Source: an uncultured Verrucomicrobiae bacterium (GTDB lineage: Bacteria; Verrucomicrobiota; Verrucomicrobiia; Limisphaerales; Palsa-1400). From it: DNA of 64,000 bases. The notes beneath the pieces were generated by a model. That model was not told where the DNA came from and searched no databases. It was given only the letters and a program-made list of their open reading frames with translations. A program made the translations under genes and the position numbers. Numbering within the stretch: the first letter of the stretch is position 1; every line of letters begins with the position of its first letter. This document shows positions 1 through 64,000 of the stretch, in pieces. The stretch lies in the NCBI GenBank assembly GCA_963707025.1, contig CAVPOM010000005.1, positions 256,001 through 320,000 on the forward strand. Reading direction: 5' to 3'.

Positions 1-28
1 AACATCTTCAATCCGCCGGAGGCGCCGC

Positions 29-658
29 ATGAAAGACCCCGAACTGGATCAACTGCTCAAGTCCGCTCCTGTTCCAGATCGCCCGCAAGCTTACTGGGAC
101 GAGTTTTTCCGGCGGGTCGTGACCAAGGCTCATGGCCTCCAAACCCAAACGCCAGCCGGAGCCGATGGCCGTGCGCCCGATCCATTCCGACTCCGTTTCC
201 GGCTCCGATTCGCCGCCGTCGGCCTTGGACTCACCGTCCTTTTTCTCCTCGTTCTCTTTGCCCTCAACTTTCGGCAAGCCCGGCGCCAGCCCATCACCGA
301 CTCACAATTGGCCGCGGCGCGGAAGTATTTGCAAGAAATCGAAACCCTTTTCCCCAACCAGGTCCAGGCCATTGCCTTCGACCAGGAAGGTTCGCGCCTG
401 ACGCTGGCCGAACGGGCCGATGTCCCCGTCTCCTCGCCGCTCTACCTGAGAATCTGCGGGGCCAGCGGCTGCAAGGATTACCTGACCTTCAGCGGCCAGG
501 AAATTCAACTTGACGGACAAAAGGTGACCGTGCTCGCCGAGGCGCGTGGCGGAATCATTCTCGCCGGCAATCAATTCGTCTGGTCGAGCGCGGCGCGGAT
601 CGGTCCAGGCCGGGATTTGAAAGTCGAAGCCCGAAATCTTGGTTTGACAGCGATGTGA
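29..658 (+). CDS. Hypothetical single-TM protein, anti-sigma-like architecture
   Basis: 209-aa ORF with GGAGG RBS; short N-terminus (DPELDQLLKSAPVP...YWDEF), one hydrophobic segment, then a soluble domain. Confidence 0.6.
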   Translation: MKDPELDQLLKSAPVPDRPQAYWDEFFRRVVTKAHGLQTQTPAGADGRAPDPFRLRFRLRFAAVGLGLTVLFLLVLFALNFRQARRQPITDSQLAAARKYLQEIETLFPNQVQAIAFDQEGSRLTLAERADVPVSSPLYLRICGASGCKDYLTFSGQEIQLDGQKVTVLAEARGGIILAGNQFVWSSAARIGPGRDLKVEARNLGLTAM

Positions 659-725
659 TCCACATGAAGACGGCCCTTCTTATCCGAAAAGAATTTGTCT
701 TCAGGAGTTGTCATAATAATTGAAA

Positions 726-1574
726 ATGAAATTGCTCGACACATTGTTGCTGCTGGGCATCACCGGTTGGCCGGGCGCGGTTCATGCGCAACTGCAACTC
801 CTGCCGGACAAGGAACCGCCCTGCGTCTTTGCCGGTCCAGAGCGGAAAATTGCCCTGAGCTGGCGTAATGCCGGCGACCAGATTTTTGAGAAGGAAATTC
901 GCTTTCGGATTTTTCAAACCACTTCGGCCACGGCGGTTCCATTGGGTGAAATGGCGTGGAAACGACTTCAGGTGCTGCCGCGGCAAACCGTTTTGGAATC
1001 CGCACAACTGGATTTTCCCGCCGTCAAAGCGGAGACGACGTTTCTCGTCCAGTGGCTGGAAAACTCCAACAGTGTGGTCGGCCGGACGGAAGTTTTGGTC
1101 TATCCGACGAATTTGCTGGCGGAGTTGAAACTGCTCGCCGGAGAAGAACCGCCCGGCGTTTTTGACCCGCAAAACCAGCTCAAGCCCCTGCTCAAGGCCG
1201 CCGCGGTCGAATTCTCCGATTTGGAAGACGCCGGGGTGGAGGACTACCGGGGGAAGCTGGTCATCGCCGGGCCGTTCCAAAGTCAGAAGCAAATCCGGAG
1301 CAGCCTGGCGGCCCAACTGCAAGGCGTGGCCAAGAAAGGCGCGGGAGTGGTTTGGCTGCTCCCCCCACCGGAACGGGCCGATCGGCCTCCCGACAAACTC
1401 CGTCCGTCGTTTTATTCCGTGCTGGAAAAGACCAACGCCATGGTCGTCGTCCAGCCGGATTTGGTGGCCGATTTGCCGGACCATCCGCGGTCGCAGATCA
1501 ATTTGATTTATTTCTGCCGGCTGGCCCTGAATCCTCAGCCGATGGCTTTGCCTGATTTGTCTTCACACCCATAA
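726..1574 (+). CDS. Hypothetical exported protein
   Basis: Signal peptide ending AVHA; co-oriented in operon; ATG at 726. Confidence 0.7.
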   Translation: MKLLDTLLLLGITGWPGAVHAQLQLLPDKEPPCVFAGPERKIALSWRNAGDQIFEKEIRFRIFQTTSATAVPLGEMAWKRLQVLPRQTVLESAQLDFPAVKAETTFLVQWLENSNSVVGRTEVLVYPTNLLAELKLLAGEEPPGVFDPQNQLKPLLKAAAVEFSDLEDAGVEDYRGKLVIAGPFQSQKQIRSSLAAQLQGVAKKGAGVVWLLPPPERADRPPDKLRPSFYSVLEKTNAMVVVQPDLVADLPDHPRSQINLIYFCRLALNPQPMALPDLSSHP

Positions 1575-1588
1575 ACCACAAACAGATT

Positions 1589-2518
1589 ATGAAACACAAA
1601 CACACCCTTGCCCTTGCCTGCTTATTGCTCGCCGGCGGCATGGCCCGCGCCCTGGCGGCGGATGTTCTTACCGTCGCTGTTTTCGATTTTGAATCGAAGG
1701 ACGAAGCCGTGCGCGACCTTGGCCCAAAGGTCGCCGCGCTGGTCAGCGCCGACCTTTCCGCCGAGCCGCAAATCATCACCGTGGAGCGCGCCGAACTGGA
1801 AAAGGTCCTGGGCGAACAGGAACTCGGTTTGTCCGGCACGGTTTCGCCGGACACCGTCGCCAAAGTCGGCCGCCTCACCGGCGCCAAAGTGCTCGTCACC
1901 GGCCGGGTCTTCAAAGCGGACAAGGACTTGATTCTGGTCGCCAAGATCATCGGCACGGAAACCAGCCGCGTCTATGGCGAAGTGGTCAACGGCAAAACCG
2001 GCGCGGAGATCGCCGATTTGTCGGCGGAACTGGCCAAGAAAATTGCCGCCGATGTCACACAAAAGGGCGACACCCTAATCGCCAAAGTCGAGACGCGCGA
2101 CCAGCGCATCGAGCGCATTCTCAAATCGCTCAAAGAAGGCCCGCGTCCCTCCGTTTCCATCAGGCTCCCCGAAACCCATTTCGGCCTGCCCGTCATTGAT
2201 CCCGCCGCCGAAACCGAGCTTTCCTACATCCTTCAAAAATGCGGATTTACCATCATGGACGAAAAATCCGACAAGAAGCCTGACATTGAAATCACCGGCC
2301 AGGCCTTCAGCGCCTATGGCATGCGCAAGGGCAACTTGATTTCCTGCAAATCACGCATCGAGGTCAAGGTTCACGAGCGCCTCGGAGGGAAGATACTCGC
2401 CCAGGACAGCCAGACCAGCGTGGCCGTGGACATCGCCGAACAAACCGCCGCCAAGACCGCCCTGCAAAACGCCGCCGACGAACTGGCCGAGCGCCTGCTG
2501 CCCAAGCTCCTGCCATGA
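1589..2518 (+). CDS. CsgG/HfaB (TolB-N-like) family protein
   Basis: Signal peptide; TVAVFDF...VERAELEKVLGEQEL...AKVGRLTGAKVLVTG motif. Confidence 0.8.
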   Translation: MKHKHTLALACLLLAGGMARALAADVLTVAVFDFESKDEAVRDLGPKVAALVSADLSAEPQIITVERAELEKVLGEQELGLSGTVSPDTVAKVGRLTGAKVLVTGRVFKADKDLILVAKIIGTETSRVYGEVVNGKTGAEIADLSAELAKKIAADVTQKGDTLIAKVETRDQRIERILKSLKEGPRPSVSIRLPETHFGLPVIDPAAETELSYILQKCGFTIMDEKSDKKPDIEITGQAFSAYGMRKGNLISCKSRIEVKVHERLGGKILAQDSQTSVAVDIAEQTAAKTALQNAADELAERLLPKLLP

Positions 2519-5500
2519 AAAACCGCGAGCGAATCCTTGTGGGCGCCGGGGTGCTTCTGGTGGCTCTTGGCGCTGCCATCGCTCTGGCTTTGTGGCACGT
2601 TTCCGCTCCAGACCTCATCCCACCTCCAACCGAGGGTGACATGCTGGCAATGGCGATCAGCAACAGGGCAAAACATGCCAAGGATTTTCAATACCTCCCC
2701 GACCAGTCAAACAAGGTCGAGCGCATTGATCCGTCGCGTCGAATTCGCCTTGCGGTCGGCTGGTTGGGACTGCCCGACGAAGCCCGGAACCAGGAAATCG
2801 GCGACCTGATCGTGGCGGAGTTGAGCGGTGCAAAAAACCTCGAACTGGTGGACCGCCAATCGCTCAACGCCGTCTTGCGGGAAAGTGAGTTAAGCCTCTC
2901 CGGTCTGGCCCGTGCCGCGGGCGCGGTGCGGGTGGGCAAATTATTGCGCGCCGACTGGTTTCTGATGGGCAGCAGTGCGGTGGTCAATGGCACCAACTGC
3001 ATCGTCGCGCGCATTGTTGACAGTCGCACTGGAACGATGCGGGATATCACGTTGCTGCCCAGCAAGAAGGAACCGAGAACCTTGGCCGGGGACCTGGCGG
3101 AATTTGTACGCCAGTGCCGGGCCAGCGCATCCAGTGCCCGGCCGCGTGTTTATGTCTCCATCGGGGAATTCGAGGACACGAGCATGAACAGCCATCAGAG
3201 CGGTTTCGGTGACCAATTGCGCGCCCATCTTGCCTCCGCGCTGCGGGCCAATACCAACGTGACTGTGTTGGAGAGGGATGGCTTGGAAAGCTTGTTGCAG
3301 GAAATGCGCCTTGACTTGGCGGGATTGACCGATGAGCAAACCACAAATCCGGAGCTCCAGATACAATCCGCTGTGTGGACAGTTTCGGGCTACTATCAGG
3401 CCTATGAAAAGGAGGGGCAAGACGTGGAACTGCTTTTGCATTTGGACCGGGCGTTCGGCCCCATCCGGGAATCAACCCTGCGCGGCACTGGAGAGGAGTT
3501 GTTTCATATCGCCGAAAAAACCATGGAAACAGCGGTGAACAATACGGCAGCGGCGGTGTTTGTCCCATCGCGCAGCCGGGAAATAAAAGAAGCGACAAAA
3601 ATGATGCTGGAAGGGACTGCTTATCAGCGAGGGATGGTCATGGGAAACCTCATCGGCCCCAATAGGTATAATTGGTACAGTCAATACGAAGCGGGAACGC
3701 AAGCGCAGAAACGGCACCGGCGCGAGGAGGGGCTGCGGGCCGCTCAAACAGTGCTGCTCTTGGATCCCACTAATCAGGTGGCAATGTTGTATGTGGGCGT
3801 TTATTTGCAGGATCCGCTGATAGATCGGGGTGAGGAGGCGGGGAAGTATTTCCAGGAAGCGGCGGATTTCCCGGTGGATAACCGGCTCAAAGCCGTCGCC
3901 ATGGGAGATCTGGCGGAGAGCTACGCAAGGTCTGATCCCGCCGAAGCCGTACGCGTGTTACAACGGGCCAGGGAACACTTTAAAACCAACGCCGAGTTCC
4001 TCTCAATTCTGGGTACAAGTGAATTGAACCGATCAATCCCAGCCGCAGCCTCGCCTGAAGACAACAGCCCCGACCGGGTGCGGCAGCTTGCCGAGCAACG
4101 CCTTTTCGCCCAGCTTCAGGACAATCAGGACAAGTGGATCAAATGGCAATCCTGGGCCTATCCGGATGGGTTCGTGGGAGCTTACGCCCGAACGTTCGGG
4201 AAGGACGATTTGGCCGGACTGAAAGACTACGAGGCGTTGCTCCCCACCCTGAAACAGAAATTCCCCGCCACCGCCCCGTATTTTGTGGCGTCCGCGTTCG
4301 CACGACAGACCAATTCGAATAATCCGTTTACGGCGGAATTTGAACAGATGGTCGCCTGGTGTTCGGAGCACCCTGACACAGTGATGTATCCCGACAGGTT
4401 CTTCGATTACGCCTTCGGCTACTGCTACTGGTGGTGTTTAGACCACAAGCAGAATGAGTTGGCGGCGCGGTTGATCGAGGCCAGAGGCCGTGAACTTGCC
4501 ACAGTCGCCCGCATGGGAACCTCAACGTCGAACCAGGGCTTCTCGGTGGTGGCGAGGTCTAATTTGGTGGCTCAAAGCACGCTGGGGACGCCCCGCACCA
4601 ATGTGCTCCAGCCCCTCGCCGTCCCTGTCACCAACGCCGCCACCCTGCTCTTGTCCCCACCCGATCGGATCAACCTGGCGAGAAGTTATTACCGGATGGG
4701 GCGGGCCAGGGACGCCTTGGATATAGTTGACAGTATTGCGGAGCGTCCAACGCCTACCGACAACAACCTCTACCCTTGGGAGCCTATGACAATCCCTGGA
4801 TTCACCAACGAGGCCAGGGCTTTCTTCAGACATGAACTCGGCTTGCCGCCAATCGTGGATGACAAATTGTTGACTTTGGGCGATCCGTGCTTGCGTCTCC
4901 AATCCCCTTTCGCCTTCTCCACCGATTCCCAAGGAATTTGGTTGGCCGCAGGCCCCACGCTTTTCCGGCTGGATTTCAACGCCGTGACCAACGATATCAT
5001 TCCAATACCCAACCGCGATGGCGCAAATGACACCGTCATCTGTGAAGGGGCGGAGCGGCTTTGGGTCGGCACCGACGGCAATGGAATCATCGAATTCGAT
5101 CAGGCGACCCATAAACGGCTCCGCCGCTGGACCGAACAGGACGGGCTTTATTCGGACCATATTTCGCGCCTGTGCCTGGACAAGGGCACGCTCTGGATCG
5201 GGTTCAGTCATCAAGGCAGAGGCGCCTTGGGCCGTTTGGATTTGGTGAGCGGACGCGCCAGTGCGTTCGCGCCGACGATGCGACCCGACACGGATAGAGC
5301 TATTGTTTACGGGATACACCTCTCCTATCAAGCCGAACCGCCGGGTGAAGCAATTACCGGCCTGGCCATGGGGCAACCGGGTGAATTGTACGTCGCGACG
5401 ACCTGGCAGGTGCTGCGATACCGGATTAAGGAAGATAAATGGGACGACGTGGAGCACATCAAAAACAATGGATTCGCTTGCGACGGTTTGCATTTGTTTG

Positions 5501-5838
5501 TCAACCAAGCAGACCGTCTTCGTAATACACCGCCACTGCACCTCAAGCCTGGAATCAACGGCGTCGCCGTGTTGACGCTGTCCGACGGGCATTGGGACCA
5601 ATTTGGACAACCGTCCGGGCTGCCCATGCCTGACTCGACGGCCACGGCTTTCAGCGGCAAAGACGTTTGGGTGGGCGGCAAGGGCTACCTCGGTGTCTTG
5701 GACTTGGAAAAAAAGACCATGCGCAAACGCGGTTACATGCAAGCCAACGCGGTGGATCATCTGGAGGTGGCAGGCGGCTTCCTCTGGGCGCAATTCGGCG
5801 GCGACCTCTATCGCTTTCCCCTCTCCGTCGCCAACTGA
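2515..5838 (+). CDS. Large membrane-anchored protein: two CsgG-like domains, TPR-like region, C-terminal beta-propeller
   Basis: LVDRQSLNAVLRESEL and VLERDGLESLLQEMRL repeats; LWVGTDGNG/LWIGF/VWVGG propeller blades; ATGA overlap with the previous gene. Confidence 0.75.
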   Translation: MKNRERILVGAGVLLVALGAAIALALWHVSAPDLIPPPTEGDMLAMAISNRAKHAKDFQYLPDQSNKVERIDPSRRIRLAVGWLGLPDEARNQEIGDLIVAELSGAKNLELVDRQSLNAVLRESELSLSGLARAAGAVRVGKLLRADWFLMGSSAVVNGTNCIVARIVDSRTGTMRDITLLPSKKEPRTLAGDLAEFVRQCRASASSARPRVYVSIGEFEDTSMNSHQSGFGDQLRAHLASALRANTNVTVLERDGLESLLQEMRLDLAGLTDEQTTNPELQIQSAVWTVSGYYQAYEKEGQDVELLLHLDRAFGPIRESTLRGTGEELFHIAEKTMETAVNNTAAAVFVPSRSREIKEATKMMLEGTAYQRGMVMGNLIGPNRYNWYSQYEAGTQAQKRHRREEGLRAAQTVLLLDPTNQVAMLYVGVYLQDPLIDRGEEAGKYFQEAADFPVDNRLKAVAMGDLAESYARSDPAEAVRVLQRAREHFKTNAEFLSILGTSELNRSIPAAASPEDNSPDRVRQLAEQRLFAQLQDNQDKWIKWQSWAYPDGFVGAYARTFGKDDLAGLKDYEALLPTLKQKFPATAPYFVASAFARQTNSNNPFTAEFEQMVAWCSEHPDTVMYPDRFFDYAFGYCYWWCLDHKQNELAARLIEARGRELATVARMGTSTSNQGFSVVARSNLVAQSTLGTPRTNVLQPLAVPVTNAATLLLSPPDRINLARSYYRMGRARDALDIVDSIAERPTPTDNNLYPWEPMTIPGFTNEARAFFRHELGLPPIVDDKLLTLGDPCLRLQSPFAFSTDSQGIWLAAGPTLFRLDFNAVTNDIIPIPNRDGANDTVICEGAERLWVGTDGNGIIEFDQATHKRLRRWTEQDGLYSDHISRLCLDKGTLWIGFSHQGRGALGRLDLVSGRASAFAPTMRPDTDRAIVYGIHLSYQAEPPGEAITGLAMGQPGELYVATTWQVLRYRIKEDKWDDVEHIKNNGFACDGLHLFVNQADRLRNTPPLHLKPGINGVAVLTLSDGHWDQFGQPSGLPMPDSTATAFSGKDVWVGGKGYLGVLDLEKKTMRKRGYMQANAVDHLEVAGGFLWAQFGGDLYRFPLSVAN

Positions 5839-5881
5839 CCGAAAAAAGTTTCAACAATCCGTAAACCAAGAAATGCGCGCT

Positions 5882-6538
5882 ATGACAAACCGATCCTGGT
5901 GTGCTGGGCTGGTGTTGCTCGTCGCGTTCGCCACAACTGCCTTGGCCCAGTCCAACGCCACGCCGGCGCGCCTCGCCATCCTGGCCGCCGACCGCGCGCT
6001 TGGCGTTGCGGATGACATGCTGACGGCCGCTTTCTCCAAGCGCGAGGGTGTCGTCCTGCTGGAACGGGCCGAGATCGAGAAAGTCTATCGCGAACAGCAA
6101 CTTTCCGCCGCCAACCAGGACCTCATCAAATTGGGGCAAATCCTCGGCGCAGATGGTCTGGCCCTGTTGCAAATCGTCACCGAGGGAACCAACCAATTCC
6201 TGCAATCCCGTCTCATCGCCGTCAAACCCGGCGTTGTTCTCGCCGAGTTCCGGTCTCCCTGGCCGTTGGAAGACCTGGCGCAATAGTCGGGCCTTGCCGC
6301 CAATGATTTTTCCCCGCTCCTTCCCAAACTGACCGTGCTGCCCAAGGACGCCGTGCCCCTTTCCGTTCTCAACCTTCGCTCCCCCTTACGCACCGCCGCC
6401 AGCCAGGAACTGGAGCGCGAACTGACCGTCCCGCTCATCCAGCGCCTCACCCGCGAGCGCAACGTCTGGTCTGCTTGCCGCCGTGAACCAGAGACCCCCG
6501 ATGATTCCTGCCGCCCCAACATCGTCCAGCGCGAATAA
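5882..6538 (+). pseudogene. Truncated third CsgG-like gene with internal TAG
   Basis: Signal peptide plus LLERAEIEKVYREQQL; TAG at 6284-6286; same frame continues (ORF 6335..6538) and appears to lose gene-like character after about 6470. Confidence 0.7.
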
Positions 6539-6671
6539 AACCTGGAGCGGCGGGTTTTTTACGAAATGCTGTCGCATGCCCGGGGCGTCACAAACGGACG
6601 AAGCCTGTCTGCTGGCGGAGGATGTGGACTGGAACACGCGCACCATCTGTTTTTTTCCTTCTCTGTCATTT

Positions 6672-9600
6672 TTAATGTTTGACTGACGAGACGGCGAGAG
6701 TCTCCGCCGCTGAATTGTTCCAACCGCCGCCCAGGGCCTTGATCAGTTGAACGGCGGCGATGAGGCGCTCGCCCGCAAGTTGGGCATTGCCGCGCTCGGC
6801 CTGCAGCGCGTCCCGGCTGGCGTCCACGACTTCAATATAGCTGACAATGCCCGACTGATAACGGTTAGTCGCGAGGCCAACCGCGCGGCGCGCGTTCATC
6901 ACCGCGCGCTGTTGGGCGGACGACTGATCCGCCAAATGACGAATGCCGGACAGGCTGTCCTCCACCTCGTTAAAGGCCACCAGCACTTGTTGCCGGTAAT
7001 TCGCCACCGACTCCTCGAAAACGGCCTGGGACCGATGGTAGTTCGCTTTGTTGCGGCCTCCGGCAAAAATCGGCAGGGAAAGACTTGGACCGATGGACCA
7101 GGTTCGGCTGTTCCAGTTGAACAAGGTGTCCACATCGGCGCTCAAGTAGCCGCCCGAACCAGTGAGCGTAAGCACGGGAAAAAACGCAGCTTTCGCCACA
7201 CCAATGCGGGCATTGGACGAGGCAAGCTGGCGTTCCGCCTGGGCGACATCCGGTCGTCGCTCCAGCAAATCGGAAGGCAGACCGGCGGGGATTTCAGGCG
7301 GTTGCGGGTTCCAGGCGCCCGCTGTTTCAGCAGCTACGTGAAACGAGGATGGATTACTGCCGGCCAAAATGGCGATGGCATTCTCCAATTCCGCGCGTTG
7401 TTGCGCGAGCGACGCGGCTTCAGCTTCCGTGGTGGCCAGTTCGGTTTCGGCGCGTGCAATGTCGAGATCGTTGCCGATGCCGCCGTTAAAACGGCTCTGC
7501 ACCAGCCCCACCTGCTCCTTGCGCAATTCAACGGTGCCGGTCACGGTGGCCAACTCGGCGTCGAGAGCGCGGAGCCTGAAATAATTCTGCGCAACGTCAG
7601 CCTGCAGGGTCAACAAAACGCTGCCGAATGCGGCGAGCGACGCTTGGGCATCGGCGCGGGCGCTTTCAAACCCGCGGCGCACACGGCCCCACAGATCAAT
7701 CTCGTAACTGAGGTCAAGCGGGGCCTGCCAAGTGTTCGCCGTCAAAGTGCCAAAGCTGGGTGATTGGTTCGGCGAGTAGCGCTGGCGGGCAAAGCTTGGA
7801 TCAAGACTCAAGCTCGGCAGCAAATCGCCCCTGGCCACGCGCGCCGTGGCACGGGCTTGATCCACCCGCGCAACGGCCGCTTTGAGGCTTTGGTTCGCGC
7901 GCATTGCCTGCAATTCCAAATCATTCAAATTGGTGTCGCCAAAGACCTCCCACCAATTGCCCTTCGGCACACCATCCAGCGGGCGGCCTTCCTTCCATTG
8001 CCCCAGTTTTGCGGCCTTATAGTTTTCGGGGACCGAGTTGGTCGGCGGCCGATAATCCGGGCCGATGGTCAGGCTTCCGGCTTGGGCGGAAGCGGGGGAA
8101 AACAACGCCGCGAGCAGAAGAATTCCCGCCACCGCACTTGGCGCGCCCAATGCGGGGCCGTTGGGTTCGTGACTGGCAATGACGGAAGGCTTCCGGGAAA
8201 CGCGCCTCATGAGGGTGAGATAGAAGACCGGTGTCAGAAACAGGCCGAACAACGTCACGCCGATCATCCCGGCAAAGACGGCCACGCCCATCGCCTGCCG
8301 CATCTCCGCGCCCGCGCCATGGGCCACCACTAGAGGGAAAACGCCCGCGATGAAGGCGATGGAGGTCATCAGAATGGGACGGAGACGAAGGCGGCTGGCC
8401 TCGACCGCCGCCTGGAACGCAGGAACACCTTCCTCATCCTGTTTGTGCCGGGCAAATTCGACAATGAGAATCGCGTTCTTGCAGGCCAGGCCGACCAGCA
8501 CGATCAGGCCGATTTGCGTGAAAATATTATTGTCACCGCCCTTGAGCCAGACGCCGCTGATGGCGAAGAGCAGGCACATCGGCACAATCAGGATGATGGC
8601 CAGTGGCAGACGCAAACTCTCGTATTGCGCCGCCAGGACCAGGAACACGAGCAGGATGCAGAGCGGATAAACATAAATGGCCGAATTGCCTGCCAGGATG
8701 CGCTGATAGGTCAAGTCCGTCCATTCGAAGGTCATCCCCTTGGCCAGACCGTCTCCCGCCAGCTTGGCGATCAACGCCTCCGCTTGGCCGGAACTGTAAC
8801 CGGCGGCGGGACCGCCATTGATTTCGGCGGCGGGATAGCCATTGTAACGCAGAGCGCGGTTGGGTCCGTGCGTTTCCGTCACCTTCACCAAGGCCCCCAA
8901 TGGCACCATCTGGCCTTTGTCGTTGCGCGTTTTCAGCCGCGTGATGTCCTCAGGGCGGTCGCGAAACTGCCCGTCGGCCTGGGCCACGACCTGATAAGTG
9001 CGCCCGAAACGATTGAAGTCATTAACATAAAGGGAACCGAGATAAATCTGCATGGTCTCGAACAAATTCTGGAGCTGCACGCCTTCCTGCTTGGCTTTGA
9101 TGCGGTCAATGTCCGCGTCCAGTTGGGGGACGTTGACGGTGAAGGTGGAAAACACGCTGGCCAGGCCGGGAGTCTGATAGCTTTTGCCAATAACGCCTTG
9201 AAGGCTCTGGTAGAGAGCGTCGTAGCCCAGGTCGGCGCGGTCTTCCACGTAGAGCTTGAATCCGCCGATGGTGCCCAAGCCATTCACGGGCGGCGGCGGC
9301 ACGGTCAGGACGAAAGCATCTTGAATGCCGGCGAACTGCTGATTTAATGTGGCAGCGATAGCCGGGCCACTGAGCTGGGACGACGTGCGTTCCTCAAACG
9401 GCTTCAAACAAAAAAAGACGATGCCTTCATTGGGTGACACGCTAAACCCGCTTATGCTCAACCCTGGGAAGGCGACGGCGCTTTCCACTCCGGGCTGCTT
9501 GAGCCCGATATCCGACATGCGGCGGATGACGGCTTCGGTGCGGTCGAGCGAAGCGGCGTCGGGCAATTGGGCGAAGGCCACCAGATATTGTTTGTCCTGC

Positions 9601-11321
9601 GTCGGCACAAAACCGGTGGGGACTTTGTTGAAACTCCAGCCGGTCAAAGCCACCAGGCCGCCATACACGACCAGCGCCACAACGCTCTTCCGCAGCACAC
9701 TGCCCACCCCGGCGGAGTATTTGTTCCCGGCCCACGCAAAAATCCGGTTGAATGGCCCGAAGAACCAGCCGAGTGATTTTTCCATGAATCGGGCGAACCA
9801 ATCTTTGGGCGCATGGTGGTCTTTGAGCAACACGGCGCAAAGGGCCGGAGAAAGCGTCAGCGAACTGAACGCTGAAATCACCGTCGAGATGGCGATCGTG
9901 ATGGCAAATTGTTTGTAAAACTGCCCCGTGAGGCCGCTGATGAAAGCCGTCGGCACGAAGACGGCGCAGAGCACCAGGGCGGTGGCAATAATCGGACTGG
10001 TCACTTCGCTCATGGCCCGTTTGGCCGCTTCCACCGGCGAGAGTCCCAGCGCGATGTTGCGCTCGACATTTTCGACCACAACGATGGCGTCGTCCACCAC
10101 GATGCCGATGGCCAGCACCAGGCCAAACAGGGACAAATTGTTGATGGAAAAGCCCAAGGCCAGCATCACGGCAAATGTGCCGATGAGGGAAACGGGCACG
10201 GCGACGAGGGGGATGATGGAGGCGCGCCACGTTTGCAGGAAAAGAATGACCACGATGACCACCAGCAAGATCGCCTCCAGCAAGGTATGCACCACCGCCT
10301 CGATGGAATGCCGCACGAATACCGTCGGATCATACACCACCGAGTAATCCACCCCGTCGGGAAAACTCTTCTTGAGTTGCTCCATGGTGCGGCGAACGTC
10401 CGCGGAGAGTTGGAGAGCGTTGGCGCCTGGGGTTTGAAAGATCGGCAGGGCCACGGCGGTCTTGTTGTTCAAGAGCGAACGCAGCGAGTAACTGTCCGCG
10501 CTCAATTCGATCCGGGCGATATCTTTGAGCAGGGTTTTCTCCCCCTCGAGTCCTGTCTTGACAATGATGCGCCCGAATTCCTCCGGGGAAACCAGCCGTC
10601 CCTTTGCGTTGATCTGCAACTCAAAATCCACGGGATTGGAAACCGGTTGCTGGCCAATCGCGCCTGCGGCGACTTGCACATTCTGTTCGCGGATGGCGCT
10701 GACCACGTCGCTGGCGGTCAGATTTCGCGCCGCGATCTTGTCTGGGTTGAGCCAGACGCGCATCGCATAATCACCCGAGCCGAAAACCTGGACGTCGCCC
10801 GCGCCTGGGATGCGCGCCAGCACATCCTTCACTTGGAGCGTGGCGTAATTGCGCAGATAAACGTCGTCATACCGGCCCGAAGGCGAGAACAAATGCACGA
10901 CCATCGTCAGGTCGGGGGATTGCTTGGTCGTCGTCACCCCTAGCTGGCGAACTTCTTCCGGCAGCTTGGCCAAGACCTGGGACACCCGGTTTTGCACCTG
11001 CACCTGGGCTTTGTCCACATCCGTGCCGAGCTTGAACGTCACCGTCAGCGTCAGCACCCCGTCGGGCGTCGCCTGGGAAAACATGTAAAGTGAATTCTCC
11101 ACGCCATTGACGGATTGTTCCAGCGGCGAGGCCACAGTTTCGGCAATGGTCTTGGGATTGGCGCCGGGATAAACCGCGCGCACCACGATGGTCGGGGGAA
11201 CCACCTCCGGGTATTCGCTGATGGGCAGGCGAAACATCGAGATCAGCCCGATAAGAAAGACCACTGCCGAGAGTACGCCCGCGAAGATCGGGCGGCGGAT
11301 GAAAAAGTGAGAGAAGTTCAT
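6672..11321 (-). CDS. HAE1 RND efflux permease fused to a NodT/OprM-type outer-membrane factor
   Basis: FFIRRPIFA start, GIVVDDAIVVVENVER, RLRPILMT; C-terminal GPDY...PSDLLERRPDV...ALGGGW OMF motifs; one 1549-aa ORF. Confidence 0.93.
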   Translation of the reverse strand: MNFSHFFIRRPIFAGVLSAVVFLIGLISMFRLPISEYPEVVPPTIVVRAVYPGANPKTIAETVASPLEQSVNGVENSLYMFSQATPDGVLTLTVTFKLGTDVDKAQVQVQNRVSQVLAKLPEEVRQLGVTTTKQSPDLTMVVHLFSPSGRYDDVYLRNYATLQVKDVLARIPGAGDVQVFGSGDYAMRVWLNPDKIAARNLTASDVVSAIREQNVQVAAGAIGQQPVSNPVDFELQINAKGRLVSPEEFGRIIVKTGLEGEKTLLKDIARIELSADSYSLRSLLNNKTAVALPIFQTPGANALQLSADVRRTMEQLKKSFPDGVDYSVVYDPTVFVRHSIEAVVHTLLEAILLVVIVVILFLQTWRASIIPLVAVPVSLIGTFAVMLALGFSINNLSLFGLVLAIGIVVDDAIVVVENVERNIALGLSPVEAAKRAMSEVTSPIIATALVLCAVFVPTAFISGLTGQFYKQFAITIAISTVISAFSSLTLSPALCAVLLKDHHAPKDWFARFMEKSLGWFFGPFNRIFAWAGNKYSAGVGSVLRKSVVALVVYGGLVALTGWSFNKVPTGFVPTQDKQYLVAFAQLPDAASLDRTEAVIRRMSDIGLKQPGVESAVAFPGLSISGFSVSPNEGIVFFCLKPFEERTSSQLSGPAIAATLNQQFAGIQDAFVLTVPPPPVNGLGTIGGFKLYVEDRADLGYDALYQSLQGVIGKSYQTPGLASVFSTFTVNVPQLDADIDRIKAKQEGVQLQNLFETMQIYLGSLYVNDFNRFGRTYQVVAQADGQFRDRPEDITRLKTRNDKGQMVPLGALVKVTETHGPNRALRYNGYPAAEINGGPAAGYSSGQAEALIAKLAGDGLAKGMTFEWTDLTYQRILAGNSAIYVYPLCILLVFLVLAAQYESLRLPLAIILIVPMCLLFAISGVWLKGGDNNIFTQIGLIVLVGLACKNAILIVEFARHKQDEEGVPAFQAAVEASRLRLRPILMTSIAFIAGVFPLVVAHGAGAEMRQAMGVAVFAGMIGVTLFGLFLTPVFYLTLMRRVSRKPSVIASHEPNGPALGAPSAVAGILLLAALFSPASAQAGSLTIGPDYRPPTNSVPENYKAAKLGQWKEGRPLDGVPKGNWWEVFGDTNLNDLELQAMRANQSLKAAVARVDQARATARVARGDLLPSLSLDPSFARQRYSPNQSPSFGTLTANTWQAPLDLSYEIDLWGRVRRGFESARADAQASLAAFGSVLLTLQADVAQNYFRLRALDAELATVTGTVELRKEQVGLVQSRFNGGIGNDLDIARAETELATTEAEAASLAQQRAELENAIAILAGSNPSSFHVAAETAGAWNPQPPEIPAGLPSDLLERRPDVAQAERQLASSNARIGVAKAAFFPVLTLTGSGGYLSADVDTLFNWNSRTWSIGPSLSLPIFAGGRNKANYHRSQAVFEESVANYRQQVLVAFNEVEDSLSGIRHLADQSSAQQRAVMNARRAVGLATNRYQSGIVSYIEVVDASRDALQAERGNAQLAGERLIAAVQLIKALGGGWNNSAAETLAVSSVKH

Positions 11322-11340
11322 AAGTTTGATCCTTTGAGTT

Positions 11341-12519
11341 TCAACGTTGGGCGATCTTGACGGAGGAGCTTGCGGCCACTTGTGCCTGCGGCGTCACCGG
11401 CATCCCCGGCCGGATGCGTTCCATTCCGTTGACGATGATCTTTTCGCCCGGCAGCAAGCCGGAGCGGACGATGCGCCTGCCTTCCACCGCCGGGCCGAGC
11501 TTCACGGCCGTGTAAGCGACGGTGTTGCTGGCGGTGAGTGTCAATACATATTTCTGCGCCTGATCAGTCCCGATGGCCCGTTCGGACACCAGCAACGCCG
11601 CATGCCGCTCGCTCAGAGGAACCCGGATGCGCGCAAACAATCCCGGCATAATCCGCCCGTCCTCGTTGGAAAACACCGCGCGCAGCAGAATGCTGCCGGT
11701 GTTGGGGTCCACGCGGTTGTCGAACGACTCAATGTGCCCGCGGTGCGGGAAGCCCGTTTCGTCGGCGAGTTGCAGCTCGATGGGGATCTGGCCCTTGCCG
11801 TTGGTCTCCATTTTTCCAGCCTGGACAACCGCGTTGAATTTCAGCAGCGAATCCTCGTCCACGTCCGCATAAACGTATACGGGATTCACCGAAACCAGGG
11901 TCGTCAACAGAGAGGCCGATCCCGGACCGCCACTGACGTAATTGCCTTCGGTCAGCAAGGCGCGGCTGACACGGCCATCAATGGGCGCGCGCACCTGCGT
12001 GTAATCCAGGTCCAGCTTGGCCGAGTCGCGCGCAGCTTGCGCGGCGAGCAACGCAGCCTTGGCCTCCTGAAAACGCGCCACGCGTGCGTCGGATTCCTCG
12101 GTGGAAATGGCTTTGTTGGCCAGCAAGTCAGAAGCCCGGCCGGCCTCGCGCTTTGCGTTTTCCAACAGTACGCTGGCGCGGTCGGCTTCCGCCTCCAGGT
12201 TGTTGAAGGCGGCCTGATGCCAACGCGGGTCAATCACAAAAAGCACGTCGCCCTTCTTCACCAATTGGCCCGATTGAAACCGCACTTCCTGGATGTAGCC
12301 AGAAACACGCGGCCGAACCTCGACCGATTCCACAGGTTCGGTGCGTCCCGTGAATTCGTCCCACTCCACCAGTTCCCTTTGCTCGACCGGCGCCACCGTC
12401 ACTGTGGGCGGTGGCGGTTGTTGTGGCGCGGCATTTGCGCCGCAACCCGTGAGGAGGATGGCCACAAATCCAACGACCGGAACGGCCAGGGCGAAAACGA
12501 AAACATTTTTTGTTGTCAT
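11341..12519 (-). CDS. RND periplasmic adaptor (MFP), lipoprotein
   Basis: LLTGC lipobox; VEVRPRVSGYI, GQLVKKGDVLFVIDP, APIDGRV motifs. Confidence 0.93.
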   Translation of the reverse strand: MTTKNVFVFALAVPVVGFVAILLTGCGANAAPQQPPPPTVTVAPVEQRELVEWDEFTGRTEPVESVEVRPRVSGYIQEVRFQSGQLVKKGDVLFVIDPRWHQAAFNNLEAEADRASVLLENAKREAGRASDLLANKAISTEESDARVARFQEAKAALLAAQAARDSAKLDLDYTQVRAPIDGRVSRALLTEGNYVSGGPGSASLLTTLVSVNPVYVYADVDEDSLLKFNAVVQAGKMETNGKGQIPIELQLADETGFPHRGHIESFDNRVDPNTGSILLRAVFSNEDGRIMPGLFARIRVPLSERHAALLVSERAIGTDQAQKYVLTLTASNTVAYTAVKLGPAVEGRRIVRSGLLPGEKIIVNGMERIRPGMPVTPQAQVAASSSVKIAQR

Positions 12520-12567
12520 AGTATTTTTGGGTTTGAGATTCGGGATCAAGTGCGAATGCCGTCAGGC

Positions 12568-12903
12568 TCAGGCCGCAAGCGTGAAAGGCTCCAACCTGCG
12601 CAAGGAATGCTGGTGAGCGGTCCAAGCAGCCGAGCTTTGCACCTTTTCTTCCGCGAGCACCGGCAACAGCAGCAAGGGCTCAGGCGTCAGGGACACCAAA
12701 GCGTACGCTTCATTGACCGCCTGATAAACTAGCCGCGCCGGCACGCCGGCGTATTCCGAGGTGAACTTTCTCACCAAAGCAGATTTGAGTTTATCCGCCT
12801 TGGATCTGGGGAACAGTGGCTTGAAGGGATTCGCGCTTTTCGCAGGCGTGTTTTCGATTAGTAACTGAACTGACTGGTCAATTCTTTTTTGGATAGTTTT
12901 CAT
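12568..12903 (-). CDS. Small hypothetical protein between tetR and the MFP gene
   Basis: 111-aa ORF co-oriented in operon. Confidence 0.55.
   Translation of the reverse strand: MKTIQKRIDQSVQLLIENTPAKSANPFKPLFPRSKADKLKSALVRKFTSEYAGVPARLVYQAVNEAYALVSLTPEPLLLLPVLAEEKVQSSAAWTAHQHSLRRLEPFTLAA
12868..12881. promoter_or_regulatory. Putative TetR operator, copy 2
   Basis: AACTGACTGGTCAA; same palindrome as at 13595-13608. Confidence 0.55.
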
Positions 12904-12937
12904 GCGTGTCTTTCTTTCTTTGTTTACTTTAAATCTG

Positions 12938-13543
12938 TCAGGCTGCGACTGCCTTGGCTCCGAGTAAATTCATGACGGTGGCTTCCAAATTCTCCAAAAC
13001 TTTCAAGTCATTTTGCACCCTGGCTTCGACCATCATTCCACAGAGTAATGACTGCAAAGTGACCGACGCGGCCACGGGATCTTTCACCGTGACAGAGCCT
13101 TCGCGGATGGCATCCGCGATCGCGCTCTCGACATATTTCCTGCTCGCATTCATCAGATGCTCGCTCTTGGCGCGGATTCTCTCATCCAGGGTGGCAAGTT
13201 CGCTTCCCACACTCGTATAAGGGCAACCGCAAACACGTCCGTATTCCCCGGCCTTTTCCTTCTGGACCGCATAAATCATCCGGCAAAAATTCTGAATTCG
13301 TTCCAAAGGCGGCACCTGTGGCGAGAAGATGTGGTCCATCGCCGGACGCTTCTCCCTCCAGTGCTCTTCATAAGCCTCCACGACCAAATCCGTCTTGGAA
13401 GGAAAGAAATGATAGAAACTGCCCTTGTTGATTCCGGCGCGCTTGCAAATATCGTCCACGCTGACGGAACCGTAGCTGCTGTCCCAAATGAGCTCGAATC
13501 CCACTTGCAGCAACTTTTCTTTCGTTTCACATGTCTTTTTCAT
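12938..13543 (-). CDS. TetR/AcrR family regulator
   Basis: TKEKLLQVG...SVDDICKRAGINKGSFYHFFPSKTDL HTH; ATG at 13543. Confidence 0.92.
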   Translation of the reverse strand: MKKTCETKEKLLQVGFELIWDSSYGSVSVDDICKRAGINKGSFYHFFPSKTDLVVEAYEEHWREKRPAMDHIFSPQVPPLERIQNFCRMIYAVQKEKAGEYGRVCGCPYTSVGSELATLDERIRAKSEHLMNASRKYVESAIADAIREGSVTVKDPVAASVTLQSLLCGMMVEARVQNDLKVLENLEATVMNLLGAKAVAA

Positions 13544-13594
13544 GTTCAGCACTGTTGGTCTGATTCTCCCAACACCGACACTCTCGCATAAATA

Positions 13595-13608
13595 AACTGA
13601 CCAGTCAA
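13595..13608. promoter_or_regulatory. Putative TetR operator, copy 1, overlapping a minus-strand -35 (TTGACT)
   Basis: AACTGACCAGTCAA palindrome about 50 bp upstream of tetR. Confidence 0.6.
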
Positions 13609-13708
13609 CTTTTTTCTGCAGAAATGTTGATTTTTTGGGCCAGAGTCTCGGAGGTAAGCCGTGACAGGTCTTTCTCGGCCGCCCGTTCAAGCAGGACGCG
13701 ATACATTG

Positions 13709-13894
13709 TTACCGGCGGTTGCGCTCGGCCAGGAATTCTTCCAGCGGGCGGCAATGCAGAGGCTTGCGGCGGGCGCGTTTGAATTTGGGGGACTCAAGCT
13801 GCGCCTCATCCCGCGACAAGTCACGCCACAGGCTCTCCATCACCCGAAGTTTCTCGGCGATGGTCATTTTCTCCAATGGCAATGTAATTTCCAT
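13709..13894 (-). pseudogene. Truncated duplicate of the addiction-module antitoxin
   Basis: MEITLPLEKMTIAEKLRVMESLWRDL nearly identical to 14608..14826, diverging after LESPK. Confidence 0.75.
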
Positions 13895-14009
13895 TTTCTT
13901 TTCGATACCGCTGAACCGTCTAAATCTCGCGTGTCCTGGGGATGACGTCAATAGCGGGCAGGCAATTCTCGCCATTGCCAACACGGCCACAACCCAGGGG
14001 GGCGAGTGA
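13783..14009. repeat. 227-bp direct repeat, partner at 14715..14941
   Basis: Near-identical sequence at offset 932. Confidence 0.9.
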
Positions 14010-14054
14010 TGTCGGCATGGCGAGACTCCGTTCGAGCCGAAACTCGATCTCCTG

Positions 14055-14132
14055 GGGGAAAGTCACGTTTTGACACTCCCTGTCACAATGGGTCACGCAA
14101 TGGAAAATGGCGGGAGTGGCGGGGCTCGAACC
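14055..14132. repeat. att repeat (78 bp, partner 21502..21579), including the last 25 nt of tRNA-Asp at 14108..14132
   Basis: Direct repeat at offset 7447 with 4 mismatches. Confidence 0.92.
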
Positions 14133-14315
14133 TGCTACGAATCGTTGAATATCAAGGGTTTAGGTGGGGTGCCCTCACAAGGAGCCTCACAGAAGCCAGT
14201 CACACTGAGTCACGACCTGGCGCAAGTAGTCACGGCGTGGGATAAACTTTCCGCTCCGCTCAAGGCCGCAATCCTCGCCATTGTCGGCGCGGCGACAGTA
14301 AAGGAGGTTCAGTGA
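14133..14315 (+). other. Detached C-terminal tail of the integrase (in frame only in the excised attP form)
   Basis: Reads ...MENGGSGGART|CYESLN...DLAQVVTAWDKLSAPLKAAILAIV...Q* in the same register as the integrase across the att core. Confidence 0.65.
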
Positions 14316-14611
14316 CCAAGGCCCGCCAGCTTTTCCCGAATTGCCTGCGGATCACTCCGGCAGTCCAAGACAGCCCATACTCGGGCCGTCATGCCTTCTT
14401 GATCGTAATAGACGGCGTAGGGGAAACGCTCGGACAGCAGCCAATGGTAACCAAATTGCTTGGAATGAATTCCCGCGTAAAGGCGAAGCGATTCAATGTC
14501 CGAAAACAACGACTCCTGGAAATAATCTCCCAACCCTGCCTGCTGTCGTTCGTAAAAATCAAATCCGTTGGAGAGGTCATCCCGTGCCGACGGCAGAATA
14601 AGGATACTCAT
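14309..14611 (-). CDS. RelE/ParE family toxin
   Basis: ILPSARDDL...FYERQQAGLG...RFPYAVYY...VWAVLDCRSDP; ATGA overlap with antitoxin. Confidence 0.85.
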   Translation of the reverse strand: MSILILPSARDDLSNGFDFYERQQAGLGDYFQESLFSDIESLRLYAGIHSKQFGYHWLLSERFPYAVYYDQEGMTARVWAVLDCRSDPQAIREKLAGLGH

Positions 14612-14826
14612 TTCACCCGGTTGCGGAGTTGCGTTTTCGCTGTCTCCCAGTCCATGAAGGATTCCTTGCCCTGCTCCACTCGCGCGGCCCTCTCTCCGAG
14701 AACCTCGCCATGCCATTTGGGAGATTCAAGCTGCTCCTCATCCCGCGTCAAGTCGCGCCAGAGGCTCTCCATCACCCGAAGTTTCTCGGCGATGGTCATT
14801 TTCTCCAATGGCAATGTAATTTCCAT
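14608..14826 (-). CDS. Addiction-module antitoxin component
   Basis: 72 aa; EKLRVMESLWRDL...SPKWHGEVLGER...DWETAK; directly upstream of the toxin. Confidence 0.85.
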   Translation of the reverse strand: MEITLPLEKMTIAEKLRVMESLWRDLTRDEEQLESPKWHGEVLGERAARVEQGKESFMDWETAKTQLRNRVK

Positions 14827-14937
14827 TTTCTTTTCGATACCGCTGAACCGCCTAAATCTCGCGTGTCCTGGAGATGATGTCAATAGCGGGCAGGCAATTC
14901 TCGCCATTGCCAACACGGCCACGGACAAGGGGGGCCA

Positions 14938-15652
14938 GTGACACCGGAGCGGCACGGCAGCGAGATAAAGCGAGCAGAACCGGACAGCGAGCACCACTGC
15001 TCGCCGGTTCTGCGGCCGTACGCGGTGACAACTGGCGACAGCGAGAGGCGGCGGGGTGGTGCCCAGCGCCACCCGCCGCCTCCGCTGGGCTTGTCTAAAG
15101 CGCATATTTCGGCGCGACAACGAAAAGGAAGCGTGACCTGTTACCGTGGTGCCAGCCTGATTCAGGTGCGCCTCCGTGGGGATGTGGCGGCGGGAAACAC
15201 GAGCGGTTGCGGCCCGCGTGGTGAAATTGTCGAGTTCACCCCGGCTTCGCGTCGGCGGATGCTGGAACTGCTGGCGAAAGTGGAACAGGCGGCGGTGCCT
15301 CTCGCCTTCACCCTGACCTAAGCGTTACGTTGCGAAAAAGGAGGAAATGCCGGTGATGGAACAAAAGCCGGGCCGGTATTGGGGTGTGATTGGCCGGGAA
15401 CACCTGCCATTTGGGAAACGGGAAGATCGGGAAGTCACGGGAGACCAGGCGGTGAAACTGCGGAGGGCCATGCGGCGTTACCGTGTGGCGAACACCCCGC
15501 CGGAGAAGCGGAAATATCTGCGGAAGAGCCAACTGTGGTCGGAAGATTTTACGGCCAAGCTGTTTTGCAACGTCGAGTTCTGGATGGAACGTCTGCCGAA
15601 ATTGATCGGCCTTTATGAGAATACCGCAATTGTGATTCCGAATTCCGCATGA
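14938..15652 (+). pseudogene. Rolling-circle (HUH) replication initiator with internal deletion
   Basis: RGEIVEFTPASRRRML...FTLT (motif I) abuts out-of-frame KRYVAKK (motif III YxxK) and GRYWG; HUH motif missing. Confidence 0.7.
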
Positions 15653-15760
15653 CCCTTTCACGGAGCCAAGAGAGAACCAGAATTCAAAAAGTGAGAACTG
15701 AGGCTTGCACATACCCACTGTTCCTTGACATCTGTGACTTTTGAGTGCAGGCTGGAAGCC

Positions 15761-16276
15761 ATGAGTGATTATACTTCTTTATGGCCGATTTTGGGCGGCG
15801 GTGCAGTCGGCTTTCTAAGCAGCTTAGGAACATCGCTGATTTCAGAAACGAGAAGGCGTGAGGCCGAGAGATTAAGCCTTACGGGAGCAATCGTTGGTGA
15901 AGTATCGGCGCTCATCGATATTTCCGAGCGCCGCAATTACATTGAGGGTCTTCGTGAATTGATAAGCCGAGCGAAAGCCAACAAGGATGCACCAGACAAA
16001 AGTGTCTGGTACCATTTCTCCGTGCGCCGCAATCCATTTCCGGTGTACGATGCTAATCTTACGCGCATCGGTATTCTTCGCGATCCGTTACCAAGGCATA
16101 TCGCTCGTTTCTATGCAATGTCTTCATCAATTCTTGAGGACATCGCCGATATGAGAGAGGGTAAGATGCAGCGCGGTCGCGATGAATCAATCCACTGCCT
16201 TGAGGAACTTCTTAAACTTTTTGAAGACACACTTGTTTTGGGGCGAAAAATCGTTTCGGACGGCCATAGTCCCTAA
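15761..16276 (+). CDS. Hypothetical cargo protein with N-terminal hydrophobic segment
   Basis: 171-aa ORF, lower GC, TTGACA at 15725. Confidence 0.65.
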   Translation: MSDYTSLWPILGGGAVGFLSSLGTSLISETRRREAERLSLTGAIVGEVSALIDISERRNYIEGLRELISRAKANKDAPDKSVWYHFSVRRNPFPVYDANLTRIGILRDPLPRHIARFYAMSSSILEDIADMREGKMQRGRDESIHCLEELLKLFEDTLVLGRKIVSDGHSP

Positions 16277-16334
16277 AGTCTTCAAATAAATATACAAAAG
16301 CTGATTGAAGGAACATCGGGGTCATAGGGAACAT

Positions 16335-16400
16335 CGGGGTCACATCTAAACATTCTACATTGGGGCGCGACGAAATGTAGAATGTTTAGATTTGACACCG
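16335..16400. repeat. 27-bp inverted repeat (REP-like or bidirectional terminator)
   Basis: CGGGGTCACATCTAAACATTCTACATT / AATGTAGAATGTTTAGATTTGACACCG between convergent genes. Confidence 0.8.
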
Positions 16401-16745
16401 TTTCACTTTTGGCCTTGAAGGCGTTTCTGAATTTGTGCCGATAGTTGAGCGGCTTCTGCCAGTGCTCTCTTATATTTATTTTCAAGCCCAGAGCCGTCTT
16501 CTGATGGTGCCAGTCGTTGTAATTGTTCCATAAGTGCATCGCATTTCGATTTTGCTGTGGCAAGTGAAGCCCTCAGCGATGCCATATCATCCCCCCCCGT
16601 TAGACAAACAAGTGATTCACAGTGACGTGCCAATGTTCGCAGAATGTGATGGTAGGTCTCCAATCTTTGAGCTGGACCCCTATTTTTAGACCACAGGTAA
16701 GTTTCGATTTTTGCCGGTTTGCTGTAGATAAGAAAGAGCAGACTT

Positions 16746-17036
16746 ATGAAAGCAAAACGGAAAAGACACAGTGCGGCCTTCAAGGCCAAAGTGGGATTCG
16801 AAGCCCTGGTGGGGCTGAAGACGGTCGCGCAATTGGCGCGAGAGTATGCGGTGCATCCGGCGCAGGTCACGCAGTGGCGGGCGACGATTCGGGATCACAT
16901 GCCCGAATTGTTTGAGCCCGGGCAACCCCGCACGGAGGATCAGGAACAGTTGATTGCCCAACTGCATGAGAAGATTGGCCAACTGACGGTGGACTTGGAC
17001 TGGCTTAAAAAAAAGTCCAGGCAACTGGGGCTTTAA
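16746..17036 (+). CDS. IS3 OrfA
   Basis: RKRHSAAFKAKV HTH; A8G slippery site at 17007-17015. Confidence 0.92.
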   Translation: MKAKRKRHSAAFKAKVGFEALVGLKTVAQLAREYAVHPAQVTQWRATIRDHMPELFEPGQPRTEDQEQLIAQLHEKIGQLTVDLDWLKKKSRQLGL

Positions 17037-17923
17037 CATGTTTAATCGCTCCCGATCCGCAGCTCAGCGTGCGGCGCCAGTGCGAGCTGCTGGCGGTGTG
17101 CCGTGGCAGTTATTATTACCAGTGCTGTCCGGAGACAGAGGAGAACCTGGCGCTGATGCGGCGGTTGGACCAGATGCATTTGGACCACCCGGTTTATGGC
17201 AGCCGCAAACTGACCGTGCTGTTGCGCCGGGAGGGTTTGACCATCAATCGCAAACGGGTGGTGCGGCTGCTGCGGTTGATGGGGATCGAGGCGATTTACG
17301 CCAAGCCCAAGACGAGTCTGCGGGAGATGGGGCACCAGATTTATCCGTATCTGTTACGCAATTTGGCAGTGACGGGACCGGATCAGGTTTGGTGTTCGGA
17401 CATTACGTATGTGCCTATGGCAACTGGGTTTATGTATTTGGTGGCGGTGATGGATTGGTGGAGTCGTTACGTGCTGGGATGGCGCTTGAGCAACACGTTG
17501 GAGGCGGACTTTTGTGTGGACGCTTGGGAGGCGGCGTTGCGGGCGGGGCGTCAGGCGCCGTTGATTTCCAATACCGACCAGGGATCGCAGTTCACCTCCC
17601 CGATGTTTATCGATGCGGTGGAATCGGCGGGGGTGGACGTGAGCATGGACGGACGGGGTCGCTGGATGGACAACCGGTTTATCGAGCGGCTGTGGCGGAG
17701 CGCCAAGTATGAGGACATTTATTTGCAAGACTATGGCGACGGGTTGGCGGCAGGGCGCGGACTGGGCCGGTGGTTTGACGGCTACAACCGGGAACGACCG
17801 CACCAGGCGTTGGGCTATGCGACGCCGGCGGACGCGTATTTTGATCCCGGCACGCATGGAGCCCAACCGGCCAAATGGGAAGCGATGCAACCTGCCAGAG
17901 GCAGGAGCGATCGCAGCACTTGA
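17015..17923 (+). CDS. IS3 OrfB DDE transposase (-1 frameshift fusion)
   Basis: WCSDITY, NTDQGSQFT, DNRFIERLWRS motifs; frame open from the slippery site. Confidence 0.92.
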   Translation, partial: VQATGALTCLIAPDPQLSVRRQCELLAVCRGSYYYQCCPETEENLALMRRLDQMHLDHPVYGSRKLTVLLRREGLTINRKRVVRLLRLMGIEAIYAKPKTSLREMGHQIYPYLLRNLAVTGPDQVWCSDITYVPMATGFMYLVAVMDWWSRYVLGWRLSNTLEADFCVDAWEAALRAGRQAPLISNTDQGSQFTSPMFIDAVESAGVDVSMDGRGRWMDNRFIERLWRSAKYEDIYLQDYGDGLAAGRGLGRWFDGYNRERPHQALGYATPADAYFDPGTHGAQPAKWEAMQPARGRSDRST

Positions 17924-17949
17924 CAGAGAGGCAGGCGGCAGGAAAAGGC

Positions 17950-18070
17950 TTGAAATCAGACCGCCTGCGGCGGTAGAGTTGAGAACCCTAAGAAAACGGA
18001 GAGGGAGGACGGGCAGTGCTCCGCATCGCTCGTTCTCTCTTTCGAAAGGGTTTTGAAACACGGAATGAAC
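17950..18070 (+). ncRNA. Candidate promoter plus structured RNA in the IS3 3' non-coding region
   Basis: TTGAAA-N18-TAGAGT followed by a long hairpin; conserved in IS3 copy B. Confidence 0.4.
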
Positions 18071-18614
18071 AGTAGTCAACTACAATTAGTAATGACAGCA
18101 ATCGGCAAAAGTCGCGCTTATTTCATGCGCTCCGTGGTCTAAAGGATGGGGTCCACCTCACTTTTCGGGGTTACAAAAATAGCATCGCGTATCTGATTCT
18201 TGAGTGGTTCCGCAAAGAAGCGAAAGATGCGTCTTTTCGTCTCCTTGCAAAAGATAGAGAAGGGAAGATCGGCATCAATTATTCCGTCCTGAAAATACTT
18301 AAATGGGGTGTGTTTGGCGTTCTTTATTTTCTGTTCAAACCTCGACAACTCAGCCTGGGTCAGTTTGTTAAATGGTGGAGGTATTTCTAAAGCCTGTGGA
18401 GCAACGCATTGCAATACTCTGGACAAGGCAGTTGGACGCAACTTCAAATTGTGTCCCCTCCACCGCGTTTCAAAATATGCCAATTCTACAAAGCATCTAG
18501 CGGTGGTGGCCGCGCTCGCCTCATCCACCGGCAGACCTTCAAACAATTTATCGAAAGATTGTTCAACTTGGCTTTTGTCCATAATAATCCTGCTGGTGAA
18601 TCTTGCCTCGTGAG

Positions 18615-19043
18615 TTATTGAAAATGTATGGCTTCGCCTCTATACACTGCATCCTGTGACGGATTAGTAAAACCAAAGGCCCCGCTCTTCGCAGCAATAG
18701 CCATTCCTTCCTGCCCACCCACGACATCTCCTCGATAGAGGATTAGAGCGTCTGCCCCAAGGTCGGCTGCTCGATACAGGAAGGCTTTAATGAACGCTGC
18801 TTCTTCGCCCGCGTGCCCCTCGACCGTCATCAGCGCCAGAACATCATATTTGCCCTCGATTTCAGCTTGAGGCGTGCCGTAAGGGGTTTGACTTTGGATC
18901 AATTTCACAGTTCCGTAAGGCTTTTTCGGCAGTGGGTTTGCAAAGGTGAGAACCTTAGTCCGGTTATAGTGCGGTGTGGGTTCGGTACCACAACCGAGGA
19001 AAACCGATAGGACAGCCAAAAAAAGAAGGAATGTTTTTCTCAT
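18615..19043 (-). CDS. Hypothetical lipoprotein
   Basis: MRKTFLLFLAVLSVFLGC lipobox; ATG at 19043. Confidence 0.7.
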   Translation of the reverse strand: MRKTFLLFLAVLSVFLGCGTEPTPHYNRTKVLTFANPLPKKPYGTVKLIQSQTPYGTPQAEIEGKYDVLALMTVEGHAGEEAAFIKAFLYRAADLGADALILYRGDVVGGQEGMAIAAKSGAFGFTNPSQDAVYRGEAIHFQ

Positions 19044-19440
19044 GGTTTCACTCTGGAATGCCCTATGGGCTTTGTCAATATCCATTGACACGACGCGCGA
19101 AGAAGTCGAGGTGATTGTGAAGTTCGTCGTCGCCTTGAAAGTGAAAGTGAAAGGGTCAAGCCCGGAATTCGGAATTATGGTTCGAGCAGATTGTCCGAGA
19201 AAAGCGACGAACCGGCACAAGCCCTCCCAGGTGGTGACGGCATTGCCGCCAGTGTTGCGAGGGCAGCCGGGGCTCAATCCTGGCAGCAATGACGGCACGA
19301 CCTAGCACTTGTCGGGGCTGGGTTTTCGCGTGTTGGCGTTCGGCTTGGCCCCCCTGCCTTGAGCAAGCCGAATGACGGCACGGGAAAACTCAGCGGGGAA
19401 ATCCCTTCCGGGTCTGTTTTGTCTCCCAAAAAGAAAGGCG

Positions 19441-19469
19441 TTGACATTACGAATACACTGTGTTAGGTT
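19441..19469 (+). promoter_or_regulatory. Sigma70 promoter of the HTH-xis-int operon, probably leaderless
   Basis: TTGACA-N17-TAGGTT with extended TG; ATG 7 nt after the -10. Confidence 0.65.
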
Positions 19470-19475
19470 TGCATT

Positions 19476-20099
19476 ATGAATAAAGAGTTTCCGTATTTGA
19501 ATGTTCCGGCCAGCTTGAAACCGATTGTCGGTGTCCCTGATCCTGAGACGCGAATTTATCGGCGCGAAGGGAGCGATGAGGAGTCCGGCCCGTGGTTTGA
19601 TGCCCTTTGTGAGCATTTCCCCGGTGAGGGCTTTATTTCCCCCGGTGGCGTTGGGATGTACGCGCCCGTATCGCGGGCAGGGGTGTACAAAAGATTGAAA
19701 GAGGGCAACTTGACGGCGTTCTGTTTTCATGTCGTGAAGGCGGAGCGGTCGCTCTTCGGGTATCAAAAGAAGCTCAAAGAGCGCCCTTACGTTTATGTCG
19801 CGGTGAGCGAGTGCAAAGCCTGGGGCCAAGACCTGAGAGCGCGTCCAGATCGGAAAGAGGCGTATATCGAAGCTGCCGGGGGCGAGAAACCAGACGGGCA
19901 AGGTGAATTTCTGGACGAACCAAGAAAGGTCGCGGCGGCGGGAAAAATGAATCGAAAGGCTTTGAAGGAGATTGTCCGGGAAGTCTTCCAAGAAATGCTG
20001 GATGAGGATTTGCCGACATTTTCGCGGGCAAAAGCCCGGCGTGAGGTCGCGGCCAAAGCCAGGGCAAAACTGGACGGGAGGAACAAAAATGCAAAATGA
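19476..20099 (+). CDS. Hypothetical protein with possible HTH
   Basis: ISPGGVGMYAPVSRAGVYKRLKEG resembles an HTH; first gene of the operon. Confidence 0.65.
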   Translation: MNKEFPYLNVPASLKPIVGVPDPETRIYRREGSDEESGPWFDALCEHFPGEGFISPGGVGMYAPVSRAGVYKRLKEGNLTAFCFHVVKAERSLFGYQKKLKERPYVYVAVSECKAWGQDLRARPDRKEAYIEAAGGEKPDGQGEFLDEPRKVAAAGKMNRKALKEIVREVFQEMLDEDLPTFSRAKARREVAAKARAKLDGRNKNAK

Positions 20100-20331
20100 A
20101 GTTGAAACGAAATCGGACCGGGTTATGAGATTGCCAGAGATTGCGGTGAGCCTGGGCGGTCTGCTTCGATTGAGGGTCGCTGCCGCGCGGCTGGGGGTAA
20201 GCGTTCGCACGGTTTACCGGATTATCGCGGAAGGCGGATTAAAGCTGGTGCATATCCGTGGATGCGCCTGCATCTCGGAAAACGAGTTGGTCAACTATAT
20301 TGAGCGAAACACACAAAGGAGAACGGCATGA
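20089..20331 (+). CDS. Excisionase-like HTH protein
   Basis: LLRLRVAAARLGVSVRTVYRIIAEGGL; ATGA overlap with the integrase. Confidence 0.8.
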   Translation: MQNEVETKSDRVMRLPEIAVSLGGLLRLRVAAARLGVSVRTVYRIIAEGGLKLVHIRGCACISENELVNYIERNTQRRTA

Positions 20332-21612
20332 TTAACACCATTTTCAAACCCAGAGGTTCGCGGATATGGCGGTGGAAATTCCGGCAGTGCCCGGCAGACG
20401 GCAAAGTGCAAGACGTATCGCTCGGCACGTCTGACAAACAGGTGGCCGAAAAAATCAGGGGCGAGCGGTTGCGGGAAAAGGAGCATGAACGGGCCGGGTT
20501 TATCCCGCCAAAGGCCACAAGGGATGCGGCGCAACGCAATCTGGCGGACCATTTGCAAGACTTCCTGGGGGACATGCGGCGGCGCGGCAAGTCGGAAAAG
20601 TATCTGGCAAACCTTGAATTTCGGGTTGGCCAGGCTGACGGCGGATTGCGGCTGGAACACGGCAAAAGACGTGTCGGCGGATTCATTTCAAGCCTGGATG
20701 CGCGGGCGGCAGGAATTGAAGGACAAGACCGCAAACGACTATTTGGAAGCGGCACGGTGCTTTTTTAACTGGCTGGTGAAGCTCGGTCGCGTCGGTTCAA
20801 ACCCGCTGCTCTCGGTGGAAAAGGTGAAAACGAAGGGCGGCAAGGCGGATGAGGTTCGGGCATTCAGTGATGACGAAATGTTGCGACTGCTCGCGGTGGC
20901 TGGCGCTCGCAAGCCGGTTTATTTGATGGCGGTGCATACGGGTTTGCGGAGATCGGAACTGGCGGCGCTCAAGTGGGATGATTTGCACTTGGATGCGGTA
21001 ACACCCTTCGTCAAGGTTCGGGCGTCAACAACCAAGAATGGCAAACCGGCGGACATGCGTTTGCTGCCTGAACTGGCGGCGGCGCTCGGCGAATTCAAAA
21101 CCAGTGGGACGCCTGGCAATGCGCTTGTTTTTACCGGCATTCCACGGATTGAGAGGTTTTACAGGGATTTGAAGAAGGCCGGGATTCCGCCCCAGGATGC
21201 ACATGGACGCAAGGCGGTGTTTCATTCGCTGCGTCATACCTTCGGGACCAACTTGGCGCGGGGCGGGGTCGCCAGCCGTGTTGCAATGGCATTGATGCGG
21301 CACAGTGACCGGCGGCTGACCGATAAAATTTACACTGACGAAAACTTGCTCGGCACTTGGTCGGCATTCGACAGTCTGCCCAACTATGAAGAGCGAGCCT
21401 CACAAATAGCCTCACAGATTTTAGTCGCGGCGGGTCAGAACGTGTCACAGACTGTCGCAACGGGCGGCGGGTTGGACAGCAATAAAACCCTTGTGAACAA
21501 AGGGGAATGTCACGTTTTGACACTACCTGTCACAACGGGTCACGCAATGGAGAATGGCGGGAGTGGCGGGGCTCGAACCCGTAACCTCTGCCGTGACAGG
21601 GCAGCGCTCTAA
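20328..21612 (+). pseudogene. Tyrosine integrase with a frameshift near 20630
   Basis: N-terminus in ORF 20328, catalytic part in ORF 20485 (HTGLRRSEL, FHSLRHTF, MRH, IY); ORF runs antisense into the tRNA. Confidence 0.88.
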
Positions 21613-21631
21613 CCAATTGAGCTACACCCCC
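21555..21631 (-). tRNA. tRNA-Asp(GTC)
   Basis: 77-nt cloverleaf GGGGGTGTAGCTCAATTGGTTAGAGCGCTGCCCTGTCACGGCAG...TTCGAGC...CCA. Confidence 0.97.
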
Positions 21632-21645
21632 GGAGGGGATGTGTT

Positions 21646-21674
21646 AAATTAGTGAATCCTCCCCTCTTCGTCAA
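21646..21674 (-). promoter_or_regulatory. tRNA promoter
   Basis: TTGACG-N17-TAATTT. Confidence 0.6.
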
Positions 21675-22100
21675 CGTTCAACCGAAGAAAAAAAAGTTCG
21701 GGCAGCAGACGCCAAGGAGGTGGGGGTGGGGAACCCCGCTGAAGAAACGTACCGCTACCCGAACCTAAATCCTAAATCATTTTAGGACTTTGCCGCGATT
21801 TGTCAATGGCTAATTCAATCAGGAAAAACGCCGCCCTGGCGTAGGGGATTCCCTGACACCGCCCCGGAATGGTTCACCGCGGCTGTCTCCCATTTCGTTC
21901 CCTTGCATTTTGCATTCTTCATTTTGCATTTTTGCCTGCTCACCCCGGCCCGCCCCTCCTGCATCACCTTGCTCCGTTCACTCTTCGCCATTCCTTCAGA
22001 ATGCGAATTTCCCGCCGCGGGAATGGAATTTTTTGGCCGAGCCCGGCATTGACTTTTATCCAAAAGCAATTCTACTGGCGGGGAAATGTTCTTCCCGTGA

Positions 22101-23210
22101 TTGATGAAACCGCCGCTTGATTTGACGAACTTAAAAGTTTTCCCCCTCGCCCAGCGCGTCAGCGAGGCGCGGCTGGAGGATATCCTGGTGGCGCCGGATT
22201 CAAATCCCCCGCCCTGCTCTGCCCGGAACCGGGTTCTGATCCGGCACTGCGCCCGGCGCCTCGCGCAAGCCCGCCAGCGCCAGGCCGCCGTCATGCTCAT
22301 CTACGGCGCGCACCTCATCAAAAACGGGGCCGCCGCCATTTTGATCCGCCTTTTGCAAGGCGGCTGGATCACCCATCTGGCCACCAACGGCGCGGGCGTC
22401 ATCCACGACTGGGAGTTTTCCTTCCTCGGGCGTTCCACCGAGAGCGTCAAGAAAAACGTCGCGGCCGGCACGTTTGGCGCCTGGCAGGAAACCGGCCGCA
22501 ACCTGCACCTCGCCCTGCTCGGCGGCGCGCTGGAGGGGCGCGGTTTTGGCAGTTCCGTTGGCCAATTCGTGGCCCACGACGGCCTGACCCTTCCCTCCCG
22601 GGCCTCGCTGGAAGCCGCCCTGCGCTCCGAACCGTCCCATCCCCTGGCCCCCGCCCGCGCCGACTTGCTCCAAGCCATGCGCGTTCACCGCCTGGCCGCC
22701 GGACGGCACGAGGTCAAACATCCCTGGAAACAAACCTGCGTCCCGGCACAATGCTTCCGGCAAGACATTCCCCTCACCGTTCATCCCGGCATCGGCTACG
22801 ACATCCTGGCCAACCATCCCATGTTCAACGGCGCCGCCCTCGGACGGGCCGCTGAAACCGATTTCCGCTCCTTTGTCACCTCCGTGGACGGGCTGGAGGA
22901 TGGAGTGGTGCTTTCCGTCGGCTCGGCCATCATGGGTCCGCAGGTCTTTGAAAAGAGCCTCAGTTGCGTCAACAATTTGCGCCTGCAAGCCTGCCGCCCG
23001 ATCATCCGGGGCCACACCATCTATGTGGTGGATTTACAGGACGGCGGCCACTGGGACTGGACCCGGGGCGAACCGGCCAAGGACAATCCGGCCTACTATT
23101 TGCGCTTCTGCAAAAGCTACTCCCGGATGGGCGGCGGCATGGTCTATTTGCAATGCGACAATCTGGCCTTCGTCCATCGCCTCCTGCGGGAATTGGAAAA
23201 GCCCGGCTGA
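22101..23210 (+). CDS. Hypothetical protein, deoxyhypusine-synthase-like fold
   Basis: YGAHLIKNG, HLATNGAGVIHDWE, SVGSAIMGPQVFEK motifs. Confidence 0.6.
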   Translation: MMKPPLDLTNLKVFPLAQRVSEARLEDILVAPDSNPPPCSARNRVLIRHCARRLAQARQRQAAVMLIYGAHLIKNGAAAILIRLLQGGWITHLATNGAGVIHDWEFSFLGRSTESVKKNVAAGTFGAWQETGRNLHLALLGGALEGRGFGSSVGQFVAHDGLTLPSRASLEAALRSEPSHPLAPARADLLQAMRVHRLAAGRHEVKHPWKQTCVPAQCFRQDIPLTVHPGIGYDILANHPMFNGAALGRAAETDFRSFVTSVDGLEDGVVLSVGSAIMGPQVFEKSLSCVNNLRLQACRPIIRGHTIYVVDLQDGGHWDWTRGEPAKDNPAYYLRFCKSYSRMGGGMVYLQCDNLAFVHRLLRELEKPG

Positions 23211-23363
23211 ACCTGATGCCTCAGCCATGGGTGGCCCTGCCAGCCATAATTGGAAGATACAAATTGGGGGGTGCGCGGTGTCTATATAGTGAAAAACGAA
23301 GCTGGCGGTACCGGCGGAGCGCCGGTAACGTCAAGTTTCATGCGCAGGAAAGAATCTGATATT

Positions 23364-23795
23364 ATGAAACAGATTGACTCTTTGGAGCAGGAGATGAGGC
23401 AGTGGCGGCCACGGAAACCGTCGGAGCGGCTGGCGCGGCGGTTGTTCGGCCGGGCGGAACTGGCGCCGGGCACGCTACGGCGGACGCAGTTCTGGAACTG
23501 GTTGACGCCGGTGGCGGCTTGCGCGCTGACGCTTTTGGTGGCGGTGGGGAGCGCCAATTATCGCGATAAATCGGGGGCAGGGGAAGGCGGGGGACTGGTT
23601 TTTGCCGGCTTGATGGTTGATCCCGGGGCATCGAATTTGCCGCAGATGGTGCTGCTCAACGAAATGGATGAGAATGTGCAATGGAATGCGTGCCCGAAGC
23701 TGGCGCCGCCGGCGGGCGCCAAAATCGTCGGGGAATCGTCTGCGCCGGCCGGAGCGCGGCGGGCGGCAGCCACGAATTTGAACCGGAATTTTTAG
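23364..23795 (+). CDS. Putative anti-sigma-like single-TM protein
   Basis: LEQEMRQWRPRKPSERLARRLF followed by a TM segment. Confidence 0.55.
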   Translation: MKQIDSLEQEMRQWRPRKPSERLARRLFGRAELAPGTLRRTQFWNWLTPVAACALTLLVAVGSANYRDKSGAGEGGGLVFAGLMVDPGASNLPQMVLLNEMDENVQWNACPKLAPPAGAKIVGESSAPAGARRAAATNLNRNF

Positions 23796-23798
23796 AGA

Positions 23799-26700
23799 AT
23801 GAATCCTGAACCGCCGCAAAAACCGGCCTCGCCCAAGCCGCCCTTGCCCCTGACAAAGTGCCCGCGGCCCGGCCGGCGACCGCCGCCAAGCCGGGCGGCC
23901 AAGCCTTTGTCCAAAGCGGCGCCCGCGCCGGTCAAGGTGCCGCCGCTGTTCCGGAGGATTGACTGGCTGGCGCTGCTGATTTGCTTCGCAGTGGTGGAGA
24001 CGATTTACCTTTCCACCTTGTCGCCGGAAGTGACGCTGGAGGACTCCGGCGAGCTGGTGACCGGCGCGTTCTGGGCCGGCATTCCGCATCCGCCGGGCTA
24101 TCCGTTTTGGGCGATCTATTCCTGGCTCTGGACGCAACTGGTTCCGTTCGGCAATGTGGCCTGGCGGGTGGAATTGGGGCAGGCGGCGGCCATGGGCATG
24201 GGCTGCTCGTTGATCGCGATGATGGTGTCGCGGGGGAGCAGCATGCTGATGGAGGGCATCGAGGAATTGAAGGGAGTGGTGGGGAAATGGGAAAACGGGA
24301 TTTGTGTGGTGTGCGGGGTGACGGCGGGGCTGCTGATGGCGCTGGATAATTCGATGTGGTACGAGTCGGTGGCCATCAACCGGATTTCGGAGTTCGGGGT
24401 GCCGTGGCTGCTGCTGCTGTTGCTGTGCATGTTGCGGTGGATTTACGCGCCGCACCAGCGGGGGTATTTGTATTGCGCATTTTTTTTGATGGGAATTCTC
24501 TCCACGATTCATCAAACGCTGACCATGGCGGTGATGGGGATAGAGATTGGCATTGCCTTTACGCAGCCCAAATTGGGGCGCGATTTGTTTTTGATCAACA
24601 CCCTGTTCTGGCTGACCGGGTTGATGATGTTCGATTTTACCAACCCCGTGGTGGAGGGCATTTTCAATGTGATCGGCATCGCCTCGCTCCTCGCCTGTGT
24701 CTGGATGACGGTCCGCACCATGGGGCTGTTGACGGAATGGAAGGCGTGCTCGTTCATCATTTTGCTGACGGTGGCGGGGGCGTCCTTTTACTTCTACGAG
24801 GCGATAGCGGGCATGACCAATCCGCCGATGGAATGGGGCTATCCGCGCACGGTGGAGGGCTTTTTCCACGCCCTGCAGCGCGGCCAGTATGAGAAGCTTA
24901 ATCCGACCAACATCATCACTGACCCGCTGGCGTTTCTGCAACAACTCTGGCTGCTGGCCAAGGGCGTGGTGGACGCCTTCAACCTGGTCTATGTGTTTTT
25001 TGCGCTGCTGCCGTTTTTGTTCTTCCGCAAGATGCAGCGACGGGAACGGAACTGGCTGATAACGGTGGCGGCGATCTATCCGTTTCTGGGGGTGTTGCTG
25101 ACGATCTTTCTCAATCCCAAGCAGGACCGGCAGTCGGTGGAATTGCTGCGGGTGTTTTTTGCCGCCTCGCACGGGGTGGTGGCGATCTTCATCGGCTACG
25201 GGCTGGCCTTGACGGCCGCGTATATGGCCACGCATTATCAAAGATTCCGGCGCTGGGGATGGGTGGGCGGGGCGCTGGCGCTGGCGCTGGCGTGTTTCAG
25301 CCTGTGGGACACCGCCGGGAAACTTTATTTGGGGCTGGACGGGGTGGCGAACCTCAAAGATTTGCCGGGCTGGGTGGCCAAGGCCTTCGAGCCGCAGCAA
25401 TACGGCCTGCCGATTTACGCCGGCTTGATTCTGCTGGCGCTGCCGCTCCTCTTTCTCGTGGCCCTGGCCGTTTACCGCTCGCGGGCGCCGCTGCTGGTGA
25501 CGCTGGGCTTGTTTGCCGTGATGCCGGTCTGTTCCGGCTTGTCCCATTGGTATCACAGCGAGCAGGGGGGGCACTGGTTTGGTTATTGGTTCGGGCACGA
25601 TATGTTCACCCCGCCCTTCAAGGGGCCGGACGGCAAGCTGAGCTACGACGCGGCTTTGCGGGACAAGGCCATGAAGGGGACCAACGGGAACCTGATTTAT
25701 CCGGAAATGGCGCCGGACACGGTGTTGTACGGCGGGACGGACCCGGGGCGGTTTTGCCCGACTTACATGATCTACTGCGAGAGCTTCATTCCGCCCTCCT
25801 GCCAGCCGGAGCAAGACCAGAAGTTCAGCCGCCGGGATGTGTATTTGATCACGCAGAACGCGGTGGCGGACCCGACCTACCTGGACTACATCCGCGCGCA
25901 ATACAACCGGAGCACGCAGTATGATCAGCCGTTTTTTCAAATGCTGCTGCCCACCAAGTTTCCGGCCTATTTTCACGAACCGACCGGCAGACCGATTTCG
26001 TGGCTGGACGATATTTTTGAGAGCATCGGGGCCAGGATCGAATGGCGGCGGCGGACCGGGACCTCCTGGTTCAAGGAGGACCAATTCAAAGACGTGACAA
26101 AACTGGCGGCCCAGTTGTGTCCGCACGGCGGCCAGGATGAGTTGTCCAAGTTTCTTTATGGGAAGTTGAGCCAGCAGACGCAGGGATTGGTCTCGGGCCA
26201 GGCGGACAAGGCGGCGCTCGCGCGGGCGCTGGCGGGCGATTTCAACCGCCTTTTGAACCTGACCAACAACACGGCCGACGGGCCGGTGATTTATGCGCCA
26301 GCCCGGTTCCAGAACATCAAACTGCCGCCGTTGATCGAGAAGGCGGTGAAGAATTGGGATGACCAAACGGCCAGCACCAAGGTGCGCCTGAACCGGCGGA
26401 TGCTGGAGGAGGCTTACCCGGAGGAGATCGTGAAAAGTCTGGGCGGGGTCTATCCGGACACGGAAATCCAGGAGCCGGGCAAGACGGACTCGGAGCAGGC
26501 CTATCGCGACTATCAGGACGACGCGCACCGGCGGATCGAGCATGACGCCAAGTTTCCAAACGAACCCAAGCAGGTGCGGCCGGACGAGAGCATGATCATC
26601 ACCAAGGACGGGCAGATGCAACTGACCGGCCAGGGGGGGGTGTTCAGGATCAACGGCGCGCTGACCCAGTGGATCTTCGACCGGAACCCGGACCACGAGT

Positions 26701-27740
26701 TTTACGTCGAGGAAAGTTTTCCGCTGGATTGGATGTATCCGTATCTGACCCCTTTCGGCATCATCATGAAAGTCAACCGCCAGCCGGTGCCGGAAATCAC
26801 TCCGGAGATGATGGCCCGGGACCACCAGTTCTGGAGCGATTATTCGGAGCGCACCATCGGGAATTGGATCACTTACGACACCTCGGTCAAGGAGATTTGT
26901 GATTTTTGCGAGAAGGTCTATGTGACCCATGATTACAGCGAATTTAAAGGCGATCCGAAATTCGTGCGGGACGAGGACGCGCAGAAGTCGTTTTCCAAGT
27001 TGCGCAACGCCATCGGCTGCAGCATTTACCAGTGGCGGGCGGGACTGCTGGGAGGCAGCGCGCCCCCTCCTCCGCCGCTGAGCCAGGCGGCCAGGCAGCA
27101 GATCACCAGGGAGGCGGAATTCGCCCTCAAGCAGTCCTTTGCCTATTGCCCGTTCAGCCCGGAACCAATTGTCCATTTGATGAATTTATATCAAGTCCAG
27201 AACCGATGGGAGGACACCCGGCTGCTCCTCAAGACGGCGCAGAAGCTGGATCCACACAGCGACCAGATCAAGTATTGGCTGGACATCACGGAAAGGGCCA
27301 TTGCCGACCAGCACACCCTGACCGGGCAACACTTGGCCCGGGTGCAACAGCTCCTGCAAGCGGGCAAGAGCGGCGAGGCCGAGACGTTGCTGGATATGAT
27401 GGCGCAAGAACCGCGCGCCGACGCCGACACGCTGCTCAAGGCGGCGATGTCTTATGTGGCCCTGGGCAAACCGGGCAAAGGCGCGGCGGCCGTGCATCGG
27501 TTGACCGAGCAGAACCCGAACAATTGGGAGTTGTGGTTTTATCTGGCGCGCATGCAGGCCCTGGATGGCAAGGCGGGCGAGGCGGCCACCGCCCTGGGCA
27601 AGGCCTTCGCCCTCAATTCTTCCGACCGCCTGACCAATCAACCAACCGCCAACCTGCACGACTTTGTGCGCCAGGACAAGAGTTTTGACCCGATTCGCCA
27701 GACGCCGGAGTATCAAAAGGCCATGGAAAACAAAAAGTAG
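23799..27740 (+). CDS. DUF2723 (TMEM260-like) multi-TM glycosyltransferase with TPRs, copy a
   Basis: VTLEDSGEL...GIPHPPGYP motif, many TMs, C-terminal TPRs. Confidence 0.85.
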   Translation: MNPEPPQKPASPKPPLPLTKCPRPGRRPPPSRAAKPLSKAAPAPVKVPPLFRRIDWLALLICFAVVETIYLSTLSPEVTLEDSGELVTGAFWAGIPHPPGYPFWAIYSWLWTQLVPFGNVAWRVELGQAAAMGMGCSLIAMMVSRGSSMLMEGIEELKGVVGKWENGICVVCGVTAGLLMALDNSMWYESVAINRISEFGVPWLLLLLLCMLRWIYAPHQRGYLYCAFFLMGILSTIHQTLTMAVMGIEIGIAFTQPKLGRDLFLINTLFWLTGLMMFDFTNPVVEGIFNVIGIASLLACVWMTVRTMGLLTEWKACSFIILLTVAGASFYFYEAIAGMTNPPMEWGYPRTVEGFFHALQRGQYEKLNPTNIITDPLAFLQQLWLLAKGVVDAFNLVYVFFALLPFLFFRKMQRRERNWLITVAAIYPFLGVLLTIFLNPKQDRQSVELLRVFFAASHGVVAIFIGYGLALTAAYMATHYQRFRRWGWVGGALALALACFSLWDTAGKLYLGLDGVANLKDLPGWVAKAFEPQQYGLPIYAGLILLALPLLFLVALAVYRSRAPLLVTLGLFAVMPVCSGLSHWYHSEQGGHWFGYWFGHDMFTPPFKGPDGKLSYDAALRDKAMKGTNGNLIYPEMAPDTVLYGGTDPGRFCPTYMIYCESFIPPSCQPEQDQKFSRRDVYLITQNAVADPTYLDYIRAQYNRSTQYDQPFFQMLLPTKFPAYFHEPTGRPISWLDDIFESIGARIEWRRRTGTSWFKEDQFKDVTKLAAQLCPHGGQDELSKFLYGKLSQQTQGLVSGQADKAALARALAGDFNRLLNLTNNTADGPVIYAPARFQNIKLPPLIEKAVKNWDDQTASTKVRLNRRMLEEAYPEEIVKSLGGVYPDTEIQEPGKTDSEQAYRDYQDDAHRRIEHDAKFPNEPKQVRPDESMIITKDGQMQLTGQGGVFRINGALTQWIFDRNPDHEFYVEESFPLDWMYPYLTPFGIIMKVNRQPVPEITPEMMARDHQFWSDYSERTIGNWITYDTSVKEICDFCEKVYVTHDYSEFKGDPKFVRDEDAQKSFSKLRNAIGCSIYQWRAGLLGGSAPPPPPLSQAARQQITREAEFALKQSFAYCPFSPEPIVHLMNLYQVQNRWEDTRLLLKTAQKLDPHSDQIKYWLDITERAIADQHTLTGQHLARVQQLLQAGKSGEAETLLDMMAQEPRADADTLLKAAMSYVALGKPGKGAAAVHRLTEQNPNNWELWFYLARMQALDGKAGEAATALGKAFALNSSDRLTNQPTANLHDFVRQDKSFDPIRQTPEYQKAMENKK

Positions 27741-27770
27741 GACTAAATGGGCTTGACGGCAAGGCAGGCA

Positions 27771-27826
27771 GGTAGGGCGGGCAGTCCTCTGCCCGCCGCG
27801 GCGCGCACGGGAGTGTGCGCCCTACC
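27771..27826. repeat. GTAG-type REP doublet
   Basis: GGTAGGGCGGGCAGTCCTCTGCCCGCC...GCGCCCTACC. Confidence 0.7.
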
Positions 27827-27837
27827 AGTCAAAACTG

Positions 27838-28449
27838 ATGCGGTGGAATTTGGAATTGGGGATTAAGATTACGATTAAGATTAGGAGTTTGAGTTTGAAA
27901 ATTGACGAGGCCAATGGTCATTGGTGCCAGCCGCTCTATGAGAGCAAGGCGGCGGGGCTGATCTTGTACGGACGGGCCTTGGGCCTCAGTCATGGCGAGG
28001 CGGAGGATGTTTTGCAGGAATCCTTCCTGTCCCTTTTGCAACTGGAGCGCCGGCCGGATGAGCCGGAGCATTATGCGCTGCGGACTTTTCGCAATCGCGC
28101 CTTGAATTATCGCCGGAGCCTGTGGCGGCGGTGGACGCGGGAATTGGAATCGCGCCGCTGGTTCGAGCAGGAAACCGGGGAGAGCGAGGCGGAGCGGCAG
28201 GCCATGAAGGCCCTGGCCGCCCTGCCCCGCGAACAACGGGAGGTCATTGTTTTGAAGATTTGGAACGGCCTGACTTTTGAGGCGATTGGCCGGCTCTTTG
28301 ATATGTCGCCCAACACGGCGGCTGGACGTTACCGCTACGGGCTGAACAAGTTGAGAGCTTGTTTGCAGGAAGGGGAAAGCTCGGTGACGGCGCTGGTCTG
28401 CGGCGGCCACAGACCGCCGCTGCAGGAAGCCGGGATTTTTGAACGATGA
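27838..28449 (+). CDS. ECF RNA polymerase sigma factor (true start probably near 27895)
   Basis: EAEDVLQESF (region 2); LPREQREVIVLKIWNGLTFEAIG...TAAGRYRYGL (region 4). Confidence 0.88.
   Translation: MRWNLELGIKITIKIRSLSLKIDEANGHWCQPLYESKAAGLILYGRALGLSHGEAEDVLQESFLSLLQLERRPDEPEHYALRTFRNRALNYRRSLWRRWTRELESRRWFEQETGESEAERQAMKALAALPREQREVIVLKIWNGLTFEAIGRLFDMSPNTAAGRYRYGLNKLRACLQEGESSVTALVCGGHRPPLQEAGIFER
28401..28427. repeat. REP-like palindrome, partner at 33476..33502
   Basis: CGGCGGCCACAGACCGCCGCTGCAGGA versus reverse complement CGGCGGTCACAGACCGCCGCTACAGGA. Confidence 0.65.
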
Positions 28450-31400
28450 AGCCGCAACCGTCGCCCAAATTCCCCGCCAGCAAGCCGGCACGGCCCGTCC
28501 CGCCCGCCGCGCCAGCCCTGCCCTCCCCGCCGGCCAGGGTGCCGCCGCTGTTCCGGCGAATTGACTGGCTGGCGCTGCTGATTTGTTTTGCGGTGGTGGA
28601 GACGATTTACCTCCTGACGCTCGCGCCGCAGGTCACGCTGGAGGACTCGGGAGAATTGTTGACGGGCTCCTTTTACGCCGGGATTCCACATCCGCCGGGC
28701 TATCCGTTTTGGGCAATCTATTCGTGGCTCTGGACGCGGTTGGTGCCCTTCGGCAACGTCGCCTGGCGCGTCGAGTTGGGGCAGGCCGCCGCCATGGGCA
28801 TGGGCTGCTCGCTGATCGCCTTTATGGTGTCGCGCGGCAGCAGCATGTTAATGGAAGGCATCGAGGAACTCAAAGGCCTGGTGGGAAAGTGGGAGAATGC
28901 GATTTGCCTGGTCTGCGGGGTCACGGCGGGACTGCTCATGGCGCTGGATAATTCGATGTGGTACGAGTCGGTCACGATCAACCGCGCGTCGGAGTTCGGG
29001 GTGCCGTGGCTGATTATCGTCTTGCTATGCATGTTGCGGTGGATTTATGCGCCGCACCAGCGCGGGTATTTGTATTGCGCGATGTTTTTCTTTGGGATTT
29101 GCGCCACCATTCACCAGACGCTGATCGTGGCGGCGATGGGGATAGAGATCGGCATCGCCTGCACGCAACCCAAGCTGGGGCGGGATTTGTTGTTTTGCAA
29201 CGGCCTGGTCTGGGCGATTCTTCATGGGTGCGCAAAATCGGGGATTTGGTCCAGCTTCCAACAGGCGAACCCAACCGTGTTCCTTATTTTCAACACCATC
29301 GGCATCTGCTCGGCCATCGCCTGTGTCGGGCTGGCGATTTACACACGCTTTTTTACACCCTGGACAAAGAAAGACGCGGTCGTGTCGTGGTGCGGCGCCG
29401 CTTTGCTGGCGCTGTTGAGCTTCAGCTTCTGGTTTGTGGCCCGGGACCACGGGGGGCCTCCTTTGCGGCCATTTTCTGGGCCACGGCAGGGTTGGTGCTG
29501 GTGATCTGGGGGCTGCGCCTGTTGAGTGAATGGCCGGCGTGCTCCCTCATGGGGCTGTTATGGGTGTTGGGGGCGTCGTTTTATCTTTACGAGGCCATCG
29601 CCGGCATGACCAACCCGCCGATGGAATGGGGCTACCCGCGCACGGTGGAGGGATTTTTCCACGCGCTGACCCGCGGGCAGTACGACAAGATCAATCCGAC
29701 CAATCTGACCGATAATCCGGCGGTGGTGTTCCATGAACTAAAGGAACAACTCTGGCTGCTGGTCAAAGGCGTGGCGGCCGCCTTCAACTGGGTTTACATG
29801 TTTTTTGCGGCGCTGCCCTTTCTCTTTTTCTTCAAAATGAAGAGGCGGGAACGGAACTGGCTCATTGCGGTGGCGGCGATCTATCCGTTTCTCGGGGTGT
29901 TGCTGACCATCTTCCTTAATCCGCAGAAGGACCGGCAGTCGGTGGAATTGTTGCGGGTGTTTTTTGCCGCCTCGCACACGGTGGTGGCCATCTTGATCGG
30001 CTACGGCCTGGCGCTGACGGCGGCCTTTATGGCGACCAATTACCAGAGATTCCGCAGGTGGGGATGGGTGGGCGGAGCGGCGGCCCTGGTGCTGGCCTGT
30101 TATTGCCTGCTGGAGGCCGCCGGCGAGCTTTATATTGGCCAGGGCGGGGAGGTGCCTCTCACAGAATTGCCGCACTGGGTCGCGCAGGCCTTTGCGCCGG
30201 GCCAATACGGCCTGCCCGTTTACGCCTGCCTGATTTTAATGGCGTTGCCGGCGATTTTCCTCGTGGCGCTGGCGGTTTACCGCACCCGGGCGCCGCTGCT
30301 GGTGACGCTGGGCTTGTTTGCGGTCATGCCGCTCTGTTCGGGCTTGTCTCATTGGTTCCACAGCGAACAGCGGCAGCACTGGTTCGGCTACTGGTACGGG
30401 CATGACATGTTCACACCGCCCTTTGCCGGGCCGGATGGAAAACTGACTTACGATCCGGCTTTGCGCGACAAGGCCATGCAGGGAACCAACGCGAACTTGG
30501 TTTATCCGGAAATGGCGCGCGACGCCGTCGTCTATGGAGGGACCGACCCGGGGCGGTTTTGCCCGACTTACATGATCTTCTGCGAAAGTTTCATTCCGCA
30601 CTCCTGCCAGCCGGAGCAGGACACCAACTTTGACCGGCGGGATTGCTATCTCATCACGCAGAACGCGCTGGCGGACCCAACCTATTTGGACTACATCCGC
30701 GCGCAGTATAACCGGAGCGCCCAGCAGGATCCGCCGTTTTTCCAGGAACTCCTCCCCACCGAACTGCCGCAGGTTTTCCACGGACCCACCCAATCGCTGG
30801 CCTGGCTGGACGACTTTTTCGAGAAGCTGGGGGCGAGCATTGAACGGCAGCGCCGCACGGGGACCTCGTGGTTCAAGCCGGACCATTTCAAGGATGTGAC
30901 AAAACTGGCCGCCCAGTTGTGTCCGCACGGCGGCCAGGATGAGTTGTCCAAGTTTCTTTATGGGAAATTGAGCCAGCGGACGCTGGGCCTGGTGGCGGGC
31001 CAGAAGGACAGCCCGGCGTTGCGCCGCGCCCTGGCGGAGGACTTTAACCGCTTTTTGAACATGACCAACAAGATGGCGGACGGGCCGGTGCTTTACGCGC
31101 CGGAGCGGTTCCAGAACATCAAACTGCCGCCGTTGCTCGACAAGGCGTTGACGAATTGGGATGAACAAACGGCCAGCACCAGGGTGCGGCTCAACCGCCG
31201 CCTGCTGGAGGAGGCTTATCCCCAAGCCATCGTCAAAAGTTTGGGCGGCGTTTATCCGGACACGGAAATCCACACCGCGACGCTGGATGAATTAAAGCTG
31301 AGCGAGGAAGGTTACGAGAAGGATGCGGTGCAAAGGCTGACCCACGACCGGGAGCATCCCACCGAGCCGCGCCAGATCAAGCCTGGCGAAGACCTCACTG

Positions 31401-32611
31401 TGGACAACCAGGGGCACATCTCCTTTGGCGGGGTGCTGGTGGTCATGGGGATCAATTCCTTTGTCACCAAGGTGATGTTTGACGCCAATCCCGACCATGA
31501 GTTTTATGTGGAGGAGAGTTATCCGATGGATTGGATGTATCCGTATCTGACGCCTTTCGGCATCATCATGCAAGTCAACCGGCAGCCCTTGGAACTGAGC
31601 GATCAAACCATCGCCCGCGACCACCTTTTTTGGAGCCAGTATTCGGACCGGCTGGTGGGAAACTGGATCACCTATGACACCACGGCCAGGGAATTGTGCG
31701 ATTTTGCCGAGAGGGTTTATCTGCGCCACGATTACACCCGCTTCAAGGGCGATCCCAAATTCATCCGGGACGACGACGCCCAGAAAGGCTTTTCCAAGCT
31801 GCGCTCCGCCATCGGGGCCAGCATTTACCAGTGGCGGGCCGACCACAGCCGCAATCCGACCGACCGGGCGCGCCTGCTCAAGGAGGCCGAATTCGCCTTC
31901 AAGCAGGCTTTTGTTTATTGCCCGTACAGCGAGGGCGCCTACAAGTACGCCGAGTTGCTCATGGAGACCAGACGGCCGGAGGACGCGCTGCTGGTGGCGA
32001 GCACCTTCCAGAAAATGGACCCCTACAACCGCCAGGTGCAGAACATGGTGGTGCAGTTATATCTGCAAAACGGCAAGCAGAAGGAGGCCCTTCTCGCCGC
32101 CAGGGATTTCCTGAAACTGGAACCCAACAACCCGGGACTGCAGGACTTCGTCAACCAATCGGAAACAAACCAGGCGGGGCCGGCCTCCGTCCCGGTCCAG
32201 GATTTATTTAATGAGATTGCCGCCGCCCTGAAGGCCAATCAAACCAACCAAGCCGACGCCATGCTCGACCAACTGCTGCACAACAAGCAGGCCAACGGGC
32301 CGATCTTGTCGCAAATCGCCAACTTCTACGCCGGGATGGGCAACCTCCCCAAGGCCGCGGAGGCGATGCGCCGCGCCACCGAGGTGGAGCCCAACTCCTC
32401 CCAGTCCTGGTACAACCTCGCCATTGTCCAGGCCTTTCAGGGCCATGCCGCCGACGCGGCCGCCTCCCTCAAAATGGCCTTCGCGGCCAATGCCAGGGAA
32501 CGGGCGGCCGATCCGCGCATGGTGGATTTGCGCGAGAACGTGCGCACCAATCCTTATTTCAACAACATCCGGCAATCGCCCGAGTTTCGCGCCGCCCTGG
32601 CGACCAATTAA
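28446..32611 (+). pseudogene. DUF2723 glycosyltransferase copy b, frameshifted at a G6 tract (29451-29456)
   Basis: N-terminus in ORF 28446, remainder in ORF 28958; one extra G restores the frame. Confidence 0.8.
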
Positions 32612-32616
32612 GATTT

Positions 32617-32711
32617 CTCCTGCTCTTAATCTTAATCCTAATCTTAATCTTAATCGTAATCTCCCTCCTCCAACAAAGATTGGGATTATGATTAAGATTA
32701 AGATTAGGAGC
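32617..32711. repeat. Inverted (CTTAAT)n/(GATTAA)n hexamer hairpin; related tract at 27861..27887
   Basis: Directly visible between convergent genes. Confidence 0.8.
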
Positions 32712-32721
32712 AAAAACAAGA

Positions 32722-33471
32722 CTACGGCGCGCGCAGTTCGTAGGCGATCACCGCCAGCGTGCAGAGCGCGGCGGTTTCGCTGCGCAAAACCAGGGGGCCC
32801 AAATCTATCGGGCGGGCGCCGCTGGCGCCAATCAGCTTCAATTCTTCCCCGCTGAAGTCCCCCTCGGGGCCGATCCACGCGCCGACCGATTGCGGGCGGC
32901 GCCGCTGTTGCGCCTCGTATTCTTGAAAGTAGCCGCGGGGATGGCGGCCATCGCCTTGCAGGGAGCCAACCAGGGCCAGGTCGAAGGACGCGCCCCTGGC
33001 CAGCAGCGCCGGCAGGGTGAGCGGTTCCTCCACTTCGGGAAGCCAGGGCTGCCCGCATTGCTTGATGGCTTCGATGGCGCACTGCCGCCATTTCTCCGCC
33101 TTGTCCTTGGCCGCGGCCCCGTCCAGCCGCGTGGCCACCCGTTCGGAGAGCAGGGGCACGACGCGCGCCACGCCCAGTTCGGTGGCTTTCTCTATGATGG
33201 CCTCCATCAGCTTTCCTTTGGGCACGGCCTGGATGAGCGTGATCCGGGCGGACGGCGCGGCCGCGGTGGTGGCGTCGGCGACCGCCAGGCGGACGCGATG
33301 GCGGTCCCAATCGCGGATTTCGCAGAGGTATTGCCGCCCGGCGCCGTCCAGCACGGTGAGCCGGCCGCCCGGCGCCAGGCGCAGGACATCCCGGGCATGA
33401 TGGGCTTCGCGCCCGGTCAATTCCAGCAGCGGCGGGCGGCATTGCGCGGCGGGCAGGTAGAAGCGGTGCAT
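32722..33471 (-). CDS. rsmE: 16S rRNA m3U1498 methyltransferase
   Basis: EAHHARDVLRL, EKATELGV, IGPEGDFS, LGPLVLRSETA. Confidence 0.95.
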   Translation of the reverse strand: MHRFYLPAAQCRPPLLELTGREAHHARDVLRLAPGGRLTVLDGAGRQYLCEIRDWDRHRVRLAVADATTAAAPSARITLIQAVPKGKLMEAIIEKATELGVARVVPLLSERVATRLDGAAAKDKAEKWRQCAIEAIKQCGQPWLPEVEEPLTLPALLARGASFDLALVGSLQGDGRHPRGYFQEYEAQQRRRPQSVGAWIGPEGDFSGEELKLIGASGARPIDLGPLVLRSETAALCTLAVIAYELRAP

Positions 33472-33515
33472 GGATTCCTGTAGCGGCGGTCTGTGACCGC
33501 CGCCAATCAAGGGCC

Positions 33516-34643
33516 TCAGCGGAACAGCCCCTTGGCCTTGTCAAAAAAACTTTTGCTCATGGGATGCACTCTCTCGTCGCACAGCCGGGCGAATTCCTCC
33601 AGCTTGGCTTTTTGCTCCGGGTTGAGGCGGGTGGGAATTTCCACCTGGACGCGCGCCAGCAAATCGCCCTGCCCGTAACCCTGGACGTTTTTCACGCCGC
33701 GCCCTTTGAGGCGAAAAACCGCGCCGTTCTGGGTGCCGGGCGGGATTTTGACCGCGACGGGCGCGGCCAGCGTGGGTACTTCCATCTCCGCCCCCAGCGC
33801 CGCCTGCGCGAAGCTGATGGGCACTTCGCAAAGCAGGTCGTCGCCGTCGCGCTGAAAAATCTCATGGGGCTGGACATGCAAAACGATGTGCAGATCGCCG
33901 GCGGCGCCCCCCTGGATTCCCGCCTCGCCGTTGCCGGTGGAACGGAGGCGGACACCCGTGTCCACGCCGGGCGGGATTTTGATGGTGATTTTGACGGAGC
34001 GCTCGCGGCGCCCGCTGCCGGCGCAGGGGCGGCACGGCTTGTCAACAATACGTCCGCGCCCGCCGCAGTGCGGGCAGGTCTGGGCGATGCTGAAGATGCC
34101 GCGGGAACTGATGACCTGGCCGCGGCCGCGGCAGGTGGGGCAGGACTTGGTGGAGGACCCTTTTTCCGCGCCGCTCCCGCCGCACACCTCGCACGGGCCC
34201 AGCTTGTTGAGCGTGATTTCCTTCTCGCAACCCTGGGCGGCTTCCAGGAAGGAAATCTCCATGTCGTAGCGCAGGTCGTCCCCGCGCTGCCCGCCCCCGG
34301 CGTCGCGTTGGCCGCCCGTCCCGAACAAATCGTCAAAAATGCTCCCGCCGCCGAAAACTTCCCGGAAGATTTCGCCGGGGTCATGGAAGCCGCCGGCCCC
34401 GGGTTGGCGGGCGCGCGATCCGAATGCGGCATGGCCGAAGCGGTCGTAATTGGCGCGGGACTGGGGATCGTTGAGGATTTCGTAGGCCTCCCCCAGCTCC
34501 TTGAATTTTTCCTCGGCGCCGTTGTCGTTGGGATTGCGGTCCGGATGATGCTTGAGGGCCAGCTTGCGGTAGGCCTTCTTGATTTCCTCGCTGTCGGCGT
34601 TCCGGTCCACGCCCAGGACTTCGTAATAATCGCGCTTGGCCAT
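33516..34643 (-). CDS. dnaJ: Chaperone DnaJ
   Basis: J domain with HPD; four CxxCxGxG repeats. Confidence 0.98.
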
Positions 34644-34651
34644 AGGCGGTC

Positions 34652-35206
34652 TCAGCCGGCCGGTTTCTTGGCCACAATGACCCCGGCGGGGCGGATGAGG
34701 CGGTGGTGGAATTTATAGCCTTTGCGAATTTGCTGGACGACCCGGCCTTCGGGCACCTCGCCGGTTTCCTGCTGGGAGACTGCTTCGTGCAGGGCGTGAT
34801 CGAACATTTGGCCGGTGGCGTCAATTTCCTCCAGCCCGGCTTCGGCCAGGGTGGATTTGAGCTGGTTGGAAACCATGACGATGCCCTCGCGCAAGGACTG
34901 GCTGGCCGGATCGGGCTTGGCGGCGGCCAGCGCCATTTCAAAGGCGTCGAGGGTGGGGATCAGCTTATTCAGCAGCGCCTGGTTGGCGAAAGTGACCGCC
35001 TCGTGCCGTTCGCGCGTGGCCCGCTTTTTATAATTCTCAAAATCGGCCGCCAGGTGGAGAAAGCGATCCCAGTTCTCGTCCGCCTTGGCGGCGCGTTCCT
35101 GCAACTCTTTGGTTTGGTCCGCCGTCAGCGCCACCGGCACGGGCAGATCCTCCCCCGCCGCCGCCGGGGCCTCTTCCTTGACTTCCACTTTCTTATTTTT
35201 TTGCAT
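34652..35206 (-). CDS. grpE: Nucleotide exchange factor GrpE
   Basis: [21 protein letters not shown]...IRPAGVIV. Confidence 0.96.
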
Positions 35207-35529
35207 TCGATCAAATTGACAAAACTCAAGAGCCTCGCAAGATAGCGGCCCCGGCCGTGAATTTCAAGATTTGTCTTGCCGGCCCAAATCCTCGCCTAAG
35301 CCGGTCCCGAACCATTCAGGGGAGCACACGCGCCCTCGCGTGTACCAGTCGGCGCCCTCGCCGACAGCTTCCCACCCGGTAATCCCTTCGGGATTGAAGA
35401 CCGGGCCATTTGTAGCGAGCGCAAAGAAGGCATGTTCTATTCCACTGAAAACAGCGCAAAACCAAAAAGAGAAGCCCGCTTTTATGGCGTCACTTTTGCT
35501 CTCCGCTGCCGCGGAGGGAAAAATCAGAC

Positions 35530-35758
35530 TCTGCCATCACTCGCTCTCCGCCGCCGATGAGGTTCCATTTGTCCCTGAGCGCTGCCGCTGGCGCCCGTTC
35601 GCGGCAGCGCCCTGGTTAGCCTGCATATTTCATACCTCCGGACTCCGCGTGAGGGCACGCGGCCTACAGGCGCGAGGCGATCTCCTTGTAGGCCGCGTGC
35701 CCTCACGCGGCGCACTGTTGCGCGTTCCCATCGGAGTGTGAAATATCCGGGTTAGGCG
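35530..35758 (-). other. Degenerate attC (cassette 2) interrupted by a MITE
   Basis: GCCTAAC follows the stop codon; after MITE removal reads GCCTAACCAGGGCGCTGCCGCGAAC...; right end degenerate. Confidence 0.5.
35620..35751. mobile_element. 132-bp MITE with internal REP-like hairpin
   Basis: TIRs CCTGCATATTTCATAC / CCCGGATATTTCACAC; TTAG on both flanks. Confidence 0.75.
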
Positions 35759-35767
35759 GTCTCTCGC

Positions 35768-36400
35768 TCATCCCTCCGGCTTTTCCTCCGCTTTCGCAAT
35801 CGCCGCACGAATCTCAGGCGGCATTTCCTCCAACGAATGGTAAGTCCTCTCCGCTCCAGACTCGTCAACGATTTTATAGACAGAAACGTCCTTCCGCCGC
35901 GTGATTTTCGCCGTGATCGCATCGTCCGTCTGTGAAATCTCTGCGACGGACGACTCCTTGCCCCTTTCCTGCGCGGCTTCCTTCTCGAGCGCTTCTATCT
36001 CCGACCGGATTTCCGGCGGCACTTCCTCCATCGAAGAATACTCGTCCTCTGTCCCGTCCTCCCCCACGGTCTTGATGACGACCTGCGTCCGGACGCCGTT
36101 TAATCCGGGGATGGCCCCATCCAGGCTTGGCGGCGCCAATTTTGTCCCAAAGTTTAACGCTGCCGCGTCCCTCTTGTACCACGGCGTCTGCCAGCGGGGA
36201 ACGGTGAAAACGGCGACGATGCCGCCGGCCAATGCGCAAAGCCCCAGCCAAAGGAGAGGCCAGTGGGTATTGTTGTGCGAAAACGCGCGCAAGATGCCCT
36301 TCCAGCTAAAAAGGAAACACGCCAAGCCACCCAAAGCGCTGCCGAAAACGGCACGCACCGTAATCGTCAAAAGAAAGTCTGGCCACGTGCTTTGTTTCAT
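35768..36400 (-). CDS. Integron cassette 2: membrane protein with duplicated C-terminal motif
   Basis: Two TMs; repeated GTEDEYSSMEEVPPEIR / GAERTYHSLEEMPPEIR; lies between attC sites. Confidence 0.7.
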   Translation of the reverse strand: MKQSTWPDFLLTITVRAVFGSALGGLACFLFSWKGILRAFSHNNTHWPLLWLGLCALAGGIVAVFTVPRWQTPWYKRDAAALNFGTKLAPPSLDGAIPGLNGVRTQVVIKTVGEDGTEDEYSSMEEVPPEIRSEIEALEKEAAQERGKESSVAEISQTDDAITAKITRRKDVSVYKIVDESGAERTYHSLEEMPPEIRAAIAKAEEKPEG

Positions 36401-36413
36401 AGCGCGCAACGAA

Positions 36414-36548
36414 ACCTAACGTAGAAAGCTGAGCCACCGCCGGCTCGCGGCGTGAATCCCGACTTGTCGGGAAACAAAAGCACCATCCGCCTTCGCTCCG
36501 CAGCTACGGTCGGACAGGACGGCGGTTGGCCCCGGCGATTTGTTAGGC
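36414..36548 (-). other. attC site (cassette 1)
   Basis: Minus strand GCCTAAC-AAATCGCCGGGGCCAACCGCCG...CGGCGGTGGCTCAGCTTTCTAC-GTTAGGT. Confidence 0.85.
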
Positions 36549-37219
36549 AGCGTCAATCTCACTTGGACAAAAGATTGAAGTCTGTTCCTGCCGCCAACCG
36601 CTTCCGAACTGCTGCCAAATCCTTCGCACCATCCTCGCTCGGAAACAACTGATATGACCGCGAATACTCGGCCTCTGAATGTGTAACGTCGCCCATAGTT
36701 AAATAAATAGATCCAAGGAAAGAGTGCCCATAATAATAGTCAGGCTGGCGAGCGGTCAATGCCTGTGCCATCGAAAGAGCCGCCGGGAAATCCTGACGAT
36801 CCATCGCCGTTCTAACACGCGCCCACGAATCTCCCGACATGGAACCTCGTGTAAATCCCGCATAAAAGCCGGGCAACGAACCCACGAAAATAAGAATCAG
36901 AATCACAGCCATCCCACAGGAAATTGGAAAAAAGTGTTGGCTTGACCATTTGAACCTGCCACAAGGCAGGCATGAAAAACAAAAAAATCAAACCAACACG
37001 GTCCCGGTTTAACGTTTTGCGCCAGATTTGCAATCTGAGGTGGACCCCATCCTTTAGACCACGGAGCGCGGAGAATAAGATAGACTCTGGAGGTCCGCTG
37101 TCATTTGTATTTTTGTTTGTCTGTTGTTCATTCCGCGCTTCCAAACCCTTTCGAAAGAGAGAACGAGCCGCGCCTGGCACCGCCCGTCCTCCCTCTCCGT
37201 TTTCTTAGGGTTTCCAACC

Positions 37220-38165
37220 TTACCGCCGCAGGCGGTCTGATTTCAAGTTTTTCCGGCCGGCCAGCCCCTCCTTGGGCTGCATCGCTTCCCATCGGGCCGG
37301 TTGGGCTCCGTAGGCCCCGGGATCAGAATACACGGCCGCGGGCGTCGCATAGTGCAAAGCCGCGTGCGGACGCAACCGGTTGTAATCCTCAAACCAGCGC
37401 GCCAGCCCGCGCCCGGCCTCGATCCCGTCCAGGTAATCTTGCAGATATATGTCCTCATGCTTGACGCTCCGCCACAACCGCTCGATAAACCGGTTGTCCA
37501 TCCACCGCCCCCGGCCATCCATGCTCACGTCCACCCCCGCCGATTCCACCGCGTCAATATACAGCGGCGAAGTGAACTGCGACCCCTGGTCGGTGTTGGC
37601 GATCAGCGGGGCCTTCCGCCCGCTCTGCAGCGCCGCTTCCCAGGCGTCCACGCAGAAGGCGCTCTCCAACGTGTTGCTCAAGCGCCACGCCAGCACATAC
37701 CGGCTCCACCAATCCATCACCGCCACCAGATACATAAACCCCTGTGCCATCGGCACATAGGTGATGTCCGCGCACCAAGCCTGATCGGGCCCGGTGATCT
37801 CCAACTCGCCCAACAGATACGGATAGATCTGATGGCCCGGCCCCGGCAGGCTGGTCCGGGGTTTGCGGTAGATGGCCTCGATGCCCATGACCCGCAACAG
37901 CCGCACCACCCGCTTGCGATTGACTTCCCAGCCCTCCCGGCCCAACAGCACCCGCAACTTGCGGCTGCCATAGACCGGATGGTCCAAGTGCAACTGGTCC
38001 AAACGCCGCATCAGCGCCAGATTCTCCGGCGTCTCGGGGCACGGTTGGTAATAGTAACTGCTCCGGCATAAATCCAGCAGGTCGCACTGATGCCGCACGC
38101 TCACCTGCGCATCCGGGCCGACCAACTCCGCCAGGCTCTTTAAAGGCCCAGTTGTTTGGATTTTT
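37220..38165 (-). CDS. IS3 OrfB transposase
   Basis: WCADITY, NTDQGSQFT, DNRFIERLWRS; A9 slippery run at 38161-38169. Confidence 0.9.
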
Positions 38166-38430
38166 TTTTCAGCCAGTCCAGGTCCACCGTCAACTGCCCG
38201 ATCTTCTGGTGCAATTGCCCGATCAACTCCTCCTGGTCTGCGCTGCCCGCATGCCCCGCCTCAAACAGGTCGGGCAACCGGTCGCGAATCGTCGCTTTCC
38301 ATTGCGTGACCTGGGTCGGATGCACCGCGTACTCTCGCGCCAGCTGCGCGACCGTCTTAAGCCCCACCAGGGCTTCGAATCCCACTTTGGCCTTGAAGGC
38401 CGCACTGTGCCGCTTCCGTTTTGTTTTCAT
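38140..38430 (-). CDS. IS3 OrfA
   Basis: MKTKRKRHSAAFKAKV. Confidence 0.9.
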   Translation of the reverse strand: MKTKRKRHSAAFKAKVGFEALVGLKTVAQLAREYAVHPTQVTQWKATIRDRLPDLFEAGHAGSADQEELIGQLHQKIGQLTVDLDWLKKKSKQLGL

Positions 38431-39858
38431 CAGTCTGCTTTCTCTCATTTCCAGCAGACCAACAAAAGTCTATCTTCTTCAGCAGTGGTCTAGTTTTTGG
38501 GGACCCCCTCAATCTCATTCCTGCGCATGAAGTCTCCAAAATAGCGCGGGAGACCGGGGCTCTGGATAAGTCGCGCACCTTCAGTCCGTGGAGTCACACG
38601 GTCAGTTTGCTGGACGCGCAACTCACCCATTGCATCGGACTCAACGATCTGTGCGACTCGCTGCAATTGCATTCCGGGCCGCTGTCCACTTTGCGCGGCG
38701 CCAGCGCCCCCAGCCGCAACGGCCTCTCCCACGCCAACCGGGAGCGTCCGGCCCAGATGGCCGAACAACTCTTCTGGCGGGTCCTGGAGCATTTGAAAGC
38801 ACAGACGCCCGGCTTTGCCGCGGGCCAGCGCCGTGGCCCCGCCTTCCGTTTCAAGATGCCCATCCATGTGATTGATAGCACGACCATGGAACTGGTGGCC
38901 AACTGCCTGGACTGGGCCAAGCACCGCCGGCGCAAGGCCGCCGCCAAAACCCATATGCGGTTGAATCTGCAGAATCTTTTGCCCGGTTTTGTCATTGTGG
39001 ACACTGCCGCCGAGCACGACAACCGACGGGCGCGGGAACTGTGCGCCGACTTGAAGAGCGGCGAAATCGCCTTGTTCGACAAGGGTTATGTGGACTTCGG
39101 CCACTTGCGGGATTTGGACGGGCGCGGGGTCTTTTGGGTGACGCGGGCCAAGGAGAACATGGGCTATGAGGTGGTGCGGAAAATGCCCGCCTCCAGAGAC
39201 CCGAAGATTTTGCGCGACGAAGTGATCGTCCTGAGCAACGAGAACAAACCCGCGCCGGAGTTGATGCGCCGGGTGGTGGCGCTGGTCGAGATTGATGGAG
39301 AGGAACGGGAAATGACCTTCCTGACCAACAACCTGGAGTGGAGTCCGCGCAGCGTGGCCGACCTTTACCGCTGCCGCTGGCAGATCGAAGTCTTCTTCAA
39401 ACAAATCAAGCAGACCTTGCAGTTGGCGGATTTTCTGGGCCACAACGCCAACGCCGTGCGCTGGCAGGTGTGGACGGCGCTGTTGACCTACGTGCTGTTG
39501 CGCTACCTCAGTCACCTCTCCAACTGGGCGCACAGCTTCACCCGGCTGTTCACGATTTTGCGGGCGGCGCTCTGGGAGAAATATGATCTGCTCAATTTGC
39601 TGGCGTGCTATGGGACAGCAGGCGGCAGCTTTCGCCACTTGGCGCGGCCCGAGCAGGCGTATTTCCCCGGCTTCCAATAAAGCTATGGGACAGCACACGC
39701 GCCCAAACAGGCGCATACCAAACCCAAAAGCCAAACTCGGAAAAATCAAAATCTCATTTTACCCCGAAGACCAATTAAACCCTTGCAAATGAACAGGTCA
39801 GCACCAGACTTTTCCCCTTATGAGACGGGTGTGGAAAGTTGTCATGGTGTGGGAGATG

Positions 39859-39900
39859 CTCTAACAATTAATATACAGCAGGTTGTTCGTGGATTACAAC
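39859..39900 (-). other. Putative attI
   Basis: Minus strand ...CTGTATATTAATT-GTTAGAG immediately before the first cassette ATG, divergent from the intI remnant. Confidence 0.65.
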
Positions 39901-39906
39901 GGTCAA

Positions 39907-40131
39907 ATCAATACTGACGAAGCGGTGCGGCGCCTTGCGGCAGTTGTTCGACGCAAGCATCTTACACTCGCGGCCGAGCGCACTTGCTGCGCCTGGCTCA
40001 GGCGATATTGCGACTTCCTCAAAGGGCTGCCGTTGCGTATGCCAGGTGAACATAAACAGGAACGGTTTCTGACCGTCCTGGCCCAAAAGAATGCCGCCGC
40101 CAGCACCCAAAATCAAGCCTTTAATGCCATT
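39907..40131 (+). pseudogene. intI: Integron integrase N-terminal (SAM-like) fragment
   Basis: VRRKHLTLAAERT..W.RRY..F...FLTVLA...AASTQNQAFNAI; catalytic domain absent; probable start codon reads ATC. Confidence 0.75.
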
Positions 40132-40545
40132 AACTCCAAAATGCAGCCGCCCCGCACTACAGCCGTCTTGGATTGTCCATCCTCCAATTTGATCCCGGCA
40201 TAATTCATCTTCAAGCGCGCCTCCGTGCCCTGGCGTTGGCGACGACGGGTGTGCTCCTGTCCAAATCTCGCTCCATCGGCAGCCCAATCCGCCCCCATCC
40301 ACACATCGGACGAGTGCCTTCACTATTCACCATTCACCATTCACCATTCAGCATTTCCCTCCGGCAGGCAAACCGCCCTTTTCGCCAAACTATTTTCACT
40401 TTTGCAAATCCACTTGTTTGGGGGCAAAACGGGTTTGACCGGCTGTTTACAAGGGTTTTTTCGGGGTCACCACCCCCGTTTTCCGGCATGCATTTTGTAC
40501 CCACGGTGGGCAGTCCCTTTTTCAAACCTGTGGTTTAATAGTTCC

Positions 40546-41385
40546 ATGAACACTAAACCATCAATGGAAACCACTGAAAACATTAACCCCGGCACCGCGG
40601 CGGCGGGTCCGCCCTCCTGCGCCGCGCCTGCGGAGGGCAGACAATCCGCCCTGATTCGCCCCCCTCGCTGTTCCCACCCCGCCGCATCCTCAACCTGCCG
40701 CCCTGCGCCGAACAACCTCAACCGTCCCCGCAACAACATCGCCCGCCTGCCTCGCGAGGTCCGCGAAATCGTCAACCAGGCCCTGCGCGAAGGCGAGGAT
40801 TACCGCATCATCATTGCCCGCGTCGAGCACCTGGTCGGCAAATTCCACGGCGTCTATCGCTCCAACCTCTCCTCCTGGCTCAGAACCGGCTACCGCGAAT
40901 GGCTCGGCCAAAAAACCCATCTGGAAGACACCATCGCCCTCAACGACGCCGCCCTCACCCAACTGGCCCGCCTCAAAAAAGAAACCGGCGCCGACCTCTC
41001 CGACCTGCTCGAATCCTTCCTCCTCTCCCTGGTGCAAAAGACCCTCCGGGACTTCGACCCCGCCGCGCTCAACGCCCTCCTCGCCGACAAGCCCGCCGAT
41101 GTTTTCCGCCTCATCGCCTGCCTCAACAACCACATCGCCGCCCGCTCCAAGGACAAGACCGCCGAAGTCGCCCGCGCCCGATGCCAGGTGCAACTCGCCG
41201 AAAAAGCCCAATCCACCCGCGAACAACCCGTTCCGGCCCAAAAGCAGTGGGAATGCGAAATGCTGCGCAAAACCATGGGCACCCCTTCCGAACAGTGGCT
41301 GCGCGCCCATAACTTCACTGCCTCCGGCGAAAAGATGAAAAAGCCCCGCCCCGCCTCCAAAACCGCGCAAACGGGCCCAGGCTGA
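40546..41385 (+). CDS. Hypothetical protein with DUF3486/Mu gp27-like N-terminal motif
   Basis: NIARLPREVREIVNQALREG...SNLSSWLRTGYREWL. Confidence 0.5.
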   Translation: MNTKPSMETTENINPGTAAAGPPSCAAPAEGRQSALIRPPRCSHPAASSTCRPAPNNLNRPRNNIARLPREVREIVNQALREGEDYRIIIARVEHLVGKFHGVYRSNLSSWLRTGYREWLGQKTHLEDTIALNDAALTQLARLKKETGADLSDLLESFLLSLVQKTLRDFDPAALNALLADKPADVFRLIACLNNHIAARSKDKTAEVARARCQVQLAEKAQSTREQPVPAQKQWECEMLRKTMGTPSEQWLRAHNFTASGEKMKKPRPASKTAQTGPG

Positions 41386-41440
41386 TTTCAGTTAATTTCA
41401 CCTGGTTTCACCTGGTTTCACTTGATTTCACCTAATTTCA
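41381..41440. repeat. Six 10-bp tandem units (consensus SYTRRTTTCA)
   Basis: Directly visible at the stop codon of the previous gene. Confidence 0.85.
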
Positions 41441-41645
41441 GTTCGAGGGAGGGGGGGGGCCTGCTCCACACAGCCAGGCGCCTCTCCCTCCGCGCCGCCT
41501 GCTCTGCGATGGCCTGCGCCTCCGGCCCGTCGGCACAGTCCCTTCACCCAGCCGCGCCCCGAAGGATGTTCGACGAAAGAAGATTGCCTTTTTGGCCGAT
41601 AGCACTACAGTGGCGTGGTTTACAGAGATTGATCATTAGCCCATC

Positions 41646-42497
41646 ATGCTTGGCACCTTAAATCCCAGCGAAGAGGCCCAATTGCGGCAGACGATTGAGA
41701 TGTTTGAGGTCATCACTCAATCGCAGCCGCAGGACTATCAATCGTTGGAAATCCTGAAGGAGGCCTATCTCAAGCTGGGCTTGGAAAGCGAGGTCATCCA
41801 GACCTCCAAACGGATCGCGCAGGCTTATGTGCAACTGGGGCAGCTCTCCTCGGCCATCCTGGAGTTTGAAACCATCCTGCAGCGCCATCCCGAAGACCGC
41901 GACGCCATGGAGGCCATGGCCCACATTGAAAGCCAGGCAAACAACCTGAACAAGCCGCCCCCCATGGAGGTGGAACCCCTGCTGGCAAAAAGCGGTTTGA
42001 CCACCATGACCAAAAAGCCGGGGGGCAAAGCCGCGCCCCAGATCGAGGTGGATGACGGCCGGGCGCCGATGCACAAGATCTTTGTGGAGAGCAAGTTGAT
42101 TTCGGCGGGGGATTTTGACATGTACTGGCCGGCGCCCAAGTTGACCGTCGCTCCGGCCAAGACGGTGGATCCCTTCATCCAAGTCCTGGCGGAAAGGCAA
42201 CTCATGCCGCTGGACAAGTCGCTCAAACTTTTGGCCGACCGGTCGCGCCTGGCCTATGTGCCGCTGGACCGCTACGATCTGGACACCGATTTGGCGCGGA
42301 AAAGCTCGCGGGAGTGCTGCCAGCGTTGGTGCGTGCTGCCCTTTGACCGGATGAGTGAAGCGGTGCTGGTGGCGACCTGCAACCCTTTCAACAAACAAGC
42401 CGCCCTGGATCTGGGCAGCACGCTGAAGAACCGCCTGCTCTGGTACCTGGCCTCGCCCACCAACCTGGTCAGAATCCTGGGCAAAATATTCCGCTGA
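41646..42497 (+). CDS. TPR plus T2SSE_N-like domain protein
   Basis: N-terminal helical repeat; C-terminal CQRWCVLPFD...VLVATCNPF. Confidence 0.65.
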   Translation: MLGTLNPSEEAQLRQTIEMFEVITQSQPQDYQSLEILKEAYLKLGLESEVIQTSKRIAQAYVQLGQLSSAILEFETILQRHPEDRDAMEAMAHIESQANNLNKPPPMEVEPLLAKSGLTTMTKKPGGKAAPQIEVDDGRAPMHKIFVESKLISAGDFDMYWPAPKLTVAPAKTVDPFIQVLAERQLMPLDKSLKLLADRSRLAYVPLDRYDLDTDLARKSSRECCQRWCVLPFDRMSEAVLVATCNPFNKQAALDLGSTLKNRLLWYLASPTNLVRILGKIFR

Positions 42498-42502
42498 TCC
42501 CC

Positions 42503-44245
42503 ATGCCCACTCCCAAAACACTTGGTGAACGCATCGCCGACGCCCTGGTCGAGGACGGCCTGCTCACGCCCGCCCAAGTGCAGGAGTTGCTGGAGAAACA
42601 AAAGAAGGAAGGGATCCGTTTCATCAAGCTGGTCGTGGAAAAATCCTACATTAACGAGCAGGACCTGGTGGTTTGCATGGGCCGGGTGCTCAACACCTCC
42701 CCGGTCAATGTCTCCCGCATCATGCCCACGGCGGAAATGTCGGAGTTGATTCCCCGGGACATTGCCACCAATTACAAAGTCTTCCCCGTTTCCAAGCTGG
42801 GCAACCGGCTTTACCTGGCCATGGCCGATCCCCTCAACGTGCTGGCGGTGGATGATGTCAAACGCCTCACCAAACTGGAAGTCTATCCCCTCATCGCCTC
42901 GGAAAAAGCCATCCTGGACCGCATCGCCAATGCGGACACCTCCCGCACCGCCAGCATGGAGGAAATCATCAAGCAATCCACCGAGCAGGCCGAGGCGGAG
43001 GCGGACGCGGAAAGCCTGGTGCTGACGACCGAAACGACCGAAACGACCGACCTGGCCCAACTGGCCAGTTCCAGCGAAGAAGCGCCCGTCATCAAACTGG
43101 CCAACCTCATCCTGGTCCAGGCCATCAAGGACCGGGCCAGCGATATTCACATCGAACCCTTCGAGACCATGGTCCGGCTGCGCTACCGCATTGACGGCGG
43201 GCTGATAGACATGCCGCCGCCCCCGAAGAATTTGCAGGTGGCCCTGACCTCGCGCATCAAAGTGATGAGCAGCCTGGACATTTCCGAACGGCGCCTGCCC
43301 CAGGACGGCCGCATGCGGGTGCGGGTGGGCGGGCGCGACATTGATTTGCGCGTCTCCTTCCTCCCCACCGTCCATGGCGAGAAATGCGTGCTGCGCGTGC
43401 TGGACAAATCCAACCTCTCGGCCAGCATGGACAAGCTGGGGATTGACGCGGAAACTTTTGTGCGCTTCAAGGCGGCGGTGGACGCGCCCCACGGGTTGAT
43501 CCTGGTGACCGGCCCGACCGGCTCGGGCAAAACCACCACCCTCTACTCCGCGCTCAACGAACTGAACAGCCCGCAATTCAACATCATCACCGTGGAGGAC
43601 CCGGTGGAATTTCAACTGCCGGGGATCAACCAGGTTCCTGTCAAGAAGGAAATTGGGTTGACCTTCGCCAACGCCCTGCGCTCCATTTTGCGGCAGGACC
43701 CGGACATCATCATGATCGGGGAAATCCGCGACACGGAAACGGCGGAGATCGCCGTGGAATCCGCCCTGACCGGCCACCAGGTCTTGAGCACCATGCACTG
43801 CAACGACGCCGCCGGGGCGATTGCCCGCCTGGATGACATGGAGATTGCGCCGTTTTTGATTTCTTCGGCGGTCATCATCTCCTGCGGCCAGCGCCTGCTG
43901 CGCCGCATCTGCAACAACTGCAAGGAGCCGGTGAGTTATCCGGAAAAAATGTTCGCCGACCTGGGGATGAACGCGGCGGAATTCGAGGGGGTGACGCTCT
44001 TTCGCGGGCGCGGCTGCGAGCGCTGCAAGAACACCGGCTACTCCGGCCGCCTGGCCATCATCGAAGCGATGCCCATGACCGACGAGATCCGGAAAATGAT
44101 CATCAAACGGGCCAGCGCCCAGGAAATCGGCAAGGTGGCCATCGAGCAAGGCATGAAAACGCTGCGCATGGTCGCCCTGGAAAAAGTGCGCGAGGGCGCT
44201 TCCACTCTCGAACAAACCCTGCTCATCACCTTCGGCGAGCATTAA
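42503..44245 (+). CDS. pilB: Type IV pilus/T2SS assembly ATPase (PilB/GspE)
   Basis: ASDIHIEP, GPTGSGKTTT, LRQDPDIIMIGEIRD, CxxC zinc motifs. Confidence 0.88.
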   Translation: MPTPKTLGERIADALVEDGLLTPAQVQELLEKQKKEGIRFIKLVVEKSYINEQDLVVCMGRVLNTSPVNVSRIMPTAEMSELIPRDIATNYKVFPVSKLGNRLYLAMADPLNVLAVDDVKRLTKLEVYPLIASEKAILDRIANADTSRTASMEEIIKQSTEQAEAEADAESLVLTTETTETTDLAQLASSSEEAPVIKLANLILVQAIKDRASDIHIEPFETMVRLRYRIDGGLIDMPPPPKNLQVALTSRIKVMSSLDISERRLPQDGRMRVRVGGRDIDLRVSFLPTVHGEKCVLRVLDKSNLSASMDKLGIDAETFVRFKAAVDAPHGLILVTGPTGSGKTTTLYSALNELNSPQFNIITVEDPVEFQLPGINQVPVKKEIGLTFANALRSILRQDPDIIMIGEIRDTETAEIAVESALTGHQVLSTMHCNDAAGAIARLDDMEIAPFLISSAVIISCGQRLLRRICNNCKEPVSYPEKMFADLGMNAAEFEGVTLFRGRGCERCKNTGYSGRLAIIEAMPMTDEIRKMIIKRASAQEIGKVAIEQGMKTLRMVALEKVREGASTLEQTLLITFGEH

Positions 44246-44265
44246 CCGCTTCGCCCGGCCGGCCC

Positions 44266-45471
44266 ATGTGTTCTCTGGAGGAAGCGCTGGAAAAAATTCT
44301 CGCCGCCACCGTGCCGTTGCCTTCCTGCGCGGTTGCCTTGGCCAACGCCTTTAGACGGATTGCCGCCGCGGCGGTTTTTTCGCCAGTGAATTTGCCGCCC
44401 GCTGACAACTCATCGGTGGACGGCTACGCGTTGCGGGCTGCTGATCTGGCCGCTGCCACCGCCGCCTCGCCGGTCGCCTTGTGCTTGGCTGGGTACTCTC
44501 CCGCCGGGGGGACTTTCTTGGGCACGCTTCAACCCGGTGAGTGCGTGCGTGTCTTCACAGGCTCGGTCGTGCCGCGCGGCGCCGATGCCGTCGTCATGCA
44601 GGAGGATGTTGAAACCCAGCCCGGTCATCCGAGAAGCATCGTCTTTTTTGAGGGCGTCCGGGCTGGGGAAAATACCCGCTTTCTCGGGGAAGATGTCAAG
44701 CGGGGCAGCGTTTTGATAGACGCTGGCGAAAAATTCACCGCGGGGCGGCTCGCCTTGCTGGCAGCGACGGGCATTGACATGGTGCCTTGCTGCCTCCAGC
44801 CCGTGGTGGGCCTTGTTGCCACGGGAAGTGAATTGCGGGAGCCGGGCCGCCCTTTGGAACCGGGCGCTATTTACGAAAGCAACCGGCTGAGTTTGTCCGT
44901 CCTGGCCGAGCAGGCCGGTGCCGTTACAAGAATCCCTCCGCTGGTCACCGACGATTTGGCGGCAACCAAATTCGCTCTTGAACAGGCGTTTTCCTACTGT
45001 GATGTCGTCGTGACCACGGGGGGCATTTCGGTCGGGGACATGGACTGGGTCCGAAAGGCATTCGCGGAGATCGGCGGCCAATTGGATTTCTGGGAAGTGG
45101 CGATGAAGCCGGGCAAACCGTTTGCCTTCGGACGCCGGGAGGGAAAACTTTTCTTCGGCCTGCCGGGAAATCCCGTTTCCGCGCTGGTGACTTTTTTTCT
45201 GCTGGTGCGTCCGGCTCTTCTCCAGTTGCAAGGGGCGCGCGACATTCTGCCGCCGCGCCAGCCCGCCGCGCTGGCCGAGGCGCTGGCCAATCCCGGCGAG
45301 CGGCGGCATTTTATGCGGGTCACTTTGGAGGAGGGTGGCCAGGCGCGCTCGGCCGGGAAGCAGGCGTCCCATATTCTCAGCGCCACGGCCCGGAGCCACG
45401 GCTTAGTGGATGTGCCGCCGAACACCACCTTGCCGGCCGGCACGGTCGTGCCGGTGTGGCGGTGGGATTGA
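44266..45471 (+). CDS. moeA: Molybdopterin molybdotransferase
   Basis: NSSVDGYA, GADAVVMQED, TTGGISVGDMD, MKPGKP, LPGNPVS. Confidence 0.95.
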   Translation: MCSLEEALEKILAATVPLPSCAVALANAFRRIAAAAVFSPVNLPPADNSSVDGYALRAADLAAATAASPVALCLAGYSPAGGTFLGTLQPGECVRVFTGSVVPRGADAVVMQEDVETQPGHPRSIVFFEGVRAGENTRFLGEDVKRGSVLIDAGEKFTAGRLALLAATGIDMVPCCLQPVVGLVATGSELREPGRPLEPGAIYESNRLSLSVLAEQAGAVTRIPPLVTDDLAATKFALEQAFSYCDVVVTTGGISVGDMDWVRKAFAEIGGQLDFWEVAMKPGKPFAFGRREGKLFFGLPGNPVSALVTFFLLVRPALLQLQGARDILPPRQPAALAEALANPGERRHFMRVTLEEGGQARSAGKQASHILSATARSHGLVDVPPNTTLPAGTVVPVWRWD

Positions 45472-45483
45472 GCAAAACTCCCC

Positions 45484-46482
45484 ATGTCTTCGGGCCAAAA
45501 ACCGCAGGCCGCCAAGGCGGTCGTGATCCTGACCGCCGCCACTTTTTTTTGGGCGGCCAGCTTTCTGGTCATGCGGGCGCTGGGGTTCCATCAGACGCGC
45601 CTGGTGCCGGGCGTCAACAGCCTCTTTTTGGCGGCGGTCTCGGTGCTGGGACGGTTTGGGCTGGCAGCGCTGATTCTGGCGGTTTGGCGCGGGCGCCATT
45701 TCGCCAGCTTCACCCGGCTGGAAATATGGCAGGGGGCGGGGTTGGGCGTGTTTGGCGGGAGCGGCATCCTGTTGCAAATGGACGGGGTCATCCACATCGC
45801 GGCCTCCACTTCCGCATTCTTGACACAGTGCTATTGCGTCTGGGTTCCGCTGGCGGTGGCCTGCCGGCGGCGCGAGTGGCCGTCCAAAACCCTGGTCGTT
45901 AGTTGCGCGCTGGTCCTGGGCGGGGTGGCGCTGCTGGCCGATCTGCACCCTTCCAACCTGCGTCTGGGGCGCGGCGAAGCGGAAACCCTGGTTGGCTCGC
46001 TCCTTTTCGCCGGACAAATCCTCTGGCTGGAACGTCCCCTCTTTGCCGCCGGCCGCGCCGTGCCGGTGACGCTTGTCATGTTTGCAGTGGTGGCGTTGCT
46101 GATTTTGCCGGTGGCCGTTTTCACCGGGAGCGGACCGCACGAGTGGGCGGCGGTATGCCATTCCGGGGCGGCAGCGGGCCTGACGGTTTTTCTGGCGCTG
46201 GTTTGCACGCTGGCTCCCTACACCATGATGAACGCCTGGCAGCAACAAATATCGGCCTCGCAGGCCAGCCTGATTTATGCCTGCGAGCCGCTCTTCACCA
46301 GCGTCTTCGCGCTGTTTATGCCGGCGTGGCTTTCACGGCTGGCCGCTGTCAATTATCCCAACGAAGTCATGGGAGCGCATTTGCTGCTCGGCGGCGGTTT
46401 GGTCATCGCAGCCAATCTGCTCGTGTTATGGCAGGCGTCAAAAAAAGCTTCGCCTGTCCCCTGCCCTCTGCCCGGCGCATGA
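45484..46482 (+). CDS. DMT/EamA transporter
   Basis: About 10 TMs; QASLIYACEPLF. Confidence 0.85.
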   Translation: MSSGQKPQAAKAVVILTAATFFWAASFLVMRALGFHQTRLVPGVNSLFLAAVSVLGRFGLAALILAVWRGRHFASFTRLEIWQGAGLGVFGGSGILLQMDGVIHIAASTSAFLTQCYCVWVPLAVACRRREWPSKTLVVSCALVLGGVALLADLHPSNLRLGRGEAETLVGSLLFAGQILWLERPLFAAGRAVPVTLVMFAVVALLILPVAVFTGSGPHEWAAVCHSGAAAGLTVFLALVCTLAPYTMMNAWQQQISASQASLIYACEPLFTSVFALFMPAWLSRLAAVNYPNEVMGAHLLLGGGLVIAANLLVLWQASKKASPVPCPLPGA

Positions 46483-46620
46483 CGAAGCCGAGTTTCCAGA
46501 GAATTTGAGCCCATGACAAACGTCACCTTTGCAATGCCGGAAAAGGTCTTTGCTTCTTGCTTTCCTTCCCGCCGCGAATCGTTCTTCTCATGGGCCGCCG
46601 CCGCCGCTAGATTGGCCGAT

Positions 46621-49166
46621 GTGTCTGCGACGCTTTATGATCTGATCCCGCGCGACGGGGGTTGCGGCAATGATGTGTTGCTGGGGCGGTTTCTCGCCTA
46701 CGCCGAGGGCCGGCGGCTGCAACTTTATCCCGCCCAGGAAACGGCCATCCTCGAGTTGTTCGAAGAGAAGAACGTCATCTTGAACACGCCCACCGGCTCG
46801 GGGAAATCACTCGTCGCGGCGGCGGTCCAGTTCAAGGCCCTGGCCCAGAGGCAGCGCTCGGTTTATACCTGCCCGATCAAGGCGCTGGTCAACGAGAAAT
46901 GGCTCGCCCTCTGCCGCGAGTTCGGGCCGGAAAATGTCGGCCTCAGCACCGGCGACGCCGCGGTCAACCGCGAGGCGCCGGTGCTCTGCTGCACGGCGGA
47001 AATTCTGGCCAACCTCGCCCTGCGCGAGGGTGCGCAGGCCAACGTCCAGGAAGTCATCATGGACGAATTCCATTACTACGCCGACCGGGAGCGGGGGGCG
47101 GCCTGGCAGATTCCGTTGTTGACACTGCCCAAGGCCCGCTTTTTGTTGATGTCGGCCACGCTGGGGGAGACGGCGTTTTTCGAGGAGGAATTGACGAAGC
47201 TCAACGGGCGGCCGAGCGTGACCGTCCAGTCGCAGGACCGGCCGGTGCCTCTGGAATATGCTTACTCGGAAATTCCGCTGGCGCAAACGGTGGAAAGGCT
47301 GGCGCAAGAGGGGAGAAGCCCGGTTTATGTGGTGCATTTCACCCAACTGGAGGCGGCGCAGAGCGCGCAGGATTTCACCAGCATCAACGTTTGCACGCGC
47401 GAGGAAAAAGCCGCGCTGGGGAGCGCGCTGGAAGGATTCCAGTTCACCAGTCCTTACGGGCCGGACATCCGGCGCTGGCTCAAGCAGGGCATCGGCCTGC
47501 ATCACGCCGGGATTCTGCCCAAGTACCGCGTGCTGACGGAGCAACTGACGCAGCGGGGGCTGCTCAAGATCATTTGCGGCACGGACACGCTGGGGGCCGG
47601 GATCAACATGCCCATCCGCACCGTCCTTTTTTCGCGCCTGTGCAAATTTGACGGGCAGAAAACCGGGATTCTGAGCGCGCGCGATTTCCACCAGATTGCC
47701 GGCCGGGCGGGGCGCAAAGGGTTTGATGAGCGGGGCTGGGTGGTGGCGCAGGCGCCGGAACACTCGGTGGAGAATTTAAAGCTGGAAGAGAAAGAAGCCG
47801 GGGCGGCAAGAAGTCTGTCAAACACAAGCCGCCCGGGAAGAATTTTGTCAATTGGGACAAGCAGACTTACCTCCGGCTGATGGGCGCGCCGCCGGAACGG
47901 CTGGCTTCGCGTTTTCAAGTTTCGCACGGGATGTTGCTCAATGTGCTCAGCCGGAAAGGCGATGGCTGCCGCGCCCTGCAAAGGCTGCTGCGCGACTGCC
48001 ACGAAACGCCCAAGGCGAAGAAGGAGCACCGCCGACGGGCCTGGCAGTTGTTCCGTTCGCTGGTGGAGCGCAAGATCATCGAGTTCATTCCCAAAACGGC
48101 GGAGGGCGCCCGCCTGCGCGTGAACGCGGCCTTGCAGGATGATTTTTCGATGGACCAGGCCTTGTCGCTCTATCTGCACGAGACCCTGCCGCAGATGGAT
48201 GCGCAGGCGCCCGATTACGCGCTGGTGCTGCTGACCCTGGTGGAATCCATCCTGGAAGATCCGGACATCATTCTGCGCAAACAACTGGACCGGGTGAAGG
48301 ACCGGAAGATGGCGGAGATGAAGCTGGAGGGAATTGATTTTGACCGGCGGTTGGAGGAGTTGGAAAAGCTGGAATACCCCAAGCCGAACCGCGAATTCAT
48401 TTATGCCACTTTCAACGCCTTTGCCGACCGGCATCCCTGGGTGGGCCAGGACAACATCCGGCCCAAATCCATTGCCCGGGAGATGTTCGAGTCCTTCCGC
48501 TCTTTTGCCGATTACATCCGTGATTACCAATTGCAACGGGCCGAGGGCCTGCTCCTGCGGCACTTGTCGCAAGTTCACAAGACGCTGACCCAGGGCGTGC
48601 CGGACGCGGCCAAAAATGACGCCGTGCGCGAAATGGAAATTTATCTGGGAACGATGATTAAGCAGGTGGATTCCAGCCTGCTGGAGGAATGGGAAAAAAT
48701 GCGCGACCCGAATTATCAGCGCGCCGAAACCAGGGAAGTCCGCCAGGCCGGCGCCGGGGAAGCGGAGATGGACATCACGCGCGAGACCAAGGCGTTCACC
48801 GCGCTGGTGCGGAACCGCATTTTCACCTTTTTACGCGGCCTGGCGACGGGAGATTTTGAACAAGCCCTGGCGGCGCTCTCCGCGCCGGAGCAGCCCGGCG
48901 GCGAAGCGTGGACGGCGGGCCGTTTGCGCGAGGCGCTGGAGGGGTATCACGCCGAACACGAATCCATTTGCCTGGATCCCAACGCGCGCAACCTGCGCCA
49001 CACCTGCGTCATCCCCGCGGAGGACAAGCAACATTGGCGGGTGCAGCAGATGTTGATTGATGCGGAGGAACTGAACGACTGGGTGGCGGAGTTCGAGGTG
49101 GACTTGGCGCGGTCCAAGGCCAGCAACGAACCATTCCTTCTCTTGCATAGAATAGGGAACCTTTAG
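46621..49166 (+). pseudogene. DEAD/DEAH (Ski2-like) helicase with a frameshift near 47800
   Basis: [21 protein letters not shown]-terminal half continues in the frame of ORF 47880. Confidence 0.8.
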
Positions 49167-49228
49167 GCACTGGCCGATGCTTCAAACGGGATTGACCGGC
49201 GGCTCGGCCCGGCCCATGATTCGCTGAA

Positions 49229-50767
49229 ATGCGCATTCGAACTCTGCTGGGACTGGCCCTCTGCGCCTCCGCCACCGCGTCCGCCCAGATGACAAATCCA
49301 CCCTCCACAACGCGGTCGCTTTCCTTGCGGGACTGCATTGATCTGGCGCTGAGCCGAAACCTGGACCTGCGGATCGAGCATCTCACCGCCGAGGTTGCCG
49401 GCGAGGCGCTGAGCAGCGCCTACGGCGTTTACGTCCCCACCTTCACGTTTGACGCCGCCCACAATTACGAGTCGGCCTTGGCCGACTTTGATCCGCGCAA
49501 GTTCAACCCTTACTTCCCGTCCGAGCTTACCACCGGGAAGATTGGCCCGGAGCTGGGCGGCCAGGCGCCCTTTGGATTCAGTTACGACCTCAGCAGCTTC
49601 GTGCGCAAAAATGACGCCATCACCGACTTCCGCGCCGATCCCAAAGATGCCGCCTTCTTTCCCGGCGGCATTCGTTCGACCAATGACTATTCGGCCACCG
49701 CCAACCTGACCCTGCGGCAGCACCTCTTGAAGGACTTCTGGATTGATGCCGACCGGGAAGTGCTCCTGGCCCGCCGCACCGACCTGAAGATTTCCCAGCA
49801 AGCCTTGCGTTTTCAAATCATGAAGACCTTGCTGGCGGTCGAGCTGGCCTATGACGACCTGATCGCGGCCCGCGAGGAAATCCGGGTGCAGGAAAAGGCC
49901 CTGGAACTTCGCCGGCAGATGGTCGCCGAAACCCAGCGCCGCGTCCAGGTCGGAGATGCGCCGCCCCTGGACAGCGCGCAGGCCGAAACTCAACTGCAAA
50001 ACACGCTGACGGCGCTGGCCGCGGCGCGCGAGGCTCTCGCCACCCGGCAGAACAGCTTAATCGGCCTTCTGACCGATGATTACAAAGCATGGGCCGACGT
50101 GGAGGTGCAACCCACCGACGCTCTCCTGGCGCTGCCAGCCGAGGTCAACCGGGCGCGCAGCTTCCAATGTGCGCTGACCAACCGGCCCGATCTGATCGAA
50201 GCCCGGCTGGCCGTGGCGAAAACCGGCGTGATGGTAAGATTCCGGCTCAACCAACTCTTCCCCAGCCTGGACCTGGTGGGCGGCTACGGCGGCCTGGGCA
50301 TCGAAACGGACTCCAGGGCAGCCCTCCATGACGCCTTCAGCTTCCGCAACCCTGAATACTCTTACGGCATGGTGGTCAGTTTCCCGCTCGACAACATCAG
50401 CGGGCGGGCCAACTACCGGGCCAGCAAGGCGGCCAAAGAGATTGCCCAACTGCAACTCCAGAAAGCGGAGCAAGACATGCTCTTACAAGTCTCGGATTTC
50501 GTCAATCGCGTCGAGTACCGCTTCAGCCAGGTGGCTTCGACGCGCCAGGCGCGAACCTATGCCGAGACGGCGCTGGACGCGGAGACCAGGAAACTCCAGA
50601 ACGGTTTCACCACCAGTTTCGTGGTGCTCCAATTTCAGGAAATCCTCACGGCCGCCCGCACCGCGGAAGTTCGGGCCGAGGTGGATTACAACGAGATGCT
50701 CGCGCAACTGGCCTTTGCGGAGGGAACAATCCTGGAAAGGCATCACCTCAGCCTGGAGGTGAAATAG
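49229..50767 (+). CDS. TolC-family outer-membrane protein
   Basis: Signal peptide; LSLRDCIDLALSRNLDL; ALTNRPDL. Confidence 0.85.
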   Translation: MRIRTLLGLALCASATASAQMTNPPSTTRSLSLRDCIDLALSRNLDLRIEHLTAEVAGEALSSAYGVYVPTFTFDAAHNYESALADFDPRKFNPYFPSELTTGKIGPELGGQAPFGFSYDLSSFVRKNDAITDFRADPKDAAFFPGGIRSTNDYSATANLTLRQHLLKDFWIDADREVLLARRTDLKISQQALRFQIMKTLLAVELAYDDLIAAREEIRVQEKALELRRQMVAETQRRVQVGDAPPLDSAQAETQLQNTLTALAAAREALATRQNSLIGLLTDDYKAWADVEVQPTDALLALPAEVNRARSFQCALTNRPDLIEARLAVAKTGVMVRFRLNQLFPSLDLVGGYGGLGIETDSRAALHDAFSFRNPEYSYGMVVSFPLDNISGRANYRASKAAKEIAQLQLQKAEQDMLLQVSDFVNRVEYRFSQVASTRQARTYAETALDAETRKLQNGFTTSFVVLQFQEILTAARTAEVRAEVDYNEMLAQLAFAEGTILERHHLSLEVK

Positions 50768-50813
50768 GATGGCACTGCCCTGGGTCGTGCCAGGGGGGCA
50801 AGTCCCATAAGTC

Positions 50814-51920
50814 CTAGCGAGTCTCACCTGGCTTCGGAACGAGCTTCAAATCAACTAATTCACCCGGCCGGATCTTCAGGTTCGACGGCACACTGATATA
50901 CAGGGGCAGACCCAATTCGGTCGTGGCCAGCCGCACTGGGATCTGCAACGCCAGCGGGAGGGGCTCGAACTGGGTCCCAACCTCGATGACTTCAGCAGCC
51001 CCGACCTGCCCGCGCGGGCCCCGGGTGCGGACCTCGACGCGCGCGCCCAGTTTGGGCTCAGCGAGAAGAGGGGGGCGAAGATAGCCGATGATCCGAACGG
51101 TGTCGAAGGGAGCAATGCTCACGATTGGTTCTCCCACCGTCACCGCCTCCCCGACACGATGATAGATCACATTCACCATGCCGTCGGCCGAGGCGCGCAA
51201 GGTGATCGGGCTTAGTTCCGCCTCGGTCAACCGCAGTTTGGAGTCCTGGGCCGCAATCGCGGCCCGCAGCGGTTCATCGGTCACCTTGGAAATCTCGACC
51301 GTGTTGGTGAGCTGCAATTGTTCGAGATTGCGCCCCTGCTCCTCCACCAGCCGGGCCAACTCATCCACTTCATTCTGCAATCGTCCTTGGGAGGTTTTCG
51401 CCTGATCGTAGGCGCGCTCCGAAACAATTTTGTCTTTGAACAATTCCTCGGTGCGATGGAAGTCCACTTCGGCAAATTGCAAGTTGGCCCTGGCCATCGC
51501 CAGTTGCGCGCGTTGGCGCATCCAGTCCAGGCGCAACTGGCTGTAGTCCATCGCGATGCGCTGTTTGGCCGCGATCGGCTGCATGGTCACGCGCAGCATG
51601 TCAATCTCCGCCTCGATCACGGCGAGCGAGGCGGCCAGGATTTTCGGGTCCGTCACCAGCACCTGTCCAACCGCGTCACCCGCTTTGACCTTCTGAAAGC
51701 GATTGACGAACAATTGCGCCAACATGCCGGGCTTGTAACAACTGACATTGGCCGGGATGGCTTCGGCCTGGCCCACCAGCCCCGGCGCCGCGGCATAGTC
51801 CTTCCACAACAGCGCCAGGACAAAGACGACGGCGATGAGAAGGACTGCAGGGACAAAACGCAAGCGGACCTGGCGCCAGCGTTCGCGCCACGGAATCGGA
51901 ATGAGGGCGGGTGAGGTCAT
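50814..51920 (-). CDS. HlyD-family membrane fusion protein
   Basis: N-terminal TM, lipoyl half motifs, coiled coil, IRPGELVD. Confidence 0.8.
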   Translation of the reverse strand: MTSPALIPIPWRERWRQVRLRFVPAVLLIAVVFVLALLWKDYAAAPGLVGQAEAIPANVSCYKPGMLAQLFVNRFQKVKAGDAVGQVLVTDPKILAASLAVIEAEIDMLRVTMQPIAAKQRIAMDYSQLRLDWMRQRAQLAMARANLQFAEVDFHRTEELFKDKIVSERAYDQAKTSQGRLQNEVDELARLVEEQGRNLEQLQLTNTVEISKVTDEPLRAAIAAQDSKLRLTEAELSPITLRASADGMVNVIYHRVGEAVTVGEPIVSIAPFDTVRIIGYLRPPLLAEPKLGARVEVRTRGPRGQVGAAEVIEVGTQFEPLPLALQIPVRLATTELGLPLYISVPSNLKIRPGELVDLKLVPKPGETR

Positions 51921-52132
51921 CTCCTTTTTATTCGGAATTCATCGGATGCTGCCGGGGAGTGTATCAGCCCATCGGCCTCAACAGCAACCGAAATCGAGGC
52001 CAAAACCGAGGCCGAAACCGCGGGCCGGCGTCCGTGCGCCCTATTGACATTTTCATCGCGGGATGACAGGGTGCGGCCGCGCCTGGATTCCGGCGCATGA
52101 AATTATTTGAGGCTCCGCAAAATTCTACTGCG

Positions 52133-54352
52133 ATGAAAACCGCCAGCGGCTTCTTTCCAGCCCTCGGCATTCTGGCGCTGGCTTTTTTCCAGCCGCGGCC
52201 AAGCCGCGCCGCGGACTGGCTGATTGATCCGTCGCCGTTTCGAGCTGCGATTGCGACCAACGCGGCCGACGGCGAAATCGTGATGGAAAACGGACTGGTC
52301 CGCCGCGTGTTCAAGCTGGCGCCGGACGCGGCAACGGTGGCGTTGGATAATTTGATGACAGGCCAGTCCATTCTGCGCTCGGTGCGGCCGGAGGCGCAGG
52401 TGGAGTTGGACGGGAAAAAATTTGACGTGGGCGGGCTGGCCGGCCAGCCCGTTCACAATTATTTGGATCCGGCGTGGCTGGCGCAGATGAAGGCCAACCC
52501 GGCCGCGTTTCATTTTGCGGGCTTGAAAACCGGCCGCACCGAGGCGCGCTTTCCCTGGCGGCAGCGCCACGAATGGCTGGCGCAAGCCGCGCCCTGGCCG
52601 CCGCCGGGCGTCGCCGCGACCCTGACGTTCGAGGCGCCCTCCAACCCCGGCGCGGTCGAGGTCGAACTGCATTATGAACTCTACGACGGCCTGCCGCTGA
52701 TGGCCAAATGGCTGACGGTTCGCAACGCCTCGCCCAAACCGGTCATGCTCAATTCCCTGATCGTCGAGCAGTTGGCCTTCGTCGAGGCCGAATCCATCGT
52801 GGACGGTTCCCCGGCCAATTTTCGCGCCAGCTATCGGGCGTTGGATGCGTTCAGCGATTATGCCTTCGGCGGCGACATGAGCGCCGCGGCGGACGCGCCC
52901 GCCATTCATTGGCGGAGCGATCCGCTTTACCAAACCCAGGTTCACTACGGCCTGGCCACCCCGTGCCTGTTGCAATGTTCGCCGCCCCTCGGGCCGCAGG
53001 CGGCCATCAAACCCGGCGAGACTTTTGCCTCGTTCCGCGTTTTCGAACTGGTCCACGACAGCACCGACCGCGAGCGGCGCGGACTGGCTGTGCGCCGCGC
53101 CTGGCGCGCCCTGGCGCCCTGGGCGCAGGAAAACCCCATGCTCATGCATGTGCGCAGCGCCGCGCCGGAGGCCGTGAAAACGGCCATTGACCAGTGCGCC
53201 GAAGTTGGTTTTGAGATGGTCATCATGACCTTCGGCAGCGGTTTCAACATCGAAAATGAGAACCCGGATTACCTGGCCGGGATCAAAGCCCTCGCCGACT
53301 ACGCCCGCGGCAAAGGGGTGGCTCTCGGCGGTTATTCCCTCCTGGCCAGCCGTTCGATTGACGCGGGCGACGACGTCATCAATCCGCAGACCGGCCAACC
53401 GGGCGGCGGGCGTTTCGGTTCTTCGCCTTGTCTGGGCAGCGTTTGGGGCGAAGATTATTTTCGCAAGCTCCGCCAGTTTTTCGAGCAGACCGGCTGCGCC
53501 GTGCTGGAGAACGACGGCTCCTATCCGGGCGATGTTTGCGCCTCGACCAATCATCCCGGCCACACCGGTCTGAACGATTCGCAATGGCAGCAGTGGAAGA
53601 TCATCAGCGATTTTTACCAGTGGTGCCGCGCGCGCGCCATTTATCTCAACGTGCCGGACTGGTACTTCCTGGCCGGTTCGAGCAAGACCGGGATGGGCTA
53701 CCGTGAATCCGACTGGTCCCTGCCCCGCGAGCAGCAGGAAATCATCGAGCGCCAGAACATTTACGATGGCACCTGGGAAAAAGCGCCCAGCATGGGCTGG
53801 ATGTTTGTGCCCCTGACCGAATATCACGGGGGCGGCGCGGCCGCCACCATCGAGCCGCTCCACGATCATCTCCAACATTACGCCACGCGCCTGGCCAATC
53901 TGTTCGGCGCGGGGGTGCAGGCCTGCTATCGCGGCCCGCGCCTTTTCGACACGGGCGAAACCAAGGCCCTGGTGAAAAACTGGGTGGATTTTTACAAGGC
54001 CCACCGCGCCATTCTCGACAGCGACCTCATCCACTTGCGTCGCGCCGACGGGCGGGATTGGGATGGCTGGCTGCATGTCAATCCCTCATTGCCGGAACGC
54101 GGCCTGGCCATGATTTACAATCCGCTCAACCAGCCGATTCAGCCCCGCCTCCGCCTGCCCCTTTATTACACCGGCCTGACCAACCGGGCGGTGATTCACT
54201 GGGAAGATGGACATTCGGAAACGGTCGCCCTGGCCCGCGATTACTCTGCGGAGGTAACCCTGCATATTCCCGCCCGCGGCCACGTTTGCCTCACGCTCAG
54301 CGCCCCGGATTCCAATCAACAAAAGCACGTGTCTGGCGAAGACTCAAAATAA
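52133..54352 (+). CDS. Alpha-galactosidase-like glycoside hydrolase (GH36-like)
   Basis: Signal peptide; TAIDQCAEVGFEMVIMTFGSG; LENDGSYPG. Confidence 0.7.
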   Translation: MKTASGFFPALGILALAFFQPRPSRAADWLIDPSPFRAAIATNAADGEIVMENGLVRRVFKLAPDAATVALDNLMTGQSILRSVRPEAQVELDGKKFDVGGLAGQPVHNYLDPAWLAQMKANPAAFHFAGLKTGRTEARFPWRQRHEWLAQAAPWPPPGVAATLTFEAPSNPGAVEVELHYELYDGLPLMAKWLTVRNASPKPVMLNSLIVEQLAFVEAESIVDGSPANFRASYRALDAFSDYAFGGDMSAAADAPAIHWRSDPLYQTQVHYGLATPCLLQCSPPLGPQAAIKPGETFASFRVFELVHDSTDRERRGLAVRRAWRALAPWAQENPMLMHVRSAAPEAVKTAIDQCAEVGFEMVIMTFGSGFNIENENPDYLAGIKALADYARGKGVALGGYSLLASRSIDAGDDVINPQTGQPGGGRFGSSPCLGSVWGEDYFRKLRQFFEQTGCAVLENDGSYPGDVCASTNHPGHTGLNDSQWQQWKIISDFYQWCRARAIYLNVPDWYFLAGSSKTGMGYRESDWSLPREQQEIIERQNIYDGTWEKAPSMGWMFVPLTEYHGGGAAATIEPLHDHLQHYATRLANLFGAGVQACYRGPRLFDTGETKALVKNWVDFYKAHRAILDSDLIHLRRADGRDWDGWLHVNPSLPERGLAMIYNPLNQPIQPRLRLPLYYTGLTNRAVIHWEDGHSETVALARDYSAEVTLHIPARGHVCLTLSAPDSNQQKHVSGEDSK

Positions 54353-54370
54353 GCGCCCAGGAGATCCAAC

Positions 54371-55759
54371 ATGAAAATCACTTTGTCCCCTTGCAAATTG
54401 ACGGTCCTGCTCTTGGCCTGCCTGGGGGGGCTGTCCGTCCTGGCGCGCGCCCAGGAATCCAGTTGGACCAATGCCGCCTGGCGGGATGCCATGTGGGAGG
54501 CCCGCGGTTGCAGCAACGACGCGCGCGGCCAATGGTTCCGCGACGCCAAGTTCGGCGCCTTCATTCATTTCGGCATCTTTTCCCAATTGGGCGGATACTG
54601 GCATGGCCAGGGTCCTTACGACGCGGTGCAGATCATGGGCTTGGGCCAAAGAAGAGCGGTCATCCCGTGGGAGCAGTACAAGACCGAGGCCGGAGGCGCG
54701 TTCAACCCCGCAAAATTCAACGCCAAAGAGTGGGTCAGCCTGATCAAGAAAGCCGGCCAGAAGTATCTCATCGTCACCACCAAACACCACGACGGCTTCT
54801 GCATGTTTCACACCGCCACCACTTCCTACAACGTGGTGGAGGCCACTCCCTTCGCCCGCGACGTCATCAAGGAACTGGCCGACGAATGCAAAAGGCAGGG
54901 CATTGTCTTCTGCCCTTACTATTCCATCGGCGATTGGTCCGCCGCCAACGTCATGGACCCGAGATTCACCGATTACACCAACTACATGCGCGCCCAGTTG
55001 AAGGAACTGTTGAGCAGCTACGGCGACATCAAAATGCTCTGGTTCGATAACTATTGGTATGTCAACAATCAATGGAGAAACGACCTGCCCCACGCCAAGG
55101 AGCTCTACGCCTATGTCCGCTCCCTTAGTCCCAATACCCTGGTTAATGACCGCGTCGGCCGCGGCGTCGGTTCCACCGACGGCGATTACGCCACTCCCGA
55201 AAACCAGTTGCGAGGTTCGCGGCAAAGCCGTTACTTCGAAGTGGTGATGACCGACACCGAGGATGACAACTGGGGCTGGACCAGGACCGCCACCAACTAC
55301 CAGCGGCCGGCGGATTTGATCCGCAACTTGATAGACTGCGTGAGCAAGGGCGGCAATTTCGTGTTGAACGTCGGCCCCATGGCCAACGGCGAATTTCCGC
55401 CGCAACACCTGGCCATTATTGAGGCCCTGGGCAGCTGGACCTCCACCAACGGAGAAGCCATTTATGGCACCGTCCCCGTCCCCGAGTGTTCTGTGGATAA
55501 AACCAACGATTTCCAATGTTACGCCACCAAGAATTCCAAGAATACTTTTCTCCTGGTGACCCGCTGGCCGTCGCCGGGCAGCGAAGGGATGGTGCGCATC
55601 GCCCGCCCCGGCCTGGTCAAGGTGGAGATGCTGGACGCTTCCTTGGGCAAGTTGGACTACGCCAGCGCCGTCGAGGAAAACGCCACCGTCCTAAAAATCA
55701 AACAACCGGCCAGGACCAATCCCTACGCCACCGTGTTGAAATTGACTTTCACCGATTGA
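54371..55759 (+). CDS. Alpha-L-fucosidase (GH29)
   Basis: WFRDAKFGAFIHFG, TTKHHDGF, LWFD, GGNFVLNVGP. Confidence 0.92.
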   Translation: MKITLSPCKLTVLLLACLGGLSVLARAQESSWTNAAWRDAMWEARGCSNDARGQWFRDAKFGAFIHFGIFSQLGGYWHGQGPYDAVQIMGLGQRRAVIPWEQYKTEAGGAFNPAKFNAKEWVSLIKKAGQKYLIVTTKHHDGFCMFHTATTSYNVVEATPFARDVIKELADECKRQGIVFCPYYSIGDWSAANVMDPRFTDYTNYMRAQLKELLSSYGDIKMLWFDNYWYVNNQWRNDLPHAKELYAYVRSLSPNTLVNDRVGRGVGSTDGDYATPENQLRGSRQSRYFEVVMTDTEDDNWGWTRTATNYQRPADLIRNLIDCVSKGGNFVLNVGPMANGEFPPQHLAIIEALGSWTSTNGEAIYGTVPVPECSVDKTNDFQCYATKNSKNTFLLVTRWPSPGSEGMVRIARPGLVKVEMLDASLGKLDYASAVEENATVLKIKQPARTNPYATVLKLTFTD

Positions 55760-55812
55760 TCTTCGCCGATCTGTTAGAACGAAATCCGCCACAACACCGT
55801 CCGTCTTTCCAG

Positions 55813-56415
55813 TTAATGGGCCGCAAACGCCCGGGGTTGAGACCAGGCAGGGTCCGACCATGCCATGCCCAGAACCCACAATAGCGCAAAGGGCACCGCG
55901 CCGAGCAGGGAAATCATCGCCGAACCGAAAAGAATCCCGGATGGAGGGGAGCCGTTTTGGAATACGACGTTATACAAGAATGCGGCGAGCGCCTTAAGAA
56001 CAAAACACCCCAGGCAGGTTGAAGAGAGCGCCGACCCGAGCGGATGAGGAGAGGACCGACGAACAGAATAGCCCCATTGCACCACCAGGCCGTAAAGAAG
56101 GCCCATCACAAGCGGAGCCCAGAACGGCAGCACGGGCGGGCCAAAGTCATATCGCTTCATCCCGGCGCAGGCCTGCGAAACCGCCGCCATCAAGACTCCT
56201 CCGAGCAGGCCCGAAACCAGGCCCGCTTCTATAATTTGGCGGCGTGTTGGCTCCGCGCCCTGTTTTTGCTGGAGGCGCCCCAACCAAATCGCGCCCGCCG
56301 CCAGGCTCATGCCCAGCACACCGCCCATCAGCCCGTTGGGAATAAGCCAGATCAACCCGCTGAGGATTCCCGCAGTCGTCCCCACCACCAGCATTTTAAT
56401 GTATCGAACCGTCAT
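55813..56415 (-). CDS. Hypothetical membrane protein
   Basis: About 6 TMs; start overlaps the radical SAM stop. Confidence 0.7.
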   Translation of the reverse strand: MTVRYIKMLVVGTTAGILSGLIWLIPNGLMGGVLGMSLAAGAIWLGRLQQKQGAEPTRRQIIEAGLVSGLLGGVLMAAVSQACAGMKRYDFGPPVLPFWAPLVMGLLYGLVVQWGYSVRRSSPHPLGSALSSTCLGCFVLKALAAFLYNVVFQNGSPPSGILFGSAMISLLGAVPFALLWVLGMAWSDPAWSQPRAFAAH

Positions 56416-57707
56416 CAATACTCCTTTCCGCCGGCTACCAGTTGAAAATAGTCCGGCAAAGGCTCCCGTCCCGCCTCGGCGCACACCCGGCAGCTCTTGT
56501 CAGGCGGCAATGGATAGCGTCCCTGCCCGTGCTTGAGCAGCAGCGGATAGTGGGCCTGAACGAAACAATGCCGGCGTGGATTGCCCATCGCCTCGGACAT
56601 CCGGCTCCAGATGGCATCGAGCGGCTCGCGGGCGGCATTGCCGAAGCTCATGGCCGTGAAATCGCACGGACAGACTTCGCCTGCTGCGTCTATGAATAAG
56701 TGTTGCGTGCCGGCACCGCAGCCGAACAACTCGGGACTTTCAATCTGGTTGAACGCGCAGACCTTGGGCCGGAGCCTTTTGCGATTGGCTTCGACATGAA
56801 ATCGCCGAAGGGCCGCGACGTGTTGGGCTGTCAGCAGGGAATCTCCTTCTCCCTTGGCCAGCAAGCCACAGGGCATCGGCTCGACCAGGCGCAGTTCGTC
56901 CGCGCCGCATTGCCTCGCCAGGCCGTGCATCGCCGGCAACAATCCCTCCTCAACCAAAGCGCGTGTGGCCACCGTCCCCACCATGGTGTAAAAGCCGCTC
57001 TCCCGCGCCAGCCTCAACGCCAGGCAAGCCGCGGCATGGGCGCCTGGCATCCCGCGCAAACGGTCGTGCCCGGCGGGGGAAGGATGATCCAGGCTGATGC
57101 ACACCGACCACAGCCCGGCCTTCTTCAACTCCCTTAACAAGGGCAAATTCACGCCGCTGCCCGAACTGAACACAATCGTGGCTGCGCCGCCCGCGCTGGC
57201 CGCACTGACCAATTGCGGCAAATCCCCGCGCGAGGCAGGTTCCCCGCCGGTAAAGCCTATGATGCTTGCGCCCAGTCGGTGCAGCTCACCAATGATCTTC
57301 AACCACTGCCCGGTTGGCAGGTCGCCTCCAGGCCGGTTCCTATAACTACAGTGCCAACAGCGATACTGGCATTCACCTGTCACGGCCAGAAAGGCCGATA
57401 CTGGACTGAGGCGCCGGCCCGAAAGCAGGTTCTCGAACATCCGGTCAAAGGCTGGGCCAGGAAAGGGGGGCAGAAACGAATTGATCACCCATTGTCCGTC
57501 GTGCCTTGTGAGTTGCTCCCCCTCCAGCAAACGATGCATGAAAACCAGCCCCTTGCTGCCCGGAAGCCGGCGGTCGAGGGACTTCCCGATTTCCTTGGGC
57601 AAGCGCTGCCTTCCCTGCCGGCTCAACTGCGCCAGCACCTGTCGCGGCACCGTCGTCACCCGCCGATCCAGCAGGATTCGCAGCAGTTGAAGGTATTGGC
57701 GGATCAT
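56415..57707 (-). CDS. Radical SAM protein with SPASM/twitch domain
   Basis: CQYRCWHC, FTGGEP, GCGAG...GEVCPCDF. Confidence 0.9.
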   Translation of the reverse strand: MIRQYLQLLRILLDRRVTTVPRQVLAQLSRQGRQRLPKEIGKSLDRRLPGSKGLVFMHRLLEGEQLTRHDGQWVINSFLPPFPGPAFDRMFENLLSGRRLSPVSAFLAVTGECQYRCWHCSYRNRPGGDLPTGQWLKIIGELHRLGASIIGFTGGEPASRGDLPQLVSAASAGGAATIVFSSGSGVNLPLLRELKKAGLWSVCISLDHPSPAGHDRLRGMPGAHAAACLALRLARESGFYTMVGTVATRALVEEGLLPAMHGLARQCGADELRLVEPMPCGLLAKGEGDSLLTAQHVAALRRFHVEANRKRLRPKVCAFNQIESPELFGCGAGTQHLFIDAAGEVCPCDFTAMSFGNAAREPLDAIWSRMSEAMGNPRRHCFVQAHYPLLLKHGQGRYPLPPDKSCRVCAEAGREPLPDYFQLVAGGKEY

Positions 57708-58666
57708 TTTCTTTGGGCGATGGCCATGGCGAAATGGTGGAAAATGGCATCCCGCTCCGGTGCCAGTTGCTCCTCGAAATAAGCGGCCGCCAGCCCGGAG
57801 AGGTCCAGCATGCTATCGAAGCCGGCCAGAATGCCGGTTTGCCGCAGCCAGGGCAGGAGCAGGCCCTCCGGACATTCGATGTGTTTCCGGCCTTCCTGGC
57901 GCCAGATCACGTTGCATTGCGCCTTTTCCAGGGCTTCCTCCAGGCAAAGCCAATCCTTGGGAAAGCGTGGGATCGCTGCCAGCCGAACCTGGCCGGGAAA
58001 CCGCAGCATGCATTGCTGGAAAGCCCTGAATACCGGAGCCAGCGTATCCCGGTAGTTGACGATGAAAGCCAGCAGTCCTCCCTGGCACAGCAAGGCCCCG
58101 CAGCGGTCAATCAAACGGGCAGGATGCGAGTAGCCCAAAGCCCATGTGGACAAGATAAGTGAAGGGGGGGCAGCCTCCCACGCTTGAACAAATTCGAGCA
58201 TGTCGCACACCACGCAACGCAGGTTCGACGGCGCCCCGGCCCCGGCCCGGGACAACATCTCCTTCGAGATGTCCACCGCCATGATCTGCGCCGCTGGATT
58301 GGTCTGTGCCAGGCGCTTGGCGCAATAACCTGTGCCGGCACCCAGATCCACGATGACGCCCGACAAGCCGCACGGCAGCCGTCCCAACAGGTCATCGGTA
58401 GCGTTGCGCAGATGGCACAGCCACACCCGGTCGTAAGTCGGGGCCACCCCGTCGTAGCCGGCGGCTATCTCGCCGGCTCCCAGCCACCGCCCTCGCAAGG
58501 CCAACCCGGCAACCCTGGCATTGAGCCGCGCCAGTTGCAGCATTCGGCTCATACCGGCCCGCAGCCGCTGACCGCCAGTAAAACCATCGCCAGAAGCATC
58601 AAGCCCAGCCGTTTGCAGCATGTCGTGATTAGATTCATGTCTCCAGCATAAAGGACTCTTCTTCAC
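57704..58666 (-). CDS. Class I SAM-dependent methyltransferase (start uncertain)
   Basis: VDLGAGTG, AVDISKEML. Confidence 0.85.
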   Translation of the reverse strand: MKKSPLCWRHESNHDMLQTAGLDASGDGFTGGQRLRAGMSRMLQLARLNARVAGLALRGRWLGAGEIAAGYDGVAPTYDRVWLCHLRNATDDLLGRLPCGLSGVIVDLGAGTGYCAKRLAQTNPAAQIMAVDISKEMLSRAGAGAPSNLRCVVCDMLEFVQAWEAAPPSLILSTWALGYSHPARLIDRCGALLCQGGLLAFIVNYRDTLAPVFRAFQQCMLRFPGQVRLAAIPRFPKDWLCLEEALEKAQCNVIWRQEGRKHIECPEGLLLPWLRQTGILAGFDSMLDLSGLAAAYFEEQLAPERDAIFHHFAMAIAQRK

Positions 58667-59039
58667 AACGCTAATTGAAAAAAGTGATGCTTACATTGAT
58701 TTTCTTTGAGCATGGCGCAGCAGGTTCGACTTGGAACCGCACCCAAGCTCTCCAATCAAGGCCTTTTCCCCCTGCCCTGCCACAGCAAAGAATGACAACG
58801 CATCAGTCATGTTAGGCAGGGCAGCCAGTCCCCTGCCCTGCCCGGCCATGACTGGCGCAGGGCGTGACAATCCAGGCCTGCGGCATCCAGCCCTGCGTGA
58901 GCATCGCTCCCGAGCCCACCAGCCATATTTTTCGGGCGGTTTGACAAAATAGGGTTGGTGTATGCCAAGAAACGGCTTTTGCGGCCCACCGGCGGCGCGC
59001 TACCTTTTGCCAGTTGTTTAAATCATTTAAAAATGAAAC

Positions 59040-60326
59040 ATGATTAATCGCTTCGTCAAATGCTTCGGCTCGCTGCGGCTCACCCTCGTTTGTCTGTGCC
59101 TGGCGGTGGTGCTGGTGTTCGCAGGAACCCTCGCCCAGGTCCGCCTTGGCCTTTATGTGGTGCAGTCGGAATTCTTCCGCAGTTTCTTGATTTATTGGAC
59201 GCCCGGAGGCGGCCATTGGCGCATCCCGGTTTTTCCAGGAGGCTGGACGATTGGGGTGGTTCTGCTGGTCAATCTTCTGTGCGCCCACATTCAACGGTTC
59301 CAGTTCAGCCGCCGAAAAATCGGGCTGCTCCTGGTTCACGCGGGACTGATTCTTTTGCTGGCCGGCTTCTTTTTCACCGAAGTTTTCCAGATCGAAAGCC
59401 AGATGCGCATTGCCGTGGGCGAATCGAAAAACTACGCGGAGGACAGCCGCCGCAATGAATTGGTCGTGCTGGATGTCACCAATCCCGGTCAGGACAAGGT
59501 GGTGGCGATTCCTCAAGACCTTCTGCAACAGGGCGGCGAAATTCGCCCGCCGGGTCTGCCCTTTGCCTTGCGCGTCAAACATTATCTGCCCAACTCCCAG
59601 CCGGCCGGTCCCATGTCCGGCCAAGGCGAAAAACTCAAGGCCGGCAACGGTCTCGGCCAGCGCCTGCTCTTCACGGCAGCGCCCCTGGCGGGCCGGCTGG
59701 ACGACGAAAACAAGCCGGCGGCGCTGATCCAGGTCGTGGCCGGCCAGCAGGTCGTTGGGGACTGGACGGTTTCGACCTGGCTGACCAAACGTCCGTGGTC
59801 CACGCTATTGCAGGAACAATTTGGGCCGTTTTTGGGCGTTCCGCTGGACGGGTCGCAGGCCTTCGCCTGGGCCGGCCGCCTTTATCAAATCGCCCTGCGC
59901 CCGGTTCGCTATTACAAGCCTTACACCATCGCCTTGTTGGAATTCCGGCACGATGTGTATGCGGGCACCGACATTCCGAGCAATTTTTCCAGCAGAATTC
60001 ACCTGAAGGATCCGGCCCGCGGCGAGGATCGCGACGTGGTGATTCGCATGAACAGCCCGTTGCGTTATGGTGGCGAGGCCTACTACCAGTCCAGCTTTGA
60101 ACCGGGCGACCAAGTGACGATTTTGGAGGTGGTTCGCAACCCGGCGGCCATCACGCCCTACGTGGCCTGCCTGCTCATCGCCGCCGGCCTGGTGGCGCAA
60201 TTCCTCACGCATCTGCTTGGTTTTGCCAGAAAACAGGCGCGCTCCGCAGCCCCGCTCCGGCAGGCCGCGAAGGCGCGTGAATCCTTGGCAGAACCGGCAC
60301 TGGCTGCCGGAAGGAGTGATGCATGA
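59040..60326 (+). CDS. ResB-like cytochrome c biogenesis protein
   Basis: SLRLT, LLVHAGLILLL, IRMNSPLRYGG...YQSSF. Confidence 0.8.
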   Translation: MINRFVKCFGSLRLTLVCLCLAVVLVFAGTLAQVRLGLYVVQSEFFRSFLIYWTPGGGHWRIPVFPGGWTIGVVLLVNLLCAHIQRFQFSRRKIGLLLVHAGLILLLAGFFFTEVFQIESQMRIAVGESKNYAEDSRRNELVVLDVTNPGQDKVVAIPQDLLQQGGEIRPPGLPFALRVKHYLPNSQPAGPMSGQGEKLKAGNGLGQRLLFTAAPLAGRLDDENKPAALIQVVAGQQVVGDWTVSTWLTKRPWSTLLQEQFGPFLGVPLDGSQAFAWAGRLYQIALRPVRYYKPYTIALLEFRHDVYAGTDIPSNFSSRIHLKDPARGEDRDVVIRMNSPLRYGGEAYYQSSFEPGDQVTILEVVRNPAAITPYVACLLIAAGLVAQFLTHLLGFARKQARSAAPLRQAAKARESLAEPALAAGRSDA

Positions 60327-62197
60327 AAAAGTGGTTTCCCTGGATTTTTGCCGCCGTTTTTGCCCTCTGGTTCTTGTCCGGCGCGCAACCGCCCAAGCCG
60401 GTTGACGGATTCGATGTGGCCGCCTTCGGACGGCTGCCGGTGCTGCTCAATGGCCGCATCCAGCCGTTTGATTCCTTGGCGCGCAACTCCCTGCTCAGCA
60501 TGAGCGGGCGCTCGACCGTGCGGCTGGCCGGCGGGCAGAGCCTGTCCGCCACGCAGTGGTTGCTGGAGACGATGGCCAAACCCGATCTGGCCAATCAACG
60601 AAAAGTTTTTCGCGTGCAACATCCCGACCTGCAAGGTTTGCTCGGCTCCGAAGAGCAAGGCTTGCGCTATTACTCCTTCAACGATCTGACCAATCAACTC
60701 GATGCCCTCCAAACCAACGCGCTCCAACTGCAGGACGCCGAAAGCACGCTGGGGGAGGAGGCGCAAAAGAAGCGCGATCCGTATCAGAGGGACCTCATGC
60801 ATTTGTTGGACAGCTTGTCGCTGTACGACCGCCTCAAGTGCGATCTCGGTCCCCCGGACACCGGGGATTTCCAAACGGAGCTTCAGATTTATGGGCAAAC
60901 CAGGAGCGCGGCTGGCGGCGCGGGGAAACAAGCCGGGGCGACCAACTCAGCCGGGGCGGACAACCTGCGCCTGCTGGAGGAATTCCAGCAGCGCTACGCC
61001 CGCGTGGCCGCGTTCTCCTACGCCAGGGCCGTGCCGCCATTGGCCGGGCAGCCGCGCAATTGGTGGATGAGTGTCGGGTCCAGCTTGACCAATTCCGCGG
61101 AGATTCATCCGGCGGTGAAGTTTCTGGCGGCCATGGCCACAGCTTACCGCCAGGAAAAGCCGGCGGACTTCGACCAGGCGGTGGCGGGGTATCGCGTCTG
61201 GCTGCAGGAAAATAGCCTTGACCCAGAACTGAAAAAGGGCGGGCAGGAATTTTTCTTCAACCAAATTGAGCCGTTTTACAAGAGCATGGTGATCTATATC
61301 GCCGCCGTCATCCTCGGGTGCTGCTTCTGGATCAATCTGTCCGAACCCGTGCGGCGAACCGGGTTCGCGCTGCTGGCGCTGGCCTTTGTCATCCATACCG
61401 TTGGGCTTGGCTTCCGCATGTGCCTGGAAGGCCGGCCGCCGGTAACCAATTTGTATTCGTCGGCCATCTTTATAGGCTGGGGTGCAGTGGCGCTGGGCAT
61501 GATCCTGGAGCGGGTTTTTAAGGGCGGCATCGGTTTGGTGGCATCCGGTCTGATCGGATTCACCACTTTGATCATTGCGCACCATCTGGCCTTGAGCGGC
61601 GACACCATGGAAATGTTGCGCGCGGTGCTGGACACCAATCTGTGGCTGTCCACCCATGTGGTGGTCATCACCATCGGCTATGCCTCGATGTTTGTGGGCG
61701 GATTGCTGGCCGCCATCTACATCGCGCGCGGTTTCTTTACGCGCACGCTTTCGCCTGGAACAGCCCGCGCGCTGGCCCGGATGGTCTATGGCATTATTTG
61801 TTTCGCCACGCTGACCAGTTTCACCGGAACGATTTTGGGAGGAATTTGGGCCGACCAAAGCTGGGGCCGCTTCTGGGGCTGGGACCCCAAGGAGAATGGA
61901 GCTTTGCTGATTGTGCTCTGGAACGCCATCATCCTGCACGCCCGCTGGGGCGGGGTCATCAAGGAACGCGGGTTGATGGCCCTGGCAGTGGGCGGCAACA
62001 TCGTGACCAGCTTCTCCTGGTTCGGCGTCAACATGCTCGGCGTCGGCCTCCATTCTTACGGCTTCATGGACAAAGCCTTCTTCTGGCTCATGCTCTTCGA
62101 TGCCAGCCAGGCCGCGCTCATCGTCGTGGCGCTGACTCCGGCAAGATTCTGGGCCAGCTTCAGGCCGCGGCCCACCGCAATTCCAGTCCCGGCATAG
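60323..62197 (+). CDS. ccsA: Cytochrome c biogenesis protein CcsA
   Basis: GGIWADQSWGRFWGWDPKE (WWD domain), GLHSY. Confidence 0.92.
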   Translation: MKKWFPWIFAAVFALWFLSGAQPPKPVDGFDVAAFGRLPVLLNGRIQPFDSLARNSLLSMSGRSTVRLAGGQSLSATQWLLETMAKPDLANQRKVFRVQHPDLQGLLGSEEQGLRYYSFNDLTNQLDALQTNALQLQDAESTLGEEAQKKRDPYQRDLMHLLDSLSLYDRLKCDLGPPDTGDFQTELQIYGQTRSAAGGAGKQAGATNSAGADNLRLLEEFQQRYARVAAFSYARAVPPLAGQPRNWWMSVGSSLTNSAEIHPAVKFLAAMATAYRQEKPADFDQAVAGYRVWLQENSLDPELKKGGQEFFFNQIEPFYKSMVIYIAAVILGCCFWINLSEPVRRTGFALLALAFVIHTVGLGFRMCLEGRPPVTNLYSSAIFIGWGAVALGMILERVFKGGIGLVASGLIGFTTLIIAHHLALSGDTMEMLRAVLDTNLWLSTHVVVITIGYASMFVGGLLAAIYIARGFFTRTLSPGTARALARMVYGIICFATLTSFTGTILGGIWADQSWGRFWGWDPKENGALLIVLWNAIILHARWGGVIKERGLMALAVGGNIVTSFSWFGVNMLGVGLHSYGFMDKAFFWLMLFDASQAALIVVALTPARFWASFRPRPTAIPVPA

Positions 62198-62770
62198 AAT
62201 CCCGCACAGGAGGGTCAATCGTTGAGCGGACCTTCGTAATACGAACCGGCCGAATACCGGAACAGGCGTTCGGCCAACGTCCGATCAGTCGGCAGCGCCG
62301 CAGCCGCGACAGTCGCAACGGGCGCCTTCCCCCTGAGAACTGGATCCGTCTTGGTGAGATTATTTTGCCTTGTTCCCGGCTGTTCAACATTGCCGCGCAC
62401 GGGGGCAGATTCACCGGCCCACCCGGCGGTCCGATGGGGCGCCGATAAAAGTAGTAGTCGTGACGTGCTCATTGAGACATTTTACGGTTCCATCCTCCAT
62501 TGCGCAAGCCAAAACTTGGCAAATATCCCTGTCATTTTGCCGCCCCGATCTTGCCAAATCAAAAGCAGCCAAAGGCCATTGCCTGCCTTGCTTCCAAAAC
62601 AGCAGAGGCCGGAATTTGTCAGAAAGATGGGGTCAGAAATATCGGCCTTTTGATGGCGCGGCAAACCCCGCCTTGGTCCCTGTCGCTGTCTGACTTTGGG
62701 GGGCCTGCAAGTGTGGGTGGCGACTTGTTCGACGCCGACTCATGCAGGCAGGGTGAGGTGCGCCACACCC

Positions 62771-62846
62771 GTTACACCGTTACAGTTGTTGATTATCAAC
62801 GGTTTACGAAAACTGCCCCCGTTACACCCCGTTACATTTGGTTACA
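62771..62846. repeat. GTTACA repeats flanking a palindrome/IHF-like site
   Basis: GTTACA at 62771, 62779, 62821, 62831, 62841; GTTGATTATCAAC at 62788-62800. Confidence 0.7.
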
Positions 62847-63097
62847 TCCAACTTATCCGCTTCCAAGGAACCCTCCGCATTTTGTGGGTTCCTTGGCACT
62901 ATGCACCGCATATTGTGGTTGGGGTTTACGGAGGACGGGGAAGGGCGGCGGAAGGCCGTTGGGGCGCGGTTTCTCAGGGCGCTGGCATCGCACGGGTGTC
63001 ATGGTGAGAGGGTATATTGGGCCTGGATAGACCCGTATATAACTCAATGATTTACAGGCTATTACGCATTGTCTTGGGCAAATGTATGGTCTGACCC

Positions 63098-63490
63098 CTT
63101 GCACCAAACGCAAAGCGGCCAACCGTCCAGGGCGAGATTCGCCAGAACGTCCAGCCCGGCTCGCAAATTTTCACTGACGCCCTCCGCTCATATAACGGAC
63201 TGGAACGCGATTATATCCATCAGACCATTGACCATGCGGAGGCTTATGTGCGGGGGAACGTCCACACGAACGGATTGGAAAATTTTTGGTGCTTGCTCAA
63301 GCGGTGCTTCAAGGGTACACACATCAGTGATGAGCCGTTCCACCTTTTCCGGTATCTCGACGAAGAAGCGTTCCGGTTCAATAATCGGCGGGACAACGAC
63401 GGCGAACGGTCCGTGAAAGCGATGGGGGGGATTGAGGGGCGGCATTTGACATATCGGCAACTGACGAACGGTGCTTTGAATCCAGATTGA
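63098..63490 (+). pseudogene. IS1595-family transposase C-terminal remnant
   Basis: IFTDALRSY...IDHAEAYVRGNVHTNGLENFW.LLKR...HLFRYLDEEAFRFNNR. Confidence 0.85.
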
Positions 63491-63567
63491 AGGGGAAGCG
63501 GGCGGCAATACCGGGGTCGGAAAACTGGTGATTAAATCAATGGTGTTGGTGACTTGCGAACTTTTAT

Positions 63568-64000
63568 ATGTCCGAGGAATTACTCCAAAAGGGTTATCTT
63601 GACCGAAAGGATCGAGCAAAAGGTGATGCGGTTGGGCCTTACGAGGGCTTCAACATTGGAGCAACCACGTTTGAACAGTTGCGTGCGGTTGGCATTATTC
63701 CAGATAGGTCATACGGCAGACATTCCAAGCGAAAACCAGATGGCATTGTTGTTGACCGGAGAGGCACTGTGCCAGTGGTTAAGTTCGTTGCCGAATTTAA
63801 AAATACTGGCGAATTAAACTCCGCCTCCAGGCTCCAAGATTTCAGCGAAAAAACAGCCGATGAATATTGCCGACCGCTGGAGTGCGAGTTTGGCGGTGTC
63901 AGTGACATGGAGAACAATTCATGGCTGTTGGTGACTCCAAAACAATGGCGCATTATTCTTCGGGAAGACGATTACCCGCTTGATTATCCAATAAACCTAG
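63568..64000 (+). CDS. Partial gene, probable restriction-modification enzyme with N-terminal PD-(D/E)xK nuclease (runs off the window)
   Basis: Open frame MSEELLQKG...NIGATT...KPDGIVV...AEFK to the window end; absent from the ORF track because it has no stop. Confidence 0.55.
   Translation, partial: MSEELLQKGYLDRKDRAKGDAVGPYEGFNIGATTFEQLRAVGIIPDRSYGRHSKRKPDGIVVDRRGTVPVVKFVAEFKNTGELNSASRLQDFSEKTADEYCRPLECEFGGVSDMENNSWLLVTPKQWRIILREDDYPLDYPINL

Follow-up and report, generated by a model that had tools for sequence, protein, structure and literature searches.

The 64,000-nt stretch of soil Verrucomicrobiota DNA analysed here (the window) quite probably carries a decayed member of a family of integrative elements in which the 3' part of the integrase gene contains the entire att site (Table 1). 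This att site would consist of a tRNA 3' end as core and of flanking arms with phased TCACR repeats, and its DNA would at the same time encode a disordered linker joining the catalytic domain to a conserved two-helix C-terminal module. Integration, as read from the att sites of the family, cuts the integrase ORF at the core and leaves a predicted form of ~427 aa whose last few residues (RNLCRDRAAL in the window) come from the tRNA; the junction of a circle or of a tandem array restores a predicted tail-bearing integrase of ~480 aa. The next gene in the subfamily of the window element is a predicted rolling-circle (HUH) Rep. By the tests of frame, homologues and codons described below, the placement of att within the integrase is far beyond chance. 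An att-mediated exchange of the integrase tail is already known from phage Mx8; the new aspect is that what had been a curiosity of a single myxophage extends to a whole family of Verrucomicrobiota, large and so far uncharacterised.

Table 1. Features of the integrative element and its surroundings (window positions)
Feature	Position	Strand	Remarks
Older tandem-copy remnant	13783..14105		antitoxin fragment and tail-end copy, integrase 3' end (14055-14105)
Left att core (attL side)	14106..14132		27 nt, same sequence as in the right core; displaced tRNA-Asp 3'-end copy
Distal tail, 60 codons in integrase frame	14133..14315	+	remaining predicted disordered linker, conserved two-helix module DLAQVVTAWDKLSAPLKAAILAIV, stop
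P'-arm repeats	14174..14234	+	CTCACA 14174, 14187; GTCACR 14199, 14209, 14229; candidate arm-type binding sites
Toxin-antitoxin cassette	14309..14832	-	between two copies of the tail end
Original tail-end relic, AILAIANTATDKGGQ*	14894..14942	+	Shine-Dalgarno-like GGGGGG; GTGA shared with the start of the Rep ORF
Rolling-circle Rep pseudogene	14938..15652	+	FTLT (motif I) part up to 15320; C-terminal part from 15320, other frame
Two strong hairpins	14971..15085		directly after the tail-end relic
IS3-family insertion sequence, 1493 bp	16668..18160	+	27-nt terminal inverted repeats, 3-bp target duplication CTT
Excisionase-type HTH gene, PF12728 / TIGR01764	19972..20331	+	ATGA overlap of its stop with the integrase start codon at 20328
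Tyrosine integrase, integrated form, pseudogene	20328..21612	+	two frames: that of 20328 for the N-terminal part, that of 20485 for the rest
P-arm repeats	21400..21544	+	TCACAA 21400, TCACAG 21412, GTCACA 21444, GTCACR 21509, 21529, 21539
Right att core (attR side)	21553..21579		within the integrase ORF and the intact tRNA-Asp
tRNA-Asp (GTC), integration target	21555..21631	-	antisense strand codes for the C-terminal residues of the integrase after integration

The window possesses a direct repeat of 78 nt (14055-14132 and 21502-21579, 95% identical), the last 27 nt of which are the identical att cores and correspond to the 3' end of tRNA-Asp; all four mismatches fall outside the core. The tRNA-Asp(GTC), whose 3' end the right core covers, is the only tRNA in the 64-kb window. 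The 51 nt left of the left core lie outside the crossover region and are the leftover integrase 3' end of an older tandem copy, whose remnant is 94% identical over 13783-14009 to 14715-14941. From core to core the element measures 7447 nt; the ~6 kb given in an earlier, sequence-only reading of this DNA fits it without the 1493-bp IS3 element and one copy of the 3-bp target duplication (~5.95 kb).

The ORF at 20485-21612 matches PF00589 with an E-value of 5e-17 (62.5 bits, curated cut-off 27.1), its homologue P0066 scores 70.2 bits, and the catalytic motifs HSLRHTF (H-x-x-R) and KIYTDE (Tyr) are readable in the window ORF and in the homologues. It crosses the att core and ends in ...GGSGGARTRNLCRDRAAL*, i.e. 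RNLCRDRAAL; repeats and translation bear out the earlier description of an integrase ORF that runs through the duplicated tRNA-Asp 3' end into a 10-aa antisense tail. The median distance from the catalytic Tyr to the start of the core is 76 codons (87 homologues). In agreement with the same reading, both states have a whole catalytic domain and differ in the tail alone. The true start of the integrase is at 20328, with the first ~100 codons in a different frame from the remainder; relative to intact homologues of 427 aa, one extra C at 20630/20631 causes the frameshift, which could be an assembly error in this 88% complete MAG. The N-terminus matches PF13356, a domain of the N-terminal arm-binding type, below its cut-off (E 0.048, 14.2 bits) and is modelled by AlphaFold2 as a three-stranded sheet plus helix. 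Among solved structures the integrase best matches 5vfz chain A ('Gp33', E 1.3e-8), the integrase of Brujita.

Behind the left core the integrase frame goes on for 60 codons from 14133 (CYESLN...AILAIVGAATVKEVQ*, stop 14313-14315), as claimed earlier, and the exchange in the tRNA-Asp element is one of 60 codons versus 10 tRNA-encoded codons. Related tails share the motif DLxQVVTAWxKLxAPLKAAILAIV. For 112 distinct tail sequences the tail frame has a pN/pS of 0.22 and the other frames have 1.49 and 2.32, and nucleotide diversity at codon positions 1, 2 and 3 is 0.13, 0.08 and 0.39; these loci were fetched by protein patterns, by which coding constraint is overstated within the two pattern stretches. 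AlphaFold2 models the body of P0066 with pLDDT >90, the linker (residues 365-444) with <40 and two tail helices (446-456 and 459-479) with ~87. Codon statistics and the predicted structure alike support the distal tail as a conserved in-frame coding extension of the integrase.

The integrase ends in the tRNA-encoded ...CRDRAAL in 108 of the 120 best homologues. Full-length integrases closing with the tail motif, a search for which had been proposed as a check, are present as P0066 (480 aa) and P0062, the two of these 120 with the long tail in frame. Four more partial proteins join an integrase C-terminus to a tail (P0131, P0132, P0134, P0143), and at one locus (L148) integrase, tail and Rep start are contiguous. 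Fused forms are rare, with one among 90 strict-motif tails in loci, and could stem from tandem arrays, not circles; the locus L002 is such an array. Within the source genome, the frames of integrase and tail agree in four of four pairs (at tRNA-Asp, tRNA-Pro and tRNA-Gly, and a fourth truncated at the end of its contig). In the three of these other than the tRNA-Asp element, and in six loci fetched with the integrase as anchor, integration likewise replaces a long C-terminus by a short one. Of 18 loci fetched with the integrase as anchor, six gave clean cases (tRNA-Asp, tRNA-Ser, tRNA-Gly and three times tRNA-Lys), all of which continue in the integrase frame to a tail-like motif. Frame conservation, the other check proposed, is borne out, and neither of the refuting conditions named with it holds: homologues run past att, and the tail keeps the integrase frame with coding constraint on it. 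A recognisable tRNA-antisense peptide occurs within the tail's own ORF in 107 of the 129 tails found in loci. A metagenome scan yielded at least 523 confirmed tail loci and a scan of species-representative genomes 148, mostly from peat and soil Verrucomicrobiota. Judging by these loci the integrase split by att is a family-wide layout, and the family is a large, undescribed group of small integrative elements of Verrucomicrobiota with many different tRNA targets.

The linker DNA on both sides of the core contains short repeats in the same orientation throughout, those of the P' arm lying inside the tail coding sequence with spacings of 13, 12, 10 and 20 nt. GTCACR occurs on the plus strand six times in 14062-14234 and four times in 21444-21544, against 44 copies on both strands of the 64-kb window. 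TCACR is found at fixed positions in 102 distinct P' arms, with a mean of 1.95 copies per arm versus 0.14 in the opposite orientation; for nine P arms the means are 3.9 versus 0.44. These phased repeats around the core are probably the att arm sites. A recombination site including its arm repeats within a protein-coding disordered linker would be a concrete and testable case.

The same repeats are an argument for regarding the tail region as conserved solely as DNA, namely as P' arm binding sites, with an incidental open frame and an integrase that functionally ends near the core. Their fixed positions fit this, as do the extreme choice of Gln codons in the (S/T)Q pairs of the P' arms (CAA 231, CAG 8) and the second Val of VVTAW, whose GTC codon is near-invariant at its third position (diversity 0.02); part of the tail conservation (SQ..SQ, V-T codons) is indeed at DNA level. 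However, the most conserved stretch, AWxKLxAPLKAAILAI, sits past the last repeat, and its third positions vary freely (0.2-0.7) with first and second positions hardly varying. Selection confined to DNA also accords poorly with a pN/pS several-fold below those of the other frames, with a motif kept in integrases just 39-48% identical and with different cores, with two confidently predicted helices and with the frequent overlap between the tail stop and the next start, and we regard it as improbable. A separate small gene that merely abuts att and has its own expression while the element is integrated is hardly more plausible. Gene callers do predict ORFs of 70-130 aa here, databases list the tail mostly as a short ORF standing alone, hypothetical proteins of 68-73 aa make up the nearest ESM Atlas clusters, and in two elements of the source genome the core opens with an in-frame ATG (MERAKG, MERVKG). 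Yet these ORFs owe their N-termini to read-through from unrelated chromosomal sequence (for P0128, a host protein of 656 aa), no start is conserved among them, the frame matches that of the integrase at the other att in 10 of 10 clean cases, and fused integrase-tail proteins exist. Annotation is affected under the preferred reading, that of a tail belonging to the integrase: gene callers and island finders will as a rule wrongly label the integrases as proteins of 427 aa and the tails as orphan hypothetical proteins.

The closest known system is phage Mx8. According to published accounts, its attP lies inside the integrase ORF past the catalytic region, and integration provides a new 3' end with the gene remaining active (PMC6070905, PMC4383910). 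Int (IntP) is turned into the prophage form IntX/IntR by a C-terminal swap like that of the Verrucomicrobiota family. The Mx8 Int record comprises 533 aa, with a tRNA-3'-end-like stretch at residues 412-421 followed by 112 residues. The target of Mx8 is a tRNA-Asp gene too. Mx8 Int differs in the phase in which it reads through the tRNA-like core, and Mx8 is a tailed phage of 49.5 kb, whereas the Verrucomicrobiota elements are small and plasmid-like with a Rep, use many different tRNAs and have a tail stop overlapping the next gene's start. BLASTP detects no similarity between Mx8 Int and P0066 (best E 0.10), and tblastn of the tail against 50,697 phage records gives no match. The precedents listed in the sequence-only reading, archaeal SSV1/pTN3 elements and mycobacteriophages, are incomplete without Mx8 as the bacterial precedent for the C-terminal swap. 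In BPs and Brujita, attP lies within the repressor gene and integration changes its C-terminus (integration-dependent immunity); the gene cut in the Verrucomicrobiota family is the integrase. Integrases of the SSV1/pTN3 type share an att within the integrase ORF (PMC7253208), but are split in two on integration, whereas here the catalytic domain stays whole and linker plus tail are swapped.

By analogy with Mx8, the isoforms may differ in activity or directionality: the long form would favour integration, and the short form together with the excisionase would suffice for excision. Efficient translation of Rep would occur only once excision rebuilds the overlapping gene chain xis-int-tail-rep, and replication would consequently be tied to the excised state. 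It is conceivable, though doubtful, that excision acts as a sensor, only the circle rebuilding the xis-int(long)-rep chain and long Int and Rep being made together solely when excised. The entire attP, arms included, would then be hidden in linker coding sequence and form a translation-level switch between integration and replication; if true, this switch would be common to a very abundant element family of Verrucomicrobiota. The family also shows gene overlaps confined to one topological state of the element. Circularisation-dependent expression of replication genes, part of the recombination-wired switch proposed earlier, is known from Tn916. A published account describes its replication and transfer genes as promoterless when integrated, expressed after excision by transcription across the joint and insulated by a terminator near the left end (PMC11658703). 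The coupling in Tn916 is transcriptional with no ORF across the joint, whereas in the Verrucomicrobiota family it is an ORF that is restored over att, its end overlapping the start codon of the following gene. The pSAM2-type elements of actinomycetes are likewise small and tRNA-integrating, with rolling-circle Rep, excisionase and tyrosine integrase in one operon (PMC2440964). Their order is rep-xis-int with att outside the genes, as opposed to att inside int; pSAM2 is conjugative (Tra), and no transfer gene was recognised in the Verrucomicrobiota element.

The junction of tail and Rep is best seen in relatives. The tail stop overlaps the ATG or GTG of a following ORF of at least 60 aa (xTGA overlap) in 54 of 113 relatives; 59 tails are without an overlapping start, and many elements have an unknown ORF of ~95 aa after the tail, not Rep. 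PF23343 (REP_ORF2-G2P) matches 13 of the 24 large next ORFs tested, eight of them above the gathering score, and nine of the 13 begin at the stop/start overlap. Two next-gene Reps match RepSA (PF20199) weakly (E 1e-4 to 4e-4). The intact Rep of L002 reaches 26.3 bits with PF23343 (cut-off 27.8), and FTLTYP, HYHLLV and YxxKRY are all readable. In the window, a 49-nt copy of the tail end (14894-14942) overlaps the start of the longest Rep ORF with a GTGA at 14938, as stated earlier; a third copy occupies 13962-14010. In alignments with Rep homologues, the long Rep ORF is matched only past residue ~58-140 and the strong hairpins fall in the stretch before, and for these reasons the overlapping GTG is no more than a candidate Rep start. 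The first hairpin (GCAGAACCGG...CCGGTTCTGC, 14971-15015) is kept in relatives with compensatory changes, and the hairpins after the tail stop could act like the insulating terminator of Tn916. A coupling of tail and Rep is supported only at family level; the claim that excision joins int to Rep agrees with the overlaps in relatives and is not supported for the window copy, with its cassette, decayed Rep and frameshift.

As predicted from its sequence, the window element is dead: the device is non-functional in the tRNA-Asp copy because of the integrase frameshift, the loss of Rep motifs, the IS3 insertion and the toxin-antitoxin cassette at the tail/Rep junction. The Rep lacks ~499 nt present in L002 (11290-11790), including the HUH (HYHLLV) and Tyr (YAGKRY) motifs, and retains motif I alone. 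That a full switch operates here nevertheless, excision placing Rep behind a promoter at 19441 and turning replication on, is highly improbable. The order in the circle would be the appropriate one (xis, int, tail, Rep), and the GTGA relic at 14938 possesses a G-rich Shine-Dalgarno-like stretch; against this stand, besides the damaged Rep and integrase, the 626 bp with the oppositely transcribed cassette that part the tail (end 14315) from the Rep ORF. The proposed promoter at 19441 is not supported either: its TTGACA is accompanied by a poor -10 (TAGGTT), and the scan calls no plus-strand promoter there, with a chance-level total of 5 sites versus 3.6 +/- 2.3 expected.

The antitoxin of the cassette (14608-14832) matches PF09720 (Unstab_antitox; E 8e-16, 58.3 bits), and the putative toxin ORF (14309-14611), overlapping it by ATGA, has no family match in Pfam, NCBIfam or PHROGs. 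The IS3 element contains PF01527, PF13276, PF00665 and PF13683 (orfA HTH and orfB rve transposase) and interrupts a minus-strand ORF of 246 codons belonging to the integrative element; one metagenome contig is free of it. The tails of relatives end in ...ANTATxKGGx, which may be compared with the relic in front of the window Rep.

The integrase ORF of the element passes through the att core, the tRNA 3' end duplicated at both att sites, and ends in GGSGGARTRNLCRDRAAL before its stop. The core belongs to a direct repeat of 78 nt (14055-14132 vs 21502-21579, 95% identical), of which the final 27 nt are identical (14106-14132 = 21553-21579) and span the tRNA-Asp 3' end. At the left core the integrase frame stays open for 60 codons, with the sequence CYESLNIKGLGGVPSQGASQKPVTLSHDLAQVVTAWDKLSAPLKAAILAIVGAATVKEVQ and a stop at 14313-14315; this conserved C-terminal extension is here called the tail. 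The core repeat, the read-through ORF and the 60-codon tail in the same frame are all found, therefore the sequence-only reading was correct in placing att inside the integrase gene.

Coordinates of the element, its parts and its neighbours (window positions unless a contig of the window genome, G000, is given)
Feature	Position	Strand	Remarks
Efflux adaptor-like ORF	11341-12549	-	left of the element remnants; name from translation
TetR-type regulator ORF	12938-13690	-	directly left of the element remnants; name from translation
Older tandem-copy remnant	13783-14105		antitoxin fragment, tail end, 51 nt of integrase 3' end
Toxin-antitoxin cassette	14309-14832	-	antitoxin PF09720
Hairpins	14971-15015 and 15038-15085		inside 5' part of the long Rep ORF
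IS3-family element	16668-18160		CTT duplication; splits a 246-codon ORF
Integrase ORF	20485-21612	+	phage-integrase domain PF00589, E 5e-17
tRNA-Asp(GTC)	21555-21631	-	sole tRNA of the window
Three further integrase/tail elements	C2:~97500-104000; C13:~20-7540; C4:~63750-72450		6.5-8.8 kb

The protein search with the integrase yields 901 homologues at E <= 0.001. Of the best 120 of these, 108 terminate in ...CRDRAAL, mostly with a length of 427 aa, and are the integrated form of the integrase. In two of the same 120, P0066 (480 aa) and P0062, the core leads in frame to the tail motif; five possess other sequence after the core and another five lack a core at their end. A tail-only query against longer proteins gives 27 matches, 20 of which were inspected. 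The motif SQxxSQ...DLxQVVTAWxKLxAPLKAAILAIV is present in all 20; in four (P0131, P0132, P0134 and P0143) the integrase C-terminus is fused to the tail, and the remaining ones are ORFs that read through attL and have unrelated N-termini; a 656-aa host protein is among them. The peptide directly N-terminal of the tail is the antisense of the tRNA 3' end, i.e. GGSGGARTR for tRNA-Asp and GERGIRTP, GFESPS or ERQDLN for other targets. Full-length integrases ending in the tail motif, which the sequence-only reading had proposed to look for, are thus represented by P0066 and P0062 among the best 120 of 901, in addition to the four partial fusions. The att-split integrase with its tail is a family trait rather than a product of chance.

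The window genome, a Verrucomicrobiota MAG (88% complete, 18 contigs), contains three further integrases (39-43% identical), and 6.5-8.8 kb upstream of each, in the same orientation, lies a tail. Exact 19-31-nt repeats delimit these elements, of which one sits at tRNA-Pro, one at tRNA-Gly and one at a tRNA truncated by a contig end. Three additional tail copies are located at C6:820024, C6:496703 and C18:305210. Loci were also collected by the integrase and independently of the tail: the integrase has a match in 15 of 150 further genomes from this order, and 18 loci were fetched. No second att copy lies within reach in 11 of the 18, and the repeat of L192 is not the core. In the remaining six (tRNA-Asp, Lys three times, Ser, Gly) the integrase frame stays open from the left copy to the motif itself or to a divergent version such as VAAAWPRLSASIRAAILALV. 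The frame is conserved across att, as had been proposed for homologous elements: the integrase frame through the core is the frame entering the tail at the other copy in 4/4 elements of the window genome, and the same holds for 6/6 clean integrase-anchored loci. Among the tail-retrieved loci, a recognisable tRNA-antisense peptide lies in the same ORF in 107 of 129 tails.

The tail region is under constraint at both the coding and the DNA level. At first, second and third codon positions the 23-codon motif (112 distinct sequences) has a nucleotide diversity of 0.13, 0.08 and 0.39. Its pN/pS amounts to 0.22 when read in the tail frame, vs 1.49 and 2.32 in the two other frames; a caveat to both results is the retrieval of the loci by back-translated protein patterns. 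The linker carries short direct repeats in a single orientation on both sides of the core. GTCACR occurs in 44 copies per 64 kb of the window on both strands, which is chance level; it is clustered six times in 14062-14234 and four times in 21444-21544, always on the + strand with a spacing of 10 or 20 nt. The P' arms, i.e. the flanks of the core on the tail side (102 distinct arms), contain on average 1.95 TCACR, vs 0.14 in the opposite orientation and 0.26 in the downstream control, at positions fixed with respect to the VV(T)AW codons (-51, -39, -26, -16, -6 and +4). In P arms of the tRNA-Asp type, on the integrase side (n=9), the mean is 3.9 vs 0.44 in the opposite orientation. Glutamine in the conserved (S/T)Q dipeptides is encoded by CAA 231 times and by CAG 8 times, against a crude background of 403 CAA and 622 CAG in long ORFs of the window. 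We read the TCACR repeats as candidate arm-type attP sites embedded in coding sequence, and the AlphaFold2 model of P0066 (72-row alignment) is consistent with this reading. Its body reaches pLDDT > 90, residues 365-444 remain < 40, and two helices (446-456, 459-479; pLDDT ~87) make up the tail, so the model places att in the DNA of a disordered linker with a structured module after it. The predicted complex of integrase body (1-365) and tail (425-480) scores 0.00 and is informative neither way. The tail has no match among PDB sequences, and in the ESM Atlas matches only unnamed Planctomycetota clusters of ~70 aa.

Downstream, the tail stop overlaps, as xTGA, the start codon of an ORF of 60 aa or more in 54 of the 113 tails with at least 400 nt of downstream sequence (ATGA 36, GTGA 17, TTGA 1; ATG, GTG or TTG counted as start). 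The next ORFs group as a cluster of 27, of which the single member inspected is a 77-aa ORF, a cluster of 14 Rep-like proteins, and smaller groups. In other subfamilies, ORFs of ~95 aa starting at the overlap match no Pfam family, and the sole Pfam match of 14 small ORFs 3' of tails is one nucleotidyltransferase. There are 37 distinct large ORFs starting <= 700 nt from a tail stop; 13 of the 24 scanned match PF23343 (Replication-associated protein ORF2/G2P), eight of them above the curated cut-off, and nine of these 13 start at the overlap. The intact relative at locus L002 encodes a Rep of 443 aa with FTLTYP, HYHLLV and YAGKRY motifs, whose family comprises 4007 representatives at E <= 0.001.

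In the window, two observations speak against the overlapping GTG at 14938 as Rep start: the hairpins there, and the homology to distant Reps, which sets in only at residue 58-140 of the long ORF. In its favour, ORFs that open at an ATGA or GTGA overlap encode several different types of Rep in relatives; GTG 14938 is a candidate, not a settled, Rep start. The hairpin with the outer stem GCAGAACCGG...CCGGTTCTGC begins 32 nt 3' of the tail stop, is conserved in seven loci and occurs in nine sequence variants with compensatory changes (L013, L024, L076, L128 and others); in the window it is followed by a second GC-rich hairpin (DNA fold z -6.35). A rolling-circle origin and an insulating terminator are both possible roles of the conserved hairpin. 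The stop of an excisionase-type gene overlaps the integrase ATG at 20328. Given this overlap and those between tail and rep, the circular form would join xis, int-tail and rep as a chain of 4-nt overlaps, Rep synthesis may depend on the rebuilding of this chain, and the long and short integrase may differ in activity or direction.

The sequence-only reading saw in this arrangement a switch between integration and replication, with excision placing Rep downstream of a promoter at 19441. Its att-in-integrase architecture and frame stand; the promoter and a working switch in the window copy are unsupported. TTGACA at 19441-19446 has only TAGGTT as -10 and was not called by the promoter and terminator scan, which returned nothing above chance. 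The window copy is a wreck and dead. Its integrase has, in the assembly, one extra C at 20630/20631; aligned to the 427-aa homologue P0001, its first 106 residues are in one frame and the remainder in another. Its Rep lacks the stretch corresponding to L002 11290-11790 (break at window 15320), and with it the HUH and Tyr motifs. The IS3-family element divides the 246-codon minus-strand ORF into 16403-16667 and 18164-18582; the insertion is absent from one metagenome contig of a relative. A neighbouring ORF at 18615-19298 (-) matches no family and carries a signal like that of lipoproteins (…FLAVLSVFLGCG).

The insertion point of the toxin-antitoxin cassette was apparently the tail/Rep junction itself. 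It is flanked by two diverged 49-nt copies of the tail end (14268-14316 and 14894-14942, 76% identical), which include a Shine-Dalgarno-like stretch and GTGA, and therefore the present tail no longer adjoins Rep; the arrangement is common to L002, L086 and L087. A third copy (13962-14010) lies in the remains of the older tandem copy, which also hold the 51 nt of an integrase 3' end; ORF 14070-14315 is thus itself the fossil of a fused junction. L002 9999-17700 is a tandem array in which an intact 5.5-kb element precedes another core, another tail and a degenerate Rep; its first integrase ends in ...GGSGGARTYHEWN at a decayed attP-like junction. Metagenome contigs of four runs gave patchy cover with a gap at the integrase frameshift, and the best of them had no more than 0.30 of the sampled words. 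Joints linking the 3' part of int to the tail lie in repeated or similar sequence (< 95% likeness) and were therefore not counted as circles.

An attP within int is described for phage Mx8, where integration gives a new 3' end and does not inactivate the enzyme (passages in PMC6070905, PMC4383910); the principle was published as early as 1996 (Tojo et al., as cited in the former). The Mx8 GenBank record shows a 533-aa Int with a stretch resembling a tRNA 3' end at residues 412-421, followed by 112 residues. The present element works like Mx8 but is no detectable relative of it, as Mx8 Int has no detectable similarity to the window family proteins (E 0.10); it adds the coupling to Rep and the candidate arm sites inside the ORF. 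State-dependent int promoters are described for ICEKp1, replication genes expressed only after circularisation for Tn916 (passage in PMC11658703), and a rep-xis-int operon in a tRNA-integrating element for pSAM2 (passage in PMC2440964). The tail has no match among phages and one weak, chance-level match among plasmids (E 0.2), and ten element proteins match no PHROGs family; the IMG/VR scan yields one locus only, so a viral nature is unsupported. Among the papers listed by our full-text literature searches, none describes this family, which is large, untouched and amenable to experiment.

Tail contigs also occur in MAGs labelled Bifidobacteriaceae (L012, L048, L063, L065, L067, L076) and Saccharimonadales (L024), or with Acidobacteriota-type names (L010, L034, L069); such labels outside Verrucomicrobiota seem more likely to reflect binning errors than a wide host range. 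In L028 (9880-10135), L043 and L070 an intact tRNA-Ser lies on the same strand directly upstream of the tail, which reads the tRNA sense strand (…RGFESPSLRH…), and therefore the element is inserted there in the opposite orientation relative to the tRNA.
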